In this document: positions 1 to 64,000 of the stretch, one piece after another
Layout of the letters: every line of letters starts with the position of its first letter
How positions within the stretch are numbered: position 1 is the stretch's first letter
Assembly: GCA_047617785.1 (NCBI GenBank)
Contig: JBLGBK010000002.1
Span: 32,001 to 96,000 of the forward strand
Direction: 5' to 3'
Source: Colwellia polaris
GTDB lineage: Archaea > Nanohalarchaeota > Nanosalinia > Nanosalinales > Nanosalinaceae
Length of the DNA: 64,000 nt
The notes under the pieces: model-generated
Databases searched by the model: none
What the model was told of the DNA's origin: nothing
What the model saw: only the letters and a program-made list of their open reading frames with translations
Program-made: the position numbers and the translations under genes

Positions 1-3000
1 AGCACAGTTACCGCGATCGACTTCAATGGAAATAAATATCTGACAGGGAGCAACAACGGGAGGTTGGCAACATATGACGGAACAAACTGGAATCAAATTA
101 ACCAGAATAGTATAGGAACAGTTCATTCTATCAAGTGGGGAACCATAAACGGCGACTCATTTTGGCTTGTAGGCGGATCAAACGGAAATGTTCTGAAGGT
201 GCAAGAGGACGGTACCACGACCACACTCAGCACAGGATTTGGGAACTCGGTAAGCTCAATCGGTTACTCTGGAGATAACGAAAAATTCTTGCTAGGAGAT
301 GGAAACGGCAATGTAGCAAATTACACCTCAAACGGCCTCCAACAGACAAGCCAGAACGTATTCAGCAACTCTATAAGAACAATGATGTACAACCCAGCCT
401 CATCAAGAAAGAAGATGGGAGAACCTTCAGATCTAGACAACGACGACGAAGTAGAGGTCCCTATTGTAACAGAGGGATCAGACCTGGCTCTCATACCTAG
501 CTCAGGTTCAACTAACGTAATAGACTCAAGCTACGGAAGTGCAAAGGCTTCACCTCTAGGCACTGTTGACTGGACTGGAAACCCTTCAGAGGAAATCATC
601 CATATCAACACTAACTCCGACACACTATATCTTTCAGATATCAGCGGTAACGAACAATCAATAACCGACTCAGGAGAGAACCAAGTAACCGGAATAGAAC
701 AATCAACAGGAATATCCTCAGGCTCGATGCCCCAAGGAATACCTGTCCTCCAGATAAACGGACAGAAAGTACTGAACACCGGGGGTCAACCGCTCAATCC
801 AGACAACTGGACAATGATAACCGCCAAATATGACGCCTCAACAGAGTCGGCCGAACTTTACTTCAACTCGACACTCATTGACTCAAAGACCGTCAATCTG
901 GGAACAGTAAACCCGAATTCAAAAGACTTCAAGATAGCCAACGGAAAGCTTAACGCCACCATAGACGAAGTAAGAGTCTATAACGAATCTGTGACTTCAA
1001 GCCAAATAGACCGGCTATTCTTCAACGGAACTGATGGACAGTTCGATGGTGCCTACAACTCTACTATAGTAAATCCTGAAGGAAAGAAATCCTGGAGCCA
1101 ATTTATGATAGATGCCAATGAATCACCTGGTACCTCCGTTTCAGGTACAGTCTACTCTTTAGATGATGCTAATAATATCCTGAATGCCCAATCTATTACT
1201 ATCAATGACGGTAAAACTAACTACAGTATTTCAACTCTCCCAAATTCGAAGAAAATCAAGTTCTCATTCGACGGTTACAGCTCAGATATACAGAAGACCT
1301 GGGAGATTTTTGAGACACGTATATACTATGAAGACTCTCTAAAAGCAGGTAATATCACCAGTAGTGACTACAAAAACAAGCACAAGTTTAACATCTCAGC
1401 TACAGCCCGAGAAGCTGATTCAAACAGCAATATAAACGGATGTTCTGCCTATTATACCACTGATTCTCTCGAAGGTTATTTCGCAGTAGACGGAACGACT
1501 CTAAACTTAAGCTTTGGAAACGATAACCACGTCTCCTGTAACGCAACCATTGGTCCTGATCTAACTACCGTAGGCTACGGAGGAAGTAATTCTCCTCAGG
1601 CGACATTTAAGTTCAATTTCACGGATAACGACGGTTACACTGTCGGAACCATAAACCAGACAGAAACACTTCCGAACAACCAGCCAATCATCCTGAAAAC
1701 TAACCAGGAGGGCTCCTCAACAGACCACAGCTTCAATTTCTCAGCAGTAGCGAAGGATCAAGATGGTTCAGGAGACATCACCTCTTGCACAGTATACGCA
1801 GAGGACAATGATGGAAACCAGTATACAGCAAGTAATCTCAACACCTCATATGGAACCAGCACACAGGCATCATGTAACGCAACTATTTCGAGCTCCATAA
1901 ACGGTCTGGAAGTGGGAGAAGACATTCAGATGTACGCAGATTTCACCGATGTAGCAGGTACAACCTCATCGACCGCCATCTACACGCAGTCAATCCCTAA
2001 TCACAATCCAGAAATCGAGAGCGGTCCTAATCTTGAGAAAGTTTCAGGAGAACATGCCTTCAGCGTCTCAGCTGTAGCTTCGGACACTGATTCTGGAAGT
2101 TCTGAAATCAACTCATGCACAGTATACGCAGAAGATGGAGACGGAAACACCAAGGTTTTCTCAGGTTCAGGCCTTGTAGATCAAAGCTACGGAACAACAG
2201 ACCAGGCAAGCTGCAATACCTCCATAAGTAATTCTATAGAGAACTTCACTGTAGGGGAATCTATCACTGTTGACGTCAGCTTCTCTGATAAGCACGGAGC
2301 ACAGACAACAAACAACACTGGTACGAAAACAATACCTAACACGGCTCCAAGCAAACCCACAAACCTAAACATGACATACTTCCTACAAAACAACGCAGAT
2401 ATAAACCACGTAATAGACCACACACCAAAGATAAACTGGACCAATCCAACAGACCCAGAAGGAGACGCTATTACGATTAAAGCCTATACCGAGTCTTCAG
2501 CTAATCCTAACCAGCTGGACAACCAAACTAATTCAAGTTCAAGGCTAACTCTCGGGCAGAACATAGGTCTTAACGATGGAACCAGCTACAATGTAAGCCT
2601 TAGAGCATGCGATCCTTACAGCTGCAGCAACTACACCAACAACACAGAATTCACAATGAATGAAGAACCTTCTATCGAATCAGTAAGTCTGAATTACTCA
2701 AGCGTGACGGGAAGCGACTCTGTCAAACTGCAGGCAAACATTACCGACACAGACGATATTGACTCGGCGAACTACACATTATACAACCAGAGCTCGGGCG
2801 ACTTGATATATTCCAACAGTGAAGGGACTCTATCAGACCAGCTCTGGAACTCTGACTCCTTCGAAGTGCTCGCAGGAAACACTTACAACTGGACATTAAA
2901 GACCTCAGACGGATACCAAACAAGTAGCACAACAGGAACTTTCAGCGTATCAAACAGTCCTCCAGAAATACTTGAACCTCTTAATACTAGTGAATACTCC

Positions 3001-6000
3001 AATGCACATAAATTCAACGTATCAGCAGTAGCCTACGAACCTGATGGAGAAGTAAATATCAACAAATTCAACATAACACTTAATGATGGAGACGGAAACC
3101 AAGTCACATTCACAGAAAACGTGACAAAAAGCTACGGAAACAGTAGCGAAGTTGCAGCAAACTTCTCAAACGTAAACAGCTCGATTACCAGTGGATTTGA
3201 AATAAACGAAGAAATCAGCGTATCTATCAAATTCATCGACAAAGGTGGTAAAACAGCCTCGACCTCCGGAAACCAGAGAATACCGAACCAAGTTCCCGAG
3301 GTACCTCAGAACTTAAACATGACATACTTCCTACAAAACAACGCAGATATAAACCACGTAATAGACCACACACCAAAGATAAACTGGACTAATCCAACAG
3401 ACCCCGAGAATGATTCCGTAACCATCAAGGCTTATACAGGTCAGTCATCCCGCCCTACATCACCAGACAACAGCCTGAACCTGGGAAGCAACTACAGCAA
3501 CTCAGCAAGTCTAGACTTAGGTAACAGTGTAAGTCTAAGTGATGGAACCAGCTACAATGTAACTTTGATCGCATGTGATGATTACGGATGCAGCTCCAGA
3601 TCTGAAAATATAGAGTTCCACATGAACGAGGAACCAAACATAGAGAATACAGCACTCAACGACTCAAGCCCAACAGGAAGCGACTTCGTCAAACTACTAT
3701 CAAATGTGACAGATAACGAAGATTCAATTTCAGATGTTGCGTTTACGGTCTGGAATACAGATTCGAACAACAAAATAATTTCAAAGGAGCAGGGAGAGAA
3801 AATTGAGGGAGAATGGAATTCAAAAGAGTTTGAAGTCTTCGCATCCACCTCTTACAACTGGACAGTCAACGCAACAGACGGATACCAATACACTCTAGAC
3901 ACCGGAACCTTCAATGTCCCGAACAGCGGGCCTTCGATGGTATCAGGACCAAGCTTCCAGGACTATCAAGAAGGGCATAAATTCAACGTATCAGCAGTCG
4001 CAAAAGACGTTGACGGACAGGAAAACCTCGCCAACTACACAATACAGCTGGACGACGGAGAACAAACATATGAATATACAAAAGACGTGACCAGAAACTT
4101 TGGTAGCTCCAATGAGGTCGCAGCAAACTTCTCAAACGTAAACACCTCAATAGAAGGATTTGAAGTTGGAGAAACAATCTTCGTAACCTTAATATTCCGA
4201 GATAAATCTGGAGAAACCGCACAGAACTTTGAAAGTAATACTATACCCAACCATAAGCCCTCTTCAGCCTCAGAAATCAACATGGTAGAGCTACTAGAGC
4301 CGGGTACAGATCTACAGCACGTGATCGATCAGCAGCCAGAGATAAAATTTACAGCGCCCTCAGACCCTGACAAAGATAATATCACCTTCAGCATCTTCAC
4401 CGAATCCTCCTCTAACCCCTCACAACTAGACCGAGAAGTACTGATAACAGAAAATAACTACAGTAAAAGCCAGGAGATCGAGATAGGAAACCAGGTAAAC
4501 CTCAACGATGGAATTAGCTACAACTTCTCAGTTCAGGCCTGCGATCAATTCGGAAGCTGCACAACGAAAAGAAACATACAGGAGTTCCACACAAATCAGG
4601 AACCAACATTCAACTCTGTGGAGCTCAACAAATCAAGTTCAAATCTTGCAGATGGCGATAAAGTCCATCTTAAAGCCAATATTTCAGATGCAGAATCAGA
4701 TAGTATCGACTGGGCAAACTTCACAGTATACAATCAGACTGACAACGACAGACTAATCGACTCACTTAATGGATCAATAAACCAGAACGGAACCTGGATA
4801 TCAGATACATGGACCGTATCCACAGGAACGACCTACAACTGGACAGTCAACGCAACAGACGGATATGAAACCTCAGATACCTCAGGAACCTTCAAAACAA
4901 ACAATTCAAACCCCGAGATAGTTTCAGGACCAAGCTTCGATAATCTAGAAGGTAGACATGCCTTCGATGTGTCCGCAGTGGTCAGCGACGCAGACGGAGA
5001 AACAGATCTTGCAGATTATACGCTCATCCTAGAAGACGGAGACGGGAACCAGAAAACAATCGAGAAATCCATAACCAACACCGGTTATGGAAACTCAAAC
5101 GAAGCCACAATAAATTATTCAAGCGTGAACACTTCGATAAGCAACTTCCAAGTCAACGATGAGATACAGGCCACAATCACGGTAAGAGATACCTCAGGGG
5201 CTTCAGCCCAGACGCCGACAGAATCAAATACGATACCTAACACAGCTCCAAGCAAACCCACAAACCTAAACATGACATACTTCCTACAAAACAACGCAGA
5301 TATAAACCACGTAATAGATCAAACTCCGGAGATAAACTGGACTAATCCAACAGACCCCGAGAATGATTCCGTAACCATCAAGGCTTACACAGGACCTTCT
5401 CTGACGCCCACAAATCTCGACAACAGCATCTCAGGAGACAACAAGCTTTCGCTTGGACAAGAAGTCGAGATATTGGATGGGGATACCTACAATGTAAGAC
5501 TTCAGGCATGCGACCCCTACGAATGCAGCAGCTATACCAGCAATATCGAGTTCACAATGAACCAGGAACCTTTCATTGAAAGCGTGAAAGCTAACACCTC
5601 TCAAATAACTGGTTCAGACCAGATAAAGCTCGAAGCGAATATAACAGACAATCAAGACAGCATCAAGTGGGCAAACTTCACAGTATACAATCAGACTTCA
5701 GGAGAACTACTATTCCAGAACAAGAAAGGAACTCTAAACTCCGAACTCTGGACCTCAGAATCTTGGGAGACAAGATCTGACACGACCTACAACTGGACAG
5801 TCAACGCAACAGACGGATATCAGACAACCTATACTACCGGAACAATCACAGTAAACAACCAGCAACCAGACATAACAGATCTTTCCACAGAAAATTACCA
5901 AAATGGTCACAAGTTTAACATCTCAGCTACAGCAACAGATGCAGACGGTGCGATAAACATAGATCAATTCAATATAACATTAAGTGACGGAGACGGAAAC

Positions 6001-9000
6001 CACGAGGATATAAGGGCCTCAGTAAACCGCGACTTCGGAACTGAAAATCAGGCCGCACTCAATTACTCCAATATCAACGCTTCATACTTCCCTGACTTCG
6101 AAGTCGAGGAGACTCTCAGCATAGATGTAGAGGTTATCGACAGATCAGGAAGCTCATCAACATCATCTACAGAGAGCGCAATACCTAACCACGCGCCTAA
6201 CCTACCACAGAACCTTGAACTTGAAGTCGGAAACAAGAATTACGTGGTAAACCACAGCTTCAAGATCAATTGGACCGCACCCTCCGACAGCGATAACGAC
6301 AACCTCACAGTAAGGGCACACCTTGGAACCGATCAAGACCCGCTCACAGTAGAAAACAGCACCTCAATTACGCCGGGTAACTATGGAGAGGTAGACGAAC
6401 TTATCCTAGGAGGTAACAATGTTAATCTCCAGGACAACCAGGATTACAATATAGATCTGGTTGCGTGCGATAATTGGAGCTGTACATCTAGAGACACGAA
6501 TGCATCATTCCACATGAACCAAGAACCAAGGGTAGAATCAGTAAGACTCAATGAATCAGTAACAGAAGAAGCAGAATGGATCAAACTAATAGCGAATGTA
6601 ACACCAACAGACAATCCTATAAACGCAGCATTCTACGAAATCTGGAATCAGAGCTCACCACAACAACTTGTAGATGAAAAAATAGGATCAAGCGATGGAA
6701 AAACTTGGAATTCATCTAATTTCTACGGTAAATCGCTGCAGACCTACAACTGGACTTTCACAGCGAGCGACAGCTACGAAAACACAACATTAATGGACGT
6801 ATTCGACGTAGGGAACGCAGATCCAGAAATAACGAGAAGCATACAAACCTCAGACTTGAGCGATGAACACGGCTTCAATATCTCTATGAAAGTGAGAGAC
6901 CTAAACGGAGACAACGATCTCGCCAACTACACAGTAATAGCAGATGATGGAAACGGCAATACTCACCGCTACAAAGGAACATTCGCAGAAAATGGAGACG
7001 AATATGCATGGGCTAATTATTCGAACATAAACTCGAGTATTCCAGATTTTGAAGTAGGAGAAACGATATCTGTACAGATAATCGCAAGAGACCAGCATAA
7101 TCTGAAAGCATATTCTTCAACAGTATCGAACACAATACCTAATAGACAGCCTGTAATAACAGATATCAAACTGAAACCAGATAATCCTACGACAGAAGAC
7201 ACCCTGAACATCACCTATAAGGCCGAGGATCCAGAAAACGACACAATTACCAACAGCTTCTACGAATGGACCTCCAACTCATCCACCGTGTCCTCAAAGA
7301 TAGTCTCACCGACAGAAACTTCAAAAGACCAGCACTGGAATCTGAGTCTTCAGATAGTAGACGAGTACAACACATTAAGCCAAGAAAACACTTCACAGGA
7401 AACACTTGTAATCCAGAACTCTCCACCAGAAATCGCAAGAGCTCAAGAAGTAGAAAATGTAAGCAGAGAACATGCATACACAGTTTCAGCAATAGTTCAG
7501 GATCCAAATGGGGAAACAGACCTCGATGCCAACTGCGAAGTAACCGTAGAACATGAGACAAACAGCACAACAGCAACAAAGGCTATAGATACATCTTACT
7601 CCGGATCAGAAAAAGCCAAATGCGCCTACACAGTAAGCGCAGAAGATAAAAGCTGGATAAAACCAGGAGAAAAAGTAAACACAACCTTCAAGTTCACCGA
7701 TCAGAGCTCAGGAACTACAAGCACCAGTAAGAAGTCTGCAGAAGTTCCTAACAGAAAACCAAAAGTAACAGAACTAACAGCGCCATCTAACAACTCAGAA
7801 ACCAACAAGACAGAACTCAAATTTGATTGGAAAGCTCAGGACCCTGAGAAAGACAACCTAGAATACAAACTGAAAATATTCAATGAAACAGAAAATATAA
7901 TTACAGAAAAAGGTCTCACAAAGTCAGAAAAAGCTATTAGCAGCCTTCAGAGCTCAAATATAAAATGGCAGGTCACAGCCACAGATATCTACGGTGGGGA
8001 AACACTTTCATCTAGCACCTCCGAAAACTCAACAGTAGTTGTAGACTCAAAAGCTCCAGAAATTGTTGAAGGTCCAGCCATAGAGGTTATAAACTCTTCC
8101 AGAGATTACCCGCAACAAAATCAATCTGTAAAATGCTACTCGCGATGGCAGGACAACTTTGAACTAGGTAGCGCAAAAATATACGAAAACGCTACAGAGA
8201 CCAACCACACCATAACATCTAGCGACTTCAGTTCAGGATGGGCGAACGTAACAATCGCTGCAGGAGATCTAGAGGCCGGCAAGATAAGCTGCACCACCTA
8301 TGCTTCAGATCATCTCGACAATAAAGCATCAGACAGCAACACCTTCGAGGTAGAGGACATAGAGAAACCAAATATGACCGACTTCGATTACAGCCCTAAG
8401 ACTCCTGAAAAACTCGACCCCCAGAACCCTGTGGAAGTCAGCGCAAAGATAACCGACAACCTGAAGATAGAAAATGTTTCTCTTCTCTACCGTAAAGAAA
8501 ACGAGGAGAGCTGGAACTACGGCAACATAACGAATTCTGGAGATCTCTACACAGGAAACTTCACTCCTCAAACAGATAGTGCGACATACGACTTCAGACT
8601 CAAAGCTGTTGATACATATAATAACACCGAGGTTAGGAAAGCCTCCGTTAATGTAAGCTGGGATTATACCTGGAGCGGCTCACCTTCCGAATACAGCGGT
8701 TCAAGCACACTACAGGATAATTTAGTTGATTATACGCCGATAAAGATAGAGAATACTGGCGATTTCCCTCTCAAATACAACATAACTGCCGATACCGAAT
8801 CTAACCTGAACCTTAATATAGGAGATAGAGAATTTATCATCCCCTCCTCCGAATCAAAATCAATAAGTGTTGAAGCAAGTTTAGAAGAGAACAACGCTGA
8901 TGACGAAGGTATATACTCCTTCGATATAACTGTAAACTCTGAAAACACAACTGCTAACCCTTCACAGGGAACTATAGAAAGTCAGGCAACTTTCACTCTA

Positions 9001-10722
9001 GATGCCCCGTTCCTATCAATGGAGAAAGCTTCAAAATTCCCACTATCAGCATCGCAGGGAACAACAGGCGTTGAACTTCCTGTAGATACCACCAACGTAG
9101 GTACACAGTCAGCAGAAGGAGGCAGCATAAGCTACGAAATCCCAACCTCCTGGGAATTAAGCAGCGGAAACCTCAACCAAGAACTTGGAGATATGAATGT
9201 TGACGAGACAGAAACCTCGAGCATCAGTGTCAACATACCCGGAGATACTTCTACAGGAACTAAACAAATAAACATGACTGCAACCACCACAAACAGAACC
9301 TTTAGTCAAAGCTTCCAGATAGATATCACAGAGAATGAGACAACCACAATTGTCGAAGACGGTGGTGGAGGAGGCTTCGGAGGAGGTTCCGGCCCGACTT
9401 CACAAGAACAGGTTGAACAACGTTCAGATCAGATTTTCAACACCAGCGAAAGCTTTGAAATTGTAAGAGGAGAAGACCAGAACTTCACAGTTCGTTTCCA
9501 GAACCCTACAAAATTCAACCTCACCAATATAACCGCAAACGTTGAGGGAATCCAGTCTCAATACCTCCAACTAGAAAACCCATATCTTGGAAGAGTGAAT
9601 ATAAACGAATCAAAGAACATCACCGTGAAGATAACCGCCCCAGAATACTTCCAAACCGGCAATTACAACTTGAATTTCAACATCACCGGAAAAGGCATCG
9701 ACGGACAAGGCGCATTTGCAGACCATTTCGGTTTCACACTGAACAAGGATATATCTCTCGGAGTAAGAGCTATTCCACGACAGAATGCCTCCACCTACCT
9801 TAATGAAACCAAAGAAATTCTCAATCAGATGAATAGAAGCAACCTAAGAACAAGCGAGATTGAAGAGCTTATCAGCGAGGCAGAGAACAATATCGAATCC
9901 GGAAACTATGCAGAAGTGCAGAAAAGCTATCAAGAAGCACAGTCAAGATACCAGACTGCCCAAGAAACACGCCAAGGCCTGACAGAGCTTGAAAGCCAGA
10001 TTAATTCAGCTGAAGCATCAGGACTCGATGTCGGACGCGCTCGACAGGTCGCAAGCCTAGCAGAGGCAGCCATGGAAAGAGGTGCGTACACAACAGCTGC
10101 CGATAGGCTGGAGGAAGCTCAGAACATCTACCAGTTGGAGACTGCGGGAGAAGTTAACTGGATCTATGAGATCCGGTCCAATTGGAAGAAGATACTATCC
10201 GGACTAATCATAATAGGAATAGCCGGATTCTTGGCGCGACTAAGGTATCGACTCTACAGAATCAGAAGCAGACTGAAAGATCTCAAGTCAAAGGAGAAGA
10301 ACATAGAAGACCTCAAAATACAGAAACAGAAGAAAGCATTCGAAGAGAAAGATATCTCGCTTTCAGAATACGAGGATAGCATAGAGGACTACAACAACCA
10401 GATTATCGAAATAATCGAAGAACGTGTCGCATTACAGGCGGAAGAAGCTAATATAAGCAACTTCAAGAGACGCAACAGCCTAGCGCAGGAGAGAGATCGT
10501 CTCAACGAACTTATCAGAGAGACACAACAAGACTATATCAAAGGAAATATCAGCGACACAGACGTATATGAGAAGAAAGTTGAAGAGTTAACCGGCCGGC
10601 TTTCAGAGATTGAAGGAGAAATAGCGGAGATAGATGCAGAGGCAGAAGTAAGATCAGAGAGCCGCCTAGGTCGGATAATGGAGAAAATACCGATAATTTC
10701 AACAGGAGGTAAAGTGCAGTGA
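1..10722 (+). CDS. Giant membrane-anchored surface (adhesin-like) protein, 5'-truncated by the window edge; propeller-like repeats, LamG-like segment, many Ig/FN3-like repeats, Gly linker, coiled coil, one TM helix, cytoplasmic helical tail
   Basis: Frame is open from base 1 (STVTAIDFNGNKYLTGSNNGRL...), so the TTG at 64 is not the true start. LamG-like motif WTMITAKYD...IDEVRVYN (~750-1025), ~320-aa repeating units, abundant N-x-S/T sequons, GGGGGFGGGSG at ~9361-9393, hydrophobic ILSGLIIIGIAGFLA at ~10192-10236 followed by basic residues. Confidence 0.85.
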   Translation, partial: STVTAIDFNGNKYLTGSNNGRLATYDGTNWNQINQNSIGTVHSIKWGTINGDSFWLVGGSNGNVLKVQEDGTTTTLSTGFGNSVSSIGYSGDNEKFLLGDGNGNVANYTSNGLQQTSQNVFSNSIRTMMYNPASSRKKMGEPSDLDNDDEVEVPIVTEGSDLALIPSSGSTNVIDSSYGSAKASPLGTVDWTGNPSEEIIHINTNSDTLYLSDISGNEQSITDSGENQVTGIEQSTGISSGSMPQGIPVLQINGQKVLNTGGQPLNPDNWTMITAKYDASTESAELYFNSTLIDSKTVNLGTVNPNSKDFKIANGKLNATIDEVRVYNESVTSSQIDRLFFNGTDGQFDGAYNSTIVNPEGKKSWSQFMIDANESPGTSVSGTVYSLDDANNILNAQSITINDGKTNYSISTLPNSKKIKFSFDGYSSDIQKTWEIFETRIYYEDSLKAGNITSSDYKNKHKFNISATAREADSNSNINGCSAYYTTDSLEGYFAVDGTTLNLSFGNDNHVSCNATIGPDLTTVGYGGSNSPQATFKFNFTDNDGYTVGTINQTETLPNNQPIILKTNQEGSSTDHSFNFSAVAKDQDGSGDITSCTVYAEDNDGNQYTASNLNTSYGTSTQASCNATISSSINGLEVGEDIQMYADFTDVAGTTSSTAIYTQSIPNHNPEIESGPNLEKVSGEHAFSVSAVASDTDSGSSEINSCTVYAEDGDGNTKVFSGSGLVDQSYGTTDQASCNTSISNSIENFTVGESITVDVSFSDKHGAQTTNNTGTKTIPNTAPSKPTNLNMTYFLQNNADINHVIDHTPKINWTNPTDPEGDAITIKAYTESSANPNQLDNQTNSSSRLTLGQNIGLNDGTSYNVSLRACDPYSCSNYTNNTEFTMNEEPSIESVSLNYSSVTGSDSVKLQANITDTDDIDSANYTLYNQSSGDLIYSNSEGTLSDQLWNSDSFEVLAGNTYNWTLKTSDGYQTSSTTGTFSVSNSPPEILEPLNTSEYSNAHKFNVSAVAYEPDGEVNINKFNITLNDGDGNQVTFTENVTKSYGNSSEVAANFSNVNSSITSGFEINEEISVSIKFIDKGGKTASTSGNQRIPNQVPEVPQNLNMTYFLQNNADINHVIDHTPKINWTNPTDPENDSVTIKAYTGQSSRPTSPDNSLNLGSNYSNSASLDLGNSVSLSDGTSYNVTLIACDDYGCSSRSENIEFHMNEEPNIENTALNDSSPTGSDFVKLLSNVTDNEDSISDVAFTVWNTDSNNKIISKEQGEKIEGEWNSKEFEVFASTSYNWTVNATDGYQYTLDTGTFNVPNSGPSMVSGPSFQDYQEGHKFNVSAVAKDVDGQENLANYTIQLDDGEQTYEYTKDVTRNFGSSNEVAANFSNVNTSIEGFEVGETIFVTLIFRDKSGETAQNFESNTIPNHKPSSASEINMVELLEPGTDLQHVIDQQPEIKFTAPSDPDKDNITFSIFTESSSNPSQLDREVLITENNYSKSQEIEIGNQVNLNDGISYNFSVQACDQFGSCTTKRNIQEFHTNQEPTFNSVELNKSSSNLADGDKVHLKANISDAESDSIDWANFTVYNQTDNDRLIDSLNGSINQNGTWISDTWTVSTGTTYNWTVNATDGYETSDTSGTFKTNNSNPEIVSGPSFDNLEGRHAFDVSAVVSDADGETDLADYTLILEDGDGNQKTIEKSITNTGYGNSNEATINYSSVNTSISNFQVNDEIQATITVRDTSGASAQTPTESNTIPNTAPSKPTNLNMTYFLQNNADINHVIDQTPEINWTNPTDPENDSVTIKAYTGPSLTPTNLDNSISGDNKLSLGQEVEILDGDTYNVRLQACDPYECSSYTSNIEFTMNQEPFIESVKANTSQITGSDQIKLEANITDNQDSIKWANFTVYNQTSGELLFQNKKGTLNSELWTSESWETRSDTTYNWTVNATDGYQTTYTTGTITVNNQQPDITDLSTENYQNGHKFNISATATDADGAINIDQFNITLSDGDGNHEDIRASVNRDFGTENQAALNYSNINASYFPDFEVEETLSIDVEVIDRSGSSSTSSTESAIPNHAPNLPQNLELEVGNKNYVVNHSFKINWTAPSDSDNDNLTVRAHLGTDQDPLTVENSTSITPGNYGEVDELILGGNNVNLQDNQDYNIDLVACDNWSCTSRDTNASFHMNQEPRVESVRLNESVTEEAEWIKLIANVTPTDNPINAAFYEIWNQSSPQQLVDEKIGSSDGKTWNSSNFYGKSLQTYNWTFTASDSYENTTLMDVFDVGNADPEITRSIQTSDLSDEHGFNISMKVRDLNGDNDLANYTVIADDGNGNTHRYKGTFAENGDEYAWANYSNINSSIPDFEVGETISVQIIARDQHNLKAYSSTVSNTIPNRQPVITDIKLKPDNPTTEDTLNITYKAEDPENDTITNSFYEWTSNSSTVSSKIVSPTETSKDQHWNLSLQIVDEYNTLSQENTSQETLVIQNSPPEIARAQEVENVSREHAYTVSAIVQDPNGETDLDANCEVTVEHETNSTTATKAIDTSYSGSEKAKCAYTVSAEDKSWIKPGEKVNTTFKFTDQSSGTTSTSKKSAEVPNRKPKVTELTAPSNNSETNKTELKFDWKAQDPEKDNLEYKLKIFNETENIITEKGLTKSEKAISSLQSSNIKWQVTATDIYGGETLSSSTSENSTVVVDSKAPEIVEGPAIEVINSSRDYPQQNQSVKCYSRWQDNFELGSAKIYENATETNHTITSSDFSSGWANVTIAAGDLEAGKISCTTYASDHLDNKASDSNTFEVEDIEKPNMTDFDYSPKTPEKLDPQNPVEVSAKITDNLKIENVSLLYRKENEESWNYGNITNSGDLYTGNFTPQTDSATYDFRLKAVDTYNNTEVRKASVNVSWDYTWSGSPSEYSGSSTLQDNLVDYTPIKIENTGDFPLKYNITADTESNLNLNIGDREFIIPSSESKSISVEASLEENNADDEGIYSFDITVNSENTTANPSQGTIESQATFTLDAPFLSMEKASKFPLSASQGTTGVELPVDTTNVGTQSAEGGSISYEIPTSWELSSGNLNQELGDMNVDETETSSISVNIPGDTSTGTKQINMTATTTNRTFSQSFQIDITENETTTIVEDGGGGGFGGGSGPTSQEQVEQRSDQIFNTSESFEIVRGEDQNFTVRFQNPTKFNLTNITANVEGIQSQYLQLENPYLGRVNINESKNITVKITAPEYFQTGNYNLNFNITGKGIDGQGAFADHFGFTLNKDISLGVRAIPRQNASTYLNETKEILNQMNRSNLRTSEIEELISEAENNIESGNYAEVQKSYQEAQSRYQTAQETRQGLTELESQINSAEASGLDVGRARQVASLAEAAMERGAYTTAADRLEEAQNIYQLETAGEVNWIYEIRSNWKKILSGLIIIGIAGFLARLRYRLYRIRSRLKDLKSKEKNIEDLKIQKQKKAFEEKDISLSEYEDSIEDYNNQIIEIIEERVALQAEEANISNFKRRNSLAQERDRLNELIRETQQDYIKGNISDTDVYEKKVEELTGRLSEIEGEIAEIDAEAEVRSESRLGRIMEKIPIISTGGKVQ
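2344..5387 (+). repeat. Intragenic direct repeats with nucleotide-identical patches (three copies near 2344-2460, 3314-3434, 5245-5387)
   Basis: 76 bp identical 2366-2441/3314-3389; 74 bp identical 2344-2417/5245-5318; 57 bp identical 3378-3434/5331-5387. A separate 32-bp element occurs at 3853, 4834 and 5788. Confidence 0.9.
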
Positions 10723-12002
10723 AGAAGACAACAATTCTGCTGACACTTGTACTTTTCACAGGCTTAACAACAGCACAGTCAGCGAACGAAACACAGCAAG
10801 CACTTCAACAAGCTGAAAGCGACATCCAGTTGATGGAGGAAGAAGATATACCAACTGAACGAGTTACGAATCTCTTAGAAACAGCGAACAACTCCTATCT
10901 TGCGCAGAGAAACTTTGAGAATGAAGGAGGAACTGCAGATTACTCGCGCGTCAAGGAGCTTACCCAACAGATCAGCGATATACAGGAGAGAGCGATAAGA
11001 GTCTCCGACAGGATAAGCGCACTGGATATGAGATTGAAAGAGCTGGAAAACACAAGCGTCAACCTTTCATCAGCGGAAAACGAACTAAATGCTGCAAAAG
11101 ATGATTTCCAAAGCCAGAGATTTGAGGAGGCGGAGGGTCATGTCGAATCAGGCTATTCAGCGATATCCGAGGCACAGTCCGCACGTACACAGGTAGAGAG
11201 CTTTGCCGCAGCACAGCAGGAAGACATAGTGGCACAGATAAACATATTTATAGATTATCTGAGAGCAAATCCTACTAAAGTCGGCGGAAGCACAGCTCTC
11301 GGACTTCTAGCCATGATATCATTCTGGAAGGAGTTCAACACATATCGACTGATTAAACGAAGAAAGCGGAAAACCGTCAAAGAAGAAGTTCTGGAGCGTT
11401 TGATTACAGACAGCCAAAAAGAGTACTACATGCGGAAAGAAGGCTCACCTATACAGTTCAACACCAAGATGAACCGATTCGAGGATCTACGGAGAAACGT
11501 AGTCGAAGATATCGAAATAATAGATGGTAAACTGGAGAACCGGCACTCTCTACTCTTTGATCCGGAAGAACCTACGCAGGAAGAAGTCGAAATTGATGAA
11601 ACAATAGAAGAATCGGCAGAAACTGAAAAAGAAGAACAAGTGAAGAAAGAACAGGAGCAGCAAAAGCCCGTAGAAGTAATTGATACCGAAGACGAAACTG
11701 AAGATCAAACCGAGGAGGTCAGCGAAAGCAGCAAAAATGAAGAACAGGAAGAAGCTGAAGACACACAGGATATGGATAACGAAGAGAGTGAAGACAAGGA
11801 AGAGGAAAGTGAAGAGAACAACGAGCTAGTATGTGATGAATGTGGCGAAGAATTTGAAACAGAGCGCGGACTTAGCATCCACAGAGAAAGAACTCATGAT
11901 TCAGAGATTCAGGCCGAAGGCGTTGTATGTCCTGTATGCGGAGATGTTTTCGATACTGAAAGAGGCATGCATATCCACAGAGGAGAAGTTCACAAGGATT
12001 AG
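10719..12002 (+). CDS. Signal-peptide/coiled-coil/TM protein with acidic linker and two C-terminal C2H2 zinc fingers
   Basis: MKKTTILLTLVLFTGLTTA signal peptide; TM VGGSTALGLLAMISFW then KRRKRK; CDECGEEFETERGLSIHRERTH and CPVCGDVFDTERGMHIHRGEVH; GTGA overlap with the giant gene. Confidence 0.8.
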   Translation: MKKTTILLTLVLFTGLTTAQSANETQQALQQAESDIQLMEEEDIPTERVTNLLETANNSYLAQRNFENEGGTADYSRVKELTQQISDIQERAIRVSDRISALDMRLKELENTSVNLSSAENELNAAKDDFQSQRFEEAEGHVESGYSAISEAQSARTQVESFAAAQQEDIVAQINIFIDYLRANPTKVGGSTALGLLAMISFWKEFNTYRLIKRRKRKTVKEEVLERLITDSQKEYYMRKEGSPIQFNTKMNRFEDLRRNVVEDIEIIDGKLENRHSLLFDPEEPTQEEVEIDETIEESAETEKEEQVKKEQEQQKPVEVIDTEDETEDQTEEVSESSKNEEQEEAEDTQDMDNEESEDKEEESEENNELVCDECGEEFETERGLSIHRERTHDSEIQAEGVVCPVCGDVFDTERGMHIHRGEVHKD

Positions 12003-12994
12003 AACATTCCTCCGGAATCATCGTTTCCGCTTCCGAAGAAGTTGTCATTATGTCTGACATTTAATCCCAGTCCGCCTTCTATTGTCATTGGTGCGATCTT
12101 CTCTTCAAAGTTAGTACCACGCATCTTGTAAATCTGTATTCCGCGTGAGCTCTGCTGCTTGTACATAAGGATTACTCCATCAGCTAGGAACTCTGCATGG
12201 CCTGTTTCAGTAATCTGATCCGGTATAGTCTGAGATTCAGCAATTACAAAGGATGTAACACCAATATCGCGGAAGAGATCGAACAGTTCTCTAACATATA
12301 GCCTGTAGTTCTTGGACTTTTCTGAAAAGCCTGCTGAGATAGCTGATAGTGAGTCAACGATTACACGGTCGAAGGATTCTTCATCCTCATCTAGATCGCC
12401 AAACATCAGCGGTTTAGTATCGATTTCGAGCTCTCCGCTCTGTTTCTTGAACAACGCTTCTACTGTACGGGATACGTCGAACGGGTCGTACGTTTCAATT
12501 ACTAAATTGCCGTCATCAACGTGCTTCTGCCCGTCCCAGCCGAAGTCTTCCATGTGGCTAATTAAAGCGTCTGGCGATTCCTCGAAGCTCATGAATAGTA
12601 CTTTTTCGCCGTTTTCAGCAGCATGGTTGGCCATATGAAGGTTGAATATTGATTTACCCGATCCTGGGTTTCCTGCGATTAATGTAACGTTCCGCTTTCT
12701 TATTCCATCGCCGAAGAGATTATCGATTCCGTTTATACCTGTACGGAGATAGTTTTCTTTCTTGCCTGCTGATATTCCGTCGTCATCTTCCTCGGATGAG
12801 TTATCGCTTCCGTCGTCGTTGTTGAATTCTGACCATGGGTTCTCATCTTCAGAATCACTATCAACTTCTGAGTCTTCCTGCCATTCTCCGACTCTGTTCG
12901 GGTTAATATCTTCGTGTTTTGCGGAGACATGGGCTTTCAATGCTTTCAAAGTTGGAAAGTCATGGCCACATTTCTTACACTCCATGGTGTTCAT
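11999..12994 (-). CDS. Single-domain KaiC-like (RAD55/GvpD family) RecA-superfamily ATPase with N-terminal C2H2 zinc finger
   Basis: LRTGINGID, Walker A GNPGSGKS, catalytic SFEES, Walker B RVIVDS, EFLADGVI, KMRGT; N-terminal CKKCGHDFPTLKALKAHVSAKH. Confidence 0.88.
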   Translation of the reverse strand: MNTMECKKCGHDFPTLKALKAHVSAKHEDINPNRVGEWQEDSEVDSDSEDENPWSEFNNDDGSDNSSEEDDDGISAGKKENYLRTGINGIDNLFGDGIRKRNVTLIAGNPGSGKSIFNLHMANHAAENGEKVLFMSFEESPDALISHMEDFGWDGQKHVDDGNLVIETYDPFDVSRTVEALFKKQSGELEIDTKPLMFGDLDEDEESFDRVIVDSLSAISAGFSEKSKNYRLYVRELFDLFRDIGVTSFVIAESQTIPDQITETGHAEFLADGVILMYKQQSSRGIQIYKMRGTNFEEKIAPMTIEGGLGLNVRHNDNFFGSGNDDSGGMF

Positions 12995-13101
12995 GATACA
13001 AATGCACCTGTTTCAAACTTAAAGTTTTCTTAAAACGGTTCAACAGCGCTTGAAACCAGAAAATTTAATAACAAGGAACTTACTGACTTCGTTATAGAAA
13101 C

Positions 13102-13656
13102 ATGGAATTTCCTGAAGAACTTGAAGAACTGGAAAGGGGAAAACCAGTATTTGTATCAACAGAGTCTCCTGATCTACGAGAACTTGTAAACACGCTTATA
13201 GAGAAAATTACAGAGGATGAAAAGCTTGTAGTGTATATAGGAAGTATTAAAACCAGTAAGAAAGTCAAAAGCATGCTGAAAGAAAGAGATATAGACCTGA
13301 AGAAGATTCTATTCTTCGACATGGCAACAAAGGTTACAGGCTCAGCTCCTGACGACGTGGAAAACACTGTATTCTTCGACCCTGAAGATATCAACCAGGT
13401 TAACATGCAACTCGACGACGCGGTAGACGCAGTACCAGAAGACCGAGAAGCCGTGATAGTATTCGACACAATATCAACACTGTCAATATACAACGATAAA
13501 GAAGTAATAATCAAGTTCTTGAAAAGCCTGAGTTCAAAGATGGATAACTGGGACGTATCCTCAGTTCTACTCGGAGTAGAGAGCGAAATGAGCGACGAAC
13601 TTACGGAGGCTGTGGAAGATTCTGTTGAAGAAACAATCGATGCAACCAGCGAATAG
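13102..13656 (+). CDS. Inactive RecA/KaiC-fold protein (DUF835-like)
   Basis: Retains ILFFDM and Walker-B-like AVIVFDTISTLSIYN, ends VEETID, lacks a Walker A; divergent from the KaiC-like gene. Confidence 0.65.
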   Translation: MEFPEELEELERGKPVFVSTESPDLRELVNTLIEKITEDEKLVVYIGSIKTSKKVKSMLKERDIDLKKILFFDMATKVTGSAPDDVENTVFFDPEDINQVNMQLDDAVDAVPEDREAVIVFDTISTLSIYNDKEVIIKFLKSLSSKMDNWDVSSVLLGVESEMSDELTEAVEDSVEETIDATSE

Positions 13657-13699
13657 AGAACCCGCTTTCTCAAAAGAATACACTGCAAAATAATTTCAT

Positions 13700-16600
13700 G
13701 TGAAAGTAGAAAACCTAGACCTACCTTCCAAGATAAAGGAAGACTACATAGATTCTGGCATAACTGAACTCAACCCTCCGCAGGAAAAGGCCGTAGACGC
13801 AGGGCTACTGGAAAATCAGGACATGATAGTTGCAGCGCCGACAGCATCCGGAAAGACATTTATCGCCGAGCTAGCAATGGTTGAGCAGGTTATCAAACAG
13901 AATAAAACAGCCGTCTACATCGTCCCACTGAAAGCACTTGCTTCCGAGAAGTATGAAGACTTCAAGGAAAGATACAGCAATCAAGAAGTCAAAATCTCAG
14001 TAGGAGACATGGACGACGAAGGAGAATACCTAGATACAGCAGATATCGTAGTAACCACTTCTGAAAAACTTGACTCAATGCTGAGACACAACCCTTCCTG
14101 GATCCACAACATCGGGCTAGTAGTAATCGACGAAATACATCTACTGACCTCACAGAACCGAGGTCCAACGCTCGAAGTAACAATAACGCGCCTACGAGAA
14201 CTTCTGGAATTCCAACTGCTTGGGCTCTCTGCCACCATATCAAATTCTGACGAACTTGCAAAATGGCTGAACGCAGAGCTAGTAGAGTCGGACTACCGAC
14301 CTGTAGAGCTGGAAGAAGCAGTATACGAAGGAAACGAACTCGAGTTCTACGACGAAGATGGCGGAGAGAAAGAGGTTTCCGATAGCTCTGATGAAAAGAT
14401 CGGAGCAGAAAAAAACGGAGACAGCGATATCAACTCCGCATTCCAGACCGGAACTGAAATGGCAGAAGAAGACGATGAAGAACGGTACGAACCTGTCAGA
14501 ACACAAGATATCCCGGATAAGCACAACAGCAAAGTTCAGAACATCCTGGCAGATACTTTAGAACAGGATAAACAGGGGATTGTATTCTGCTCCTCGCGTA
14601 AAGGCGCCGAAAAAAGCTCAGACCGCGTAGCTAAAGTAACAGAAGAGGATCTAACACGAGAGGAAAAAAGCAAATTAGACGAGTATGCAGAGATAATTGA
14701 AAACGTGCTTGGTTCTCCTACAGAACAATGCAAGCGATTAGCAGAGAACGTACGTAAAGGCTCAGCGTTCCACCACGCCGGACTTGTAAACCGCCAGCGA
14801 CAGGTGGTGGAGGAGGCATTCCGTGAAGGCTATATAAAATCTGTCTGCGCCACACCAACTCTCGCAGCCGGAGTAAACCTTCCCGCATTCAGAGTTATAA
14901 TACGCGACTTGAAGCGTTACACTGGCAACGGAATGGAGTTCATACCTGTCCTTGAATACGAGCAGATGTGTTTGCCGTATGATCAGAAAATCGTTTTGAG
15001 TGACGGTGAGAGGAGGAAAATTGGAGATATTGTTGAAGAGGAACAGGAGTTAGAGATTTTATCTTCTAATGATGGCGAAATTGAGTCCAAGAATATCACT
15101 GATTTCTTTTGTAGAGAAGCCGAGTTTTTGGAGATTAAGACGGAGACCGGCAGTGTAGAGGTTACCGAGAATCATCCTGTAAAGACTGACGAAGATTGGA
15201 AAGATGCTGGAGAACTGGAGGAAGGAGATAACTTGAAGCTGCTTCCAGATACCGTTAATTCAAGAAATCCTTTCTTCTTCGAACTGATGCCTGAAGAAGC
15301 CTATGTTAAAGATGCAGGAGGCATAATCGAAAAGTTCAAGAAGGAATTCGAGTTGACTGATGCAGAGGTTGCGGAAAAACTTGGCATCAGCAAATCAACC
15401 ATCTATCATTACAAAAAGAATAGGAAGGCCTGTCCTCTTGAAGGCGTACTGCAGGCCTGTGAAGAACTGGAGATAAGGAAATCTGAGATCGCCGATACCA
15501 TCAGCCTTGTGAAGAGCAGTTATGGGAATACTATTGATATACCAGAGAAGATTACGGAGAATTTCATGTGGCTTCTCGGGATAATTCTTACAGATGGAAA
15601 CCTGAACCGTACAGAAGACGGAAGAACAGGAAGCACTCACACAGCTATCCGTGTCTTCAACACTAATGAAGAGATTATAGAGAAAGCCAAATCAGCTTTC
15701 CGTGCTCTGGGACTTGAATGCTACGAAGAGGAAAGGGAAGAAGGAAAGTACAGGCTTGAAGTCGGGAACACCTTGCTCGCTCAGGTCATGAATGAAGTGT
15801 TCGATATACCTTACGGAGCAAAGTCCCAAGACACGAAGATTCCTGAGATAATCTTCAGCTTAAACGGTAATTTACAGGCAAGCTTCATAGAGGGACTTTT
15901 CGATGGAGATGGCTCATATTATGAAAATCAAGAGGAATACAAGCGTAGAATACATTTCTCCAGCTCCAGCGAGAAGTTTACAGAAGACCTACAGGAACTT
16001 CTGGCAGCTCACGGGGTAAAGTCCAGAATAGACTCTAAATTTGTAGAAAAAGTGGATTTCGGCGATGAAGAGTACGAAGTCAACAAAACCAGCTACTCGC
16101 TCAAAATCAGAAACAAAGACAGCGTTAACATACTGGCAGACTTGATTAACCCAGTAAAAGCAATTATAGAGCGGGAAGAATACAGCTCTTATCATAATTC
16201 AAACAATCACAGAAAAAAGGCTAAAGAACACACAGAAGTGCTGGAAATCCAGGAAAAAGGCAAAGAGAAAGTATATAATATCGAAGTAGAAGACAACCAC
16301 AACTACATAACCAGCAACAGAACATTGCTCCACAACTGCGGAAGAGCTGGAAGACCGAAATACGACGATAAAGGGGAAGCGATATCAATAGCAAAGAATC
16401 CTGGTATGACTTCTGAAATCGTCGACAGATATATTGCTGGCGAACCTGAGAGAATTCAGTCTAAGCTGGCTGTTGAACCGGTTCTAAGGATGCATACGCT
16501 GGCTTTGATCGCCTCCAATTTCTGTAATACGCATAAGGAGCTGCAGGATTTCTATAAGAAGACTTTCTACGCTCATCAGTACAGTGATATCGGTTCTGTG

Positions 16601-17365
16601 GAGCAGAAGATCAGCAAGGTAGTTGATCAGCTGAGAGAGTACGAGTTCCTGAAGGAGGAAAAGTTCGAGGCTACACCTCTCGGAAGACGTGTATCGGAGC
16701 TGTACATCGACCCTGATTCTGCTAACCTGATACTTGAATCGCTGGAGAAGGCTGAGGAGAAAAGTACGAAGCCGATATCCTACCTATTCATGATGTGTCA
16801 TACCAGCGAGCTGCAGCCTCGATTAAATGTGAACGCGAAAGAGGAGAGCGACTACGCTAAGGCTCTGGATGATGCAGAAGAGTATATTCTTGAGCAGGTA
16901 CCGAACGAATGGGATGTCGAGTATGAGATGTTCCTTGAAGTGATGAAGACTGCGATGATGTTGAACGCCTGGATTGATGAAAGCGATGAGCAGGAGATTG
17001 TGGATCGCTTCAACACGGCGCCGGGCGGCATCAGAGCGAAAGTCAGTAACGCCGACTGGTTGCTGTATGCCTCTAAGGAGTTAGCAAACATGAAGGAGCT
17101 GGAAACAGGTGAGATCGAGAAGCTTCGGGTACGTCTCAAGCACGGAATCAAAGAAGAACTTCTTTCACTTGTTCAATACGACCAGATCGGAAGAGTTAGA
17201 GCCCGAAAACTGCATGACTACGGCATTCGTGACGCCGAGAATATTCGAGAAACTGATTTCGAGAAGCTGAAGAAGTTGATCGGCGAGAAAACGGCACGTA
17301 AACTGAAGAAACAGGTAGGTCAGGAAAACATCTTCGATCGCGAAAACATCATGGATTATTTCTAG
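13700..17365 (+). CDS. hel308: Hel308/Hjm Ski2-like DNA helicase (intein-containing)
   Basis: APTASGKT, VPLKALA, DEIH, LSAT, FHHAGL, TPTLAAGVNLPA, split motif VI QM|CGRAGRP, C-terminal HhH IGRVRARKL. Confidence 0.95.
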   Translation: MKVENLDLPSKIKEDYIDSGITELNPPQEKAVDAGLLENQDMIVAAPTASGKTFIAELAMVEQVIKQNKTAVYIVPLKALASEKYEDFKERYSNQEVKISVGDMDDEGEYLDTADIVVTTSEKLDSMLRHNPSWIHNIGLVVIDEIHLLTSQNRGPTLEVTITRLRELLEFQLLGLSATISNSDELAKWLNAELVESDYRPVELEEAVYEGNELEFYDEDGGEKEVSDSSDEKIGAEKNGDSDINSAFQTGTEMAEEDDEERYEPVRTQDIPDKHNSKVQNILADTLEQDKQGIVFCSSRKGAEKSSDRVAKVTEEDLTREEKSKLDEYAEIIENVLGSPTEQCKRLAENVRKGSAFHHAGLVNRQRQVVEEAFREGYIKSVCATPTLAAGVNLPAFRVIIRDLKRYTGNGMEFIPVLEYEQMCLPYDQKIVLSDGERRKIGDIVEEEQELEILSSNDGEIESKNITDFFCREAEFLEIKTETGSVEVTENHPVKTDEDWKDAGELEEGDNLKLLPDTVNSRNPFFFELMPEEAYVKDAGGIIEKFKKEFELTDAEVAEKLGISKSTIYHYKKNRKACPLEGVLQACEELEIRKSEIADTISLVKSSYGNTIDIPEKITENFMWLLGIILTDGNLNRTEDGRTGSTHTAIRVFNTNEEIIEKAKSAFRALGLECYEEEREEGKYRLEVGNTLLAQVMNEVFDIPYGAKSQDTKIPEIIFSLNGNLQASFIEGLFDGDGSYYENQEEYKRRIHFSSSSEKFTEDLQELLAAHGVKSRIDSKFVEKVDFGDEEYEVNKTSYSLKIRNKDSVNILADLINPVKAIIEREEYSSYHNSNNHRKKAKEHTEVLEIQEKGKEKVYNIEVEDNHNYITSNRTLLHNCGRAGRPKYDDKGEAISIAKNPGMTSEIVDRYIAGEPERIQSKLAVEPVLRMHTLALIASNFCNTHKELQDFYKKTFYAHQYSDIGSVEQKISKVVDQLREYEFLKEEKFEATPLGRRVSELYIDPDSANLILESLEKAEEKSTKPISYLFMMCHTSELQPRLNVNAKEESDYAKALDDAEEYILEQVPNEWDVEYEMFLEVMKTAMMLNAWIDESDEQEIVDRFNTAPGGIRAKVSNADWLLYASKELANMKELETGEIEKLRVRLKHGIKEELLSLVQYDQIGRVRARKLHDYGIRDAENIRETDFEKLKKLIGEKTARKLKKQVGQENIFDRENIMDYF
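14969..16336 (+). mobile_element. Intein (456 aa) with HTH and LAGLIDADG homing endonuclease, inserted in helicase motif VI
   Basis: Starts CLPYDQKI, block B VTENHPV, LAGLIDADG motifs WLLGIILTDG and FIEGLFDGDG, block F VYNIEVEDNHNY, ends LLHN before extein Cys. Confidence 0.95.
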
Positions 17366-17907
17366 TTCTGATTATCGAAGAGATATGCAGTATCACTAAA
17401 TGAACCAAAGTCCATATCGAATACTTCAGGTCTTCCAGGTGCATCAACTGCACCATAGAAAGAAGCCTTGTCAAGCAAGATATCCGCCTCAACTTCTTCC
17501 GGATGATCCCACCATTTACCTTCAGTTTCAAGACCCTCTTCGCTAATTTCTTTATGAGTAGGTATATCCTCCCCGTAATCAGGCGAGGCTTCGAAACCTA
17601 GAGCTACAAAAAGCGCATCACCTTCTACAGACTCATTTATCTCTGCTATAGAGTCATAATCTGCGACATGGTATGCCTCTCGGGAAGGAAGCCTGTCATA
17701 TACAGAATCTACACTCTCTTTCAGAGCATTCTCATATCTTTCAACGCCATAAGCAGCTACAACAATATCGTAATTATCAAGAACCTCTTGAGGAGTAGCC
17801 ATACCAGAATAAGAATCGTTTAGAGCATTTATAACCTCATCAAAGCTGCTAATCTCGTTTTCTATTCTTAGTTCATCGTCAGAGCCGGAAGGGGATGTTG
17901 AAGCCAC
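17362..17907 (-). CDS. Hypothetical acidic protein
   Basis: 181-aa ORF with halophile-like acidic composition filling the gap; no motif recognised. Confidence 0.6.
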   Translation of the reverse strand: MASTSPSGSDDELRIENEISSFDEVINALNDSYSGMATPQEVLDNYDIVVAAYGVERYENALKESVDSVYDRLPSREAYHVADYDSIAEINESVEGDALFVALGFEASPDYGEDIPTHKEISEEGLETEGKWWDHPEEVEADILLDKASFYGAVDAPGRPEVFDMDFGSFSDTAYLFDNQN

Positions 17908-17954
17908 ATCTAAAACTGTGAAAAACTTTTTTAAAAATTTTCTGATTGGCAGAG

Positions 17955-18806
17955 TTATCCTTCTAGATGCGACTCAAGTCGTTCGATCAGTTCCCTGTTC
18001 CCTACATGTACAGGAGTTCTCTCATGTATATGCTCCGGTTCTTTCTCCAGAATAGATCTCTCGCCGTCAGAAGAAGCGCCTCCCGCATTATGGAATATGT
18101 GTGCCATCGGATTCGCCTCAAAGATAAGTCTCAGCTTTCCTTCCGGCCGCTCTTCTAGATGCGGATAGGAGAACATACCCCCATGCTTGAGTATCTGTTT
18201 TGTATCTCCTACAAACGCTCCTCCATACCTTAGCTTCATTTCTTGACGTATCTCATCCGCGAAAGAAGCGAAATCACTTGTCCAGCGATCATCACCGCCT
18301 CCAAAGCCGTAAACCTTTGGCTCCGGAAGCTCCAATCCCTCATTTAGAGTGTGAATCTTTACACCATCTCGATGATCTTCTATAACATGCTCATGGACTT
18401 GATCATCTTTTGAACGTATAGCTGTAGTTAAAGGACCATATACGATGTAGAATGCAGAGGTTATCGTATGCCCAGGTGCTGGAAGCTCTTCGTTGTATAT
18501 TGCGACTATTGTTCCGGTTAGATTGTTGGACTTGACGTTTGAGGATCCGTCGAGAGGATCAACAGTCACTGATACACCCTCCCCACATTCTATAACATCT
18601 TCTTCCTCTTCACTTGCAAACTGTCCAACACCTTCTAGAGCGGTCAGACGCTCTTTCAGAAGTCGGTTTGCGTGGAGATCGGCTTCCAGTTGTTCCTCTC
18701 CAGAAGAGTTTTCTTCACCTACTCCTTCTCGGCGTCTAAGCATGCCTGAAGAGATTTCCGGAGCAGTGCGTGCAACTTCCTCGAATATACGGTCCTCTAT
18801 AGTCAT
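17955..18806 (-). CDS. fbp: Fructose-1,6-bisphosphatase class I
   Basis: ASEE, DPLDGSSN, LRYGGAFVGD, GKLRLIFEANPMA. Confidence 0.95.
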   Translation of the reverse strand: MTIEDRIFEEVARTAPEISSGMLRRREGVGEENSSGEEQLEADLHANRLLKERLTALEGVGQFASEEEEDVIECGEGVSVTVDPLDGSSNVKSNNLTGTIVAIYNEELPAPGHTITSAFYIVYGPLTTAIRSKDDQVHEHVIEDHRDGVKIHTLNEGLELPEPKVYGFGGGDDRWTSDFASFADEIRQEMKLRYGGAFVGDTKQILKHGGMFSYPHLEERPEGKLRLIFEANPMAHIFHNAGGASSDGERSILEKEPEHIHERTPVHVGNRELIERLESHLEG

Positions 18807-18810
18807 TTTT

Positions 18811-19623
18811 CTAAAGCACGTCTTCAGGACTCTGATCCTCGAAAATTACTTTGTTCAGCTTGTTAAGCAATTCTTCAGGGTTTTCTCTCTGGAAGATGTT
18901 TCTTCCTACAGCCAGCCCATTTCCTCCTGCCTGTACAACATCATGGACGTCCGAAAGGAAGTCTTTGTCGCTGGCTTTGCTTCCACCACTCATGATAGCT
19001 TTCATCTCACCAGTGACGTCCATAACCTGTTTCCAGCCTTCATGCGAACCAGGGTACTTGCATTTAACCATGTCTGCCCCCAGCTCCAAACCGATTCGTG
19101 CCGCATAGGATATCACACTAGGATCTGTATCTCCGCCATACTCCTGGTTACCTTCGATCCCATGACCTCTTGGATATGCCCACATTACTACAGGTACGCC
19201 GTATCGGTGTGCTTCTTCCTGTACTCTGCGGAATTCTTCTGCCATATCAGCCTCGTAGTCGCTACCCGCGTACATCGTGTAGCCTACTGCATCAGCTCCT
19301 AACTCCTCTACCGCATACTGTACTGAGCAGTTAAGAGGTGAGAAGTGATCCTGCGGCTCCCAAAGATTTGATGTCCCGTTCAGTTTTACGAGAAGGTTTA
19401 CTTCATCCTCATATTCCGGATAGTATGTTTCTGCTAGGCCTTTCTGTACTGCGACCGCAGTTACTGCATCGTGTTTCGCGACCTTGAATACATGTCTTGG
19501 GTCGGCACTTTTTGGCTGCGGTTCAAAGTCAGTTGGCCCATGCTCCAATCCATGGTCATATGCCACTATTAGTGAGTTTCCGTCTCGAGTTATAGAAGAA
19601 TCTTCTAGAGCTTTCTCTTTCAT
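18811..19623 (-). CDS. fba: Class I (archaeal/DhnA-type) fructose-bisphosphate aldolase
   Basis: AYDHGLEHGP, WAYPRG, ELGADMVKCKY (Schiff-base Lys), SGG, GRNIFQ; adjacent to fbp. Confidence 0.93.
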   Translation of the reverse strand: MKEKALEDSSITRDGNSLIVAYDHGLEHGPTDFEPQPKSADPRHVFKVAKHDAVTAVAVQKGLAETYYPEYEDEVNLLVKLNGTSNLWEPQDHFSPLNCSVQYAVEELGADAVGYTMYAGSDYEADMAEEFRRVQEEAHRYGVPVVMWAYPRGHGIEGNQEYGGDTDPSVISYAARIGLELGADMVKCKYPGSHEGWKQVMDVTGEMKAIMSGGSKASDKDFLSDVHDVVQAGGNGLAVGRNIFQRENPEELLNKLNKVIFEDQSPEDVL

Positions 19624-19721
19624 ATTACGAAGTATTACCTTTCACAGTTTTTAACCTTCCGGCCGACAAAAAATGCTCACCCCGTTAAAGTAAAAACCAG
19701 AGGCACAGAATAGTCTCTTGT

Positions 19722-20216
19722 ATGAAACTGCAACTGAAGTACTTTCAGAATTTAGATCACACATGGTCTGAAAGACTTCATGACTTCGATCACAATCTAC
19801 TTCACAGTTTTTTCCAGGTGTACACCAATCTAGGTTCTCTACACTTCACAGCACTTCTATCCCTATTTATCGCGCATCTAGGGTACTTCACCCTCCTGAT
19901 AGATCTTCTTATTGCTGTAGGTATATCAGCCGGAGTTACAGAGATACTCAAATTAGTTTTCAAGAGGAAGCGGCCTGAAAATAGAGATCAAGATATTGTC
20001 GTATTGCAGAACCTTTCATTTCCCTCTGGACACTCGGCATATGCTTTTGCAACCAGTATAGCCCTCATGACAATCCCTAGCATGAGTGTTCTTCCGGTTC
20101 TTGTAGCCACACTTGTAGCGTTTTCAAGAGTATATCTTGGTCAGCATTACCTCTCCGATGTATTAGCTGGCGCCACCATTGGAACTCTTGTAAGTTACAT
20201 CGTAGTTGTTATGTAA
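19722..20216 (+). CDS. PAP2-family membrane lipid-phosphate phosphatase
   Basis: KLVFKRKRP, SFPSGHS, SRVYLGQHYLSDV motifs with TM helices. Confidence 0.9.
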   Translation: MKLQLKYFQNLDHTWSERLHDFDHNLLHSFFQVYTNLGSLHFTALLSLFIAHLGYFTLLIDLLIAVGISAGVTEILKLVFKRKRPENRDQDIVVLQNLSFPSGHSAYAFATSIALMTIPSMSVLPVLVATLVAFSRVYLGQHYLSDVLAGATIGTLVSYIVVVM

Positions 20217-20261
20217 ATGAGGAAAGGGTCAAAAGATTTCACGCCTGAAAACTGTAATATT

Positions 20262-20828
20262 ATGAGCAGAAAAGAATCTGACAGCAAACTGGAAATAGGC
20301 GACGACGCACCCGAATTCGAGCTTGAGGACTATAAGGGAGAACACGTTGCTTTAAGCGACTTGGAAAACTTTGACGGCGTGCTTGTAGTATTCATGTGCA
20401 ATCACTGTCCATACGTTCAGACACAGGTAAATGAAATCAAACAACTAGCAGAAGACTTCCCTTCACTTGCTATTGTGGGGGTAAACGCAAATGTAGAGAC
20501 ACACCCCATGGATAGCTTTGAGAAGATGAGTGATTTTATAGAAGGAAAAGAACTCGCTCTACCAAACTTCTACTATCTCGCAGACTCAGAACAGGAAGTA
20601 GCAGAAAGCTACGGCGCCAAATGCACACCTGACCCATTTCTACTCGACTACCGGCACAAGCTGTTCTACCATGGGAAACTAAACGATAAGGAAGGCTCAG
20701 AAGACGAACCAGAAGAACGCTACATGAAAGAAGCTGTACAGAAGATGCTGAAAAGAAAAGAACCGCCGACAGAGCAGCCACCAAGCGTCGGATGCAGCAT
20801 AAAATGGAAAGACACGGTGAGTAATTAA
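20262..20828 (+). CDS. AhpC/TSA-like thioredoxin-family protein
   Basis: GDDAPEFEL, FMCNHCPYV, CTPDPF, SVGCSIKWK; ATG at 20262 preferred over 20217. Confidence 0.85.
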   Translation: MSRKESDSKLEIGDDAPEFELEDYKGEHVALSDLENFDGVLVVFMCNHCPYVQTQVNEIKQLAEDFPSLAIVGVNANVETHPMDSFEKMSDFIEGKELALPNFYYLADSEQEVAESYGAKCTPDPFLLDYRHKLFYHGKLNDKEGSEDEPEERYMKEAVQKMLKRKEPPTEQPPSVGCSIKWKDTVSN

Positions 20829-21388
20829 TGAATTTTCAAATAAAGCCTGATGAACACGATTTTAGAGATGCAAAAGATACTGTAGAAAGCACACTTGAAA
20901 CCTGCCAGTACACCCTTGAACGTGAAGAAAATTTCGAAGTAAATATAGGCTCCTATCCAGGAAAGCGGGGTGCCCGTGGGCTGGCTGAAGCTTTCAACTT
21001 GCAGATCTACTTCAACCCTGATGTTGAAGGTTGGCAGGATGAGCTTCGGCAGGTTGTACAGAATTACTATGCCAAATCCTGGTTTTACGAGAAGCATGAT
21101 CCTGCATTTTTCTGGGAAGAAGTTCTCGCCTCAAGTCTAGGATTAATGTTCTTGGAAGAAGCTGGTTTCGATCGGAAACCGGAAGAAGTTGAGTCAGCAC
21201 AGGCAGAATGGGAAGATAAGAAAGACCTACTTCCGGAAGAGGTTTTTAATGTTCGCACAGAGTTCTCCTGGCAGCTGAACTGGTTAATCGGCAAACAAAT
21301 ACTGGAAAAACACGATTTAGAAGATTTTGCCGAGTTAACGAAAAAGGATGTCGTCAAAGCCGGAGACAGTATAGGCGAGGTAATGTGA
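20828..21388 (+). CDS. Hypothetical protein
   Basis: Acidic ORF coupled to both neighbours (TAATG and GTGA overlaps). Confidence 0.65.
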   Translation: MNFQIKPDEHDFRDAKDTVESTLETCQYTLEREENFEVNIGSYPGKRGARGLAEAFNLQIYFNPDVEGWQDELRQVVQNYYAKSWFYEKHDPAFFWEEVLASSLGLMFLEEAGFDRKPEEVESAQAEWEDKKDLLPEEVFNVRTEFSWQLNWLIGKQILEKHDLEDFAELTKKDVVKAGDSIGEVM

Positions 21389-21933
21389 AAACGGTTTTCA
21401 TCGGTCGTTTCCAGCCGTTTCACCGCGGACACCACCAAGTAGTGGAGAAGTACAGCGAAGAGCATGAGCTACAGATCGCGATAGGAAGCTCGGAAGAGGA
21501 AGAAACCGAGAAGAACCCGTTAAGCTTTAAGGAACGTAAAAAACTGATCAGGGCTTGCCATTCCGATATAGAAATCACAGGTATAGCTGACGAGGATGAA
21601 AGCGAGGACGGAAACCAGAAATGGATCCAGAAAGTGAAGGAAAAAACCGGAGCCGAAGCAGTTATCTCGCAGAACCCTCTTGTCAAAGACATAGTTGCCA
21701 GAGATACCGAACTGAAACTAATTAAACAGGACCTCTACCAAGAAGAAATATATTCAGGAACCGAAGTCCGTAGGAGAGTAAGATCTGGTGAAGAATGGCG
21801 TTATCTTCTGCCAGACTGCTGCGAAAAACAGTTCGAAAAACTAAAAGACAAGATTAAGGAATCAGGGATACAGTACAATTTTGAACCCGGATGGAAGAAA
21901 GAGAACTCCTTTCACGACACGTTAGATAAATAA
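21385..21933 (+). CDS. nadM: Nicotinamide-nucleotide adenylyltransferase
   Basis: FIGRFQPFHRGH, AIGSS, NPLSFKER, YSGTEVRRRV. Confidence 0.88.
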   Translation: MKTVFIGRFQPFHRGHHQVVEKYSEEHELQIAIGSSEEEETEKNPLSFKERKKLIRACHSDIEITGIADEDESEDGNQKWIQKVKEKTGAEAVISQNPLVKDIVARDTELKLIKQDLYQEEIYSGTEVRRRVRSGEEWRYLLPDCCEKQFEKLKDKIKESGIQYNFEPGWKKENSFHDTLDK

Positions 21934-21940
21934 ATACAAT

Positions 21941-22717
21941 TTATAACTGGAAAAGAATTTTAGGAATCTCTTCTATCATATCTGTAGGTAGTGCGCCGTT
22001 ACCGTAAGCTTCAGCAGCTTTCTCTCCAGCCTTACCATTCAACCATACGCCTAGACGTGAGGCCTCAGTCAAACTCAATCCTTGTGAAATCAATGCGGCT
22101 ATAATTCCAGCCAACATATCTCCTGTACCTCCAACAGTCATCGCCGCGGAACCTGTACGGGAAGTATAGCGTTTTTCGGAATATATTTTATCGACTTTTC
22201 CTTTGACAACTACAACTCTGTCTTCAGTGGCGAAATCTTCTACAGAGCTGCTTCTATCTTCGATATGCTTCTTCTCGCCCTTGTGCGGAGCGAAAACAAC
22301 GTTGTCTCGATCTAGTTCAGCAGCCGGCTCTATCGCATCTGCATCAACTATAACAGGCGCATCTGTCTTTTCAAGAAGTTGTTTAACTGCTCCAGGTTCT
22401 GGTTGCGATAATCCTGGCCCTATAACCGCCGCATCACACCATTCCAGAAGCTCTTCCGCCTGATCAACGTCTTCTTCGGTAAAGTAGCCACCACTATAGC
22501 CTGATACAATCAAGTTTTCCGAGTATGACGCTACAGTATCCTGTATTTGCTCGGATGTAAGAATCTTCACTAAATCAGTTCCTGATCGGTAAGCCGCCTT
22601 TGCTGCTATCGCCGGCGCTCCCGTATAGTCTTTGCTTCCCGCGATTACTGCGACCTTTCCGTTTTCTCCTTTATGCGTATCTTTTTCGCGGTTGATTTTG
22701 CAGAGTATTTCCTCCAT
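21941..22717 (-). CDS. nnrD: ADP-dependent NAD(P)H-hydrate dehydratase
   Basis: HKGENGKVAVIAGSKDYTGAP, IGPGL, VDADA, PHKGE, GGTGDMLAG; ATG at 22717. Confidence 0.92.
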   Translation of the reverse strand: MEEILCKINREKDTHKGENGKVAVIAGSKDYTGAPAIAAKAAYRSGTDLVKILTSEQIQDTVASYSENLIVSGYSGGYFTEEDVDQAEELLEWCDAAVIGPGLSQPEPGAVKQLLEKTDAPVIVDADAIEPAAELDRDNVVFAPHKGEKKHIEDRSSSVEDFATEDRVVVVKGKVDKIYSEKRYTSRTGSAAMTVGGTGDMLAGIIAALISQGLSLTEASRLGVWLNGKAGEKAAEAYGNGALPTDMIEEIPKILFQL

Positions 22718-22825
22718 AGCCAATCATTTTATCTCCGGAGATAAAAAATAGGTCGAATTGAAGCCTTGATTGACCTCTACAGAATGTTTTTTATTCAAGT
22801 CAGGAGAATTGTATTACGTGATAAC

Positions 22826-23851
22826 ATGGTAAAAGTAGTTGTAAATGGAATCGGTACTATTGGAAAAAGAGTAGCAGAAGCAGTAAAACAGCAGGAAGAT
22901 ATGGAACTGTTCGGTATATCTGATGTATCCTCCAGCAGCGGAGTAAGAACGGAACTGAGCCCGAAAGGAGGGCTTCACGGAACAGATTTATATGCCTCCA
23001 ATGAAGACGGTCTTGAAACCCTGAAAGAAGAAGGAATGCATGTAGAAGGACTGCTAGAAGACGTCGCAGATCAGGTAGATGTTGTAGTTGACTGCACACC
23101 TCCTGGCGTAGACAAACTGAACAAGGAGAACCTCTACGAACCTCACAACATCAAGGCAATCTTTGAAGGAGGTTCCGACTCCGAAATTGCACCTGTATCG
23201 TTCAACGCAGATGCAAACTACGAAAAAGCAAGAGGAGAAGATTACGTAAGAGTTGTATCCTGCAACTCAACTTCTCTATCTCGAACTATGAGTGCACTAC
23301 GCGACAACTTTGGAGTAGAAGAAGCAGTTGCCAACCTGGTAAGACGGGGAGGAGACATCCCTCAGGATGGAAGAGGGCCTATAAACTCAACCGTCCCCGT
23401 ACCTGAAGTTCCAAGCCACCACGCGCCAGACGTGCAGGAAGTAATGCCTGAACTAGATCTCAAAACACTGGCAGTCAAAGTACCTGTGACCTACGGACAC
23501 GTACACATGGTTAACGCCGAACTGGAGCAGGAAGTGAGCGAAGAAGATCTCAAAGAAGCATTCCGCAATCAGCCACGAGTCAACCTGGTTTCAGCTGGCG
23601 AAGGATACGAATCAACAGGCAAGATCCACGAAAAGATGCGAGACTTAGGAAGAAAGAGAAGCGACATGCCTGAAGCAGCTATCTGGGAAGAAACAATCAA
23701 GGCAGAAGGAAGTAGCGTTTACTGGATCCACATGGTCCATCAGGAGGCAATAGTGGTTCCTGACAACATTGATGCAATCCGAGCGATGTTTGAGATGGAT
23801 GACAAAGAAACCAGCATCCAAAAGACCAACAACGCAATGAAAATTGAGTGA
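22826..23851 (+). CDS. gap: Type II (archaeal) glyceraldehyde-3-phosphate dehydrogenase
   Basis: [17 protein letters not shown], catalytic [24 protein letters not shown]; ATG at 22826. Confidence 0.95.
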
Positions 23852-23852
23852 A

Positions 23853-24809
23853 TCAACCCTCCAATTTCTTTTTTCTCTTATCTCTAACTAATTCTGCCGA
23901 AAACTTCAATCCCTCTTTAAAAGCTGCTTCGTAATCATTTCCATCTAAAGAAAGATAGAATTCGCTGTAAATTTTTCTGAAACTATCTATCATATTTTCA
24001 TCATAGCCCTCATCAGATATTAGTTCTATATGCTTCAATACCCTATCAATCTGATCATCTAAATATCCAAACCTATGCAGAGACCAATAATAACTCATCG
24101 CCTCACCTTCCACCGACACTAGGCTATCTAAATCATCGGTTAATTTCTGCCTTTTACGTAGAACCTCCATATACCGATCTATTTCATGATCGTTTCTTTC
24201 TAGTTCCTCTTCTAAAAACTCTCTACATTCTTGCTGAGGCCTGTTTCTAAGATTACTTATCTCCGATTTCACTTCATTAAGCCTTTGATTTAGCTCTTTA
24301 GCTCTCTGATCATTTGGGTCGTCGATATCCACATTCTCCTCCAGCATCTTCTGATGAATCTTTTCTCCTTTGCGTTCTAGCTTTTCAAGTTCTTTCTCAG
24401 GAACTTTAAATTCAGGGTGATCTTCTACCAGCTCTATATACGCTAGAAGGAGCTTAAAAAACTTTATTTCTTTGATCTCGGACGGATAAGACGGCAATCG
24501 CATATTTGCCTGGGAGAAAAATTTCCGAGCGTTATCGTAATTTTCTGCGATCATGTTTATGGCTTTAGATAGCCGAGACCAAGAAGCTCCTTGATCATAT
24601 TGCCATTTATGTAGTAGTTCATGCTCCAATGAGACTAACTCTTCATCAGAAAAAGATCCTGAAGTATCTATAACGATAGTATCCGATAATGGCATATACT
24701 TGCCCCCCACCTTATCTTGAAGTTCTCTATATTCAACACGTGCAGGCCTTCTGATATCAAAACCATAGTCTCTCAAATTGTCGATTGCCTCCTTGACAGG
24801 ATCATTCAT
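23853..24809 (-). CDS. Putative zincin-like metalloprotease with coiled-coil insertion
   Basis: GKYMPLSDTIVID...LEHELLHKWQ (HExxH) and a distal VEGEA. Confidence 0.5.
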   Translation of the reverse strand: MNDPVKEAIDNLRDYGFDIRRPARVEYRELQDKVGGKYMPLSDTIVIDTSGSFSDEELVSLEHELLHKWQYDQGASWSRLSKAINMIAENYDNARKFFSQANMRLPSYPSEIKEIKFFKLLLAYIELVEDHPEFKVPEKELEKLERKGEKIHQKMLEENVDIDDPNDQRAKELNQRLNEVKSEISNLRNRPQQECREFLEEELERNDHEIDRYMEVLRKRQKLTDDLDSLVSVEGEAMSYYWSLHRFGYLDDQIDRVLKHIELISDEGYDENMIDSFRKIYSEFYLSLDGNDYEAAFKEGLKFSAELVRDKRKKKLEG

Positions 24810-24920
24810 AGTAAATGTCAGCTTACAATCGGGTTTAAAGTTTTGTTCTATAGAACCACATGCCCTCTCACAAACCGCACTAACAGAAACATAAAACAGT
24901 TCTAAATCAAAATGTAACCT

Positions 24921-25967
24921 GTGAGAAAGAAAATCCTTCTAACTGGATGGGGTCACCCTCCGAAAATCGACGGCGGTCTGGACATACATGTTTACCACTT
25001 GTTTCAGGAACTGCAGAAGGAAGATGATCTGGAAGTAAAGCTAGCAATACCAAAAGAAAACGCTCCAGAAAAAGAAGATATCATCCCTTTAGAAACAGGA
25101 GAAGGCGACATGATCTGGAAATCCCGGAAGATGAGCTCCGAAGTCGCAAAGATATCAGAAGACTTCGATATAATTCATACACACGACTGGTTCGGAGCCG
25201 AAGCAGGCTATAAAGCCGCTAAATACTCAGATACGAAATGGGTATCAACTCTGCATTCTCTGACCTCCTCAAGAATCCGCGGCACGTCAGAAAAGATACA
25301 GCAGATGGAGGAAGTAGGAGTGAAAGAGCCCGATAGGCTTATCGCAGTCAGTGAAGGCCTGAAAAATGATATAGAAAAAGAGTTCGGGACAAAAGCAGAA
25401 GTAGTGTACAACGGGTTTTCACATCCTAGCTCAACAGGCAAAGAAGTAAAAGAAGAACGCGGTATCAAAAACGACATGATCTTCTTTGTAGGACGTCATG
25501 CCGAGCAGAAAGGAATTGAACATCTGCTTTACGGCTTCAAGAAGTTCTTAGACCAAGATAAGGACGCCTCGCTTGTTATAGGAGGGGATGGGCATATGAG
25601 ACAGGCTCTAGAAAACTTCACATCAATACTTGGAATTGAGGATAAGGTTTACTTTACAGGTTTTATACCTTCTGAAGAACTTGGAGACTACTATAGAGAA
25701 GCGGAAGCGTTCATATCTCCTTCAATCAACGAGCCTTTCGGCCTCACTATCACAGAAGCTCTAGAATCTGGCACTCCAGTACTTGCAACTGAAAGCGGAG
25801 TAAATGAGCTTATATCGACCAGTGCAATAACCGATATACAGCCAGAATCCGATTCTATAGCTGAAGGTTTGAAAGAGGCTCTGGCAAAGGATTCTCCGCC
25901 AGATTTTGATTCAAGGAGCTGGGAAGAAATGGCTGAAGACTATATGACTATTTACAGAGAGCTTTAG
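24921..25967 (+). CDS. GT4 glycosyltransferase
   Basis: PPKIDGGL, IHTHDW, FVGR..EQKG, PSINEPFGLTITEAL. Confidence 0.92.
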   Translation: MRKKILLTGWGHPPKIDGGLDIHVYHLFQELQKEDDLEVKLAIPKENAPEKEDIIPLETGEGDMIWKSRKMSSEVAKISEDFDIIHTHDWFGAEAGYKAAKYSDTKWVSTLHSLTSSRIRGTSEKIQQMEEVGVKEPDRLIAVSEGLKNDIEKEFGTKAEVVYNGFSHPSSTGKEVKEERGIKNDMIFFVGRHAEQKGIEHLLYGFKKFLDQDKDASLVIGGDGHMRQALENFTSILGIEDKVYFTGFIPSEELGDYYREAEAFISPSINEPFGLTITEALESGTPVLATESGVNELISTSAITDIQPESDSIAEGLKEALAKDSPPDFDSRSWEEMAEDYMTIYREL

Positions 25968-26194
25968 CCTAGAATCTTTATTTCATCAGGTTCTTCGTTG
26001 TGTAGGACCGCGTAACCATTTTCCGTCGAGGATAGAAATGTTGGATCTTCGTTATAGTACGTGGAGTCACTTCCCCCTTGTCCTGGAAGATAGATTCGTT
26101 CTCCGTTTCCGGAGTAGACTGCCAGTGCTACCTCTCGACTGGTTTCTAACTGGATAAGGTAACCGTTTTCTTTCTCAGTGATTTTGGTTTCCAT
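25964..26194 (-). CDS. Small hypothetical protein (GERIYLP motif)
   Basis: 76-aa acidic beta-rich ORF, divergent from the GH57 gene. Confidence 0.65.
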   Translation of the reverse strand: METKITEKENGYLIQLETSREVALAVYSGNGERIYLPGQGGSDSTYYNEDPTFLSSTENGYAVLHNEEPDEIKILG

Positions 26195-26300
26195 ATTATT
26201 AGTTGGTTACCGAGAGACTTTTAATCTTGTCAACGAAGCTTCTTTTCCCTCTAGCGTGGCAACATGCCGTGTTATAAATCAGGACTGGAAAAAAGGTTTT

Positions 26301-27515
26301 ATGGCTCCTATAACCCTGAGCTTCGAAGTTCATCAGCCTCACCGGTTGAGAGTCGATGGAGTCAACAAGGATGCCGATGACCTTTATGATCGCTACTTTG
26401 ACGATGAGATGAATGAACACTTCTTCAAAGACGTAGCTGAGAACTGCTACTTCCCTGCAACAGAGCGACTGTTGCGAAATGCGAAGAAGTTTCAGGACGA
26501 AGATCGACCGTTCAAAGTAAACTTTTCCATCTCAACTAGCTGGCTCGAACAGGCGCAAAAATACCATCCGGAACTTATAGATATGCTGAAGCAGTTTCCT
26601 GACAATACTATCGACTTCATCGGCCAGGCGCATTACCACAGTCTTGCAGGCCTTTTCCATGACAAGGAGGAGTTCAGAAATCAACTTCAGAAGCACAGAG
26701 AAATGATAAAAGACATCTTCGGCGTGGAAACCAAAGTAATGACCAATACCGAGCTTATTTACCATAACGAGATAGGAAAAGTTGCTTCGGAGGAAGGTTT
26801 TGACGGGATATTTACAGAAGGCGTTCCACGAGTCTTAGGATGGCGCTCACCGAACCATAATTATACACAGCCCGATTTCGTCACGGAAGAGGGTAACAGC
26901 ATCATGCTACGTAACCGTAAGCTGACAGATGACGTAGGATACCGCTTCTCTGCAGAATGGTGGGATGAATACCCTCTTACAGCTGAAAAATACGCTATGT
27001 GGCTTTCAGCCGAGGAAGGTGATGTAATAAATCTCTTCATGGACTATGAGACTTTCGGAGAGCATCACTGGGAAGGAACTGGCATCTTATGGTTCCTAGA
27101 GGATCTCCCGAAGAAAATACTTGAACATGACAACATGGAGTTCATGAAGGTGCGTGAAGCCGCTCAGAAAGAGCCGGTCGGAGATTTCGATGCTTTCGAA
27201 TACAACACAGTTTCGTGGGCAGATGAGGAGATGGATGCCTCTGCCTGGCTCGGAAATCCTGTGCAGAAGAAAATGTTCCAGAAGCTCCAGGAGCTAGAGC
27301 CTAAAGTGAAAGAGCTAGATGACGAAGAGGTACTGGAAGTATGGAGAAAATTCCTGACCTCCGACCATCTGCATCATATCGCGACAAAGACTATGGACGA
27401 CGGCTCTGTTCACAACTATTTCTCATACTTCGATCATCCGCATCAAGGTTTCGCAGTTATCATGGATCACCTTATGGACTTCCAGGTTCAGGTAGAAAAA
27501 CGGTTAAGAAGTTGA
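26301..27515 (+). CDS. GH57 alpha-amylase-like glycoside hydrolase
   Basis: FEVHQP, HYHSL, nucleophile NTELIY, FMDYETFGEH, SWAD, LTSDH; ATG at 26301. Confidence 0.93.
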   Translation: MAPITLSFEVHQPHRLRVDGVNKDADDLYDRYFDDEMNEHFFKDVAENCYFPATERLLRNAKKFQDEDRPFKVNFSISTSWLEQAQKYHPELIDMLKQFPDNTIDFIGQAHYHSLAGLFHDKEEFRNQLQKHREMIKDIFGVETKVMTNTELIYHNEIGKVASEEGFDGIFTEGVPRVLGWRSPNHNYTQPDFVTEEGNSIMLRNRKLTDDVGYRFSAEWWDEYPLTAEKYAMWLSAEEGDVINLFMDYETFGEHHWEGTGILWFLEDLPKKILEHDNMEFMKVREAAQKEPVGDFDAFEYNTVSWADEEMDASAWLGNPVQKKMFQKLQELEPKVKELDDEEVLEVWRKFLTSDHLHHIATKTMDDGSVHNYFSYFDHPHQGFAVIMDHLMDFQVQVEKRLRS

Positions 27516-27535
27516 GCGAGTGTTGAATTTCTTGG

Positions 27536-28480
27536 ATGGAAACAGAGAAAGTTGAGAAATGGCTGAAAGATAATTCAGAAGCTACGGGTCTTAAAGAATT
27601 CCATATAGAGGATTTAAGGCAAGGAGAGTCCAACCACAACTTTATAATTAATTCAGAAGGGAAAAAGTATGTTTTCAGAATTTCTAGAGAGATATCTCGG
27701 CGCAATAGGTTGAAAAACGAGTATAAATCTCTCAAGCTGCTGAAGAAAGCTGGCATGGAGAATGTGCCCGAGCAAATTTTCTTCAGTCCCGATACCCAAT
27801 TTGGCGCGGTACTTATCGAAAGCTTTGTCGGCGACAGCGATCTAGATAGAGCTGGAGAGCTAGAAAGCTTACAGATCAAAAAACTATCACAGCTCATGTC
27901 AAAAGCACATAAGATAAAACCCGAAGATTACAACCAGGTTTTCTCAAAGTCCAAAAGTAGCGAAAGAAGTCTGAAAGAGATCTACAGAGATGAATTTGAC
28001 ACATGGTCACGAAAACCGTACAAAGAATATCTGGATATAGCCGAAGACCCTATAGAAGAACTTGAACACTACTTCAATAAACAGAAGAAGCTAGTCAACA
28101 GTTTCGAAGATGAGAAAGTCGATCAAAGATTTATACACTCTGATCTCGGCTTTAACATTCGTGCCAGCGATGATGAAGTGTTTATAGTCGACTGGGAATA
28201 CGGTACTGTAGGTTACCCAGGCCATGATATTATGATACTGTTTGAGCACGGCAAGTTCACCGAAATTCAGAGAGAAGAATTCTTGGCCGAGTACCGAAAA
28301 CACCGGGATCTAGGAGACAAGTTTGAGAAGGTTAGAAAACTGCATCCAGGCTTCCTGGCATTTCACGATGCGGTCTGGGCAGCAAAGAGAGTTGAGCGAG
28401 AGGTGGAAAGAGAAGATCGTAGAAAGATGCTGGAGCGAAAGATGGAGAAACTGGAAACATTCTATAAAAACAGGACGTGA
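27536..28480 (+). CDS. APH/choline-kinase-like phosphotransferase
   Basis: LRQGESNHNF, KYVFRI, FIHSDLGFNI, IVDWEYG. Confidence 0.85.
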   Translation: METEKVEKWLKDNSEATGLKEFHIEDLRQGESNHNFIINSEGKKYVFRISREISRRNRLKNEYKSLKLLKKAGMENVPEQIFFSPDTQFGAVLIESFVGDSDLDRAGELESLQIKKLSQLMSKAHKIKPEDYNQVFSKSKSSERSLKEIYRDEFDTWSRKPYKEYLDIAEDPIEELEHYFNKQKKLVNSFEDEKVDQRFIHSDLGFNIRASDDEVFIVDWEYGTVGYPGHDIMILFEHGKFTEIQREEFLAEYRKHRDLGDKFEKVRKLHPGFLAFHDAVWAAKRVEREVEREDRRKMLERKMEKLETFYKNRT

Positions 28481-28490
28481 ATAAGTACCC

Positions 28491-29195
28491 ATGGCAGAAA
28501 AATTTATCGAAGTTGAAGATGGAGAAAAAGTTTCTGTAGCACATCATAAAGCAGATTCTGAAGAATGGATATTTTTCTGCCACGGTTATGGAACAGATAA
28601 AGAAGGTAGCTACGAGAAAAGAGCTGAAAGAGCAGCAGAAGAAGGTTTTAATGCAGTAAGATTTACTTTCCGAGGAAACGGAGATTCTGACGGAGATTTC
28701 ATTGACCAAAACTTGAGCTCTAGACTCCGAGATCTAAAATCAGTAATAGACTACTACCAGCCAGAAAAAATTATCCTCTTCGGAATGAGCTTCGGCGGCA
28801 AAGTTGTATTGCATGCGTTAGAAGACTTAGAAGTTGAATCAGTTGTTTTCAAGTCCCCCGTACTCTATAATTCCGAGATGGACAAGTTCAAAGAAGTCGT
28901 TGAAGAAAAAGGAAAGTACACTCATTTTGACGACAAAACTATTGACAAAAGATTCTTTGAGGATTTCGATAACTATTCTTTTCAAGAAGCCATCGAATCG
29001 ATAGATATGCCTGTTGCCCTATTCCACGGAGGCGATGACTCCACAGTCAAGTTCAAGAACACAGCAGACGCTGTGAAACACATGGATGCCGAAATCATGT
29101 TGAGAAAGTTCAAAGGAGAAACTCATTTCATGACCGCAGAAGCGGAAGAAAAACTTCTTGACGAAATGATGACTTGGCTGAAAAACCAAAACTAA
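28491..29195 (+). CDS. Alpha/beta hydrolase
   Basis: CHGY, FRGNGDSDG, nucleophile GMSFGG, HGGDDSTV, GETH. Confidence 0.9.
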   Translation: MAEKFIEVEDGEKVSVAHHKADSEEWIFFCHGYGTDKEGSYEKRAERAAEEGFNAVRFTFRGNGDSDGDFIDQNLSSRLRDLKSVIDYYQPEKIILFGMSFGGKVVLHALEDLEVESVVFKSPVLYNSEMDKFKEVVEEKGKYTHFDDKTIDKRFFEDFDNYSFQEAIESIDMPVALFHGGDDSTVKFKNTADAVKHMDAEIMLRKFKGETHFMTAEAEEKLLDEMMTWLKNQN

Positions 29196-30344
29196 TTATT
29201 CTATACCTAGTGCTCGCTTGTAGATGCCTGTCGTCCATGCGGAGATCTGTTCCCATCGGAAGTTGTCCTCTACACGTTCACGAGCATTGTCTCCTAGCCA
29301 TTCTGTCCATTCCGGATCGTTCAGGCTTCTGGAGACCTGATGTTCAATTGAGGTAGAGTCAGCAGGGTACGTATGTAGACCTGTGTATTCATGAACTATT
29401 GTATCCTTCATACCTCCAACATAACTTCCTACCGTGGCGGTTTCGCATGCTGCGGCTTCAAGAGGTACAATTCCGAATGGCTCGTATACTGATGGCGCGA
29501 CAGTCATCTTGGCATTCTTCATCAAACCTATTAGGTCTTCATCAGATACGTAACCAGGGAAGTGAACTTTGTCGCCGACCTTGTTCTTTGCTATTCCTTT
29601 ATAGTGTTCCGTGGCCCCGCTCCCCACCATTACAAACTTGGCTTCCGGATTATTATCTAGTATCTGTGGCATTGCTTCAATTAAATGTCCCGGACCTTTC
29701 TGAGGATACATACGGCCTACAAAAAGCACAATATTTTCCCAGTCCAGGGCATAGTCCCCTCGGTTGAGGTTCGCACTATGATTGTCGAATTTCTCCAGAT
29801 CTACACCGTTCGGTATATAGTTCAGCTTATCATCAGGCACTTCAAATGTATGTCTTACCTCTTCAGAAAAATCGCGTCCGACTGTTATTATCTGATCTGC
29901 CTGATATGTACCATACCATTCCAGATTGTGGATAGTCGACTGGTACTCCGAGTCGATTCCATCTCGTCCTTTCTGAGTTGAGTGAACCGTGAAAACCATC
30001 GGAAGATCTAAAGTATTCTTTATTCCTACAGAAGCAGGTACTGTCATCCAGTCGTGCGCATGCACTAAATCGAAGTCTTGATTCTTGGAGATTTCTATCG
30101 CTTTCTTCTCCATTTCATGCCCAAGATGCATCGACCAAGAAATAGTGTTGTCTGCTCTATCAGTACCTGTCAAACGGTGTATTTCCACGCCATCACGATA
30201 CTCTACCCCATCTTCAGTTCCATAAGTGATAACTACAGGGTCATGCCCCTGACTGGCCATAGTCGTAGCTAGGTCTTCACAGTGTGCAGCTATTCCTCCA
30301 GCCTTGATCGGCGGGTATTCCCAAGTAATGAAAAGCGGACGCAT
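29196..30344 (-). CDS. GT4 glycosyltransferase (glycogen-synthase-like)
   Basis: WEYPPIKAGG, VHAHDW, TVHSTQ, VGRMYPQKG, PSVYEPFGIVPLEA. Confidence 0.92.
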   Translation of the reverse strand: MRPLFITWEYPPIKAGGIAAHCEDLATTMASQGHDPVVITYGTEDGVEYRDGVEIHRLTGTDRADNTISWSMHLGHEMEKKAIEISKNQDFDLVHAHDWMTVPASVGIKNTLDLPMVFTVHSTQKGRDGIDSEYQSTIHNLEWYGTYQADQIITVGRDFSEEVRHTFEVPDDKLNYIPNGVDLEKFDNHSANLNRGDYALDWENIVLFVGRMYPQKGPGHLIEAMPQILDNNPEAKFVMVGSGATEHYKGIAKNKVGDKVHFPGYVSDEDLIGLMKNAKMTVAPSVYEPFGIVPLEAAACETATVGSYVGGMKDTIVHEYTGLHTYPADSTSIEHQVSRSLNDPEWTEWLGDNARERVEDNFRWEQISAWTTGIYKRALGIE

Positions 30345-30356
30345 AGTATTAACCAG

Positions 30357-30959
30357 TCAATTCTCTAGTTTTTTCTCTTGTTTAACAAGTTTTTTGTACT
30401 GATTTAAAACGTTTTTCTGCCATTCATCGGCGTAAGGGTCTATAACCTCGACTTTTTCATCTGGAGCATCCAAGTCAAACAACACCGAGTTTTTAGCGTC
30501 CTCTCCAGTAGTAATGACTTTATCGGCTTCATAGGCGCCTTGCCACTCTAGCTCAGAGATCATTTCGGAGAAATCCTCATTGAACCCTCGCATATTTTCC
30601 GTTGAATGTATTGTCAGTACGAGAGGTTTCTCAAATCTTTTTGCAAGCGTTACTCCTCCACTAACGGTTGTCCAGTCATGAACGTGTATAAGATCAAATT
30701 CACTCTCTCCAAGTTCCGTTGCCGGTTTCTTTAACTCATTGTTAAGTATCATAGACCAATTATAGATGTTGTCCCCCTCAAAATGTACTGGCACTCGTAT
30801 AACATCTACATCATCGTGTATACTGTAGTATGATCCGTCTTCAAACGATATTATCGTAGCTTCATGACCTTTCTCTACTAAATATTCCGCAAGATGCTTG
30901 ACGTGTTCCGATACATCTTCACCATCACGGAAATCTTTCGAGAGAAACAGTACTTTCAC
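30357..30959 (-). CDS. Stand-alone GT4 N-terminal domain protein
   Basis: IHVHDW, TIHSTE, LEWQGAYEAD parallel the neighbouring GT4, but the C-terminal EPFG domain is absent. Confidence 0.8.
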   Translation of the reverse strand: MKVLFLSKDFRDGEDVSEHVKHLAEYLVEKGHEATIISFEDGSYYSIHDDVDVIRVPVHFEGDNIYNWSMILNNELKKPATELGESEFDLIHVHDWTTVSGGVTLAKRFEKPLVLTIHSTENMRGFNEDFSEMISELEWQGAYEADKVITTGEDAKNSVLFDLDAPDEKVEVIDPYADEWQKNVLNQYKKLVKQEKKLEN

Positions 30960-32110
30960 TCTAAATCACCTTTTTCAAATCTGTTTTGTAGCCCAAGCTT
31001 CTTGCTTGTTTCGACATCAGGCTGATTGAAAGGATTTACCTCTCGCAGCTCAGCTGACCTAACTGCCATCAATTGCAGGAAGGCAGTTAACTGGCCTGCT
31101 TCTTCTAGGCCCAACGAATCTAGCTCTAGATTAATATACGGCATTTTATGCTCCTCCAAAGCCTGTCTAACACCCTCATATTCCGATTTCAGCGCAGATT
31201 CGTAATCTCTGCCTTCCCCAAGTTCACCGAGCTTTCTATCCCGTATATCAACTTCTTTCAAATCTTCCGGCACCCTCATCTCAGCATGTTTGTGGCTTGA
31301 GAGGTTGACGAACAGAGGTATTACGTTCTTCTTACCCCCAAACAATCTCTGATTTGTGTGATGCTGATATTCTGGCGCTAGGTCTCCATAAACTGTCTGT
31401 CCCTGCTTATCCTTGCAGACTGTTTCATGCATTAGCTGTACTAGAAGCGGATAATATCCGAAAAGCCGGGTAGAGTAAAAAGGTGTCAGAATTTCATTAT
31501 AGCCGTTGTTTTCAGCTCGGTAAAGTGTTTTTGCGGCTCGATAGGGTTTCTCCGGATCAGCATATACTTTTTCTGCGCCTTTTCTAATTGGCTCTATGTC
31601 GATCCCTGCGAAATATACTGGCGTAAGAGCTGTTTCTACAGCGCCGGTAAATCTTCCTCCTATATCTGGATGTTCAACGAACTCTTTATCTCGTTCTTCT
31701 GCTATTTGGCGTAATGCGCCATCATTATCTGATGTAACAGGAAGGAAGTCGTAGTCTCTGTCAAGAAAGTATAGAAGAGATTCGATTACGCCAACAGTTT
31801 GACCAGATTTGCTTATCGGCATCACCAGCGTATCTTTCTTAGATGTTGCTTGATCTAGTCTTTCCAGATAGTCAGGATCCATCGTGGTTACTATATGCAC
31901 GTTTACATCAGTTTCATCGATGAATGCATAGTAGTAGGCTCGGAAAGACGTTATTGAGCCGCCGTTACCTATAACAACGAGATTATCAAACTCTCGACCT
32001 TCCTTAAGTTGCTTTATCTTCTCTATATCAGGTTTATAGCTGGTATAAGCAGGAACCTCTGTTTTTGTTTCTTTTTCTTCGTCTATATTCTCTGTATCAA
32101 TCTTTATCAT
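30956..32110 (-). CDS. pgi: Glucose-6-phosphate isomerase
   Basis: IGNGGS, ISKSGQT, IGGRF, VNPFNQPDVETSKK. Confidence 0.88.
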   Translation of the reverse strand: MIKIDTENIDEEKETKTEVPAYTSYKPDIEKIKQLKEGREFDNLVVIGNGGSITSFRAYYYAFIDETDVNVHIVTTMDPDYLERLDQATSKKDTLVMPISKSGQTVGVIESLLYFLDRDYDFLPVTSDNDGALRQIAEERDKEFVEHPDIGGRFTGAVETALTPVYFAGIDIEPIRKGAEKVYADPEKPYRAAKTLYRAENNGYNEILTPFYSTRLFGYYPLLVQLMHETVCKDKQGQTVYGDLAPEYQHHTNQRLFGGKKNVIPLFVNLSSHKHAEMRVPEDLKEVDIRDRKLGELGEGRDYESALKSEYEGVRQALEEHKMPYINLELDSLGLEEAGQLTAFLQLMAVRSAELREVNPFNQPDVETSKKLGLQNRFEKGDLE

Positions 32111-33857
32111 TTTTCATCGCCATTTGATGTGCTTCTTTGTAGTTTTTACCTAGTTTCTCCCATGAAGTCATCTGCGCCAGTTTTCTGGCATTGTGCTTCC
32201 GTTCTGTTATTTCTGTCTTAGAGAACTGTACTATCTCTCTTATGGTATCGGCAAGTTTTTCAGTTGCCTCTCGATCATTTTTTCCATCTCTTTCTATAAC
32301 TCTTATTCCTTTCCTTTCTTCAGAATCGGTTTTCTCCTTCAGGAACTTGCCAAATCCTGCTAGGTCAGTAGTAACAGATAAGGCTCCGTTTGCCGCAGTC
32401 TCTACAGGTGTATATCCCCATGGCTCGTAGTAGCTAGGGAATATTCCTGCGCTGGATGCTACCATTGCATCATTGTAGCTCATGGAGAGTAGTTTATCAC
32501 CTACTGAAAGATAAGTTGGATAGAAAACTACTTTGACTCTGTCCGATTCCCTGTTGCGTAGTCCCTTCTCGTATAAGCGTTCAAGTATATCGTCGTTATC
32601 GTAGTTCAGGTCAAATGCAGACATAGGTGGTTTCTGGCCTTTTTTGGCTCGGAAATTTCTTTCCAGCGACTTAATTTGAGGTGAACGGCTATTAAAAACA
32701 TCCTCCATGCTTTCTAGAGGATCTTCTCCAGAAGTAACCGAATCTAGGATGCTTGATTTTATTTCAGGTACTGCATCCTCTATATGATCCTCTAGTTCTT
32801 CATAAAGCGATACATTCTCCAAAACCTCTAGCTTCTCTCCCTTTACATCTGAAGGCACGAAGAAGAATACAAAGAAGTCCTCTCCTTCCTCCTCATTAAG
32901 GTCGGCTAAAGCATCAATGAAAGTATCTATTCCTTTATTGTGGAATTCATAACGACCTGAGATAAACAGAATCCGAGGATCGCTCTCTAGTTCTACATCA
33001 TAGTAGGGTTTGAAGTATGCTCTCAGGAACTCTATAACTTCTTTTTTCTTCCTAGTATGTTGATATGACAACTCTTCGAGACTTGGGAACTCTTCGACGT
33101 TAAAACCGTTTGGTAGTATCTTGTCAGGTTCTACCCGTAGTACTGCTGATGCTTCCCGCCCTGTAGTATTACTTACTGTTGTAAATACGTCTGCTTCTTC
33201 AGCCGCTGTTTTTTCCATCTGATGTTTAGTTTTTACGCCGAATTCTTCTGCTTTACTTTGGTCGACGCTACCTCTTTCAACCGCAGCTTTAAGATCGTAG
33301 TCCGAGTTTGATAGAGCTCTTCCAAGCACTGTTGCATGAGTTGTAAATACTGTAGGTACGTCTGTCTCAAACATTGCGGGCGCAGATAGCCATTCATGTA
33401 GCTGAGTTACTGTTTCGCCTTCAAGCTTGTGATCCAGTTTATCTATAAGTTTGCCTACGGCATAGCTCCATTTCAAAGGCTCATCAAAGTCGTTTCCTGC
33501 ATTCATCGAATCTATACCGTATTCTTCCCATAGCCGAGATTTTATTTCATTTACATCTATGTCAGAGTTTTCTACATCGATAAGTATTGTTCTGGGGCTG
33601 CCTTTGATATTCCAGACACCATAATGACATTCAATGCCTAGTTCTTCTTCGAGTTCTTCAAAAATATAGCTGTACGGGTTTTCTTCTCTAGGGGCAAAGT
33701 CGGACATTGCGTTTTCTTCGTTGTAGAAGCCAACTGCTAGGTATCCTTCACCGTAGTAGTCCTTCATCTTTGTGGACTTCGATTTCAGCACCTGGTATAT
33801 TCCACCGACCTTGTTAGATACTTCGAAAGATACTTCGATGAAATTATCGGGTGCCAT
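32097..33857 (-). CDS. GT3-family glycogen synthase
   Basis: EVSFEVSNKVGGIYQV, HEWL, FTTHATVLGR, SGRYEFHNKG, FPSYYEPWGYTP; ATG at 33857. Confidence 0.92.
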   Translation of the reverse strand: MAPDNFIEVSFEVSNKVGGIYQVLKSKSTKMKDYYGEGYLAVGFYNEENAMSDFAPREENPYSYIFEELEEELGIECHYGVWNIKGSPRTILIDVENSDIDVNEIKSRLWEEYGIDSMNAGNDFDEPLKWSYAVGKLIDKLDHKLEGETVTQLHEWLSAPAMFETDVPTVFTTHATVLGRALSNSDYDLKAAVERGSVDQSKAEEFGVKTKHQMEKTAAEEADVFTTVSNTTGREASAVLRVEPDKILPNGFNVEEFPSLEELSYQHTRKKKEVIEFLRAYFKPYYDVELESDPRILFISGRYEFHNKGIDTFIDALADLNEEEGEDFFVFFFVPSDVKGEKLEVLENVSLYEELEDHIEDAVPEIKSSILDSVTSGEDPLESMEDVFNSRSPQIKSLERNFRAKKGQKPPMSAFDLNYDNDDILERLYEKGLRNRESDRVKVVFYPTYLSVGDKLLSMSYNDAMVASSAGIFPSYYEPWGYTPVETAANGALSVTTDLAGFGKFLKEKTDSEERKGIRVIERDGKNDREATEKLADTIREIVQFSKTEITERKHNARKLAQMTSWEKLGKNYKEAHQMAMKNDKD

Positions 33858-33967
33858 GTAAATTTGATAGAAAGCTCTCTGTATAAAAGCCACCTAAAAC
33901 AAGGAGTGTTTGCCACTGAAAAGTTAATATGCATGTTTTATACCCGAATAACCTTCTAAATTTAGAT

Positions 33968-35752
33968 ATGGCCTACCATTTAAGAGAAGGATTCTCGGGA
34001 CGAACAGGTACAATATCGAACCTGAATGGCTTTCTATATAGAGACCTGGATACCGGTTTCAGCACTAAATGGTCAGGCTACTGGAACCCTCCCTACAAAT
34101 ATCTGGATTATCTTGCTGTGAAGATCAATGGAGTATGGCTAAACAAGAACACACTTGAAGGAGTGGACTACAGTTCAGACAAGATAGTTTTCTACCATGA
34201 AACAGAGTCACTAGCTGTGAAAGAAGTAGTCCGGACTCCAAAAAGATTTCCTGGTTTCAAAGTCGATCTAGAAGTTGATAACAAAACTGAAGATAGCAAA
34301 GCGGTTCTTGCAAAAGCAGAACTAGGTATAGATATCAGAAAACGCAACCAAGATATAGGCAATCAAGATTACAGCATTGAGAAAAACAATAACCGGTTTA
34401 TAGTATCAAATAGCGCTTCAAAGGCTATAATTTCAAGCGAAGAAGACTTTGAGCTTAATGGAGATCAGTACTTGAAAGAACATTATCCTGGAGAAAAACA
34501 GAAATGCTTTATACCCGGAAAAATAGTTTTCAAGGAAGAAATAGCAGGACAGGAATCAGAGACCTTTTCAATAGAGGTAAAAACAGGAGAGGCTAGTTTC
34601 AAGGAAATTGAAGATCCGCAGCCGAAAGTTGAAGATCATGATATTGCACGACTGTTTAATACCAGTGTTTCTAGCATGAGACGTCTCGTCTACGATGAGG
34701 ACGGACTTGGAATCATAGCCGGTCACCCCTGGTTCCAGAACTTCTGGGGTCGCGACATGTTCTGGACATTACTCGGCTATATCGACGCCGGATTCTACGA
34801 GAGCAGCCATGAAATGCTAGAAAACTACGCAAAACAGAAAGGTTTCCCTACAAGGATTAAAGAAGATGAAAATGCAGATAGACAGGGCGCTGATGAGGCA
34901 GCTCTCTTCGTTATAGCTGCAGATAAACTAAGAAGACACTGGAAAATAAGTGGAGATATAGAGGAAAAGATGGGTGAAGGGATCAAAACTATCGAAACCG
35001 ACGAAAAAGGCGTCGTCAATCATCATAAAGACGGTACCTGGATGGATACCCTGGAAAGAGAACAAGCTGTCGAAATACAGTCATTAAACCTGAAAGCTGC
35101 ATCTATAACAGATTCAGACAAGGAACAAGATCTAGAAAAAGGTTTGACAGAGTTTATTAGCTCAGATTACATAAAAGATACTATAAAGGGTAAGGAAAGA
35201 ACAATAAATCCGGTAATACCCCTCATGTTTAATCAAATAAAAGGGAAAGAAGCTGAAAAGGCTCTGGAAGTTATTAATGCCGAATTTAGTTCTCTATACG
35301 GTGCGAGGACTCGTTCCATGAGCGACCCTGGTTACGACTCTTCCGGATATCATACCGGAAGTGTGTGGGGTTTAACCACCGGATGGGCTGCAGCCGCCGA
35401 TCTAGCAAACGGAAAATCAGGTCAGGGAGTTAACTTTCTTGAAAAGCTGGCACAGTACCTTGACAGGAACCAGTTAGGCGGCCTGCCGGAAGTTGTCGAT
35501 GCTGAAAGCGGCGAGTTACTTGGATGCGGGGAGCAGGCATGGAGCGCAGGATTAGTCGCTCATGTTATAGACAGTTACTTGCTCGGAATGAGGGCGGAGA
35601 ACGGGAAACTGATTATTGATCCATCTGGCGAAGTTACATGTGTTAGAAGGAACAAACGAGTGGGAGATAGCACAGTAGATCTAAAGTTTAAAGACGGAGA
35701 AGTCCAAATCCTAGATAACAACGGGGTAGATGTAGAGGTAAAGAATCAATGA
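33968..35752 (+). CDS. Amylo-alpha-1,6-glucosidase (glycogen debranching enzyme)
   Basis: IIAGHPWFQNFWGRD, TWMD, VEIQ, YHTGSVW, LPEV, QAWS; ATG at 33968. Confidence 0.9.
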   Translation: MAYHLREGFSGRTGTISNLNGFLYRDLDTGFSTKWSGYWNPPYKYLDYLAVKINGVWLNKNTLEGVDYSSDKIVFYHETESLAVKEVVRTPKRFPGFKVDLEVDNKTEDSKAVLAKAELGIDIRKRNQDIGNQDYSIEKNNNRFIVSNSASKAIISSEEDFELNGDQYLKEHYPGEKQKCFIPGKIVFKEEIAGQESETFSIEVKTGEASFKEIEDPQPKVEDHDIARLFNTSVSSMRRLVYDEDGLGIIAGHPWFQNFWGRDMFWTLLGYIDAGFYESSHEMLENYAKQKGFPTRIKEDENADRQGADEAALFVIAADKLRRHWKISGDIEEKMGEGIKTIETDEKGVVNHHKDGTWMDTLEREQAVEIQSLNLKAASITDSDKEQDLEKGLTEFISSDYIKDTIKGKERTINPVIPLMFNQIKGKEAEKALEVINAEFSSLYGARTRSMSDPGYDSSGYHTGSVWGLTTGWAAAADLANGKSGQGVNFLEKLAQYLDRNQLGGLPEVVDAESGELLGCGEQAWSAGLVAHVIDSYLLGMRAENGKLIIDPSGEVTCVRRNKRVGDSTVDLKFKDGEVQILDNNGVDVEVKNQ

Positions 35753-36384
35753 TAATAATCAATTTCAAGACATATCACAAAGCGACAGGTAAAGCAGCTG
35801 AAGAACTAAACCAGAAAATAGAGAACGCCAGAAAACGCACAGATAAAGAAATAATAGTCTCACCATCTGCACCCGATCTAACCCGTATAGAATCTGATAA
35901 CCTATTCGCACAGCATATCGATCCTGTAAATCCTGGAAGCCATACCGGTCACATAACCATAGAAGCAGCAAAGGAGGCAGGCGCCACGGGGACCTTGCTC
36001 AACCACTCAGAAAAACGTTTAGATAACGAAAAATTGAAAGAATCAGTAGCTATGGCAAAAGAAAAAGGTTTAACCACCGTCGTATGCGCCCAGGACCCTG
36101 AAGAATGTGGTGAATACGCAGAGCTTGAACCAGACTACATAGCCTATGAGCCTCCAGAGCTTATAGGAGGAAATATATCTGTTTCTAGCTCCAAACCAGA
36201 ACTGATAGAAGAAGCAGTAGAAAAATCCGGGGAAATACCCGTTCTTACTGGAGCCGGTATCAAAGATAGAGAAGACGTGAAAAAAAGTATAGAGCTCGGT
36301 TGCGAAGGAATATTGGTAGCTTCCGGAGTAATAAAATCAGAAGACTCTTATGAAGCAGTACTTGACTTGTGTGAAGGACTATGA
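35749..36384 (+). CDS. tpiA: Triosephosphate isomerase (archaeal type)
   Basis: INFKTY, GSHTG, NHSE, AYEPPELIG, LVASGV. Confidence 0.96.
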   Translation: MIIINFKTYHKATGKAAEELNQKIENARKRTDKEIIVSPSAPDLTRIESDNLFAQHIDPVNPGSHTGHITIEAAKEAGATGTLLNHSEKRLDNEKLKESVAMAKEKGLTTVVCAQDPEECGEYAELEPDYIAYEPPELIGGNISVSSSKPELIEEAVEKSGEIPVLTGAGIKDREDVKKSIELGCEGILVASGVIKSEDSYEAVLDLCEGL

Positions 36385-37646
36385 AAGATATATGGACAGA
36401 AAGATTCCTTAACTCACGGAAACTAGCAGAAAGCGATTATGTGGAAACTCTTACAGCATTCAATGCTAACATCGATATCAAGGTAGATTATAGCGACCTC
36501 GATATTGACATGGAAGGGGTAGAACCCGAGAACATAGAGGAACCTGATAATCTTGGGGAATTCAAATCCCTTCTAAAGTACTGCACAGAGAATGGTGAAA
36601 ACAGAGAGGTTCCGCGCAACGATATCAGATTGGAAGTTAGCAGCGGTAAAAGGTTGATAGGAGGTCAAGCCGGCATCTGGAGCAACTACTTATCGCAGAC
36701 ACAGAACTCGGTAACTTTCTACACGCCGTTCCTGTCAGATAAACTAGCTGAAAAGGTAAATGAAAGCGTCCTATATCCCGTCATGGAAGGCCAGTTCGTT
36801 CTGAAAAACGTCAGAGATTCTGCAAATACAGATCGAATGAAGGAAAACATAATCATAGAGTATGCAGAGGAGAAAACAGGTCGGCTGATACTTTCAGACA
36901 ACCTCAAAGGTTTTGGACCATACTTTAGAGGCGGAGTTGCGGACAATCTAGGCAAAATTGATCAGAATCTTGACAGAGTATTCGTATCCGGTTTTCAGAA
37001 TGCATCCGGCAATATAGAGTCCAAAATGAAGAAGTCAGCTGAACAGCTATCGGTTCTGGAAACACCTATACACCTAGAGTATGTAGATATGAGCAGAGAA
37101 GAATCAGAAATCATCAATCATCACATCATACCTCAAGTCGACAGCATCGGCATGGATGAGACAGAGGCTGCTAAAATTGCAGACATCAGAAACATAGAGA
37201 TAGATGAAGACGAATTAAGCCTTGGAAGTTCATTCAAAGTAGGAAAAGATCTTATCGAAAACGGCGGACTTGATAGAGTGCATATACACACTTACAAGTA
37301 CCACGTTATTATCGCAGATGAAGACTACCCTGTAGAAGAGGAAAAGATGCGAGAAAGCATGCTTTACGGGGAAGTTTCAGGCATTACGATGGCTGATACC
37401 GGCAACCTACCTCGTTCAGATACCATCATGGATTTCAACATGGAAGATAAACACATTGAGAGGCTTGATGAGCTGGAGAACTTCCAGGATTTCTTTGATC
37501 TGGAGAACTTTGTTGAAACAGGAATAGCCTGCATAGATGAACTGAAGGTGGTCGCCATCCCTACCATAATCCACGAAGATCCAGACCGACTGGTAGGACT
37601 GGGCGATATAATCTCAGCAGGAGCTTTCGTAGGCGAGCTCAAATAG
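36381..37646 (+). CDS. ADP-dependent glucokinase/phosphofructokinase
   Basis: AFNANID, IGGQAGI, SGFQ, HLEY, SIGMDETE, HIHT, VGLGDIISAGAF. Confidence 0.9.
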   Translation: MKDIWTERFLNSRKLAESDYVETLTAFNANIDIKVDYSDLDIDMEGVEPENIEEPDNLGEFKSLLKYCTENGENREVPRNDIRLEVSSGKRLIGGQAGIWSNYLSQTQNSVTFYTPFLSDKLAEKVNESVLYPVMEGQFVLKNVRDSANTDRMKENIIIEYAEEKTGRLILSDNLKGFGPYFRGGVADNLGKIDQNLDRVFVSGFQNASGNIESKMKKSAEQLSVLETPIHLEYVDMSREESEIINHHIIPQVDSIGMDETEAAKIADIRNIEIDEDELSLGSSFKVGKDLIENGGLDRVHIHTYKYHVIIADEDYPVEEEKMRESMLYGEVSGITMADTGNLPRSDTIMDFNMEDKHIERLDELENFQDFFDLENFVETGIACIDELKVVAIPTIIHEDPDRLVGLGDIISAGAFVGELK

Positions 37647-38976
37647 ACTGTTCAATAGCGTTTTCAACAGAGCTACGGACCTTCTCCAGAAGCCGATCAA
37701 GCTCCTCTTCAGTGTCTGCTTCAACTCTTACAGACATTTTCTCTTCCGTATTTGAAGGACGTACAAGAGCCCAACCTGCATCGAACTCTATCTTTAGTCC
37801 ATCGATACGCGAAATACTGTAGTTCGAAAACTCGTCCGCAACTTTCTTGATCACTGGTTGCTTAGCTTCATGCGGACAGTCAATTCTGAGTTCGGGCGAG
37901 ACAGGATAGTCTGGATAACCTTTCAATGTACCATAGATATCTGTATCTGAGACTATTCTAGCCATCAGTGCTGCTGCATAAAGGCCGTCGTCCCATGGAA
38001 AGCCTTCAGAGGGGAAATAGTAGTGACCGGAAAGTTCTCCTGCGAAGACAATAGAGTCGTCGCTGTGTATCATCTCTGAGATGAATGTGTGGCCTACCCT
38101 AGATTCTACAGGCTCTCCACCATTCTGTGATATAATTTCTTTCACCAGTTTGGAGGATCTTAAATCATGGACAACTTTTCCTTTATCCTTTTCAAGCAGG
38201 TACTCTGAGAAGAGAGCTAGAACTTCGTCCTCCGATATATAGCCCACTCCCGGCAGTATAAATCCTGCTCGGTCTCCATCTCCGTCGAATATTATTCCAA
38301 GATCATCTTCTTCATCCATGAAGTTTTCTAACTGAATCTGTGCTTCCTCTTCGCCAGGTGCTGGAAGATGGTTAGGGAAATCTCCATCTACTTCACCATT
38401 TACTATCCTTATAGAAGCATCAAGACGTTCAAATAGATCTCTTGCCATAACCCCAGTAACTCCATTACCGCAGTTTATAGCAATATTAAGATCTCTTAGG
38501 CTTCCTGTATTGATTGCTACATCTTCTATGTAATTTTCGATTACATCTATTTCTTCTCTAGATGCTTGTCCGGTTTCAAAGCTTTCTGCGTCATATATTT
38601 CTTCGATATCCCGCATGCCTCCTTCTCGAGACATTGAAAGAGCTCCTTCAAGACAGAACTTGAAACCTGTATATTCAGATGGATTATGTGAGGCAGTCAC
38701 AACAGCTGCAGACTCAATATTTCCATCTACCTGTGCATGATAGGCTACAGGCGTTGGAATAATGCCTGCATATTTGACACCCGTACCTGTTGATAGAACT
38801 CCAGATATGAAAGCTTCAGTTATTTCTTCACCATGCTTCCTACCGTCTCGCGCGACAAGCACTTCTTCAGCGTCTGTAAATGTTCCGTATGCTTTTCCTA
38901 CTTTTTCTGCTTCGTCTTCACTGATTTCATCGGGGTAAGTTCCTCTGAGATCGTATGCATGGAAGAAAGATGTCAT
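37639..38976 (-). CDS. Phosphoglucomutase/phosphomannomutase
   Basis: FHAYDLRG, VTASHNP, FDGDGDR, GELSGH, VRPSNTE. Confidence 0.95.
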   Translation of the reverse strand: MTSFFHAYDLRGTYPDEISEDEAEKVGKAYGTFTDAEEVLVARDGRKHGEEITEAFISGVLSTGTGVKYAGIIPTPVAYHAQVDGNIESAAVVTASHNPSEYTGFKFCLEGALSMSREGGMRDIEEIYDAESFETGQASREEIDVIENYIEDVAINTGSLRDLNIAINCGNGVTGVMARDLFERLDASIRIVNGEVDGDFPNHLPAPGEEEAQIQLENFMDEEDDLGIIFDGDGDRAGFILPGVGYISEDEVLALFSEYLLEKDKGKVVHDLRSSKLVKEIISQNGGEPVESRVGHTFISEMIHSDDSIVFAGELSGHYYFPSEGFPWDDGLYAAALMARIVSDTDIYGTLKGYPDYPVSPELRIDCPHEAKQPVIKKVADEFSNYSISRIDGLKIEFDAGWALVRPSNTEEKMSVRVEADTEEELDRLLEKVRSSVENAIEQSI

Positions 38977-39209
38977 AGTATTTGTTTCGGTACCGGTTCT
39001 ATTATTTCTTTTTCAAATCCATGAAAGTCATATTCAGCACCTTCTAAAACCGAGGTTATTACTTCAGAGCTCTTTTCAGCCTTATCCTCTAACAGTTCCA
39101 TCGATTCATATGATGCTGTAACAATATCGCTGCCTTCAGTCAAAACCTCTAAAATCTCTATGTCATCAGAGGTTTCTGTATTAACGGATCTACCTGTAAA
39201 ATTATTCAC
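38973..39209 (-). CDS. Small hypothetical protein
   Basis: 78-aa acidic ORF with ATGA overlap onto the PGM gene. Confidence 0.5.
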   Translation of the reverse strand: MNNFTGRSVNTETSDDIEILEVLTEGSDIVTASYESMELLEDKAEKSSEVITSVLEGAEYDFHGFEKEIIEPVPKQIL

Positions 39210-39226
39210 TCTAATCTCCTCTTTTA

Positions 39227-39748
39227 CTAATCCCAGTAATCCTCTAGAATATCTGTTCTTTCTTTGTAGCTTTCCTGCGTGTCAGGAAGTGATTCTTTCA
39301 TGACTTTAGTATTTAGGCTCGTCTCCATAAATCCTCGGTCTTTCTCGTATATCGGTACTAGCTGTACATGTAGATGTGGTATTGACTCTCCTGCAGCTTT
39401 TCCAATATTGATTCCTACATCGATTCCAGCCGGTCCAACTACCTCTTCCTGAAGTTTTTGTACTCTTGAAACCATCTTGAACAGTCTGTTACGCTCTTCA
39501 TCTTCCAGTGAAGTAAGGTCATTTACATGTCTCTTCGGTATAACCATTAGATGTCCGGTATTATAGGGGAATAGGTTTAGAACAACCATTAGAAAGTCGT
39601 CTTCGTAGACAGCTAATTTTGTAATTCTTTCATCTTCTTCTCTCATTGCGCAAAAGACGCAGTCGATGTCTTCTGGTATCTCGTTTGTCTCGTAGTCTTT
39701 TCGATCAGGGCTCCAGAGATATTGTTCATAAGGCTTCAGATCTGTCAT
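39227..39748 (-). CDS. HIT-superfamily nucleotide hydrolase/transferase with HxHxQ motif
   Basis: CVFC, LNLFPYNTGHLMVIPKRH, GINIGKAAGESIPHLHVQLVP. Confidence 0.88.
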   Translation of the reverse strand: MTDLKPYEQYLWSPDRKDYETNEIPEDIDCVFCAMREEDERITKLAVYEDDFLMVVLNLFPYNTGHLMVIPKRHVNDLTSLEDEERNRLFKMVSRVQKLQEEVVGPAGIDVGINIGKAAGESIPHLHVQLVPIYEKDRGFMETSLNTKVMKESLPDTQESYKERTDILEDYWD

Positions 39749-39812
39749 ATAGTTAAATTTTGGATAACACAGGATTTAAAACTGAAATTTAGAGAAAGGT
39801 GGAAGTCTTATT

Positions 39813-40571
39813 TTATTGAACCATATCCTTCAGCTTCAATCGGACTTTCTCGCTCAGTCCTTTTTCTGGCGGTTCACGCCCCTGCATTCTGTGAGCAAGG
39901 TCTTCTATCTGACGTGAAACCTTTGCTTCAGGTCTTACTGAGGTAACTGGTTCTCTCAGGGCTATTGATTCTCTTACATGTTCGTGATCATCTATCTGTC
40001 CAATTACAGGCACTTCAACTAGCTGTTCTGCTTCAGTGATCCCTACCTGTGATGGTTCTCCTCTTACACCATTTAGAACAAGTCCGAGAATTTCTCTGTC
40101 GAATTGTTCCGCAAGTTTACGCGCTCCGATACAGTTAGTTAGTGAAGGTAGTTCCGGCTCAGAAACAAGTAGCACCTCATCTGAAGCTTCGATAGCAGAT
40201 TCAACTTCATCTCCTATGCCCGCTGCAGCGTCGATGAATACAAAGTCCTTGTCTCCTAGGAACTCAACCAGAGAATGTTTCAGGTTTTCTGCGCTTGCAT
40301 CGAATTCAAGTATTGATGCTGGTAGTACTGATACTCCGGCAGGGTGTTTGGCAACTGCCTGTGTAATGTATGCATCGCCGTCTAAAACCTGGTTAAGTGA
40401 TACGTCCTGGAACCCTATTCCAAAATGCTGTGACACATTAGCTCCTGAGAAGTTTCCATCTATTATAAGGACTTCATGCCCCATCTGGGAAAGTTTTACG
40501 CCTAAATTGCATGTTACGGTGGTCTTTCCTACTCCTCCTTTCCCTGAGACTACGGATATAACCCTTGTCAT
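39813..40571 (-). CDS. minD: MinD/ParA-family ATPase (paralogue 2)
   Basis: SGKGGVGKTT, FIDAAAG, C-terminal amphipathic helix. Confidence 0.85.
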   Translation of the reverse strand: MTRVISVVSGKGGVGKTTVTCNLGVKLSQMGHEVLIIDGNFSGANVSQHFGIGFQDVSLNQVLDGDAYITQAVAKHPAGVSVLPASILEFDASAENLKHSLVEFLGDKDFVFIDAAAGIGDEVESAIEASDEVLLVSEPELPSLTNCIGARKLAEQFDREILGLVLNGVRGEPSQVGITEAEQLVEVPVIGQIDDHEHVRESIALREPVTSVRPEAKVSRQIEDLAHRMQGREPPEKGLSEKVRLKLKDMVQ

Positions 40572-40642
40572 TATAATGAGTAATTTCGAATCGACTGATT
40601 AAAAACCTGTCCCTACTATGCTTCTAGAAACGCGATAATTTT

Positions 40643-41410
40643 TTACCTGAAGACCTTCATCATCCTGTCAATAAAGCTTTCTTGCTGCAGATCCATCTCG
40701 TAATCAAGGCCGGCCATTTCAGAAGCTACCCCTTTGAATCTTTCAGAGACGTGGTGGTCCGGGGCATGATGTACTACTGGTTTCTTGACTGCAAGAGCTT
40801 CCTCAACCTTTTCGTGGTGAGGCACCTCCATTAGTACTTCGTAACCAATCATTGATTCCACTTCTTCAGTGCTTAGCTCTGCATCGTGATCCTTAACCAT
40901 GTTCAGAACCACTCCGTTTACTTCTGTTCCTGCTTCCTCCGCGACATTTACTGTTTTCAGCGCATCAGTTACTGCTGGAAGATTTGGATTGGTTACGATT
41001 AGCACTTCGTCTGATGCTTCGATAGCATTTAGTGATTCGTTTCCTAGGCCTGCTGCAGAGTCGACAAGTACGAAATCTGGTTCTCCGATTGCGTCTAGAA
41101 GTACGTCAGCCAGATTGTCCGGAGAGGTGTCTTTTAGGTCATCTACGGATAGTCCGGCAGGTACAACTCTTAGGCCAGAGTCATGGATGTACATTGCTTC
41201 GGTGATATGCGCATCGCCTTTGAGAACGTCGTGTAGCGTCTTTGGGTATAGAGGTATTCCTATATGGAATCCTAGGTTTGGATTAGTAAGATTAGCGTCT
41301 AGTACTACTGTGTCTGCGCCGAAGTTTGTTAGTGCGGCTCCTAGGTTTGCTGTTACGGTGGTCTTTCCTACTCCTCCTTTTCCACTGCTTACACATATCA
41401 ACCGTGTCAT
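40643..41410 (-). CDS. minD: MinD-family ATPase (paralogue 1)
   Basis: SGKGGVGKTT, LDANLTNPNL, VDSAAGLG, C-terminal FIDRMMKVFR; ATG at 41410. Confidence 0.9.
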   Translation of the reverse strand: MTRLICVSSGKGGVGKTTVTANLGAALTNFGADTVVLDANLTNPNLGFHIGIPLYPKTLHDVLKGDAHITEAMYIHDSGLRVVPAGLSVDDLKDTSPDNLADVLLDAIGEPDFVLVDSAAGLGNESLNAIEASDEVLIVTNPNLPAVTDALKTVNVAEEAGTEVNGVVLNMVKDHDAELSTEEVESMIGYEVLMEVPHHEKVEEALAVKKPVVHHAPDHHVSERFKGVASEMAGLDYEMDLQQESFIDRMMKVFR

Positions 41411-41538
41411 CGTATACAATCATTTGAAGTCCTTGATTTAAATTAACTGTCACCGAGGTCAAATTACTGACTGAAGTACAACATTGTCTGGATTTCGCGG
41501 CGCAGATTAAATAAGTTTAAACACATGTATTCTAGTTT

Positions 41539-44382
41539 ATGAGCGAGTTTGCATCCAAACTAAATGTTATACAGGATAAATGGCAGGAAAAATGGAATGA
41601 GGAAAGAATTTTCGAAGCCGACCCGAACAACGATGATAAGTTCTTTATCACGGTTGCTTACCCCTATCCAAGCGGCGGAATGCATATCGGCCACGTAAGA
41701 ACATTTACCCTGCCGGACGTTTTCGGACGTTTCAAACGGATGCAAGGATATAACGTTCTCTTCCCAATGGCCTGGCACGTTACAGGAACACCTATCATCG
41801 GGGCTCTTGACAGACTGAAAGAAGGTGAAGAAGAGCAATGGGAAGTGCTTACAGATACTTACAACGTTCCTGAAGACGTTCTTAATCAGATGGAGGAACC
41901 TATGGACTTTGCAGAGTACTTCATCGAGAACAGCTACAAGCCAAACATGAAGAAACTAGGTTTCGGCGTCGATTGGAGAAGAGAATTTACTACAAACGAC
42001 GACCAGTACAGCCGGTTCATCGAGTGGCAGTACAAACGCCTTCACGACAAGAACCTAGTCGAAAAAGGAATGCATCCAACTAAATACTGTCTAAACGACG
42101 AAAACCCTGTAACCACACACGACCTCTTGGAAGGAGAAACCGCAGAGAAACAGGACTACACACTCGTTAAGTTTGAAGGAGAAGACTTCAAGCTTCCAAT
42201 GGCTACACTAAGGCCAGAAACAGTTTACGGAGTAACGCATACACTTGTCAACCCAGAAGCAACATACAAGATCGTAAAAGTAGATGACAAGGAGAACTGG
42301 GTTCTCAGCCCCGAAGCAGTAGAAAAACTACGATTGCAAGATCGACAGCTAGTTGAAGTATCAGAGATCGAAGGAGAAGAACTTGTTGGAGAAAGAATTA
42401 CTAACCCTGTAACAGGTGATAAAGTACTGATTCTGCCTGCAAGCTTCGTTGATACAGACTCAGGTTCAGGATTAGTAATGTCCGTACCTGCACACGCACC
42501 ATACGACTACATATCGCTTGAAGATTTGAAAAACAGTCCAGATACACTAAAAGAATATGGACTAGATATAGAAGAAGTCAGAAATATTGAACCTGTGCAG
42601 ATCATCAACGTAGAAGGCTACGATGTTTATCCTGCTATTGAAGCATGTGAAAAATACGGCGTAGAGTCTCAGGATGATGAAGACGCTCTTGAGAAAGCCA
42701 CAGAAGAAGTCTACGAGAAAGAGTTCCACAGCGGAGTACTTAACTCGGCATGCGGAGAATTCACAGGCAACAAAGTAAATGACGTAAAAGAAAAACTTAA
42801 ACGCGAATTTGAAGACTCCGGCGAGTTCGACTCGATGTACGACTTCTCGGAAAAGGTCGTCTGCCGGTGTGGCGGAAAAGTAGTTGTTTCACTACAGGAA
42901 TCTTGGTTCCTCAGCTATGGAGACAAAGGTTGGAAGGACAAAGTTCACAAGAACCTCGACCAAATGAACATAATTCCAGAGGAGCAGCGTCAGGACTATG
43001 AACACACCATTGACTGGCTTGAAAGCTGGCCCGCGATCAGAAACTACGGTCTTGGAACCGAGCTACCCTTCGATGACGATTTCATTGTAGAGCCACTCAG
43101 CGATTCAACCATCTATATGAGCTTCTACACAATCAGGAACATAATAGACGATGTAGATTCAGATAAGCTTGAACCAGAATTCTTTGATTATGTATACAAC
43201 GGCAAAGGAGATCCAGAAGAACTTGCAGAAGTTCTTGATATCGATCTAGGAGTTATTGAAGATGCTCGTGAAAGCTTCGAGTACTGGTATCCTCTTGACT
43301 GGCGTACTTCAGGCCATGACCTGGTTCAGAACCATCTGACTTTTATGATGTTCCATCATACCGCCTTGTTCGATGAGGAGAACTGGCCGCAGGGAATCGC
43401 AACCTGGGGAATGGGAACACTTGAAGGTGAGAAAATGAGCAGCAGCAAAGGCCACGTAGTTCTTCCTGATGAAGCAATTCAGGAGTACGGTGCAGATACA
43501 GTCCGATTCTTCCTCTTTGCTTCAGCAGAGCCATGGCAGGACTTTGACTGGCGGGCTGACGAAGTCGAGAAATACCAGAACAAGCTTCGAAGCTTCTACA
43601 ACAGAACAGTTGAAATGAACGAGGAAAGTGAGGAACGAGAGAAGACAACACTTGACCGATACGCTCTCTCACGACTCCAGCACATTATAGAGAACACTAC
43701 CGAAGGTCTTGAAGACTTCCAGACACGGAAGGCTGGCCTCAATGCATTCTTTGAACTGAACAGCTTAATCAACAGGTACCGGAAGAGATCAGAAATACTG
43801 AACGAAGACGTTGTAAATCATTTGACCTCTACACAGGTCCGACTAATGGCGCCTTTCACACCACACATCTGCGAAGAGCTTTGGAGCAAGCTTGGAAACG
43901 ACAGATTTGTATCCCAAGCGGAATGGCCAGAAGCTAACGAAACTCTAATCGATGAAGAAGTCGAGAATCGGCAGGAGTTCGTAGATTCAACAGTTAAGGA
44001 CATCCGCGAGCTTGAAAAGATTGTTGACGACTTTAATACTGTTAAGATTGTGCTTGCAGATGATTGGAAGCGCGAGGTATTTGATGAGCTTCACGACATT
44101 GTAGAGGAAAGACCTGAGTTCGGTGAAGCGATGGGAAGAATGGTTGAAGACCGGAAGCAGAAATCTGATCAGATCAAGTCCTTCCTACAAGACTACCTGA
44201 ATAATCCTGGCGATCTTCCTCAGATCTTTGATGAGAAAACTGAAAAGCAAATAATACAGGAGAACAAAGATTACCTGGAAAACGAGTTTGATACAACAGT
44301 AGAAATTGTCAGAGAATCTGATTCGGATAGCGATAAGGCAGATCGTGCCGAGCCTGGTAAACCAGCAATCATCCTGGAGTAA
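41539..44382 (+). CDS. leuS: Leucyl-tRNA synthetase (archaeal type)
   Basis: YPYPSGGMHIGH, ATLRPET, SVPAHAPYD, KMSSSKG, AEPGKPAI. Confidence 0.97.
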   Translation: MSEFASKLNVIQDKWQEKWNEERIFEADPNNDDKFFITVAYPYPSGGMHIGHVRTFTLPDVFGRFKRMQGYNVLFPMAWHVTGTPIIGALDRLKEGEEEQWEVLTDTYNVPEDVLNQMEEPMDFAEYFIENSYKPNMKKLGFGVDWRREFTTNDDQYSRFIEWQYKRLHDKNLVEKGMHPTKYCLNDENPVTTHDLLEGETAEKQDYTLVKFEGEDFKLPMATLRPETVYGVTHTLVNPEATYKIVKVDDKENWVLSPEAVEKLRLQDRQLVEVSEIEGEELVGERITNPVTGDKVLILPASFVDTDSGSGLVMSVPAHAPYDYISLEDLKNSPDTLKEYGLDIEEVRNIEPVQIINVEGYDVYPAIEACEKYGVESQDDEDALEKATEEVYEKEFHSGVLNSACGEFTGNKVNDVKEKLKREFEDSGEFDSMYDFSEKVVCRCGGKVVVSLQESWFLSYGDKGWKDKVHKNLDQMNIIPEEQRQDYEHTIDWLESWPAIRNYGLGTELPFDDDFIVEPLSDSTIYMSFYTIRNIIDDVDSDKLEPEFFDYVYNGKGDPEELAEVLDIDLGVIEDARESFEYWYPLDWRTSGHDLVQNHLTFMMFHHTALFDEENWPQGIATWGMGTLEGEKMSSSKGHVVLPDEAIQEYGADTVRFFLFASAEPWQDFDWRADEVEKYQNKLRSFYNRTVEMNEESEEREKTTLDRYALSRLQHIIENTTEGLEDFQTRKAGLNAFFELNSLINRYRKRSEILNEDVVNHLTSTQVRLMAPFTPHICEELWSKLGNDRFVSQAEWPEANETLIDEEVENRQEFVDSTVKDIRELEKIVDDFNTVKIVLADDWKREVFDELHDIVEERPEFGEAMGRMVEDRKQKSDQIKSFLQDYLNNPGDLPQIFDEKTEKQIIQENKDYLENEFDTTVEIVRESDSDSDKADRAEPGKPAIILE

Positions 44383-44386
44383 ATCT

Positions 44387-44719
44387 ATGGTTGACAAGGC
44401 TAAGGCTGCTGGCACTCTTTACATGTGGACCTACCAGATCGAGCAGTCGGACAACATCCTTGAAAACCCTCATTATTCTTTAGAGAGCGCTGAAATATTC
44501 ATAGATCGCTATCTAAGACCTGATGAAGAACAGTACCTGAAAGAACACTACCTCCAAGAGATAGAAGATGAAACTGATACCTCACAGTTCAAGTTAACTG
44601 AGAAGGGGAAAGTGGCTTCAGGTAACGTATACGACCATGTACAAGAAGAGAACAACGGAAACATACAGCAGTTTATTGACTGGGCAGATGAAGAAACAGT
44701 TGAAAGCCTGCTGACCTAG
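44387..44719 (+). CDS. Hypothetical protein, possible winged-helix
   Basis: ATG at 44387 just after leuS; FKLTEKGK wing-like motif. Confidence 0.55.
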   Translation: MVDKAKAAGTLYMWTYQIEQSDNILENPHYSLESAEIFIDRYLRPDEEQYLKEHYLQEIEDETDTSQFKLTEKGKVASGNVYDHVQEENNGNIQQFIDWADEETVESLLT

Positions 44720-44985
44720 TAGTTTTTCAGGCTTTCTTCCAGCGACTTGTCCAAATGCTTATCTACGTCAACATGCTGATCTAGTTCGTTCAAGGCTTTT
44801 CTCTGAGCTCTAACCAGCTCCTCTGTTTTTTCTAGTCGCTGATTCATTAATGCCATTGCTACCCATATCTGGCCGATTGAGGCGTTTTCTGCCTCCATGT
44901 ATTCTGTTTCGTGTTCCTGTACTGAGTCAAGTAGAGAGTTTACTGATGCTTCAAGTCGGTCCGGCAGATTTTCTATCCATCCCAT
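44716..44985 (-). CDS. Small helical hypothetical protein
   Basis: 89-aa acidic coiled-coil ORF. Confidence 0.65.
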   Translation of the reverse strand: MGWIENLPDRLEASVNSLLDSVQEHETEYMEAENASIGQIWVAMALMNQRLEKTEELVRAQRKALNELDQHVDVDKHLDKSLEESLKNY

Positions 44986-45047
44986 AATTTTACAGTTATA
45001 TTATAGCCGTAGAACTCTTTTTAACATTCCTGTAGCAAAAGACGGTT

Positions 45048-45695
45048 ATGAACAAAGGCGACCTTGTACTTGTAAACTATATTGGAAAAAACAGCGATGG
45101 CGAAATCTTTGACCTTACAGTAGAGGAAAGAGCTAAGGAAGAAGGCATCCACAGAGAAGACGTCAACTATCAGCCAATCCCTGTACTGGTTGGAGAAAAC
45201 TATGTAATTGAAGGACTGGACGAAGCACTCCAAGATATGGAAGTAGGTGAAGAAAAAGAAGTTGAAATACCTAAAGAAAAAGCATATGGAGATCGTGACA
45301 GCGACCAGATTGAAACTTACCCAGAAAAAGAGTTCCAGCGCCAGGACATAAACCCGCGGCCAGGAGAAGAGCTAATGATCGGCAACCGCAGAGGTAAAGT
45401 ACTGACAAACAACTCGGGAAGAGTAAGAATTGACTTTAACCACCCTCTTTCAGGACAGGATCTTGAATACGAAGTGGAGATAGTTGAAAAGATTGAAGAT
45501 GACGAAGATAAAGTCAGTAAGATCTTCCAGCACGTTGTAGGACATGGCGACTACGAGATTGAAGACGATGTAGTAAAGGTTGAGAAAGTTCACAGCCACG
45601 AAGGCCACAGCCACGAGATTCCTGACGAAATGAAGGAGCGATTTGAAGAGCAGGTTGAAGAGCATACAGAGTTAGAAGTTCAGTTCGTCGAGTAA
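45048..45695 (+). CDS. FKBP-type (SlyD-like) peptidyl-prolyl isomerase
   Basis: GEIFDLT, VIEGLDEAL, KAYG, IDFNHPLSGQDL. Confidence 0.93.
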   Translation: MNKGDLVLVNYIGKNSDGEIFDLTVEERAKEEGIHREDVNYQPIPVLVGENYVIEGLDEALQDMEVGEEKEVEIPKEKAYGDRDSDQIETYPEKEFQRQDINPRPGEELMIGNRRGKVLTNNSGRVRIDFNHPLSGQDLEYEVEIVEKIEDDEDKVSKIFQHVVGHGDYEIEDDVVKVEKVHSHEGHSHEIPDEMKERFEEQVEEHTELEVQFVE

Positions 45696-45707
45696 TTTCT
45701 TTTTCTC

Positions 45708-45767
45708 TTTAACCGGGTTAAACCGGTTTTCTTAACTTGATTCCACGGTTTCAGCCATTTTTATATA
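45708..45767 (+). promoter_or_regulatory. ftsZ promoter region with overlapping palindromes and TATA box
   Basis: TTTAACC-G-GGTTAAA (45708-45722), AAACCGGTTT (45720-45729), TTTTTATATA (45758-45767). Confidence 0.5.
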
Positions 45768-45825
45768 CGTTGGTGGTAACACATTATACAAAAAGAAGCC
45801 TCACCCAAAGGAGTGTTCTGCAACA

Positions 45826-46935
45826 ATGGAAGATCAAATAAGAGAAGCTAAAGAGCAAGGTTCAAGCGGCGTACCACAGAAAAGCAAAAACCACGATATA
45901 GACGAAGAGCTAGAAGACTTAATAGAACAGAGAAAGGCAGAAATCAAAGTCATCGGTTCAGGAGGAGCCGGAAACAATACTATTTCTAGACTAGTAGATG
46001 TCGGAATTGAAGGATGCGAAACTATCGCAATGAACACCGACGCACAGGACCTTCTATACGCAAATGCTGATCAAAAAGTATTGATCGGCAAAGAACTCAC
46101 AGGAGGACTTGGAGCTGGAGCCGACCCTAAAGTTGGAGAAGAATCCGCCAAGGAAAGCCAGCAAAAGATCAAACAATCAGTCGATGGAGCAGACATGGTC
46201 TTTATTACCTGTGGACTCGGAGGAGGAACCGGAACAGGTTCAGCCCCCGTCATCGCAGAACAAGCCAAGAAACAGGGAGCACTAACCGTCGGAATCGTCA
46301 CACTTCCATTCGAAATGGAAGGTCAGGCACGACAGGAAAACGCAGAATATGGGCTTGAACGACTAGAAGATGTAGTCGACACACTGATCGTAATACCAAA
46401 CGACAAGCTTCTTGAGATCGTACCAGACGTATCGCTCAACACAGCCTTCAAGATCGCAGACGAAATCCTTGTAAACGCAGTGAAAGGAGTGACAGAACTA
46501 GTTACAAAACCTGGACTGGTCAACCTAGACTTCGCAGACATACGAGCAGTCATGGGAGAAGGAGGAATCGCAATGATCGGAATGGGACAGTCCGACACAG
46601 ACAGCCGAGCAACAGAAGCAGTCCAGAAAGCCCTCTCTAACCCGTTACTCGATGTAGAAATCGAAGGCGGTAAAGGCGCACTTGTCAACGTAACCGGAGG
46701 AACAGGACTCAGCTTGAAAGAGGCACAGGAAGTTGTCAACACTGTTTCCGGAAAACTAAGCGGTTCAGCCAAGATCATCTGGGGAGCACAGGTCAGAGAA
46801 GACATGCAGAGCAGCCTACAGGCAATGATCATTGTTACAGGAGTTGACAGCCCTCAGATCTACGGACCTGAAAAGACTCACCAAGATGAGTACGAGGACG
46901 AAATTGAAGAAGAACTCGGCGTAGAGTTCATATAG
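45826..46935 (+). CDS. ftsZ: Cell division protein FtsZ
   Basis: [29 protein letters not shown]. Confidence 0.98.
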
Positions 46936-47048
46936 CCCCAAGCTCCTTCTCGTCCAACCTATATTTCTTATCTTAATTTCTCCCTTTTCTAATCTACTGA
47001 AGTAAGTCAAAAGTATTTCAAAGACAGTCACCTAAAAGTTATTCATAG

Positions 47049-47435
47049 ATGCTAAAGGAAATTGCAGCAGTAATCCTGGTAATTGGAGCTGCTACCGCAG
47101 GAACTCTTGGAAACTATGCAGATCGCGTAGGTCTCTCCGATGAAGGAGAGAAAAAAGCTAACTTCCTTGTAAAGCAGTATGAATGCACACAGCAAGAGTT
47201 CCAGATTGTAAACGCAGATTCAGATTCTATATCAATTGAAAACACAGGAGAAAAGGACATATCAGAGATAGAGCTGACCTGGGAATACCAGTCCGAAAAC
47301 AACACAAAGAACACACTTCAGAACCTACAGTCCGGAGAGACGAAAACAAGAAGTACTTTAGGCACAGGAGATCTACAGGCCGCATACGCCGAAATCCCTG
47401 GCTGCATTCTCAAAACCGAGACTTACCGCCCATAA
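47049..47435 (+). CDS. Pilin-like/surface protein
   Basis: Hydrophobic N-terminus IAAVILVIGAATAG, two Cys, ISIENTG; no clear class III cleavage site. Confidence 0.5.
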   Translation: MLKEIAAVILVIGAATAGTLGNYADRVGLSDEGEKKANFLVKQYECTQQEFQIVNADSDSISIENTGEKDISEIELTWEYQSENNTKNTLQNLQSGETKTRSTLGTGDLQAAYAEIPGCILKTETYRP

Positions 47436-47445
47436 AGGAATCGGG

Positions 47446-47453
47446 CTTATAAG
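47446..47453 (+). promoter_or_regulatory. TATA-like box upstream of the structured RNA/secE operon
   Basis: CTTATAAG with a purine-rich upstream segment, ~45 nt before the first stem. Confidence 0.45.
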
Positions 47454-47497
47454 ATTTATCTTCTAAAAACTCTACTACTTGAACAGTAAAATCACCC

Positions 47498-47623
47498 GTC
47501 TGCACCACCATCTAGGTGGGAGGGAGAGAAAACGCAGTTCAACACCGAAAGCCTTGACCAATGTTTGAAGAGGCTGCTGCGACAAGAATTTCTCTCTTTC
47601 TCACAAAACTAATGGGGGCGGAC
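47498..47623 (+). ncRNA. Unidentified rod-like structured RNA or 5' leader upstream of secE
   Basis: Nested stems: GTCTGC 47498-503/GCGGAC 47618-623; 16-bp GTGGGAGGGAGAGAAA 47516-531/TTTCTCTCTTTCTCAC 47589-604 with three G-U pairs that work only on the + strand; CGCAG 47533-537/CTGCG 47577-581. Confidence 0.65.
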
Positions 47624-47655
47624 ACTAAAAGGCGAACAAAGGTAAAACAAACGCA

Positions 47656-47877
47656 ATGGAACTCAACAAGGAGAACCTTGAGAAAAAGGTTTCAAAGGCA
47701 CGAAACGCTGTAAAATCCAGGATACGAGAATATCAGCGAGTGCTTAAAATATCAGAAAAACCCGATCGAGAAGAATTCGAAACCAGCGCAAAGATCACAG
47801 GTCTCGGAATTCTATTAATCGGGGTAATAGGCTTCCTGTTTTACCTGGCCGCAAACCTGATCCCTAACTACATTTAA
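47656..47877 (+). CDS. secE: Protein translocase subunit SecE/Sec61-gamma
   Basis: EYQRVLKISEKPDREEF plus C-terminal TM; conserved position before spt5. Confidence 0.93.
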   Translation: MELNKENLEKKVSKARNAVKSRIREYQRVLKISEKPDREEFETSAKITGLGILLIGVIGFLFYLAANLIPNYI

Positions 47878-47898
47878 GAAGAGGTTTAAACCAGAAAA

Positions 47899-48333
47899 AT
47901 GATTTTAACAGCAAGAACAACACGTGGAAGAGAGAAAAACGCTATCGAGCAGATGCGTAGCAAAATGAAGACAAGAGACTACGATATCAAAGCACTCTTC
48001 CACCCTGACGATATCGAAGGATATGTCTTCATCGAAGGAAATGAAGGCGACATCAAAGATCTAGCAGACGAGATAAGAAACGTCCGAGGAGTACTCGACA
48101 AAGAAGTAGAGATCACACAGATCGAAAAGTACCTAGATGAAGAGCAGGAAGACATCAAACTGGAGGAAGGTGACACTGTCGATGTAATCGGCGGGCCTTT
48201 CGAAGGAGAAGAAGCTAAAATCAAGAGAGTCGATGAAAACAACCGGGAAGTTACAATCGAACTGCTCGAAGCAGCAGTACCTATCCCGACAACAGTTGAC
48301 GTCGACACAGTACGTAAGAAGGCAAGCAATTAG
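47899..48333 (+). CDS. spt5: Transcription elongation factor Spt5
   Basis: NGN domain (GYVFIE) and KOW (GDTVDVIGGPFEG). Confidence 0.95.
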   Translation: MILTARTTRGREKNAIEQMRSKMKTRDYDIKALFHPDDIEGYVFIEGNEGDIKDLADEIRNVRGVLDKEVEITQIEKYLDEEQEDIKLEEGDTVDVIGGPFEGEEAKIKRVDENNREVTIELLEAAVPIPTTVDVDTVRKKASN

Positions 48334-48348
48334 AGGTAACACAATACT

Positions 48349-48849
48349 ATGGGAGACAAGACCACAATTAACACACTCGTGGAAGGAGGGTCAGCATCCG
48401 CTGGACCTCCGCTAGGACCAGAACTAGGACCGCTACCCGTCGACGTAGGCGCGGTAGTAGGTAAAATCAACGAAAAAACCAAGGACTTCGAAGGCATGGA
48501 AGTACCAGTCGACGTCATAGTCGACGAGGAAACTGGAGACTTCGAGATCGAGGTCGGAAAGCCACCAGCAGCCCAGCTAATCATCGATGAACTGGGAATC
48601 GAAAAAGGCTCAGGTGAACCTAACAAGAACAAAGTAGCTGACATGAGCTTTGAACAGGCGTGCAAAGTCGCACGTATGAAGGACACCGACCTACTCGGAA
48701 TGGATCTTCGGGGAGCTGTCAAAGAGATCATCGGAACAGCTCAGTCAATGGGAATCACCATCGACGGAGAAGACGCATACGAAGTCCAGCAGAAAATCAA
48801 AAACGGCGAATACGACGATCAGCTTGAAGCCGAAGAAGGTATCGAATAG
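48349..48849 (+). CDS. rpl11: 50S ribosomal protein L11 (uL11)
   Basis: GGSASAGPPLGPELGP, IIGTAQSMG. Confidence 0.97.
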   Translation: MGDKTTINTLVEGGSASAGPPLGPELGPLPVDVGAVVGKINEKTKDFEGMEVPVDVIVDEETGDFEIEVGKPPAAQLIIDELGIEKGSGEPNKNKVADMSFEQACKVARMKDTDLLGMDLRGAVKEIIGTAQSMGITIDGEDAYEVQQKIKNGEYDDQLEAEEGIE

Positions 48850-48860
48850 GTGAATAAAAA

Positions 48861-49487
48861 GTGAATTTCGAAGAAGCAGTACAGAAAGCACTGGAAGAAA
48901 GAGAAGAAAGAAACTTCAGCGAAAGCATCGATCTGATATTCAACTTCAAGGATATCGATCTAAGCGACCCTGACAACAGATTCAATGAAGACTTCAAACT
49001 TCCTTTCCAGGCAGACGACGAAGTTAAAATCGCAGTAATAGGAGACACACTCGTCAACAACGCAGAAAACGCAGACGGCGAGATTACAGAAGACGAACTG
49101 GAAGAGTACTTCGACAACCCAAGCGATGCAAAGGAACTGGCAGACGAATACAGTTTCCTGATAGCAGAAGCACCTCTGATGCCTAAGATTGGAGGACAGT
49201 TAGGACAGGTACTCGGACCGCGCAACATGATGCCAGATCCAATGCCACCAGGAAGCGATCCAACAGAAGAAATCGAACAGCTAAGAAATACAGTCACACT
49301 AAGACTTCGTGAAGACCCACTAATGCAGATCAAGGTCGGAACCGAAGACAAAGACGCAGAAGACGTTGCAAGAAACGCTTCCTCAGTCTACGATTTCGTA
49401 AGAGGTCACCTGGAGAAGGGAGACAACCAGATCAAGTCAATCCTGGTCAAAACCACCATGGGTAGCCCAGTAGAGGTGGAGAACTAA
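48861..49487 (+). CDS. rpl1: 50S ribosomal protein L1 (uL1)
   Basis: RNFSESIDL, LGQVLGPRNMMP, VKTTMG. Confidence 0.97.
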   Translation: MNFEEAVQKALEEREERNFSESIDLIFNFKDIDLSDPDNRFNEDFKLPFQADDEVKIAVIGDTLVNNAENADGEITEDELEEYFDNPSDAKELADEYSFLIAEAPLMPKIGGQLGQVLGPRNMMPDPMPPGSDPTEEIEQLRNTVTLRLREDPLMQIKVGTEDKDAEDVARNASSVYDFVRGHLEKGDNQIKSILVKTTMGSPVEVEN

Positions 49488-50419
49488 TGGTACAACCAAC
49501 CCCAAAGAACATGACCCGTGAAGAAAAAGAGGAGAAGGTAGAGTTCTTCAAACAGAGAATTGAAGACAACCCAGTAATAGGAATCCTCGACATGAACAAC
49601 CTTCCTTCACGACAGCTACAACAGATCAAGAAGGACATGAAGGACTTCTCCGACATCAAGATGAGTCGAAAGACCTTGATCAACATCGCAATAGAGAAGT
49701 CAGATAAAGAGGGCATCGAACAGCTTGAAGAAGAAAACGAAGCTGTACAGCCAGCATTCATCTTCTCCGAGAAAGATCCTTTCCAGCTATACCAATTGAT
49801 CAAAGAGAACAAGACTTCTGCAGCAGCAGACGGAGGAGAAGTCGCACCTAACGACATCGAAATCCCTGAAGGAGACACAGGAATCGGTCCAGGGCCTATG
49901 CTTGGAAAACTGCAGAGCGCAGGAGCGCAGGTACAGGTAGACGACGGATCAATCCACGTGCAGAAGCCAGCAGTACTAGTCGAAAAAGGAGAAGTAATAA
50001 CAGAAGACGACGCAGAAATCCTGAACCAAATGGGAATCGAGCCACTCGAAATTGGGCTCGACCTAGACATCGCATACAACGACGGAGAAATCTTTGCAGC
50101 AGAAGCACTTGATATCGACACCGATCAGTACAGAGCAGATGTCGAAGCAGCAGCAAGCAGAGCATTCAACCTTGCAGTCAACGCAGGACTTGTCAACGAA
50201 ACAACAGCACCAACACTTCTCAAAGAAGCAGTCAGGAAAGCGAAGAACCTCGCAATTAGCGAAGGACTTCCAGAAGAAGAGACAATCGAAGAAGCAATTA
50301 GCTACGCTGCATCTGGAGCAGAAGCAGTCGATTCAGAAGTCGACCTCGAATCAGTTGACCTTGAAGACGAAGAAACTGAAGACAAGGACACAGAAGAATC
50401 AGAGGAAGAAGAGGAATAA
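49487..50419 (+). CDS. rpl10: 50S ribosomal protein L10/P0 (uL10)
   Basis: LPSRQLQQIK, GDTGIGPGP, acidic tail. Confidence 0.96.
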   Translation: MVQPTPKNMTREEKEEKVEFFKQRIEDNPVIGILDMNNLPSRQLQQIKKDMKDFSDIKMSRKTLINIAIEKSDKEGIEQLEEENEAVQPAFIFSEKDPFQLYQLIKENKTSAAADGGEVAPNDIEIPEGDTGIGPGPMLGKLQSAGAQVQVDDGSIHVQKPAVLVEKGEVITEDDAEILNQMGIEPLEIGLDLDIAYNDGEIFAAEALDIDTDQYRADVEAAASRAFNLAVNAGLVNETTAPTLLKEAVRKAKNLAISEGLPEEETIEEAISYAASGAEAVDSEVDLESVDLEDEETEDKDTEESEEEEE

Positions 50420-50450
50420 CCACCCTCTCTCCTTCTTTTTCTACATTATT

Positions 50451-51155
50451 CTAATTTCTAATCATATTTCTGACCTTTGAAGACTCTTCAGATATCAACT
50501 GCTGAATCATATCCGCATCATTTCGGGCAATCGCCAACTCCAATTTCTTATCACGAGAATAAAGTTCGCCATCAAATCCGGACGCAGAGATCCTTTTATC
50601 ACGGGCTCTCACACAGTCATCTTCTATACTGCCGATTTCATCTACTAAAGCAGCCAGATCCTCTTGATAATTCATTTTCCGAAATACTCTGTGAACGTAC
50701 TTGGGATATCTTACTTCGTATCGGTCTCGAGAATAAGACTTGTAAGGAACATTAAGATCATCTAATAGTTGCTGGAAACGAGAGTAAAGACCAGAATCCC
50801 CGGTTATGTAGAACGGCACCTGTTTTTCGTTGACCTTAACAGATTCTTGAACCCTTGTTAGAAGTTCAGCGTTTTCAGGAATAGGAAATCTAGCTTCCCA
50901 TTCTTTACCACGCCCTTTTCCTTTAACAGACTTTATCTTAGATGGATTCTCTCCCATTAAACGCTTCACGAACTTTATCGGGAGAAAACCGCCTTTATTC
51001 TTCCAATTATACATTTTGGATGCGGAGAAATCAAAGGCCTCACTTAACTGTTTAACTCCGCCGAACTCATTGACCCTATGCCAGAGTTCATCAGTACCTT
51101 CTTCTGTGAGTTTGACACGAGTTTCTTCTGGCAAATCGGAAAAATCAATACTCAT
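50451..51155 (-). CDS. HTH protein with probable degenerate LAGLIDADG-like domain
   Basis: GGVKQLSEAFDFSASKMYNWKN HTH; colinear by-eye resemblance to the HTH/endonuclease part of the Hel308 intein. Confidence 0.55.
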   Translation of the reverse strand: MSIDFSDLPEETRVKLTEEGTDELWHRVNEFGGVKQLSEAFDFSASKMYNWKNKGGFLPIKFVKRLMGENPSKIKSVKGKGRGKEWEARFPIPENAELLTRVQESVKVNEKQVPFYITGDSGLYSRFQQLLDDLNVPYKSYSRDRYEVRYPKYVHRVFRKMNYQEDLAALVDEIGSIEDDCVRARDKRISASGFDGELYSRDKKLELAIARNDADMIQQLISEESSKVRNMIRN

Positions 51156-51225
51156 TTGTATTCAATTATGCAGAGGAGTTATTTAAGGGTTAGTAAAGGA
51201 CTACTGGAGTATTGGTGAAACAATA

Positions 51226-51531
51226 ATGGAACTAATCTACGCAGCACTAACACTTTCCGAAGCAGACAAAGAAATCAACGAAGACAACCTACAAGACATC
51301 GTAGACGCAGCAGGTCTAGATGTTGAAGATTCAGAAATCGCAGCACTAGTAGCAGCACTAGAAGACGTTGATATCGAAGAAGCAATGGAAACAGCAGTCG
51401 CTGGCGGCGCAGCACCAGCACCATCCGGAGATTCCGGAGCAGAAGAAGCTGACGAAGAAGAAGAGGAAGAAGAGGAAGAAGACGAAGCTGACGAAGAAGA
51501 AGCAGCTGAAGGACTAGGAAACATGTTCTAA
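51226..51531 (+). CDS. rpl12: 50S ribosomal stalk protein L12/P1
   Basis: MELIYAALTL, ALVAALEDVDI, acidic tail ending GLGNMF. Confidence 0.97.
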   Translation: MELIYAALTLSEADKEINEDNLQDIVDAAGLDVEDSEIAALVAALEDVDIEEAMETAVAGGAAPAPSGDSGAEEADEEEEEEEEEDEADEEEAAEGLGNMF

Positions 51532-51646
51532 AGTAGAGAGCAACCTGCTCTCGAAACCTTTTCTTCATCTATCCCTCTTTTCTCTAATTTTTTCTTGTAC
51601 ACCTAACTCACAGCAGATAAAAAAATAGGTCCGCAAACTCTGACCT

Positions 51647-54439
51647 ATGAAAGGCCTCGACCAACTCAAAGACGAAATACAGGAAGAAGCAAGCGACAAC
51701 CCTGAGAAATTCTTCGCAACAGACGTACTCAAAGAAAAAGGATTCCATCGAGGTCGGTGCAGCAACTGCGGACTATACTTCTGGAGCAACAATCCCGATA
51801 GAGAAATCTGCGGCGAACCAGAATGCGGTGACGGATACACATTCATCAACGATTCTCCGACAGACGTAGAACTGACACATACTGAAAGCTGGGAAATATT
51901 CCAGGACTTCATGCAGAAACGCGGATACACTTCAATCGACCGTTACCCTGTAGTCGCACGCTGGAGAGATGACGTCGAGTTCACAGAGGCAAGCATCTAC
52001 TGCTTCCAGCCATACGTAGTCAACGGAGAAGCAGAACCTCCAGCAGACGAACTAATCATACCACAGCCTTCTCTACGGTTCAACGACGTTGACAATGTAG
52101 GAATAACCGGCCGACACTACACCAACTTCACCATGATAGGTCAGGTATGCTTCCAGCCACCAGAAAAATACGATCAAGACAGGTACTTCCGAGACATGTT
52201 CGAATTTGCAGTTGAAGAGTTAGGAATTCCTGAAGAAAAACTTATACTGCACGAAGACAGCTGGGGCGGGGGAGGAAACCTCGGAGCATGCATGGAGTTC
52301 TTCGTCGATGGGCTCGAACTCTGGAACCAGGTCTACATGTTCTACAAACAGACTCCAAACGGCTACGAGGACCTCGACCTCAAAGTACTAGACATGGGAA
52401 TGGGACACGAAAGAATCACCTGGATCTCCCGAGGAACAGAAACTTCCTACGAATCAGTCATGCCGGAAACGCTGGAAAAAATGAAGAAGCAGACCGGACT
52501 CGAAATAGATCAAGAAGTCTGGGAGAAGTTCCTTCCCCACAGCAGCGAACTAAACATCGACGAAGTAGAAGATATCGACGAGAAATGGAAGGAAGTTGCT
52601 GAGAAAATCGATAAAGACGTGGACGATTTAAAAGATGCTATCAAGCCGGCAGCAGCACTATACAGCATTGCAGAACACAGTCGCGCACTTATATTCGCAT
52701 TAGCTGATGGAAAAATACCAAGCAACACCGGAGGCGGCTACAACCTCCGAATGATCTACCGGAGAGCCAAAGATTTCATCCAGAAATACGACTGGGATCT
52801 AGACATGAAAAAAGTCGCTAGATGGAACGCTGAAGAACTGGAACCGATGTTCCCAGAGCTTCTAGCATCTATGGATGAAATTGAGGAGGTATTGGAAGTT
52901 GAAGCGGAGAAATACGAGAAAGCACGTGAAAAGGCACGTGAAAAACTGGAAGAGTTCGACGAGCAACCGTCAATGGAAAAACTGACGGAACTTTACGAAA
53001 GTCACGGCGTTTCTCCAGAGATGATGGAAGAGCACGGCTTTGAAGTACCTGAAGATTTCTACACCCGGCTCGGACAGGAGGAAGAAACAGTTAAAGCTGC
53101 AGAGGAAGGCTTTGGCATTGGAGATATTCCGGATACAGAGAAACTTTACTACGACGAACGTGAGCCATACCGCCAGGAAGATGGATCTACCGATCACTTC
53201 AACTTCAAGGCCAAGATACTGAAGATAATAGACGAGGAATGGATTGTTCTTGACAAGACGATGTTCTACCCACAAGGAGGAGGACAGCGGTACGATATCG
53301 GAAAACTGAACGGCTGCCAAGTTGAAGAAGTGCAAAAACAGGGAAACGTTGTACTCCACAGACTACCAGAACATGTTCTTGAAGAAGGGCAGCGCATAAA
53401 GGGAGTCGTCAACGGCAAGAAGAGAAAACAGTTAACCCAGCACCACTCGACGACCCACATGGTGAACGCTGCAGCCCGCGAAGAACTCGGCGAACATATC
53501 TATCAGGCCGGAGCAAACAAGACACTCGAAAAAGCCCGGCTTGACATCACTCACTACGAGAAACCAGATAGAGAGACACTTGACGAGATCGAGGCACGAG
53601 TAAAGAAAATGATAGAAGAAGATCACACTATTGAAGTCCTAGAGATGCCGAAATCCAAGGCAGAACAGGAGTACGGCTTCAGGATCTACCAGGGCGGCGC
53701 ACCACCAGGCAACACAATAAGACTGATCGATATTGAAGATATAGATATCGAAGCATGCGGCGGAACACACCTGACACAAACCTCACACGCAGAAGAGTTC
53801 TACATTACAGGTTGTAAAAGAATTCAGGACGGCGTTGCCCGACTTGAATACAAAGCAGGAGAAGCAGCTGAAAAACACATAAAAGAAATCAACAAGAGAA
53901 TGGAAGAGTCTGCAGAAATACTAAAAACTTCTCTGAAGACAGATCCTCGACTAGCTCAGAGGGAACTATGCAAAGAGTTCTCAGTAGAACCTGAACAGCT
54001 ACTCGATACACTAAAGAGATTCCAAGATGAACTAGACGAATTCAGAGACAAGATTCAGAAACTATCCGACTTCCTAGATAAGAAAAGCACGCTGGAAGAG
54101 ATAGAAGGTGATAAAGTAGTTGACAAGGCTCGGAAAGTCTTCCAGAATAGAAAAGAAAGAGAAAAAACTGTGGAAAATCTAGAATCAGAGATAGAAGGGT
54201 TTGTGGAGAAAGAGTTAGAAGATAAAAACGATCTGAAGCTAGAAATCCCTACAGAAAACATTGGACTGTTAATCCAAGTTGTTCAGAAGCTTTCATCAAA
54301 GCACTCAGCCAGAATAACTTTGATAGGCGATAAAGGCGGCGTCAGTGCTTCAGGCAATAATCTTGACGCTCGAGAACCTCTTGAAGAACACTTTGAGAAC
54401 GCGCAGGGAGACGAAGGGTTTGCAAAGGCATTTAACTGA
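51647..54439 (+). CDS. alaS: Alanyl-tRNA synthetase (archaeal type)
   Basis: RYPVVARWRDD, NVGITGRH, DMGMGHER, FYPQGGGQ, editing HSTTH, EACGGTH. Confidence 0.97.
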   Translation: MKGLDQLKDEIQEEASDNPEKFFATDVLKEKGFHRGRCSNCGLYFWSNNPDREICGEPECGDGYTFINDSPTDVELTHTESWEIFQDFMQKRGYTSIDRYPVVARWRDDVEFTEASIYCFQPYVVNGEAEPPADELIIPQPSLRFNDVDNVGITGRHYTNFTMIGQVCFQPPEKYDQDRYFRDMFEFAVEELGIPEEKLILHEDSWGGGGNLGACMEFFVDGLELWNQVYMFYKQTPNGYEDLDLKVLDMGMGHERITWISRGTETSYESVMPETLEKMKKQTGLEIDQEVWEKFLPHSSELNIDEVEDIDEKWKEVAEKIDKDVDDLKDAIKPAAALYSIAEHSRALIFALADGKIPSNTGGGYNLRMIYRRAKDFIQKYDWDLDMKKVARWNAEELEPMFPELLASMDEIEEVLEVEAEKYEKAREKAREKLEEFDEQPSMEKLTELYESHGVSPEMMEEHGFEVPEDFYTRLGQEEETVKAAEEGFGIGDIPDTEKLYYDEREPYRQEDGSTDHFNFKAKILKIIDEEWIVLDKTMFYPQGGGQRYDIGKLNGCQVEEVQKQGNVVLHRLPEHVLEEGQRIKGVVNGKKRKQLTQHHSTTHMVNAAAREELGEHIYQAGANKTLEKARLDITHYEKPDRETLDEIEARVKKMIEEDHTIEVLEMPKSKAEQEYGFRIYQGGAPPGNTIRLIDIEDIDIEACGGTHLTQTSHAEEFYITGCKRIQDGVARLEYKAGEAAEKHIKEINKRMEESAEILKTSLKTDPRLAQRELCKEFSVEPEQLLDTLKRFQDELDEFRDKIQKLSDFLDKKSTLEEIEGDKVVDKARKVFQNRKEREKTVENLESEIEGFVEKELEDKNDLKLEIPTENIGLLIQVVQKLSSKHSARITLIGDKGGVSASGNNLDAREPLEEHFENAQGDEGFAKAFN

Positions 54440-54486
54440 TTATAGGCTCCTAGAACAATATGTGGAAGTAAGAAGTGTCCCTAGAT

Positions 54487-55038
54487 TTAAACACAGGTGT
54501 TCAATGTAGCATCGTTTGGATACTCTATAATTACCTGACAGATTGACTCTGTTAACTGATTTGTATCAATAGATGTTACATTCTCAAATGTCTGTATACG
54601 CGGGCTTCCCTGCCGAGTTACTCCTCCATTAACTATTATTGCAGGATAATCAGAGATACCTGCTGAGTTAAGCAGCCGGCCTGAGTCGCTGTCAGTAAGT
54701 TCTACATAGGTTACATTTCCGAATATCTCATTTAGCTGTTTGAGACCTGTCAGAAGTTGCTTCTGACTTTCATTACCCGAGTCATAGTAGCCAGTAATGA
54801 ATACCTTTGATTCCGTAACTGCCAAATACATTTTCTCGTTATCCGAGAGGTTGTAGCCTGTTGAAGAGTAATGACTGTCAGGAAGTTCTGCATCCATTTC
54901 GTCACCGTTATCCGGAGAGGTCGGCGTCTGTATCAGACTAGACATTGAGGCCATACCTCCGAATGTAAATCCTGCAGCCATAATAAGTCCGAAGAAAACC
55001 ACTCCGTAACGTTTCAGATCAGATTTTGATACGTCCAT
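54487..55038 (-). CDS. Membrane-anchored hypothetical protein (possible thioredoxin-like fold lacking CxxC)
   Basis: N-terminal TM YGVVFFGLIMAAGFTFGGM; GISDYPAIIVNG; two C-terminal Cys. Confidence 0.55.
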   Translation of the reverse strand: MDVSKSDLKRYGVVFFGLIMAAGFTFGGMASMSSLIQTPTSPDNGDEMDAELPDSHYSSTGYNLSDNEKMYLAVTESKVFITGYYDSGNESQKQLLTGLKQLNEIFGNVTYVELTDSDSGRLLNSAGISDYPAIIVNGGVTRQGSPRIQTFENVTSIDTNQLTESICQVIIEYPNDATLNTCV

Positions 55039-55126
55039 ACACAAACATTATGGATGGTGAAATATTAAAGAAGTACCTATAAACACAGGGATATTTCTAA
55101 AAGAGTGTAGAAGATTATTGACTCAT

Positions 55127-55528
55127 ATGATAATAGGCGTCAACATAGATTCTATCGATGCAAACAAAAAAGCGGCAACACAGGGAAACGTACAGGTAAA
55201 CTACCAGCCTGAAATCAAGAATGTTGAAGAAGCAACAGTCAACGCATTCGACGAAAAAGTCGCAAGAATAGAATTCGAGTTCGGAGTAGTTTACAACTCT
55301 AACAACCAAGAAGCAGCTCGAATCGACATGGGAGGAAACGTCATCTGGAAAGGAGGACTTGAAGAAATACTAGAACAGTGGGAAGAAGACGAGTCACTAC
55401 CAGAAGAAATGGAAGTACAGCTGATGAACGAACTTTACAGAAAACTTCTCTCAGAGGCTGTAGGCGTAGCAAACACGCTCAATCTTCTGCCGCCAATTCC
55501 AACGCCAAAAGTCGAGAAACCGCAATAA
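55127..55528 (+). CDS. SecB-like chaperone-fold protein
   Basis: Four-strand pattern followed by a helix and C-terminal NTLNLLPPIPTP; ATG at 55127. Confidence 0.55.
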   Translation: MIIGVNIDSIDANKKAATQGNVQVNYQPEIKNVEEATVNAFDEKVARIEFEFGVVYNSNNQEAARIDMGGNVIWKGGLEEILEQWEEDESLPEEMEVQLMNELYRKLLSEAVGVANTLNLLPPIPTPKVEKPQ

Positions 55529-55550
55529 AAAAGCGGCGCTCTCTTTTCCT

Positions 55551-55763
55551 CTATTCTCTTTTAACGCCTGCTAGACGCATCTGAGTTCCTAAAGCCTCTT
55601 TAGTATAAGTAAAAACTTTTCCATCTCGTTCAAGTATGTTGAGACAGCGATGCACATCATTTTGTGGCCATCCGAGCTCCCTGGATAGATGTGCAGCCGA
55701 AGGTTTGTTTCCCTCATCAACTACTTCCCGTATCTTTTCATGTAGTTCTTCCTGCCGGCTCAT
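55551..55763 (-). CDS. Small winged-helix DNA-binding protein
   Basis: SAAHLSRELGWPQNDVHRCLNILERDGKV; ATG at 55763. Confidence 0.7.
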   Translation of the reverse strand: MSRQEELHEKIREVVDEGNKPSAAHLSRELGWPQNDVHRCLNILERDGKVFTYTKEALGTQMRLAGVKRE

Positions 55764-55805
55764 AACATAGGTTTTATGTCGCACCGACAAAAAGACTTCT
55801 GTTAT

Positions 55806-56018
55806 ATGAAAAGTGAGGAAACAGAGGAAGCTGAAGAGATAATCAACCAGCTCGAACATGATATCAAAGAGGTAGAGAACGAGTTTGATGAGGCCAAGAA
55901 AGAGGACGCCGATCCTGAAACATTAGAGAAACAGGAGAAAGCGGAGAAGCTTATACAGCAGATTGAAGGCCAGTTAGACTATCTCAAGCAACACATGAAT
56001 GATGAGGAAAAGGAATAA
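55806..56018 (+). CDS. Small acidic coiled-coil protein
   Basis: ATG at 55806, heptad-like acidic sequence upstream of hsp20. Confidence 0.6.
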   Translation: MKSEETEEAEEIINQLEHDIKEVENEFDEAKKEDADPETLEKQEKAEKLIQQIEGQLDYLKQHMNDEEKE

Positions 56019-56056
56019 AAGATTTTATAGACATAAACAAAACAGGTGTATCAACC

Positions 56057-56473
56057 ATGAGAAGACTAAACCGACGCGACGGCCTGGACGACATATTTGA
56101 ACAAATGCAAAGATTTGCTGAAGGCGTTCAGGAAAAAGGCATGAGCCTGGCAGAAAGTGGAATCCCTGTAGATATACAGGAGGACGATGAAGAAATAAAG
56201 ATCACAGCAGACCTTCCCGGAGTACAGAAAGAAGACATCAATCTGAAAGCTGACGAAGATGGAATAAGCATCACAGCCGAACACGAAGCAGAGATTGAGG
56301 AAGAGAACGAGAAATACGTACGACGTGAAAGAAGCAGAAAGACGTATCAGAGAACTGTTCGATGGCCTGCAGAAGTAAATCCAGAATCAATCACCGCAAA
56401 CTACGAAAACGGCGTACTGAAGATCACAGCTGAAAAAGTAGAATCAGAAGGCCACAACATCGATATAGAATAA
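56057..56473 (+). CDS. hsp20: Hsp20 small heat-shock protein
   Basis: ADLPGVQKEDI, YVRRER, ANYENGVLKI. Confidence 0.95.
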   Translation: MRRLNRRDGLDDIFEQMQRFAEGVQEKGMSLAESGIPVDIQEDDEEIKITADLPGVQKEDINLKADEDGISITAEHEAEIEEENEKYVRRERSRKTYQRTVRWPAEVNPESITANYENGVLKITAEKVESEGHNIDIE

Positions 56474-56539
56474 TTTCTTGCACCACCCCTCTTTCCTTTC
56501 TACATTTTATTTTAAACTGTCTTCCCTAATCTACCACAT

Positions 56540-57052
56540 ATGAAAGCGTTCAAACAGACACGAGCAGAAATGTCAGAGTTCGCAGACTTCATAGAATCAG
56601 ATATAGAAAACGTCCAGCGCGTTCTTGAAGCAGTTGAAGAAGCAGACATCGAAGTCGAATTCATGGTTCATGCCAAATCAGAGACTGTGAAAGAATCAGC
56701 CGAGAACACAGACGTTAACGAAGCAGAAATAGTGAAAACACTGATCTTCATAGCAGATAAACCTGTCGCAGTTCTCTGTTCCGGCGACAAAAGAGTATCA
56801 GAAGACAAACTAGAGAAGATTACCGATTCAGAAGTACGGATGGCAAAACCAGACGAAGTGAAGGATAAGACAGGATACATAATTGGCGGAGTATCACCTT
56901 TCGACCTCGACATCAAGACCTTCATAGAAGAAGATCTTATGGATAGAGAAGAGGTAAAACCTGCTGCAGGATCACGCGTAGTCGGCGTCACACTTGACCC
57001 GGAAGATCTGAAAGAGGTTGCGGGTGCAGAAACTGCAGATGTGGCGGAATAG
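56540..57052 (+). CDS. YbaK/ProX aminoacyl-tRNA deacylase family protein
   Basis: IVKTLI, TGYIIGGVSPF. Confidence 0.9.
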   Translation: MKAFKQTRAEMSEFADFIESDIENVQRVLEAVEEADIEVEFMVHAKSETVKESAENTDVNEAEIVKTLIFIADKPVAVLCSGDKRVSEDKLEKITDSEVRMAKPDEVKDKTGYIIGGVSPFDLDIKTFIEEDLMDREEVKPAAGSRVVGVTLDPEDLKEVAGAETADVAE

Positions 57053-57112
57053 ATAAACCTCAGCGGCGATTTTTCACAACAATTTTAACACTTCAGACCG
57101 GTATTCTAAGAC

Positions 57113-58138
57113 ATGGACATCGAAGAACGCAAGCAGCTTGTTCTACGTAATACAGAGGAAATTATACAGGAAGAAGAACTGGAAGACATACTTGAAGAAA
57201 AAGACGAGCCACGAACTTACGTCGGCTATGAAACATCTGGTCCAGCACATCTAGGGCACTGGATATCATTCCGAAAACTTATGGACGCACAGAAAGCCGG
57301 CTTCCAGCCAGTAGTACTCTGGGCAGACCTTCACACCTTCCTAAACAAGAAAGGAGAAGAGAGCTGGATCCAGGACATGACAGATTACTGGCAGGCAACA
57401 TTCGAAGCACTAGGTCTAGACGCGGAATACGTACATGGCCGAGACTTCCAGGAGAAAACAGAATACTTCCACGACGTTCTCCAGATGTCCTCAGAAACAA
57501 CAATTCCGCGTGGAGAAAGATCAATGGGAGAAGTAGCATCTGATCAGGAAAGCCCATACATCTCACAGGTCGTATACCCACTAATGCAAGCGCTTGATAT
57601 CGTATACCTTGATCTGGACATGGCTATCGGAGGAATCGACCAAAGAAAAATCCACATGCTTGCACGAGAACAACTACCTAAGCTAGGGTATGAGAAGCCA
57701 ACATGCTTACATTACCCAATGCTTCCCTCCCTAAGTGGTAGCGGCGACAAGATGAGTTCCAGCAAGAAGAACACAATGTTCCCTCTGCACGCCGACCCAA
57801 GCAGAATTAGAGAAACAGTTAAAGACGCATACTGTCCACAGGGCGAGACAGAGGACAACCCTGTGACAGAGATCGCACGATTCTTCATCTTTGGAGCAGA
57901 CCGAAAACTGGAGATCGAACGACCTGAGAAGTACGGAGGCGATGTAAGCTACGAAACAATCGAAGAACTCGAAGAAGACTTCAAATCCGAAGAACTACAT
58001 CCGCAAGACCTGAAGAACGCAGTAGCAGAAGAACTGGTGGAAAGACTTGAACCAGTAAGAGAGAAGTTCAATGAAGAACCAGAACTACTGGAACCACTGC
58101 GAGAAATCGGACACGAAGATCCAGACTACCTGCAGTAA
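57113..58138 (+). CDS. tyrS: Tyrosyl-tRNA synthetase (archaeal type)
   Basis: YVGYETSG, HLGH, YPLMQALD, GGIDQRK, KMSSSK, LHPQDLK. Confidence 0.97.
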   Translation: MDIEERKQLVLRNTEEIIQEEELEDILEEKDEPRTYVGYETSGPAHLGHWISFRKLMDAQKAGFQPVVLWADLHTFLNKKGEESWIQDMTDYWQATFEALGLDAEYVHGRDFQEKTEYFHDVLQMSSETTIPRGERSMGEVASDQESPYISQVVYPLMQALDIVYLDLDMAIGGIDQRKIHMLAREQLPKLGYEKPTCLHYPMLPSLSGSGDKMSSSKKNTMFPLHADPSRIRETVKDAYCPQGETEDNPVTEIARFFIFGADRKLEIERPEKYGGDVSYETIEELEEDFKSEELHPQDLKNAVAEELVERLEPVREKFNEEPELLEPLREIGHEDPDYLQ

Positions 58139-58173
58139 CAGATTTACCTAACATCCCTCTCTTCTTTTTCCAT

Positions 58174-58557
58174 ATGAAGTTTGAAATTTACGATACATAA
58201 ATAGGCTTAGACGACTTTTTGATACTAGAGAGAGCCGATGATATCCAAATACAGCTTGAAGAATAATTTTTCAGGAGAGCGAAAACAATTCAACCGTGAT
58301 ATAGGTTTTTCAGACGGATTCCGCGACGAAGTTATCAGGAGATAGCTCAGATACCATGCGACAAGACCAAGACTTACGGAGAACTCGCAGAAAAACTAGA
58401 TTCTGCATCGGTTGCTGTTGGACAGCCCTGCGGCCAGAATCCGCTACCTGTTATTGTCCCTTGTCATCGTATTGTTGGAAAAGATTCTATAGGCGGTTAC
58501 ATCTATGGCGAAAACATGAAGAGAAAGCTGCTAGAGTTGGAGTCGGCAGATTTTTAA
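58174..58557 (+). pseudogene. ogt: Disrupted O6-methylguanine-DNA methyltransferase
   Basis: ATG at 58174, in-frame TAA at 58198 and 58264, frameshifted middle (SGERKQF...FRDEV), intact C-terminal half TYGELAEKLDS..AVGQPCGQNPLPVIVPCHRIVG...KRKLLELE* with PCHR at 58459-58470. Confidence 0.88.
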
Positions 58558-58698
58558 AAATCTCTGTGTTAAACTTTGTCACCAATGAAAGGTGGACGTT
58601 TTTCTCACCGACCCCGTTTTGCAACTTACCAGGCTTGATGAGAGCCTTTTCTATCCAAAACCTGTTCTAAATAAACGTTTCTTCCACAGTGATGTCTT

Positions 58699-59967
58699 AT
58701 GCTAGATATAGAGCTATTCCGAGAGAATCCTGAAAAGATCAAGAAGAGTGAAGAACGCCGTGAAAAAGATTCTGAGAAAGTAGACAAAGTAGTTGAACTC
58801 GACAGAGAGTGGCGCGAAAGGCTTCAGAAACTGGAAGATTTAAGGGCTAAAAGTAACCGCGTAGGCGATGAAATCGCTGAAGCCAAGCAGAATGGTGAAG
58901 ACGCAGAAGAAAAGATTCAAGAGATGCAGAAAGTCAAGGAAAAGATCTCAGAACTGGAAGACAAAGTCGAAGACCTAAAAGAGGGAAGAGATGACCTCAG
59001 GTTCGAGATCGGCAACATTCTACATGAAAGCGTTCCTCAAGGAGAAGATGAGGAAGACAACAAGGAGATCAAGACCTGGGAACCCGAAGACGGCAAAGCA
59101 GACGATAATCGTCTTGCAGCAGACATAATTCAAGAAAACAATCTGATTCACAGCGAGAAAGCAGCTGAAATCTCAGGAGAACGCGCATACTATCTGAAAG
59201 GAGATCTCTTCAGACTGAACCAAGCACTAATCCAGTTCTCGATGGATATTCTAGAAGATAAAGGATTTACGCCTATGCAGACCCCTTACATGTTGAATCA
59301 TGAAGCTATGAGTTCAGCAGCAGAGCTTGAGGACTTTGAGGAGCAACTTTACAAGATTGAAGATGAAGACAAGTATCTGATCGCTACCTCTGAACAGACA
59401 CTGGCTACTCTGCATAAAGACGATATAATGCTTCCGGAAGAGTTCCCTAAGAAGTACGCAGGATTTTCAACCAACTTCAGACAGGAAGCAGGCAAGCACG
59501 GTCAGCAGACAAGAGGTATCTGGAGAGTGCACCAGTTCGAGAAGGTAGAGCAGTATATCTTCGCGAAGCCAGAGAACAGCTGGTCTTATCATGAAGAATT
59601 GCTTGAAAACTCAGAAGAAGTAATGCAGAAACTGAATCTCCCTTACCGCGTAGTTAACGTGTGTACCGGCGATATGAACGACAACGCAGCCAAAAAGTAC
59701 GATGTTGAAGTATGGAGACCTCCACTAGGAGAGTACGGTGAAGTTGTCTCATGTAGTAACTGCACAGATTTCCAGGCACGGAAAGTGAATGTCAGAATCA
59801 GAAATGGGGACGGTAACCAGATAGCACACACATTAAACGCTACTGCATGCGCAACTTCACGAATCATGACTGCGATTATCGAGAACAATCAGACTGAAAA
59901 CGGGGTCAAAGTTCCTGAAGAACTCCAAAACTACATGGGCGGGAAGAAATACCTAGACCTTACTTAG
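58699..59967 (+). CDS. serS: Seryl-tRNA synthetase
   Basis: N-terminal coiled coil, LIATSEQ, FRQEAG, RVHQFEKVE, EVVSCSNCTDFQAR, HTLNAT. Confidence 0.97.
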   Translation: MLDIELFRENPEKIKKSEERREKDSEKVDKVVELDREWRERLQKLEDLRAKSNRVGDEIAEAKQNGEDAEEKIQEMQKVKEKISELEDKVEDLKEGRDDLRFEIGNILHESVPQGEDEEDNKEIKTWEPEDGKADDNRLAADIIQENNLIHSEKAAEISGERAYYLKGDLFRLNQALIQFSMDILEDKGFTPMQTPYMLNHEAMSSAAELEDFEEQLYKIEDEDKYLIATSEQTLATLHKDDIMLPEEFPKKYAGFSTNFRQEAGKHGQQTRGIWRVHQFEKVEQYIFAKPENSWSYHEELLENSEEVMQKLNLPYRVVNVCTGDMNDNAAKKYDVEVWRPPLGEYGEVVSCSNCTDFQARKVNVRIRNGDGNQIAHTLNATACATSRIMTAIIENNQTENGVKVPEELQNYMGGKKYLDLT

Positions 59968-60014
59968 TTGTCACTAGGCAGTAACTATTTATCTTTTATT
60001 CTTTCAACAGATTA

Positions 60015-60791
60015 ATGATGGCTTTCGATTTAGATGGCAACAGCGAAGAAGTAGCCGAGACAAGAGAACTTTTTGCAGGTAGGACTCCAGAATATACAGA
60101 GCTTTTAGGAGCAGCTGAATACATACAGGAAGAATACTTTGATAATGAAAACGTAGCTAGTATAGGCAATATTACTCTCTATCCGGGGGGTCACAGTACA
60201 GAAGCACGACGACCTCTTTCGGCATCAGTCGATCTCGTATTCCGAGGAGATCCCCCTGAAGACCTCGGCGAAGAATATCCTTCCTGGTCTTTTGCAGAAA
60301 GTTATTTTGTCGACTATACTCATGTCGGAAGCCGCACCTCAAAAGAAGACCAACATATCGAGGTAGCGATGGTAGATATTGATAACTTTCCTCTATTTGA
60401 CTTCGATTCCGAAGCTCTAGAAGAAGCCGAAACTCACCACTTAACCTATCTAGACAGCGAAACCGGACATACATTCGATTACGACATAATTATGGCCAAA
60501 CCTGAGCAGAGCGTAGCATCCAAGTTTAACCGATTGAATACCGTAGCAAATAACGGAGAAGGAATTGTCAAAGGCAGCGATAGCATAGATATGGCCAGTC
60601 ATCTTCACTGGGGTCATACAACCAACGAAATGAGCTTAGAAAGACTCGCACAGGTTATCGAACAGAAAGTAGAGCCTCCTTACAAACCAGGCTTGGAATC
60701 AACACGAGAAGCCAAATCAAACTTTGCGGAAAGTGAACGCAAAGATTTGGAAAAAGCTATAAGTTCATTAGAAGACAATTTAGAGGTCTAA
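60015..60791 (+). CDS. Putative nucleotidyltransferase-fold protein (AbiEii/DUF6036-like), paralogue 1
   Basis: SIGN...RRPLSASVDLVF, IMAKPEQSVASKFNR, GSDSIDMAS. Confidence 0.5.
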   Translation: MMAFDLDGNSEEVAETRELFAGRTPEYTELLGAAEYIQEEYFDNENVASIGNITLYPGGHSTEARRPLSASVDLVFRGDPPEDLGEEYPSWSFAESYFVDYTHVGSRTSKEDQHIEVAMVDIDNFPLFDFDSEALEEAETHHLTYLDSETGHTFDYDIIMAKPEQSVASKFNRLNTVANNGEGIVKGSDSIDMASHLHWGHTTNEMSLERLAQVIEQKVEPPYKPGLESTREAKSNFAESERKDLEKAISSLEDNLEV

Positions 60792-60794
60792 ACA

Positions 60795-61547
60795 ATGGCA
60801 TCAATACCCACTATCGAACCCATGGACTATGAAGAATTCAGATCTCTCTACGAAGAAGATCAACGAATACCTATGAGCAGCGCTCTAGATAAAACCGCGA
60901 AGATAGCAGAAGAACTTCCCCAGAGCGCTGTTTTCGGCAGTCTAACCTCTCACCCAGATATTTATGGAGTTAACAAGCTTCAGAGACCTACGGATCGTAC
61001 AGTAGACTTAGTAACAACAGAAGAAGAAATAGCCGAAATTGCGGAAGAACACGATGTATGGACTCCTCAAGACAACTGTTACTTTTTTGATCACAACGGC
61101 TGGGCAGTAGGTTTAATGGCAGTAGAACAAGATGTTTTTGAATCCAATACCTATGATGAACCCGTAAGGATATCAAAGGGAGATCTTGAAAGCGCAAAAG
61201 ATATTGAAACAGAGGCTGGCACACTCTCAGTCTTGGAACCAAAGATTAACTACGGAATGAAAGCGCGCAGATATACTGAAAGCGTTTTAGAGAAAGATTA
61301 TGTGAAGACTAACGACCTAGCCGATATGGCCAGCATGTCAATGAAACAAGCTCGAAAAGGAGATAACTATAACAGCTCCGAGCTAGCAGAAGCGTTAAAT
61401 AAATACACAGAAGGTCGTATGCCTCTAGAAAAGTGGATTGAAGACACACAAATTAGAACGGATGCTCACCTGAATACTGACGAATGGGAATGTCTTGAAG
61501 AAGAGCTAAACGAGATCAAAGAGCAGTATAAGGCTATAGGAAATTAG
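60795..61547 (+). CDS. Putative nucleotidyltransferase-fold protein, paralogue 2
   Basis: VFGS...QRPTDRTVDLVT, VLEPKINYGMKARR, KTNDLADMAS. Confidence 0.5.
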   Translation: MASIPTIEPMDYEEFRSLYEEDQRIPMSSALDKTAKIAEELPQSAVFGSLTSHPDIYGVNKLQRPTDRTVDLVTTEEEIAEIAEEHDVWTPQDNCYFFDHNGWAVGLMAVEQDVFESNTYDEPVRISKGDLESAKDIETEAGTLSVLEPKINYGMKARRYTESVLEKDYVKTNDLADMASMSMKQARKGDNYNSSELAEALNKYTEGRMPLEKWIEDTQIRTDAHLNTDEWECLEEELNEIKEQYKAIGN

Positions 61548-61811
61548 CTAAGAGATATAATCAAACACAGTTTTTGCATTGCCAGAGAGTTCGAACTCGT
61601 GAGCATATTCATTGTCCTCATGCGACCAATCGGACCTCGCTTCATTTATCAGATCATCTACATCCTTCACCCTGTCGGGATTACGGCAACTGACCACTCT
61701 TGTGGTAGTCAACGATTCATAGATCTCTAAATCCCTATCTTCAACACCATCCCAGTAATCAAAGAAATTATCAACACTATCAGGGATAGAGTACAACTCT
61801 TCAGAGCTCAT
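61548..61811 (-). CDS. Small acidic hypothetical protein
   Basis: 87-aa ORF abutting the NTase-like pair tail-to-tail and divergent from topA. Confidence 0.55.
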   Translation of the reverse strand: MSSEELYSIPDSVDNFFDYWDGVEDRDLEIYESLTTTRVVSCRNPDRVKDVDDLINEARSDWSHEDNEYAHEFELSGNAKTVFDYIS

Positions 61812-61909
61812 AGACTCTTATTTCAGCAAAAATATTATATATTGTAATGAACGACAACATTCCCTACCGCTACTCACATTTTAAAGTTTACAGAAACTGA
61901 ATAGAGACA

Positions 61910-63958
61910 ATGACTACCACAGTGATGATTGGCGAGAAACCTAATGTTGCCAGTAAGCTCGCCCAGGCGCTCGGAGATTACAGCATTAAAGAGAACCGAG
62001 GCGTCAAGAACTACATTGTTAATACAGATGACGGTAAAATAATCATAGCTCCAGCGGTAGGCCATATATTCAACCTTGAACAGACAGAAGAAGGATGGGA
62101 CTACCCCGTATTCGATGTAGAATGGCTTCCAATATTCGAAACAAGCGATGACGCAGATTACGTAAAGAAGTACTACAACAACCTCAAAGATCAGGTGGAG
62201 AAGGCAGATGAATATATCAACGCATGCGACTATGACCTTGAAGGATCAGTAATCGGAGCTAACGTCATCAAACAGATCGCTGACCCGGAAGAAGATCGCA
62301 TCAAAAGGATGAAGTTCTCAACACTAACATCTGACGACCTAAGAGAAGCTTTCGACAATCTTGAAAGATTCGACAGCGGAATGACCTCGGCCGGGATCAC
62401 ACGCCATATACTAGACTTCTACTATGGTGTAAACGTTTCAAGAGCGCTGATGCAAGCAGTAAAAGCAAACGACCGATACAAGACTCTTTCAACAGGACGC
62501 GTACAGGGACCTGCACTGAAGATACTGGCAGAAAAGGAGCGTAAGATACAGGCCTTCGAGCCGGATCCGTACTGGGAGATCTACCTCAACCATTCCGAGT
62601 TCCAGGCACAGTGGGAAGATGATGAGGACCGTATCTGGGAGGAAGAAAAGGCAGACGAAGTTTTCTATACAGTTAAGGGCGAAGACGAAGCTACCGTAAC
62701 AAACGTCAAAGAGAATAATTACAAGCACAATCCGCCGACACCTTTCAACCTGACAGGCTTACAGAAAGAGGCGTCAAGCCAGTTCAACATCAATCCAAAG
62801 AAAACTCAGCAACTGGCGCAGAACCTGTACGAGAACTCTCTGATTTCTTACCCTCGTACAGAGTCTCAGAAACTGCCGAAAAAGCTTGGATACAAGAATA
62901 TACTGAATCAGCTGAAGAAGAACGATAATTTCGACGATCAAGTAAAGAAAGTGCTAAAAAAGAATGATTTGACCGCAAGACAAGGTAAAAAGGAAGATGA
63001 CGCCCACCCTGCAATCTATCCGACAGGAAAACATCCTTCAGGGCTTTCAAAGCAAGAAGGACAGATATACGACCTAATCGTAAAGCGTTTCCTCGCAGTA
63101 TTTGGAGATGCAGCTCAGAGACAGACAGTCACATTCACACTAGATGTCCTAGGACATGAGTTCAAGGCGAAGTCGAAAATGACCCTGGAGCGCAACTGGT
63201 TTGATCTCTACGATCCCTACGTACGTGTAAGCGAAGCAGAACTTCCAGAAATGCATGAAGGTCAAACTCTGAAAGTTGAAGAGTTTACTCAAGAAGAGAA
63301 AGAAACCCGGCCGCCAAACCGTTACAAGCAATCGAGTATCGTTTCAGAGCTTGAGAAGCAGAATCTTGGTACGAAAGCAACTCGCGCACAGGTAGTTGAC
63401 AGCCTATACAATAGAAAATACATCGACGGCGACTCCATAGAAGTCACCGACCTAGGAATGGCTGTAGTCGAAGCACTAGAAGACTCATGTCCAGATGTCC
63501 TCTCAGAAGAACTCACACGCAAGTTCGAGGAAAAGATGCAGGCAATCCGTAACGGCGACGAAACAAGTGATGAAGTAGTTGAAGAAGCACGCGAAGAACT
63601 TACTGAGATCTTGAATAATTTCAGAGAACGAGAAAAAGAGATTGGAGCCGAGCTGATCGAATCAATCGATGAGACGCGGAAGAAACAGCGTATGCTTGGA
63701 CCTTGCCAAGTATGTGAGGAAGAAGGTCGTGAAGAAGGTATGCTGCGTATGATCAAGTCGAATGGAAGTCGTTTCGTCGGATGTACAAACTACCCGGACT
63801 GTGAGAACACTTTCCCACTTCCAAACAACGGAAAGATTGAATCATTGGATGAGACCTGCGATACCTGTGGTACTCCCCGTATCAAGGTTATCAGGAAGAA
63901 TAAGAACCCTTACCAAATGTGTATCAATCCAGATTGTGCGACAAAAGACGACTGGTAA
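61910..63958 (+). CDS. topA: Type IA DNA topoisomerase with C-terminal zinc ribbons
   Basis: GEKP, GHI, NACDYDLEG, STGRVQ, catalytic ISYPRT, LGTKATR, Cys-pair ribbons. Confidence 0.96.
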   Translation: MTTTVMIGEKPNVASKLAQALGDYSIKENRGVKNYIVNTDDGKIIIAPAVGHIFNLEQTEEGWDYPVFDVEWLPIFETSDDADYVKKYYNNLKDQVEKADEYINACDYDLEGSVIGANVIKQIADPEEDRIKRMKFSTLTSDDLREAFDNLERFDSGMTSAGITRHILDFYYGVNVSRALMQAVKANDRYKTLSTGRVQGPALKILAEKERKIQAFEPDPYWEIYLNHSEFQAQWEDDEDRIWEEEKADEVFYTVKGEDEATVTNVKENNYKHNPPTPFNLTGLQKEASSQFNINPKKTQQLAQNLYENSLISYPRTESQKLPKKLGYKNILNQLKKNDNFDDQVKKVLKKNDLTARQGKKEDDAHPAIYPTGKHPSGLSKQEGQIYDLIVKRFLAVFGDAAQRQTVTFTLDVLGHEFKAKSKMTLERNWFDLYDPYVRVSEAELPEMHEGQTLKVEEFTQEEKETRPPNRYKQSSIVSELEKQNLGTKATRAQVVDSLYNRKYIDGDSIEVTDLGMAVVEALEDSCPDVLSEELTRKFEEKMQAIRNGDETSDEVVEEAREELTEILNNFREREKEIGAELIESIDETRKKQRMLGPCQVCEEEGREEGMLRMIKSNGSRFVGCTNYPDCENTFPLPNNGKIESLDETCDTCGTPRIKVIRKNKNPYQMCINPDCATKDDW

Positions 63959-63960
63959 AT

Positions 63961-63996
63961 TTACTCTCTCCTCTCTATTTCTCTATCTAGTTTTTC
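63961..63996 (+). terminator. Pyrimidine-rich terminator-like tract (similar tracts follow the FKBP gene, rpl10, rpl12, hsp20 and tyrS)
   Basis: CT/T-rich run immediately after the stop codon. Confidence 0.5.
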
Positions 63997-64000
63997 AGCT

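Follow-up and report, generated by a model that had tools for sequence, protein, structure and literature searches.

The window analysed here is a stretch of 64,000 nucleotides, and the locus comes from a tiny, salt-loving, symbiotic archaeon. Four closely packed genes encode a giant surface protein, a smaller membrane partner, a single-domain KaiC-like ATPase (P0002) and a second, iKaiC-like protein of predicted KaiC fold (P0003). The end of the giant gene at 10722 and the partner start at 10719 overlap by 4 bp. The partner end at 12002 and the minus-strand KaiC end at 11999 form a convergent overlap, also of 4 bp (TTAG). Both overlaps and the 107-bp divergent gap had been described in a first-pass annotation of this DNA, and all were confirmed from the coordinates. 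A/T-rich boxes picked out by eye in the gap are candidate archaeal TATA elements. The KaiC gene is convergent to the giant and partner genes, which excludes its co-transcription with both at this locus. A Hel308 gene lies immediately downstream of P0003, as it does in two relatives (G001 and G002).

Table 1. Genes and predicted features of the locus (window coordinates unless stated).
Feature	Position	Strand	Details
Giant surface protein gene	1..10722 in window; full gene G000:C2:30534-42722	+	begins 1467 nt before window
Giant, further features			FG-GAP-like repeat, NPCBM_assoc/Ig-like domain, 139 N-x-S/T sequons
Anchor module of giant	9775..10467	+	homologous to partner core
Membrane partner gene	10719..12002	+	427 aa; GTG start backed by orthologue alignment
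Partner, architecture			signal peptide, all-helical ectodomain, TM helix near residues 187-207
Acidic linker of partner	11565..11825	+	residues 283-369, 49% D/E
Two predicted C2H2 zinc fingers of partner	11832..11993	+	residues 372-393 and 404-425; zf-C2H2_4 27.9 bits vs cut-off 27
Single-domain KaiC-like ATPase gene (P0002)	11999..12994	-	331 aa; start 12994, end 11999
Acidic linker of KaiC	12755-12913	-	residues 28-80, 40% D/E
Predicted N-terminal C2H2 finger of KaiC	12914..12979	-	residues 6-27
Divergent intergenic region, KaiC/P0003	12995..13101	.	107 bp
Inactive KaiC-fold protein gene (P0003)	13102..13656	+	184 aa; iKaiC-like

The giant is a protein of 4062 aa with a signal peptide and between five and seven super-repeats, each some 320 aa long. 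Pfam scans covered all 4062 aa (the last 3573 aa whole, the first 3600 aa as four 900-aa pieces) and returned no protease or endonuclease domain at E <= 0.01; divergent domains could escape Pfam. At the anchor, a helical juxtamembrane ectodomain leads into a single TM helix, which is followed by a conserved coiled coil of about 230 aa in the cytoplasm; this tail extends to position 10719. The partner likewise continues into the cytoplasm, with a conserved helical hairpin reaching to about residue 273; its AF2 model has a pLDDT of 90.8.

The two membrane proteins share one anchor family. Profiles were built for the partner-type anchor (A1) and the giant-type anchor (A3), and hhalign aligned them over 231 columns with a probability of 98.8% (E 7.5e-17). 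The A1 HMM matches giant residues 3749-3962 (E 6.8e-9); searched against the 4294 ORFs of this genome, it finds the partner itself and the giant only. To judge from these profiles, the membrane partner and the giant's own anchor are paralogues. A tree built from the anchors of 23 partners and 18 giants has a single branch, with support of 99/96, that parts the two types, and the subtrees on either side of it branch similarly. The two-clade result is partly circular because labels were set by the higher-scoring HMM; the clades also fit protein size and gene order. On this phylogenetic evidence, the two anchor types are old paralogues that have diverged side by side. No Pfam model covers the family, which at E <= 1e-3 comprises 1394 sequence clusters.

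P0002 contains a KaiC domain (PF06745) at residues 84-314 (window 12053-12745), scoring 142.7 bits against a cut-off of 26.6 (E 1.6e-41). It carries a Walker A motif (GNPGSGKS at 108), FEES at 137 and a Walker B motif (VIVDS at 211). Among 20 aligned subfamily members, Walker A and the EE pair are present in all, and Walker B in 18. A subfamily profile searched against the PDB is closest to KaiC (E 1e-81) and to the single-domain archaeal proteins PH0186, PH0284 and SSO2452. P0002 is thus predicted to be a catalytically intact KaiC-like ATPase. The neighbouring P0003 has weak Pfam scores (DUF835 22.9 against a cut-off of 33.1; DUF7504 23.3 against 27; KaiC also below its cut-off), and its AF2 model (pLDDT 85.3, pTM 0.83) adopts a KaiC/RecA-like fold. 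Foldseek places FlaH first for this model (E 7.5e-7; structure 4yds is among the matches), with PH0250, PH0284 (TM 0.70-0.73), SSO2452 and KaiC. Within the 11-member P0003 family, the KaiC Pfam model is found in 10, DUF7504 in eight at E <= 0.01 (best 2.4e-16) and DUF835 in six, and a P-loop (GxxxxGK[ST], Walker A) in none of the 11. The model therefore bears out the earlier description of P0003, which is an inactive KaiC-fold protein by predicted structure and loss of the P-loop, in the manner of the iKaiC proteins (DUF835, DUF7504, DUF7090 and MEDS).

Three zinc fingers of C2H2 type, mounted on acidic linkers, had been read from the two facing proteins. All three follow C-x2-C-G-x2-F-x-T-x6-H-x4-H, fit the general spacing C-x2-4-C-x12-H-x3-5-H and have the hydrophobic core positions, although the KaiC finger alone scores 16.5 against 27 on zf-C2H2_4. 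The linkers, at 49% and 40% D/E, compare with an average of 17.8% across ORFs of at least 200 aa in this genome. The likeness of the partner and KaiC fingers is not specific to the pair, because the pattern that they share hardly departs from the general consensus for C2H2 fingers. A regular-expression search of the 4294 ORFs found nine fingers in eight ORFs with a loose pattern and four with a strict one. Seven of the eight C2H2 proteins are membrane proteins with the fingers at the cytoplasmic end; the bearers include unrelated membrane proteins, namely a pair of DsbA-like thioredoxins, a pair of small TM proteins and two further large surface proteins. C2H2 fingers are present in 41/41 relatives. 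Throughout the genome, and throughout the order, membrane proteins habitually carry such fingers on acidic linkers at their cytoplasmic ends.

The two sets of fingers differ in conservation. The KaiC finger is kept in 7/7 orthologues. Those of the partner were seen only within the genus, in this genome (G000) and in G002, one of its two relatives of that genus. G001 lacks them, G008 and G024 have a different motif in their place, and none are present in G026, G039 or G025; outside the genus, the partner tail bears a different motif, is short or Lys-rich, or does not exist. The proposal that the fingers form a matched docking pair is not supported, the partner fingers being genus-limited and C2H2 ends being widespread on other membrane proteins. 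Within the overall explanation below, and at its even level of confidence, the partner's two fingers would be modules of the same class that were added in this lineage, and not a conserved docking code. At the usual DNA-contact positions, the fingers carry T, R/K, G/A and I/A by eye, which is atypical of sequence-specific DNA binders.

Gene order was compared across 40 relatives. An orthologue of the finger-bearing KaiC occurs in seven; the partner core occurs in the same seven and as two fragmentary or divergent copies. The two genes are convergent neighbours in 7/7. Unlinked orthologues, named in the first-pass annotation as one part of what would count against a common module, were not seen for this pair. 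The giant anchor is also found in seven relatives, six of them in common with the KaiC/partner set; it adjoins the partner in six and lies on another contig in G039. With these queries, neither finger-KaiC, partner nor giant anchor was detected in 31 of the 40 relatives, and the module is patchy, reaching two of the family's 21 genera. P0003 adjoins this KaiC in only four of the seven, and its nearest other relatives pair with different KaiC paralogues. Hel308 is adjacent in two of the seven and 3.4 kb away in G008. The flanks of the remaining relatives hold M48/LemA, a coiled-coil protein with PolB, or LeuRS.

The association extends well beyond these relatives. Eighty loci of the KaiC subfamily were surveyed, mostly from DPANN archaea (Woese-, Pace-, Aenigmat-, Nano-, Iain- and Micrarchaeota, with Hadarchaeota, Thermoplasmata and others). 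An A1-like ORF lies within 5 kb of KaiC in 34 loci, directly beside it in 30; loci with a match to either A1 or A3 in that range number 37. At E <= 1e-10, giant-type anchors occur in 18 loci and partner-type anchors in 19. Both are present in 13, always in the order giant to partner, and two sister loci (L045 and L074) have giant and partner fused in a single ORF. A P0003-like gene is found in 27/80 loci (adjacent in 23) and receiver (REC) genes in 10. The KaiC gene may be convergent to the giant-partner pair or in tandem before or after it, which argues for selection on linkage and not for one inherited operon. In 32 loci, some of them cut by contig ends, there is neither an A1-type anchor nor a P0003-like gene within 5 kb, so that the ATPase also works in other contexts. 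Some KaiC relatives bear winged-helix-like N-termini or Lys-rich tails. The N-terminal extension is missing in 36/80, so core function does not depend on the finger or tail. No DNA-repair family recurs across the 80 loci, nor do secretion or insertion genes. That the genes belong together, as first proposed, is upheld by adjacency in relatives, co-occurrence of the giant anchor, recurrence of the trio in other archaeal phyla and the paralogy of the anchors.

Because the gene set recurs across many DPANN archaea, it probably encodes one uncharacterised membrane-spanning machine. The explanation favoured here, to which about an even chance is given, is that the four genes form one conserved membrane-spanning module, widespread in DPANN, in which a KaiC switch is controlled from the outside in. 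Giant and partner would most likely pair through their homologous anchors (stalk, TM helix and hairpin), giving a hetero-oligomeric transmembrane unit. The KaiC-like ATPase would serve as an ATP-dependent switch working with this unit at the cytoplasmic side, and P0003 would probably modulate it; both roles are suggested by analogy with KaiC hubs and ArlH/ArlX. The N-terminus of the ATPase appears to be swappable, with a C2H2 finger and acidic linker here and a winged-helix-like domain, KNRxT motif or Lys-rich tail in relatives. This module would be the output or targeting part, most likely a binder of polyanions such as DNA or RNA. Where non-halophilic relatives have Lys-rich tails, salt-in halophiles would use a folded finger instead. 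The KaiC switch would be informed of the surface protein's state, host-cell contact being one example. A more specific version is put forward only tentatively: the giant and its anchor paralogue may be a receptor for host contact, possibly a mechanoreceptor, whose coils gate a nucleic-acid-binding KaiC ATPase, fingers on acidic linkers having replaced Lys-rich tails.

The same linkage would be seen if the flow were reversed and the KaiC-like ATPase and its inactive partner spent ATP on assembly, insertion, positioning, tension or turnover of the giant through the anchor coils, with no sensing involved. Mechanical work is common among RecA-superfamily rings, the giant offers some 230 aa of conserved cytoplasmic coiled coil, and 36 of the 80 KaiC relatives have no output-like N-terminal module. 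Such an inside-out machine is nevertheless unlikely, since winged-helix-like fusions and REC neighbours point to regulation, secretion and insertion genes are not recurrent in the 80 loci, and single-domain archaeal KaiC-like proteins of known role (ArlH) are regulators or scaffolds and not motors. Joint function would be unnecessary if the genes formed an island of surface genes, mobile or quickly evolving, whose members are inherited and lost as a set, with the fingers a generic cytoplasmic-end module (topology plug or general tether) that plays no part in the machine. Patchy occurrence (7/40 relatives; 2/21 genera) and fingers on unrelated membrane proteins, in 41/41 relatives, fit this account, but the linkage outlasts repeated rearrangement across phyla, a giant-partner gene fusion exists, and G039 keeps the giant despite its separate contig. 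The account is judged distinctly improbable; its generic-finger part is compatible with the main explanation. A role in DNA repair, in which finger-KaiC and P0003 would be recombination mediators like RadA paralogues acting with Hel308 and the surface genes would be incidental neighbours, is given very little credence. Hel308 follows P0003 here, in G001 and in G002, SSO2452-type KaiC-like RadA paralogues are among the structural relatives, and the layout of finger and RecA-like domain echoes RadA/Sms (NCBIfam sms E 1.2e-8, residues 5-141, far below cut-off). Yet Hel308 adjoins in only 2/7 relatives, it is anchor genes and not repair families that recur in the 80 loci, and the KaiC match of 142.7 bits dwarfs those to RadA/RadB.

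Attachment to a host is the way of life of DPANN archaea, and for the sensing or management of that contact the locus offers a concrete, conserved and testable candidate, in which a duplicated anchor would link the giant surface protein to a KaiC-type switch. If the receptor reading is true, it would represent a widespread, undescribed archaeal transmembrane signalling pathway by which DPANN symbionts detect attachment. Zinc fingers on acidic linkers would then be polyanion-binding ends on many membrane proteins, beyond this locus. The order-wide occurrence of C2H2 fingers at such cytoplasmic ends is a separate oddity, and may reveal what very acidic, high-salt cytoplasms use for tasks that fall to basic tails elsewhere.

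The literature search found no paper describing a giant-partner-KaiC module. Several known systems resemble parts of it. The KaiC protein of the circadian clock has tandem CI and CII domains and the partners KaiA and KaiB; P0002 has one domain and scores 67 bits against a cut-off of 546 on circ_KaiC (TIGR02655), and was rejected as a clock KaiC. ArlH (FlaH) and ArlX are components of the crenarchaeal archaellum motor. As in that pair, a single-domain KaiC-like protein at the cytoplasmic face is matched here with a single-pass coiled-coil membrane protein, and P0003 finds its best fold match in FlaH. In contrast, the present membrane protein possesses a large ectodomain and has a paralogue of giant size. 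An archaellum ArlH was also set aside, as P0002 scores 38 bits against 215 on the NCBIfam ArlH model and the locus contains no arl, ArlI/ArlJ or pilin genes. Bacterial RadA/Sms combines a zinc finger, a RecA-like ATPase and a Lon-like domain. P0002 shares the order of an N-terminal zinc-binding element (a predicted site here) and a RecA-superfamily ATPase, but its finger is C2H2 and not C4, it has no Lon-like domain, its sms score is 34 against a cut-off of 403, and its conserved neighbours are membrane proteins and not repair genes.

On the outer face, the layout recalls SlaA/SlaB, the S-layer pair of Sulfolobales, in which a small protein, anchored in the membrane and bearing a helical stalk, is encoded beside a large outer surface protein. 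In the present pair each protein has its own membrane anchor, the two anchors being homologous modules, and the presence of the pair in only 7/40 relatives indicates an accessory structure and not a general cell wall. Hamm et al. 2019 reportedly described the SPEARE giants of Nanohaloarchaeota, with serine protease and restriction-endonuclease domains in one protein. The giant is similar as a very large secreted or surface nanohaloarchaeal protein, a role in host interaction having been proposed for SPEARE; it differs in its C-terminal TM anchor and its link to KaiC. Identity with SPEARE was rejected, no protease or endonuclease Pfam family being found at E <= 0.01 over all 4062 aa. SPEARE proteins are mentioned in PMC9563170.

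The closest parallel lies in the archaeal KaiC-like signal-transduction hubs. Makarova, Galperin and Koonin (2017, mBio) are said to have described such neighbourhoods together with inactivated KaiC proteins (iKaiC: MEDS, DUF835-type). By that definition, a KaiC-like ATPase encoded alongside iKaiC and sensor or output components, this is a KaiC-centred neighbourhood: iKaiC is adjacent here and in 23/80 loci, REC genes occur in 10/80, and there are winged-helix-like fusions. In both settings, a single-domain ATPase of KaiC type is accompanied by a KaiC-fold protein that lacks the P-loop, and there are variable sensor or output fusions (winged-helix-like), REC neighbours and membrane components. 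The 2017 KaiC work of these authors is cited in PMC5847659. Measured against these hubs, the locus is distinguished by its recurrent partners, a giant surface protein and a small anchor paralogue, and by halophile members that carry C2H2 fingers on acidic linkers.

The membrane partner (427 aa) encoded beside the giant surface protein is, on profile comparison, a paralogue of that protein's C-terminal anchor. A profile of eight partner orthologues aligns with one of five giant C-termini over 231 columns (hhalign, 98.8% probability, E 7.5e-17), superposing stalk on stalk, transmembrane (TM) helix on TM helix and cytoplasmic coil on cytoplasmic coil. A BLASTP comparison of the partner with the C-terminus of the giant returns nothing; the kinship shows only in profile–profile comparison. 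Among 4294 ORFs of at least 40 aa genome-wide, the partner HMM has a single match besides the partner itself, namely the giant (E 6.8e-9). The partner starts with a signal peptide and a helical ectodomain; after its single TM helix come a conserved cytoplasmic hairpin, an 87-aa linker (49% D/E) and, at the end, two C2H2 zinc fingers. The giant starts 1467 nt before the window edge and is 4062 aa in full length. The protein has a signal peptide, 139 sequons, a single TM helix and, on the cytoplasmic side, a coiled coil; its recognisable domains are an FG-GAP-like repeat, an NPCBM_assoc/Ig-like domain and five to seven super-repeats (~320 aa each). A Foldseek search with the partner model gave zero matches at E <= 0.001. 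The VIA-align rows are all helical hairpins or bundles whose Z of 9-11 falls short of the threshold used for helical proteins, and no fold was assigned.

The anchor family has no name in Pfam or the ESM Atlas. Among 1.84 billion representatives, the partner profile matches 1394 clusters at E <= 1e-3, of which 296 reach E <= 1e-30. Members mostly stand alone at 270-330 aa, and some form the C-terminal end of much longer proteins (1200-3500 aa). For 28 longer partner-family proteins, Pfam finds the cytoplasmic extensions domain-free in 26 and detects no fusion to KaiC. A tree was built from 23 partner-type and 18 giant-type anchors; partial domains, ORFs with E > 1e-10 and both G001 contigs were excluded. 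The two types fall on either side of one branch (99/96), a result that is partly circular because labels were set by the higher-scoring HMM; the labels agree with protein size and gene order. Branching is similar within the two subtrees.

The genome studied (G000) is assembled as 787 kb in 22 contigs, the window being C2:32001-96000; close homologues are labelled Candidatus Nanohaloarchaea or Candidatus Nanohalobium, and those bearing the name Candidatus Nanohalobium sp. include orthologues of ~70% identity. Rechecked coordinates reproduce exactly the four-gene layout of the first-pass annotation, with two 4-bp overlaps and one 107-bp divergent gap.

Coordinates of the locus genes, motif sites and further finger-bearing proteins (bare numbers are window positions)
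Feature	Position	Strand	Remark
Giant ORF	end 10722	+	begins 1467 nt before window
Partner	10719-12002	+	gene call
KaiC-like ATPase gene	11999-12994	-	gene call
P0003	13102-13656	+	gene call
Hel308/Ski2-type helicase	13700-17365	+	1221 aa
KNRKT-type motif site	L022:9412-10794	-	C-terminal part
KNRKT-type motif site	L023:1043-2434	+	C-terminal part
KNRKT-type motif site	P0025
KNRKT-type motif site	P0036
KNRKT-type motif site	L028:1271-2434	-
DsbA-like thioredoxin	G000:C2:104515-105420		beyond window
DsbA-like thioredoxin	G000:C2:114895-115728		beyond window
Membrane protein with finger and acidic linker	G000:C2:2-4693
Membrane protein with finger and acidic linker	G000:C7:37525-40200
Membrane protein with finger and acidic linker	G000:C2:102666-103043
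Membrane protein with finger and acidic linker	G000:C6:34821-35243
Soluble protein	G000:C3:29601-30998	-	465 aa
Decayed partner–KaiC pair	L036 (G037:C21) ~6350-7150

A full-length orthologue of the finger-bearing KaiC-like ATPase occurs in 7 of 40 relatives of the same order (G001, G002, G008, G024, G026, G039 and G025). The partner core is found in these seven, as a decayed copy in G037 and as a divergent copy in G040. The giant-type anchor is likewise present in seven of the 40 (G001, G002, G008, G024, G026, G039 and G040), and with the queries used, 31 relatives lack all three of finger-KaiC, partner core and giant anchor. KaiC and partner are convergent neighbours in all seven genomes with a full-length finger-KaiC. 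The giant adjoins the partner in six relatives and lies on a separate contig in G039. P0003 is beside KaiC in only four of the seven (G001, G002, G024 and, with two small ORFs intervening, G008). In the other three, KaiC is flanked by M48/LemA, by PolB together with a coiled-coil protein, or by LeuRS. Adjacency to Hel308 is restricted to G001 and G002 among the seven.

G001, a genome of the same genus, carries the locus twice (L025 on C3, L026 on C37); its proteins are ~80% identical to those of the window, and the doubling probably reflects strain variation or duplication in the assembly. In G037, a truncated partner-like ORF of 210 aa overlaps a short KaiC remnant, of which just the finger and the first part of the KaiC domain are left. 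The Hel308 helicase of the window has DEAD, archaeal helicase domain 4 and HhH domains and is interrupted by an intein that bears LAGLIDADG and HTH domains. No insert is present in G001 and G002, whose orthologues measure 760-761 aa; the G008 orthologue (1198 aa, cut short where the locus ends) carries an insert at a different position.

Linkage extends to other archaeal phyla. The KaiC-subfamily alignment was used to gather 80 loci, two of them the G001 contigs, from Woese-, Pace-, Aenigmat-, Nano-, Iain- and Micrarchaeota, Hadarchaeota, Thermoplasmata and others, with neighbours taken within 5 kb. The partner profile matches at 34 of the 80 loci, adjoining KaiC in 30 and doing so at E <= 1e-10 in 19; 37 have a match to either the partner profile or that of the giant's anchor. 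At E <= 1e-10 the giant-type anchor is present at 18 loci, the partner-type at 19 and both at 13, and in all 13 the giant is upstream of the partner. KaiC placement is varied: convergent after the partner, in tandem after it, or before the giant. P0003-like genes occur at 27 loci and adjoin KaiC in 23; at 32 of the 80, neither a match to the partner profile nor a P0003-like gene lies within 5 kb. Two sister Aenigmatarchaeota loci (L045, L074) encode a single ORF that combines the giant anchor, a further TM helix and the module of the partner. This fusion, probably one event, follows the gene order. Clustering of 637 neighbour genes yields, besides KaiC, inactive KaiC and anchors, recurrent receiver (REC) proteins (10 loci) and pilin-like proteins (6), and no recurring repair family.

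In the ATPase, one C2H2 finger and an acidic linker (53 aa, 40% D/E) precede a lone KaiC domain that is complete (PF06745, E 1.6e-41). Walker A and Walker B are in place together with the EE pair, and by its motifs the enzyme is intact. The reading of P0003 as an inactive KaiC-fold protein is upheld: a P-loop is present in none of 11 family members, and its model matches KaiC-type structures. Its own Pfam matches fall under the cut-offs; at E <= 0.01, KaiC is matched by 10 of the 11 and DUF7504 by 8. Comparison of the family with the KaiC subfamily is weak (hhalign probability 9.4%, E 0.0034), as is the match to FlaH from the PDB sequence search (E 0.067). Because sequence comparisons are weak, the fold match was required to place P0003. 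The AF2 model (pLDDT 85.3) resembles FlaH, PH0250, SSO2452, KaiC and PH0284 (the last at TM 0.70-0.73). PADLOC returns weak P-loop matches only and indicates no defence system.

The first-pass annotation had put forward the fingers as possible docking or DNA-binding modules of a candidate surface-sensing complex. The KaiC finger is retained in seven of seven orthologues. Partner fingers are present in G000 and G002 and missing from G026, G039 and G025; both G001 copies are shortened to 315 aa and fingerless, and those of G008 and G024 have two copies of a KNRKT-type motif instead. In a large database, 9 of 12 close partner clusters bear a finger. Within G000, eight proteins have C2H2 fingers. 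All but one of them are membrane proteins whose finger lies at the end predicted to face the cytoplasm: the partner, two other large surface proteins, a two-TM protein of 140 aa, a tail-anchored protein of 125 aa and two DsbA-like thioredoxins. A query of acidic linker plus finger is matched in every one of the order's 41 genomes; PF13894 matches number 1-11 per genome. The fingers therefore constitute a lineage-wide class of module and not a private docking code. Partner tails of non-halophiles are short or Lys-rich, and fingers may replace basic tails in the high-salt cytoplasm. KaiC N-termini at other loci carry winged-helix-like domains, a KNRxT motif or Lys-rich tails, and 36 of the 80 have no such module.

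The motif occupying the finger position in partner tails of the Nanohalobium-like genus is a repeat of ~30 aa of the type ALLxAExxGKNRKT; other acidic relatives have it at the N-terminus of KaiC. No Pfam family matches it, and the phi29 head fibre, its best PDB sequence match (E 0.07), was rejected as not significant. The DsbA-like thioredoxins have an odd topology, with an oxidoreductase outside the cytoplasm and a finger inside it: an N-terminal finger, linker and TM helix precede the thioredoxin domain. Four further membrane proteins, on contigs C2, C6 and C7, have finger and acidic linker at one, predicted cytoplasmic, end and share the finger core x-R-G-[LM]-x-[IV]-H. The sole weak PF13894 match in G000 beyond the regex matches is the soluble protein on C3, primase-like by eye, with a C-terminal C-x2-C...H-x3-C. 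Also by eye, putative hemerythrin-like His patterns occur in ~250-aa N-terminal extensions of three KaiC proteins from Pace- and Woesearchaeota MAGs (L065, L068, L070), and putative DUF5752-like repeats in three others (L057, L059, L063).

The anchors are paralogous, giant, partner and KaiC are tightly linked in phyletic distribution and position, the ATPase is intact by its motifs, and an inactive KaiC-fold protein is a neighbour. A mechanism can be proposed. (i) The anchors of giant and partner would pair in the membrane. (ii) The ATPase, with or without P0003, may act as a switch at their cytoplasmic coils. (iii) Its N-terminal module would form the output or targeting end. Candidate directions are outside-in, as sensing of host contact, or inside-out, as work on the adhesin. 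A complex prediction for the KaiC core (75-331) with the cytoplasmic part of the partner (205-300) scores 0.01 against a mark of 0.32, which lends no support and is no verdict either way.

Archaeal KaiC-like ATPases are known as signalling hubs with inactivated KaiC partners. No published description of the giant–partner–KaiC module was found in a search outside which lay Makarova et al. 2017 and its supplements, which might list the neighbourhood. For KaiC and DPANN surface proteins, the passages of one paper do not describe it, and titles and abstracts offer nothing relevant on C2H2 fingers in Nanohaloarchaeota or archaeal cytoplasmic tails. The archaeal KaiC-hub concept is put in general terms, citing Makarova et al. 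2017, in passages of PMC5847659. New here are the paralogy of partner and giant anchors, the co-divergence of the two anchor types, a single fusion, the extent of an anchor family that has no name and a probable substitution of fingers for tails in halophiles.

Follow-up and report, generated by a model that had tools for sequence, protein, structure and literature searches.

L1 leaders of haloarchaea and Archaeoglobus have reportedly been described by Kraft and co-workers in 1999 and by Shimmin and Dennis in 1989. The text of Fu et al. (2013; PMC3616713), as excerpted, deals with L1-interacting mRNAs of Escherichia coli and Methanococcus vannielii, and gives the bacterial L1 leader as a stem whose internal bulge contains an unpaired A and, possibly, a pair of G with A. 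According to literature cited there, uL1 of Haloferax, Methanococcus or Sulfolobus reportedly binds heterologous L1 sites. For rRNA and mRNA alike, the excerpted description of PMC5689012 lets the core target of L1 consist of the short helix 77 duplex, held by domain I of the protein, of the joining strand J1-2 and of the lower end of helix 78, with loop B being variable. The archaeal leaders of Eckert and Weinberg (2020; PMC7247131), two for S15 and those for eL15 and L4, belong to the same class as the element described below, namely candidate ribosomal protein leaders which are partly rRNA-like; in the excerpts of that article none is for L1, none is located ahead of secE, and secE, uL1, L11 and nusG are not mentioned. 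Rfam 15 holds no family matching either the classical archaeal L1 leader or the secE leader, and a literature search on nanohaloarchaeal cis-regulatory RNA, secE and ribosomal protein L1 found no report of the element. Classical archaeal uL1 sites were collected from another archaeal phylum. There, the pattern YCGUAG-NA-GAC..GUC-G..A-CUACGG-SD (hyphens separate structural segments) was found directly ahead of rpl1 in 23 of 30 loci, and a covariance model from 20 classical leaders of that phylum added 4 further loci. In the classical site an asymmetric internal loop interrupts a stem whose 3' strand adjoins the Shine-Dalgarno sequence of rpl1. Its junction letters G-NA-G...A-C were invariant in 20/20 leaders, the first letter of the NA step being G in 10, U in 6 and A in 4 cases, followed by A in all 20.

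The window, i.e. the whole stretch of 64,000 nucleotides that was analysed, contains a gap of 220 nt (47436-47655) between an open reading frame of 128 aa without Pfam match (47049-47435) and secE. Using a crude gene call, this gap ranked second in length among 56 gaps of the window (median 20.5 nt), in line with the sequence-only reading, which had described it as unusually long. Folding of the gap RNA of the + strand yielded -58.4 kcal/mol with a z-score of -3.45, and 1 of 200 shuffled sequences folded equally well; for the - strand the z-score was -0.14, with 86 of 200 shuffles equally good. The RNA signal on the + strand which that reading had deduced from a 16-bp helix was thereby confirmed. 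The helix pairs 47516-47531 with 47589-47604 and contains three G-U pairs, which turn into C-A mismatches when read from the - strand. The genes secE, spt5, rpl11, rpl1 and rpl10 are closely packed on the (+) strand downstream of the element, which makes up the 5' untranslated region of their messenger, the five genes presumably being co-transcribed. The features of the locus are summarized in Table 1, including the TATA-like box upstream that had already been noticed, and a second site of this kind.

Table 1. Features of the secE leader and the downstream operon (positions in the window).
Feature	Position	Strand	Basis
TATA box of the operon promoter	47446-47454	+	read from sequence
Second TATA-like site	47461-47469	+	read from sequence
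5' motif CCCGU, within the P1 5' strand	47495-47499	+	alignments; CYCGY in all families
P1 5' strand, last letter A47504 preceding P2	47496-47504	+	P2-constrained fold
P2 hairpin, CCACC / 5-nt loop / GGUGG, helix-77-like duplex	47505-47519	+	pairing and covariation
Junction GA, loop-A-like	47520-47521	+	invariance count in 55 leaders
P3 hairpin, helix-78-like base GGG...CUC	47522-47598	+	folds and covariation
Genus-specific P3 insertion, ~55 nt	47532-47588	+	comparison with relatives
Pyrimidine-rich strand after P3, UCUCAC AAAACUAA	47599-47612	+	UYUCUA-type in relatives
P1 3' strand	47613-47623	+	47613-47621 in junction fold
GCGGAC, P1 3' region as paired in the rod fold	47618-47623	+	fold
Shine-Dalgarno AGGU of secE	47640-47643	+	read from sequence
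secE	47656-47877	+	Pfam SecE, E 1.8e-5
spt5 (NGN + KOW)	47899-48333	+	Pfam
rpl11 (uL11)	48349-48849	+	Pfam
rpl1 (uL1), proposed regulator	48861-49487	+	Pfam Ribosomal_L1, E 2e-38
rpl10 (uL10/P0)	49487-50419	+	Pfam

In agreement with the earlier statement that the RNA could not be matched to a known type, no Rfam family was found in the entire window at the gathering score, and ARAGORN found no tRNA in it. A permissive Rfam scan of 47300-47800 yielded merely two chance snoRNA matches (E 6.1 and 8.8), and the corresponding loci of 15 relatives gave no family and one chance match to mir-133. The suggestion of a highly derived SRP-like RNA had to be dropped, since a normal archaeal SRP RNA (RF01857) is encoded on another contig of the genome (G000:C5:33053-33325; 132.7 bits, above the cut-off). 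For a promoter-mimic RNA nothing was found in favour. A MITE or dispersed repeat, named beforehand as a finding that would speak against an RNA element, was rejected: in its own 787-kb genome the element is single-copy, with all remaining matches no longer than 22 nt at E 0.35 or worse, and each relative matched by the covariance model described below contained one match.

As relatives, 70 genomes of the order with sizes of 0.5-1.7 Mb were used, which at the same time made up the sample of the phylum. These sizes, and the seemingly acidic character of the translated proteins, would fit the nanohaloarchaea named by the sequence-only reading. By a DNA search of 40 relatives, secE was located in 14, whereas alignment of the leader succeeded only within the same genus. 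Upstream of secE, all 14 showed an identical layout, beginning with a TTATAAAA box, followed after about 30 nt by CCCGY and then by A-CCACC-loop-GGUGG-GA-GGG, a variable hairpin, a UYUCUA strand, the Shine-Dalgarno sequence and the start codon. A covariance model (R1), built from 12 of these 14 leaders, matched 47 of the 70 genomes at E <= 0.01, and the window element scored 29.4 bits against it. Four of five tested genomes without R1 match also had no Spt5 gene; therefore, the locus is not assembled there. R1 misses divergent members. With its filters switched off, a divergent element was found at the expected place in six of six genomes without R1 match that have the locus (G046, the fifth of those just mentioned, and five from other families), all of which keep the gene order secE-spt5-rpl11-rpl1-rpl10. 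Altogether 55 leaders were collected, a count that leaves out 11 genomes without R1 match. In all 55 (50/50 and 5/5) secE was the next gene on the same strand, and the element was found directly upstream of secE in 55 of 55 genomes of the phylum with a readable locus. Outside the phylum, where the sampling covered one other phylum, R1 had no match in 31 loci and one weak match (E 0.03) in 101 genomes. A 14-letter gapped pattern, run over genome contigs, was too loose and gave chance matches in unrelated bacteria and at two archaeal loci.

The conserved architecture of the leader is a three-way junction of the helices P1, P2 and P3 and not a rod. The rod shape proposed by the sequence-only reading holds as the predicted minimum-energy fold of this genus; it does not hold as the conserved fold. 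Covariation upstream of secE, one of the checks proposed with that reading, was found. In a model-based alignment of 49 leaders, pairing was seen in 98.8% of the P2 cells and 79.5% of those of P3, and compensatory changes affected 4 of the 5 pairs of P2 and 6 of the 9 pairs of P3. Covariation scored 0.356, compared to 0.232 in shuffled alignments (0 of 500 reached the observed value) and a maximum of 0.201 in slid controls. The strand is fixed by the many G-U pairs. P2 was found as CCACC/GGUGG, CCGUC/GGCGG, CCAUC/GAUGG, CCAGC/GCUGG, CUGUC/GACAG, CUGCC/GGCAG and CUACC/GGUAG; its closing C-G pair was kept in 55/55 leaders, and its loop comprised 3 nt in 27 of the 55. When P2 alone was imposed on the folding, a P1 of at least 4 bp enclosing P2 and P3 was obtained for 49 of 55 leaders. 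The sequences of P1 vary widely close to the junction. As MAFFT misaligned the 3' halves of whole leaders, P1 was evaluated by the duplex energies of cognate versus non-cognate strands. Cognate strands reached -11.5 kcal/mol compared to -9.9 kcal/mol for non-cognate ones (0 of 5000 permutations reached this), which, given that the relatives are not independent, provides moderate support for the predicted P1.

Conservation is strongest in the letters of the junction, where A-C...G-RA-GRG is invariant in 55 of 55 leaders. This comprises the A in front of P2 (A47504 in the window), the RA step with G in 48 and A in 7 leaders followed by an A in all 55, and the first letter of P3, which is always G. 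The base of P3 is paired and its distal pairs covary. For the A of the GA step, which is often located opposite a U or C, pairing is possible. The strand following P3 contains CUA in 29 and UAA in 16 of 53 leaders. The window element is long because of its genus-specific insertion in P3, which is shared only by a relative of the same genus (L008); another leader (L062, genome G053) carries a long P3 insertion of its own.

Of the 55 leaders, 29 had the P2-containing structure as their predicted free minimum (to within 1 kcal/mol), and for the other 26 a P2-less rod was predicted to be more stable by 1.7-17.9 kcal/mol. In the window the rod (about 47498-47623) is predicted to be 7.0 kcal/mol more stable, and the pair probability of P2 in the free ensemble is about zero. 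The window and its genus form the rod because of the P3 insertion and a 3' strand which lets GGUGG pair downstream. In the rod fold GGUGGGAGGG pairs with the pyrimidine strand, as does GGUGG of P2 in the window, and the 5' strand and loop of P2, often ACCACCUCU and thus anti-Shine-Dalgarno-like, pair with a downstream segment that is partly the Shine-Dalgarno sequence. The rod segments paired better as cognates (-7.3 kcal/mol) than as non-cognates (-6.4 kcal/mol; 0 of 5000 permutations reached this value). All these energies come from a nearest-neighbour model applied to purine- and pyrimidine-rich strands of relatives that are not independent. The rod may be real as an alternative fold. Sequestration of the Shine-Dalgarno sequence was rejected as a mechanism, as the shift in accessibility between the folds was not consistent across 52 leaders: the predicted accessibility was 0.40 in the P2 fold versus 0.35 in the rod ensemble, with P2 raising it in 10 and lowering it in 3 of them. 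The Shine-Dalgarno sequence of the window is located about 20 nt past the structure and was predicted to be 0.87 unpaired in both folds.

The junction was compared with the L1 stalk of 23S rRNA, which in this genome is encoded at G000:C2:5798-8752. The stalk reads GgugG-GA-Gcc ... ggC-gacaaUGaaACA-CcacC in the Rfam archaeal LSU consensus and GKUAG-RA-GAC ... GUC-GAYCAUGGGACA-CUAMC in the rRNA of the clade. A-CCACC-loop-GGUGG-GA-GGG of the leader corresponds to the letters of helix 77, of loop A and of the lowest part of helix 78; the 12-nt loop B of the stalk and the conserved features of the helix 78 hairpin are absent from the leader, and its connectivity is circularly permuted. In leader L067 (family f2) the likeness comprises GGUAG-GA-GAG and A-CUACC, compared to GGUAG-GA-GAC and A-CUACC in the rRNA of the clade. 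Loop A of the rRNA is either GA or AA, with AA in 5 of 19 cases. Both AA leaders with available rRNA data (G021 and G061, from two genera) belong to genomes with AA in the rRNA; by a hand count of 18 genomes, no AA leader came from a genome with GA in the rRNA, and three genomes with AA in the rRNA had GA leaders. This match between leader and rRNA has a chance of about 0.07, calculated on relatives that are not independent, and may be taken as weak evidence.

Like the secE leader, the classical archaeal uL1 site has a short duplex ending in a G-C pair, an NA step with invariant A, a second helix that begins with G and a single A preceding the returning strand; it is located within a messenger encoding uL1 and resembles helices 77 and 78. 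The junction letters invariant in all classical leaders are those invariant in 55/55 secE leaders, and both kinds of leader have A or G as second letter of their helix-78-like stem. The secE leader differs in that a loop caps its duplex and P1 divides its loop-B strand; the order is 3'-type strand, loop, 5'-type strand and P3, compared to the 5' strand of helix 77, helix 78 and the 3' strand of helix 77 in the classical site. Its returning strand ends with A in 55/55 leaders, yet starts with U or C after P3, where classical site and rRNA have G, and is interrupted by P1. Finally, it is positioned ahead of secE at the head of an operon of five genes. In the window rpl11 and rpl1 are separated by 11 nt, and no classical L1 site precedes rpl1. 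The classical-site model had no match at rpl1 in this phylum, where its best scores were weak and elsewhere, and none at the secE leader; the reverse search of classical loci with R1 likewise found none. By this test of membership the leader does not belong to the family of classical L1 sites, and what is proposed here is that it would work like one. We know of no L1 site that is interrupted by a helix and permuted. With the bacterial L1 leaders before rplK/rplA, as excerpted (PMC3616713), it would share the principle of an rRNA mimic through which L1 exerts feedback on an operon encoding L11; it differs from them in the domain of life, the gene context and its three-helix architecture.

Starting from the observed conservation, position and strand of the leader, the covariation of P2 and P3 and the similarity of the junction, we infer a transcript start, binding of L1, a direction of the effect and a mode of action as follows. 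Transcription would proceed from the strong TATA box and begin at or just before CCCGU, and the RNA would fold into the three-way junction, with P1 formed by the 5' end and a stretch a short way upstream of the Shine-Dalgarno sequence of secE. The junction A-C..P2..G-RA-GRG..P3 would copy the uL1 core, composed of the helix 77 duplex, the two letters of loop A and the foot of helix 78, in permuted order, with the helix-77-like duplex capped by a loop and the chain entering and leaving through P1 at the position of loop B. After saturating new rRNA, uL1 would bind this site and lock the junction against the rod fold. Expression of the operon would be lowered through initiation at secE and/or the stability of the messenger, resulting in feedback that acts on uL1, uL11 and uL10, with SecE and Spt5 affected incidentally. 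We give even chances to the leader being such a circularly permuted uL1-binding autoregulatory element, a candidate proposed from letters and pairing. The idea of a cis-leader with ribosomal protein feedback, one of several put forward by the sequence-only reading, is thus favoured by the position between TATA box and secE, the covariation and the L1-like junction; feedback by Spt5, offered next to it, is conceivable, and nothing specific was found in its favour. Several points count against the uL1 reading: the element is 1.2 kb away from rpl1, the junction similarity amounts to few letters, the strand after P3 has U or C and not G, the site is permuted and interrupted by a helix, the rod of the window is better by the energy given above, and access to the Shine-Dalgarno sequence is nearly equal in both folds.

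If uL1 binds, it would follow that a ribosomal protein site can be reconstructed in permuted order and shifted from the start of rpl1 to the head of a longer operon, factors of secretion and transcription elongation would be coupled to the feedback of ribosome assembly, and a compact natural RNA would be at hand for studies of L1 recognition. A further-reaching version, which we regard as doubtful, is a bistable, permuted L1 sensor in which uL1 would select the junction, on the nascent RNA, over a rod that engages both strands of the L1 hairpin elsewhere, among them the anti-Shine-Dalgarno-like one. If true, one ribosomal protein would set the output of SecE, Spt5 and the stalk-base proteins together in very small genomes; it would also be the first circular permutation found in nature of a ribosomal protein binding site, and the phylum's first described cis-regulatory RNA. 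The leader, which is conserved over a whole phylum of small-genome archaea, can be used as an annotation marker.

Other explanations of the leader were considered. uL10 and uL11 come into question because the GTPase-associated centre of 23S rRNA (helices 42, 43 and 44) has a similar motif and topology and both proteins are encoded by the operon. The leader would then mimic this centre and be bound, in an autoregulatory manner, by uL10 (P0), alone or together with uL11. The genome's own rRNA reads GCGGG-G-AGGUUAGC ... CCCU-UUAAAG..H44..-A-CCCGU, and its local motif GCGGG-G-AGG ... A-CCCGU resembles the junction of the leader. Both are junctions of three helices with comparable joining strands (1-2, about 6 and 1 nt in the rRNA); that of the rRNA is closed by a helix of 5 bp and shows a G/A-A step and one lone A ahead of its closing strand. 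The strand after P3 of the leader often contains UA(A), and the junction G of the rRNA is replaced by A in 2 of 17 relatives. We nevertheless consider this mimicry quite improbable. The target of bacterial L10(L12)4, as excerpted (PMC4538822), combines a kink-turn with an unpaired UAA. The hairpin P2 has 5 uninterrupted bp and, in 27 of 55 leaders, a 3-nt loop, and thus cannot accommodate a kink-turn; UAA is limited to the 16 of 53 leaders mentioned, where it is located close to the end of P3. The most conserved letters of the rRNA, in the loops of helices 43 and 44, are without counterpart in the leader, the apex of P3 is variable, P1 is an ordinary helix, and in the two genomes with an AA leader and available rRNA the junction of the GTPase-associated centre carries G. 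To our knowledge, no archaeal L10 or L11 leader has been described. Binding of a small molecule or ion by the junction has the slightest probability of all: conservation that is focused on a three-way junction with variable helix tips is indeed seen in many riboswitches, but no Rfam riboswitch family matches, the downstream genes serve the housekeeping functions of translation, transcription and secretion with no obvious metabolite logic, and the conserved letters are few and accounted for by the similarity to L1 sites.

An element acting without any protein, by protecting the messenger, setting the rate of translation or switching between junction and rod with temperature, salt or during transcription, is judged unlikely. 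It would agree with the rod minima in 26 of 55 leaders, with the better pairing of cognate rod segments and with a structure starting at the putative 5' end; these energies carry the limits named above, accessibility of the Shine-Dalgarno sequence did not differ consistently between the folds, and five junction letters, invariant in 55/55 leaders and identical to the invariants of L1 sites, would be left unexplained. The promoter region bears on a last alternative, an independent small RNA which has a promoter of its own and only happens to precede secE, for which we see very little probability and which the sequence-only reading had listed as a new non-coding RNA. A strong TATA box is located upstream; among 49 leaders of relatives, 45 have one of the TTATAAAA type at 28-37 nt 5' of the CYCG motif. 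In the window the box precedes this motif by 49 nt and the second TATA-like site by 34 nt. As the TATA spacing fits the usual archaeal distance, the transcript probably starts at, just before or within a few nt of CCCGU. One leader (L021) carries TTTAAAAA between structure and secE, which would suit an RNA ending there; among the relatives no conserved T-run, terminator or second promoter was found in this interval, and no other promoter of secE is evident. The spacing between the motif's end and the start codon of secE is short and tightly kept, mostly 19-33 nt. A Shine-Dalgarno sequence of the GGUG(A) type is found 5-12 nt ahead of the start codon in the relatives, and in many of them the 3' strand of P1 adjoins or overlaps it.

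The structured leader of the secE-spt5-rpl11-rpl1-rpl10 operon, a three-way junction of the helices P1, P2 and P3, occurs in relatives in variant form. In genus g21, represented by the genome G046, P2 is 6 bp long, its loop carries an insertion of approximately 28 nt which forms a small hairpin by itself, and the two junction letters are AA. A UAGAGG(U/C)A box, located 3' of the pyrimidine strand, is common to several genera and complementary to the 5' strand of P2 together with its loop (CCACCUCU or CUGCCUC). Its distance from the start codon is too great for a Shine-Dalgarno sequence of secE. The coordinates of all features are summarized in the table.

Features in the window and in other genomes (L-numbers, loci from other genomes)
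Feature	Location	Strand	Position or context
Variant leader, genus g21	L068:1170-1251		
UAGAGG(U/C)A box	L040, L049, L060, L065, L066		~25-35 nt upstream of secE start
Classical L1 leader	L218, L221, L225, L228, L232, L234, L216, L229, L231 and others		~20-60 nt upstream of rpl1 start
Classical L1 leader, example	L218:1437-1476		
Classical L1 leader model match	window 1565-1583	+	far from the secE-spt5-rpl11-rpl1-rpl10 operon
128-aa ORF	window 47049-47435	+	between ftsZ and leader
Gap, 333 nt	window 44383-44715		flanked by + and - strand genes
Gap, ~560 nt	window 58139-58698		between 341-aa and 422-aa ORFs

Variation was also observed in the 23S rRNA of the clade. The first letter of loop A of the L1 stalk, a G, is replaced by A in 5 of 19 genomes of relatives (L070-L089), and the same replacement was found for the single junction letter between helices 42 and 43 of the GTPase centre (2 of 17 genomes). 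The archaeal consensus of Rfam gives the GA of loop A in capitals and the junction letter of the GTPase centre in lower case.

A classical archaeal L1 leader is already known. In another archaeal phylum it precedes rpl1 in 27 of the 30 loci sampled, with the pattern YCGUAG|NA|GAC..GUC|G..A|CUACGG and a Shine-Dalgarno sequence adjoining its 3' end. Scanning 7 of these loci against Rfam 15 yielded no match to this leader, and it seems to have no family model. One weak match to the classical leader model was obtained in the window (20.2 bits, E 0.0033); it covers only 19 nt and is probably due to chance.

Directly upstream of the leader in the window, a 128-aa ORF belongs to no Pfam family and has a counterpart only in the same-genus relative (L008, 80% identity). 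In other genera the leader is directly preceded by ftsZ or by other genes.

Two further long gaps were noted in the window. In the ~560-nt gap, no excess of structure was found in the first 217 nt (z +1.0); its sole content is a Cys/Arg-rich 104-aa ORF, which looks spurious. Judged by eye, the flanking ORFs of 341 and 422 aa resemble a tyrosyl- and a seryl-tRNA synthetase. The 333-nt gap is, by a crude gene call, the longest in the window.
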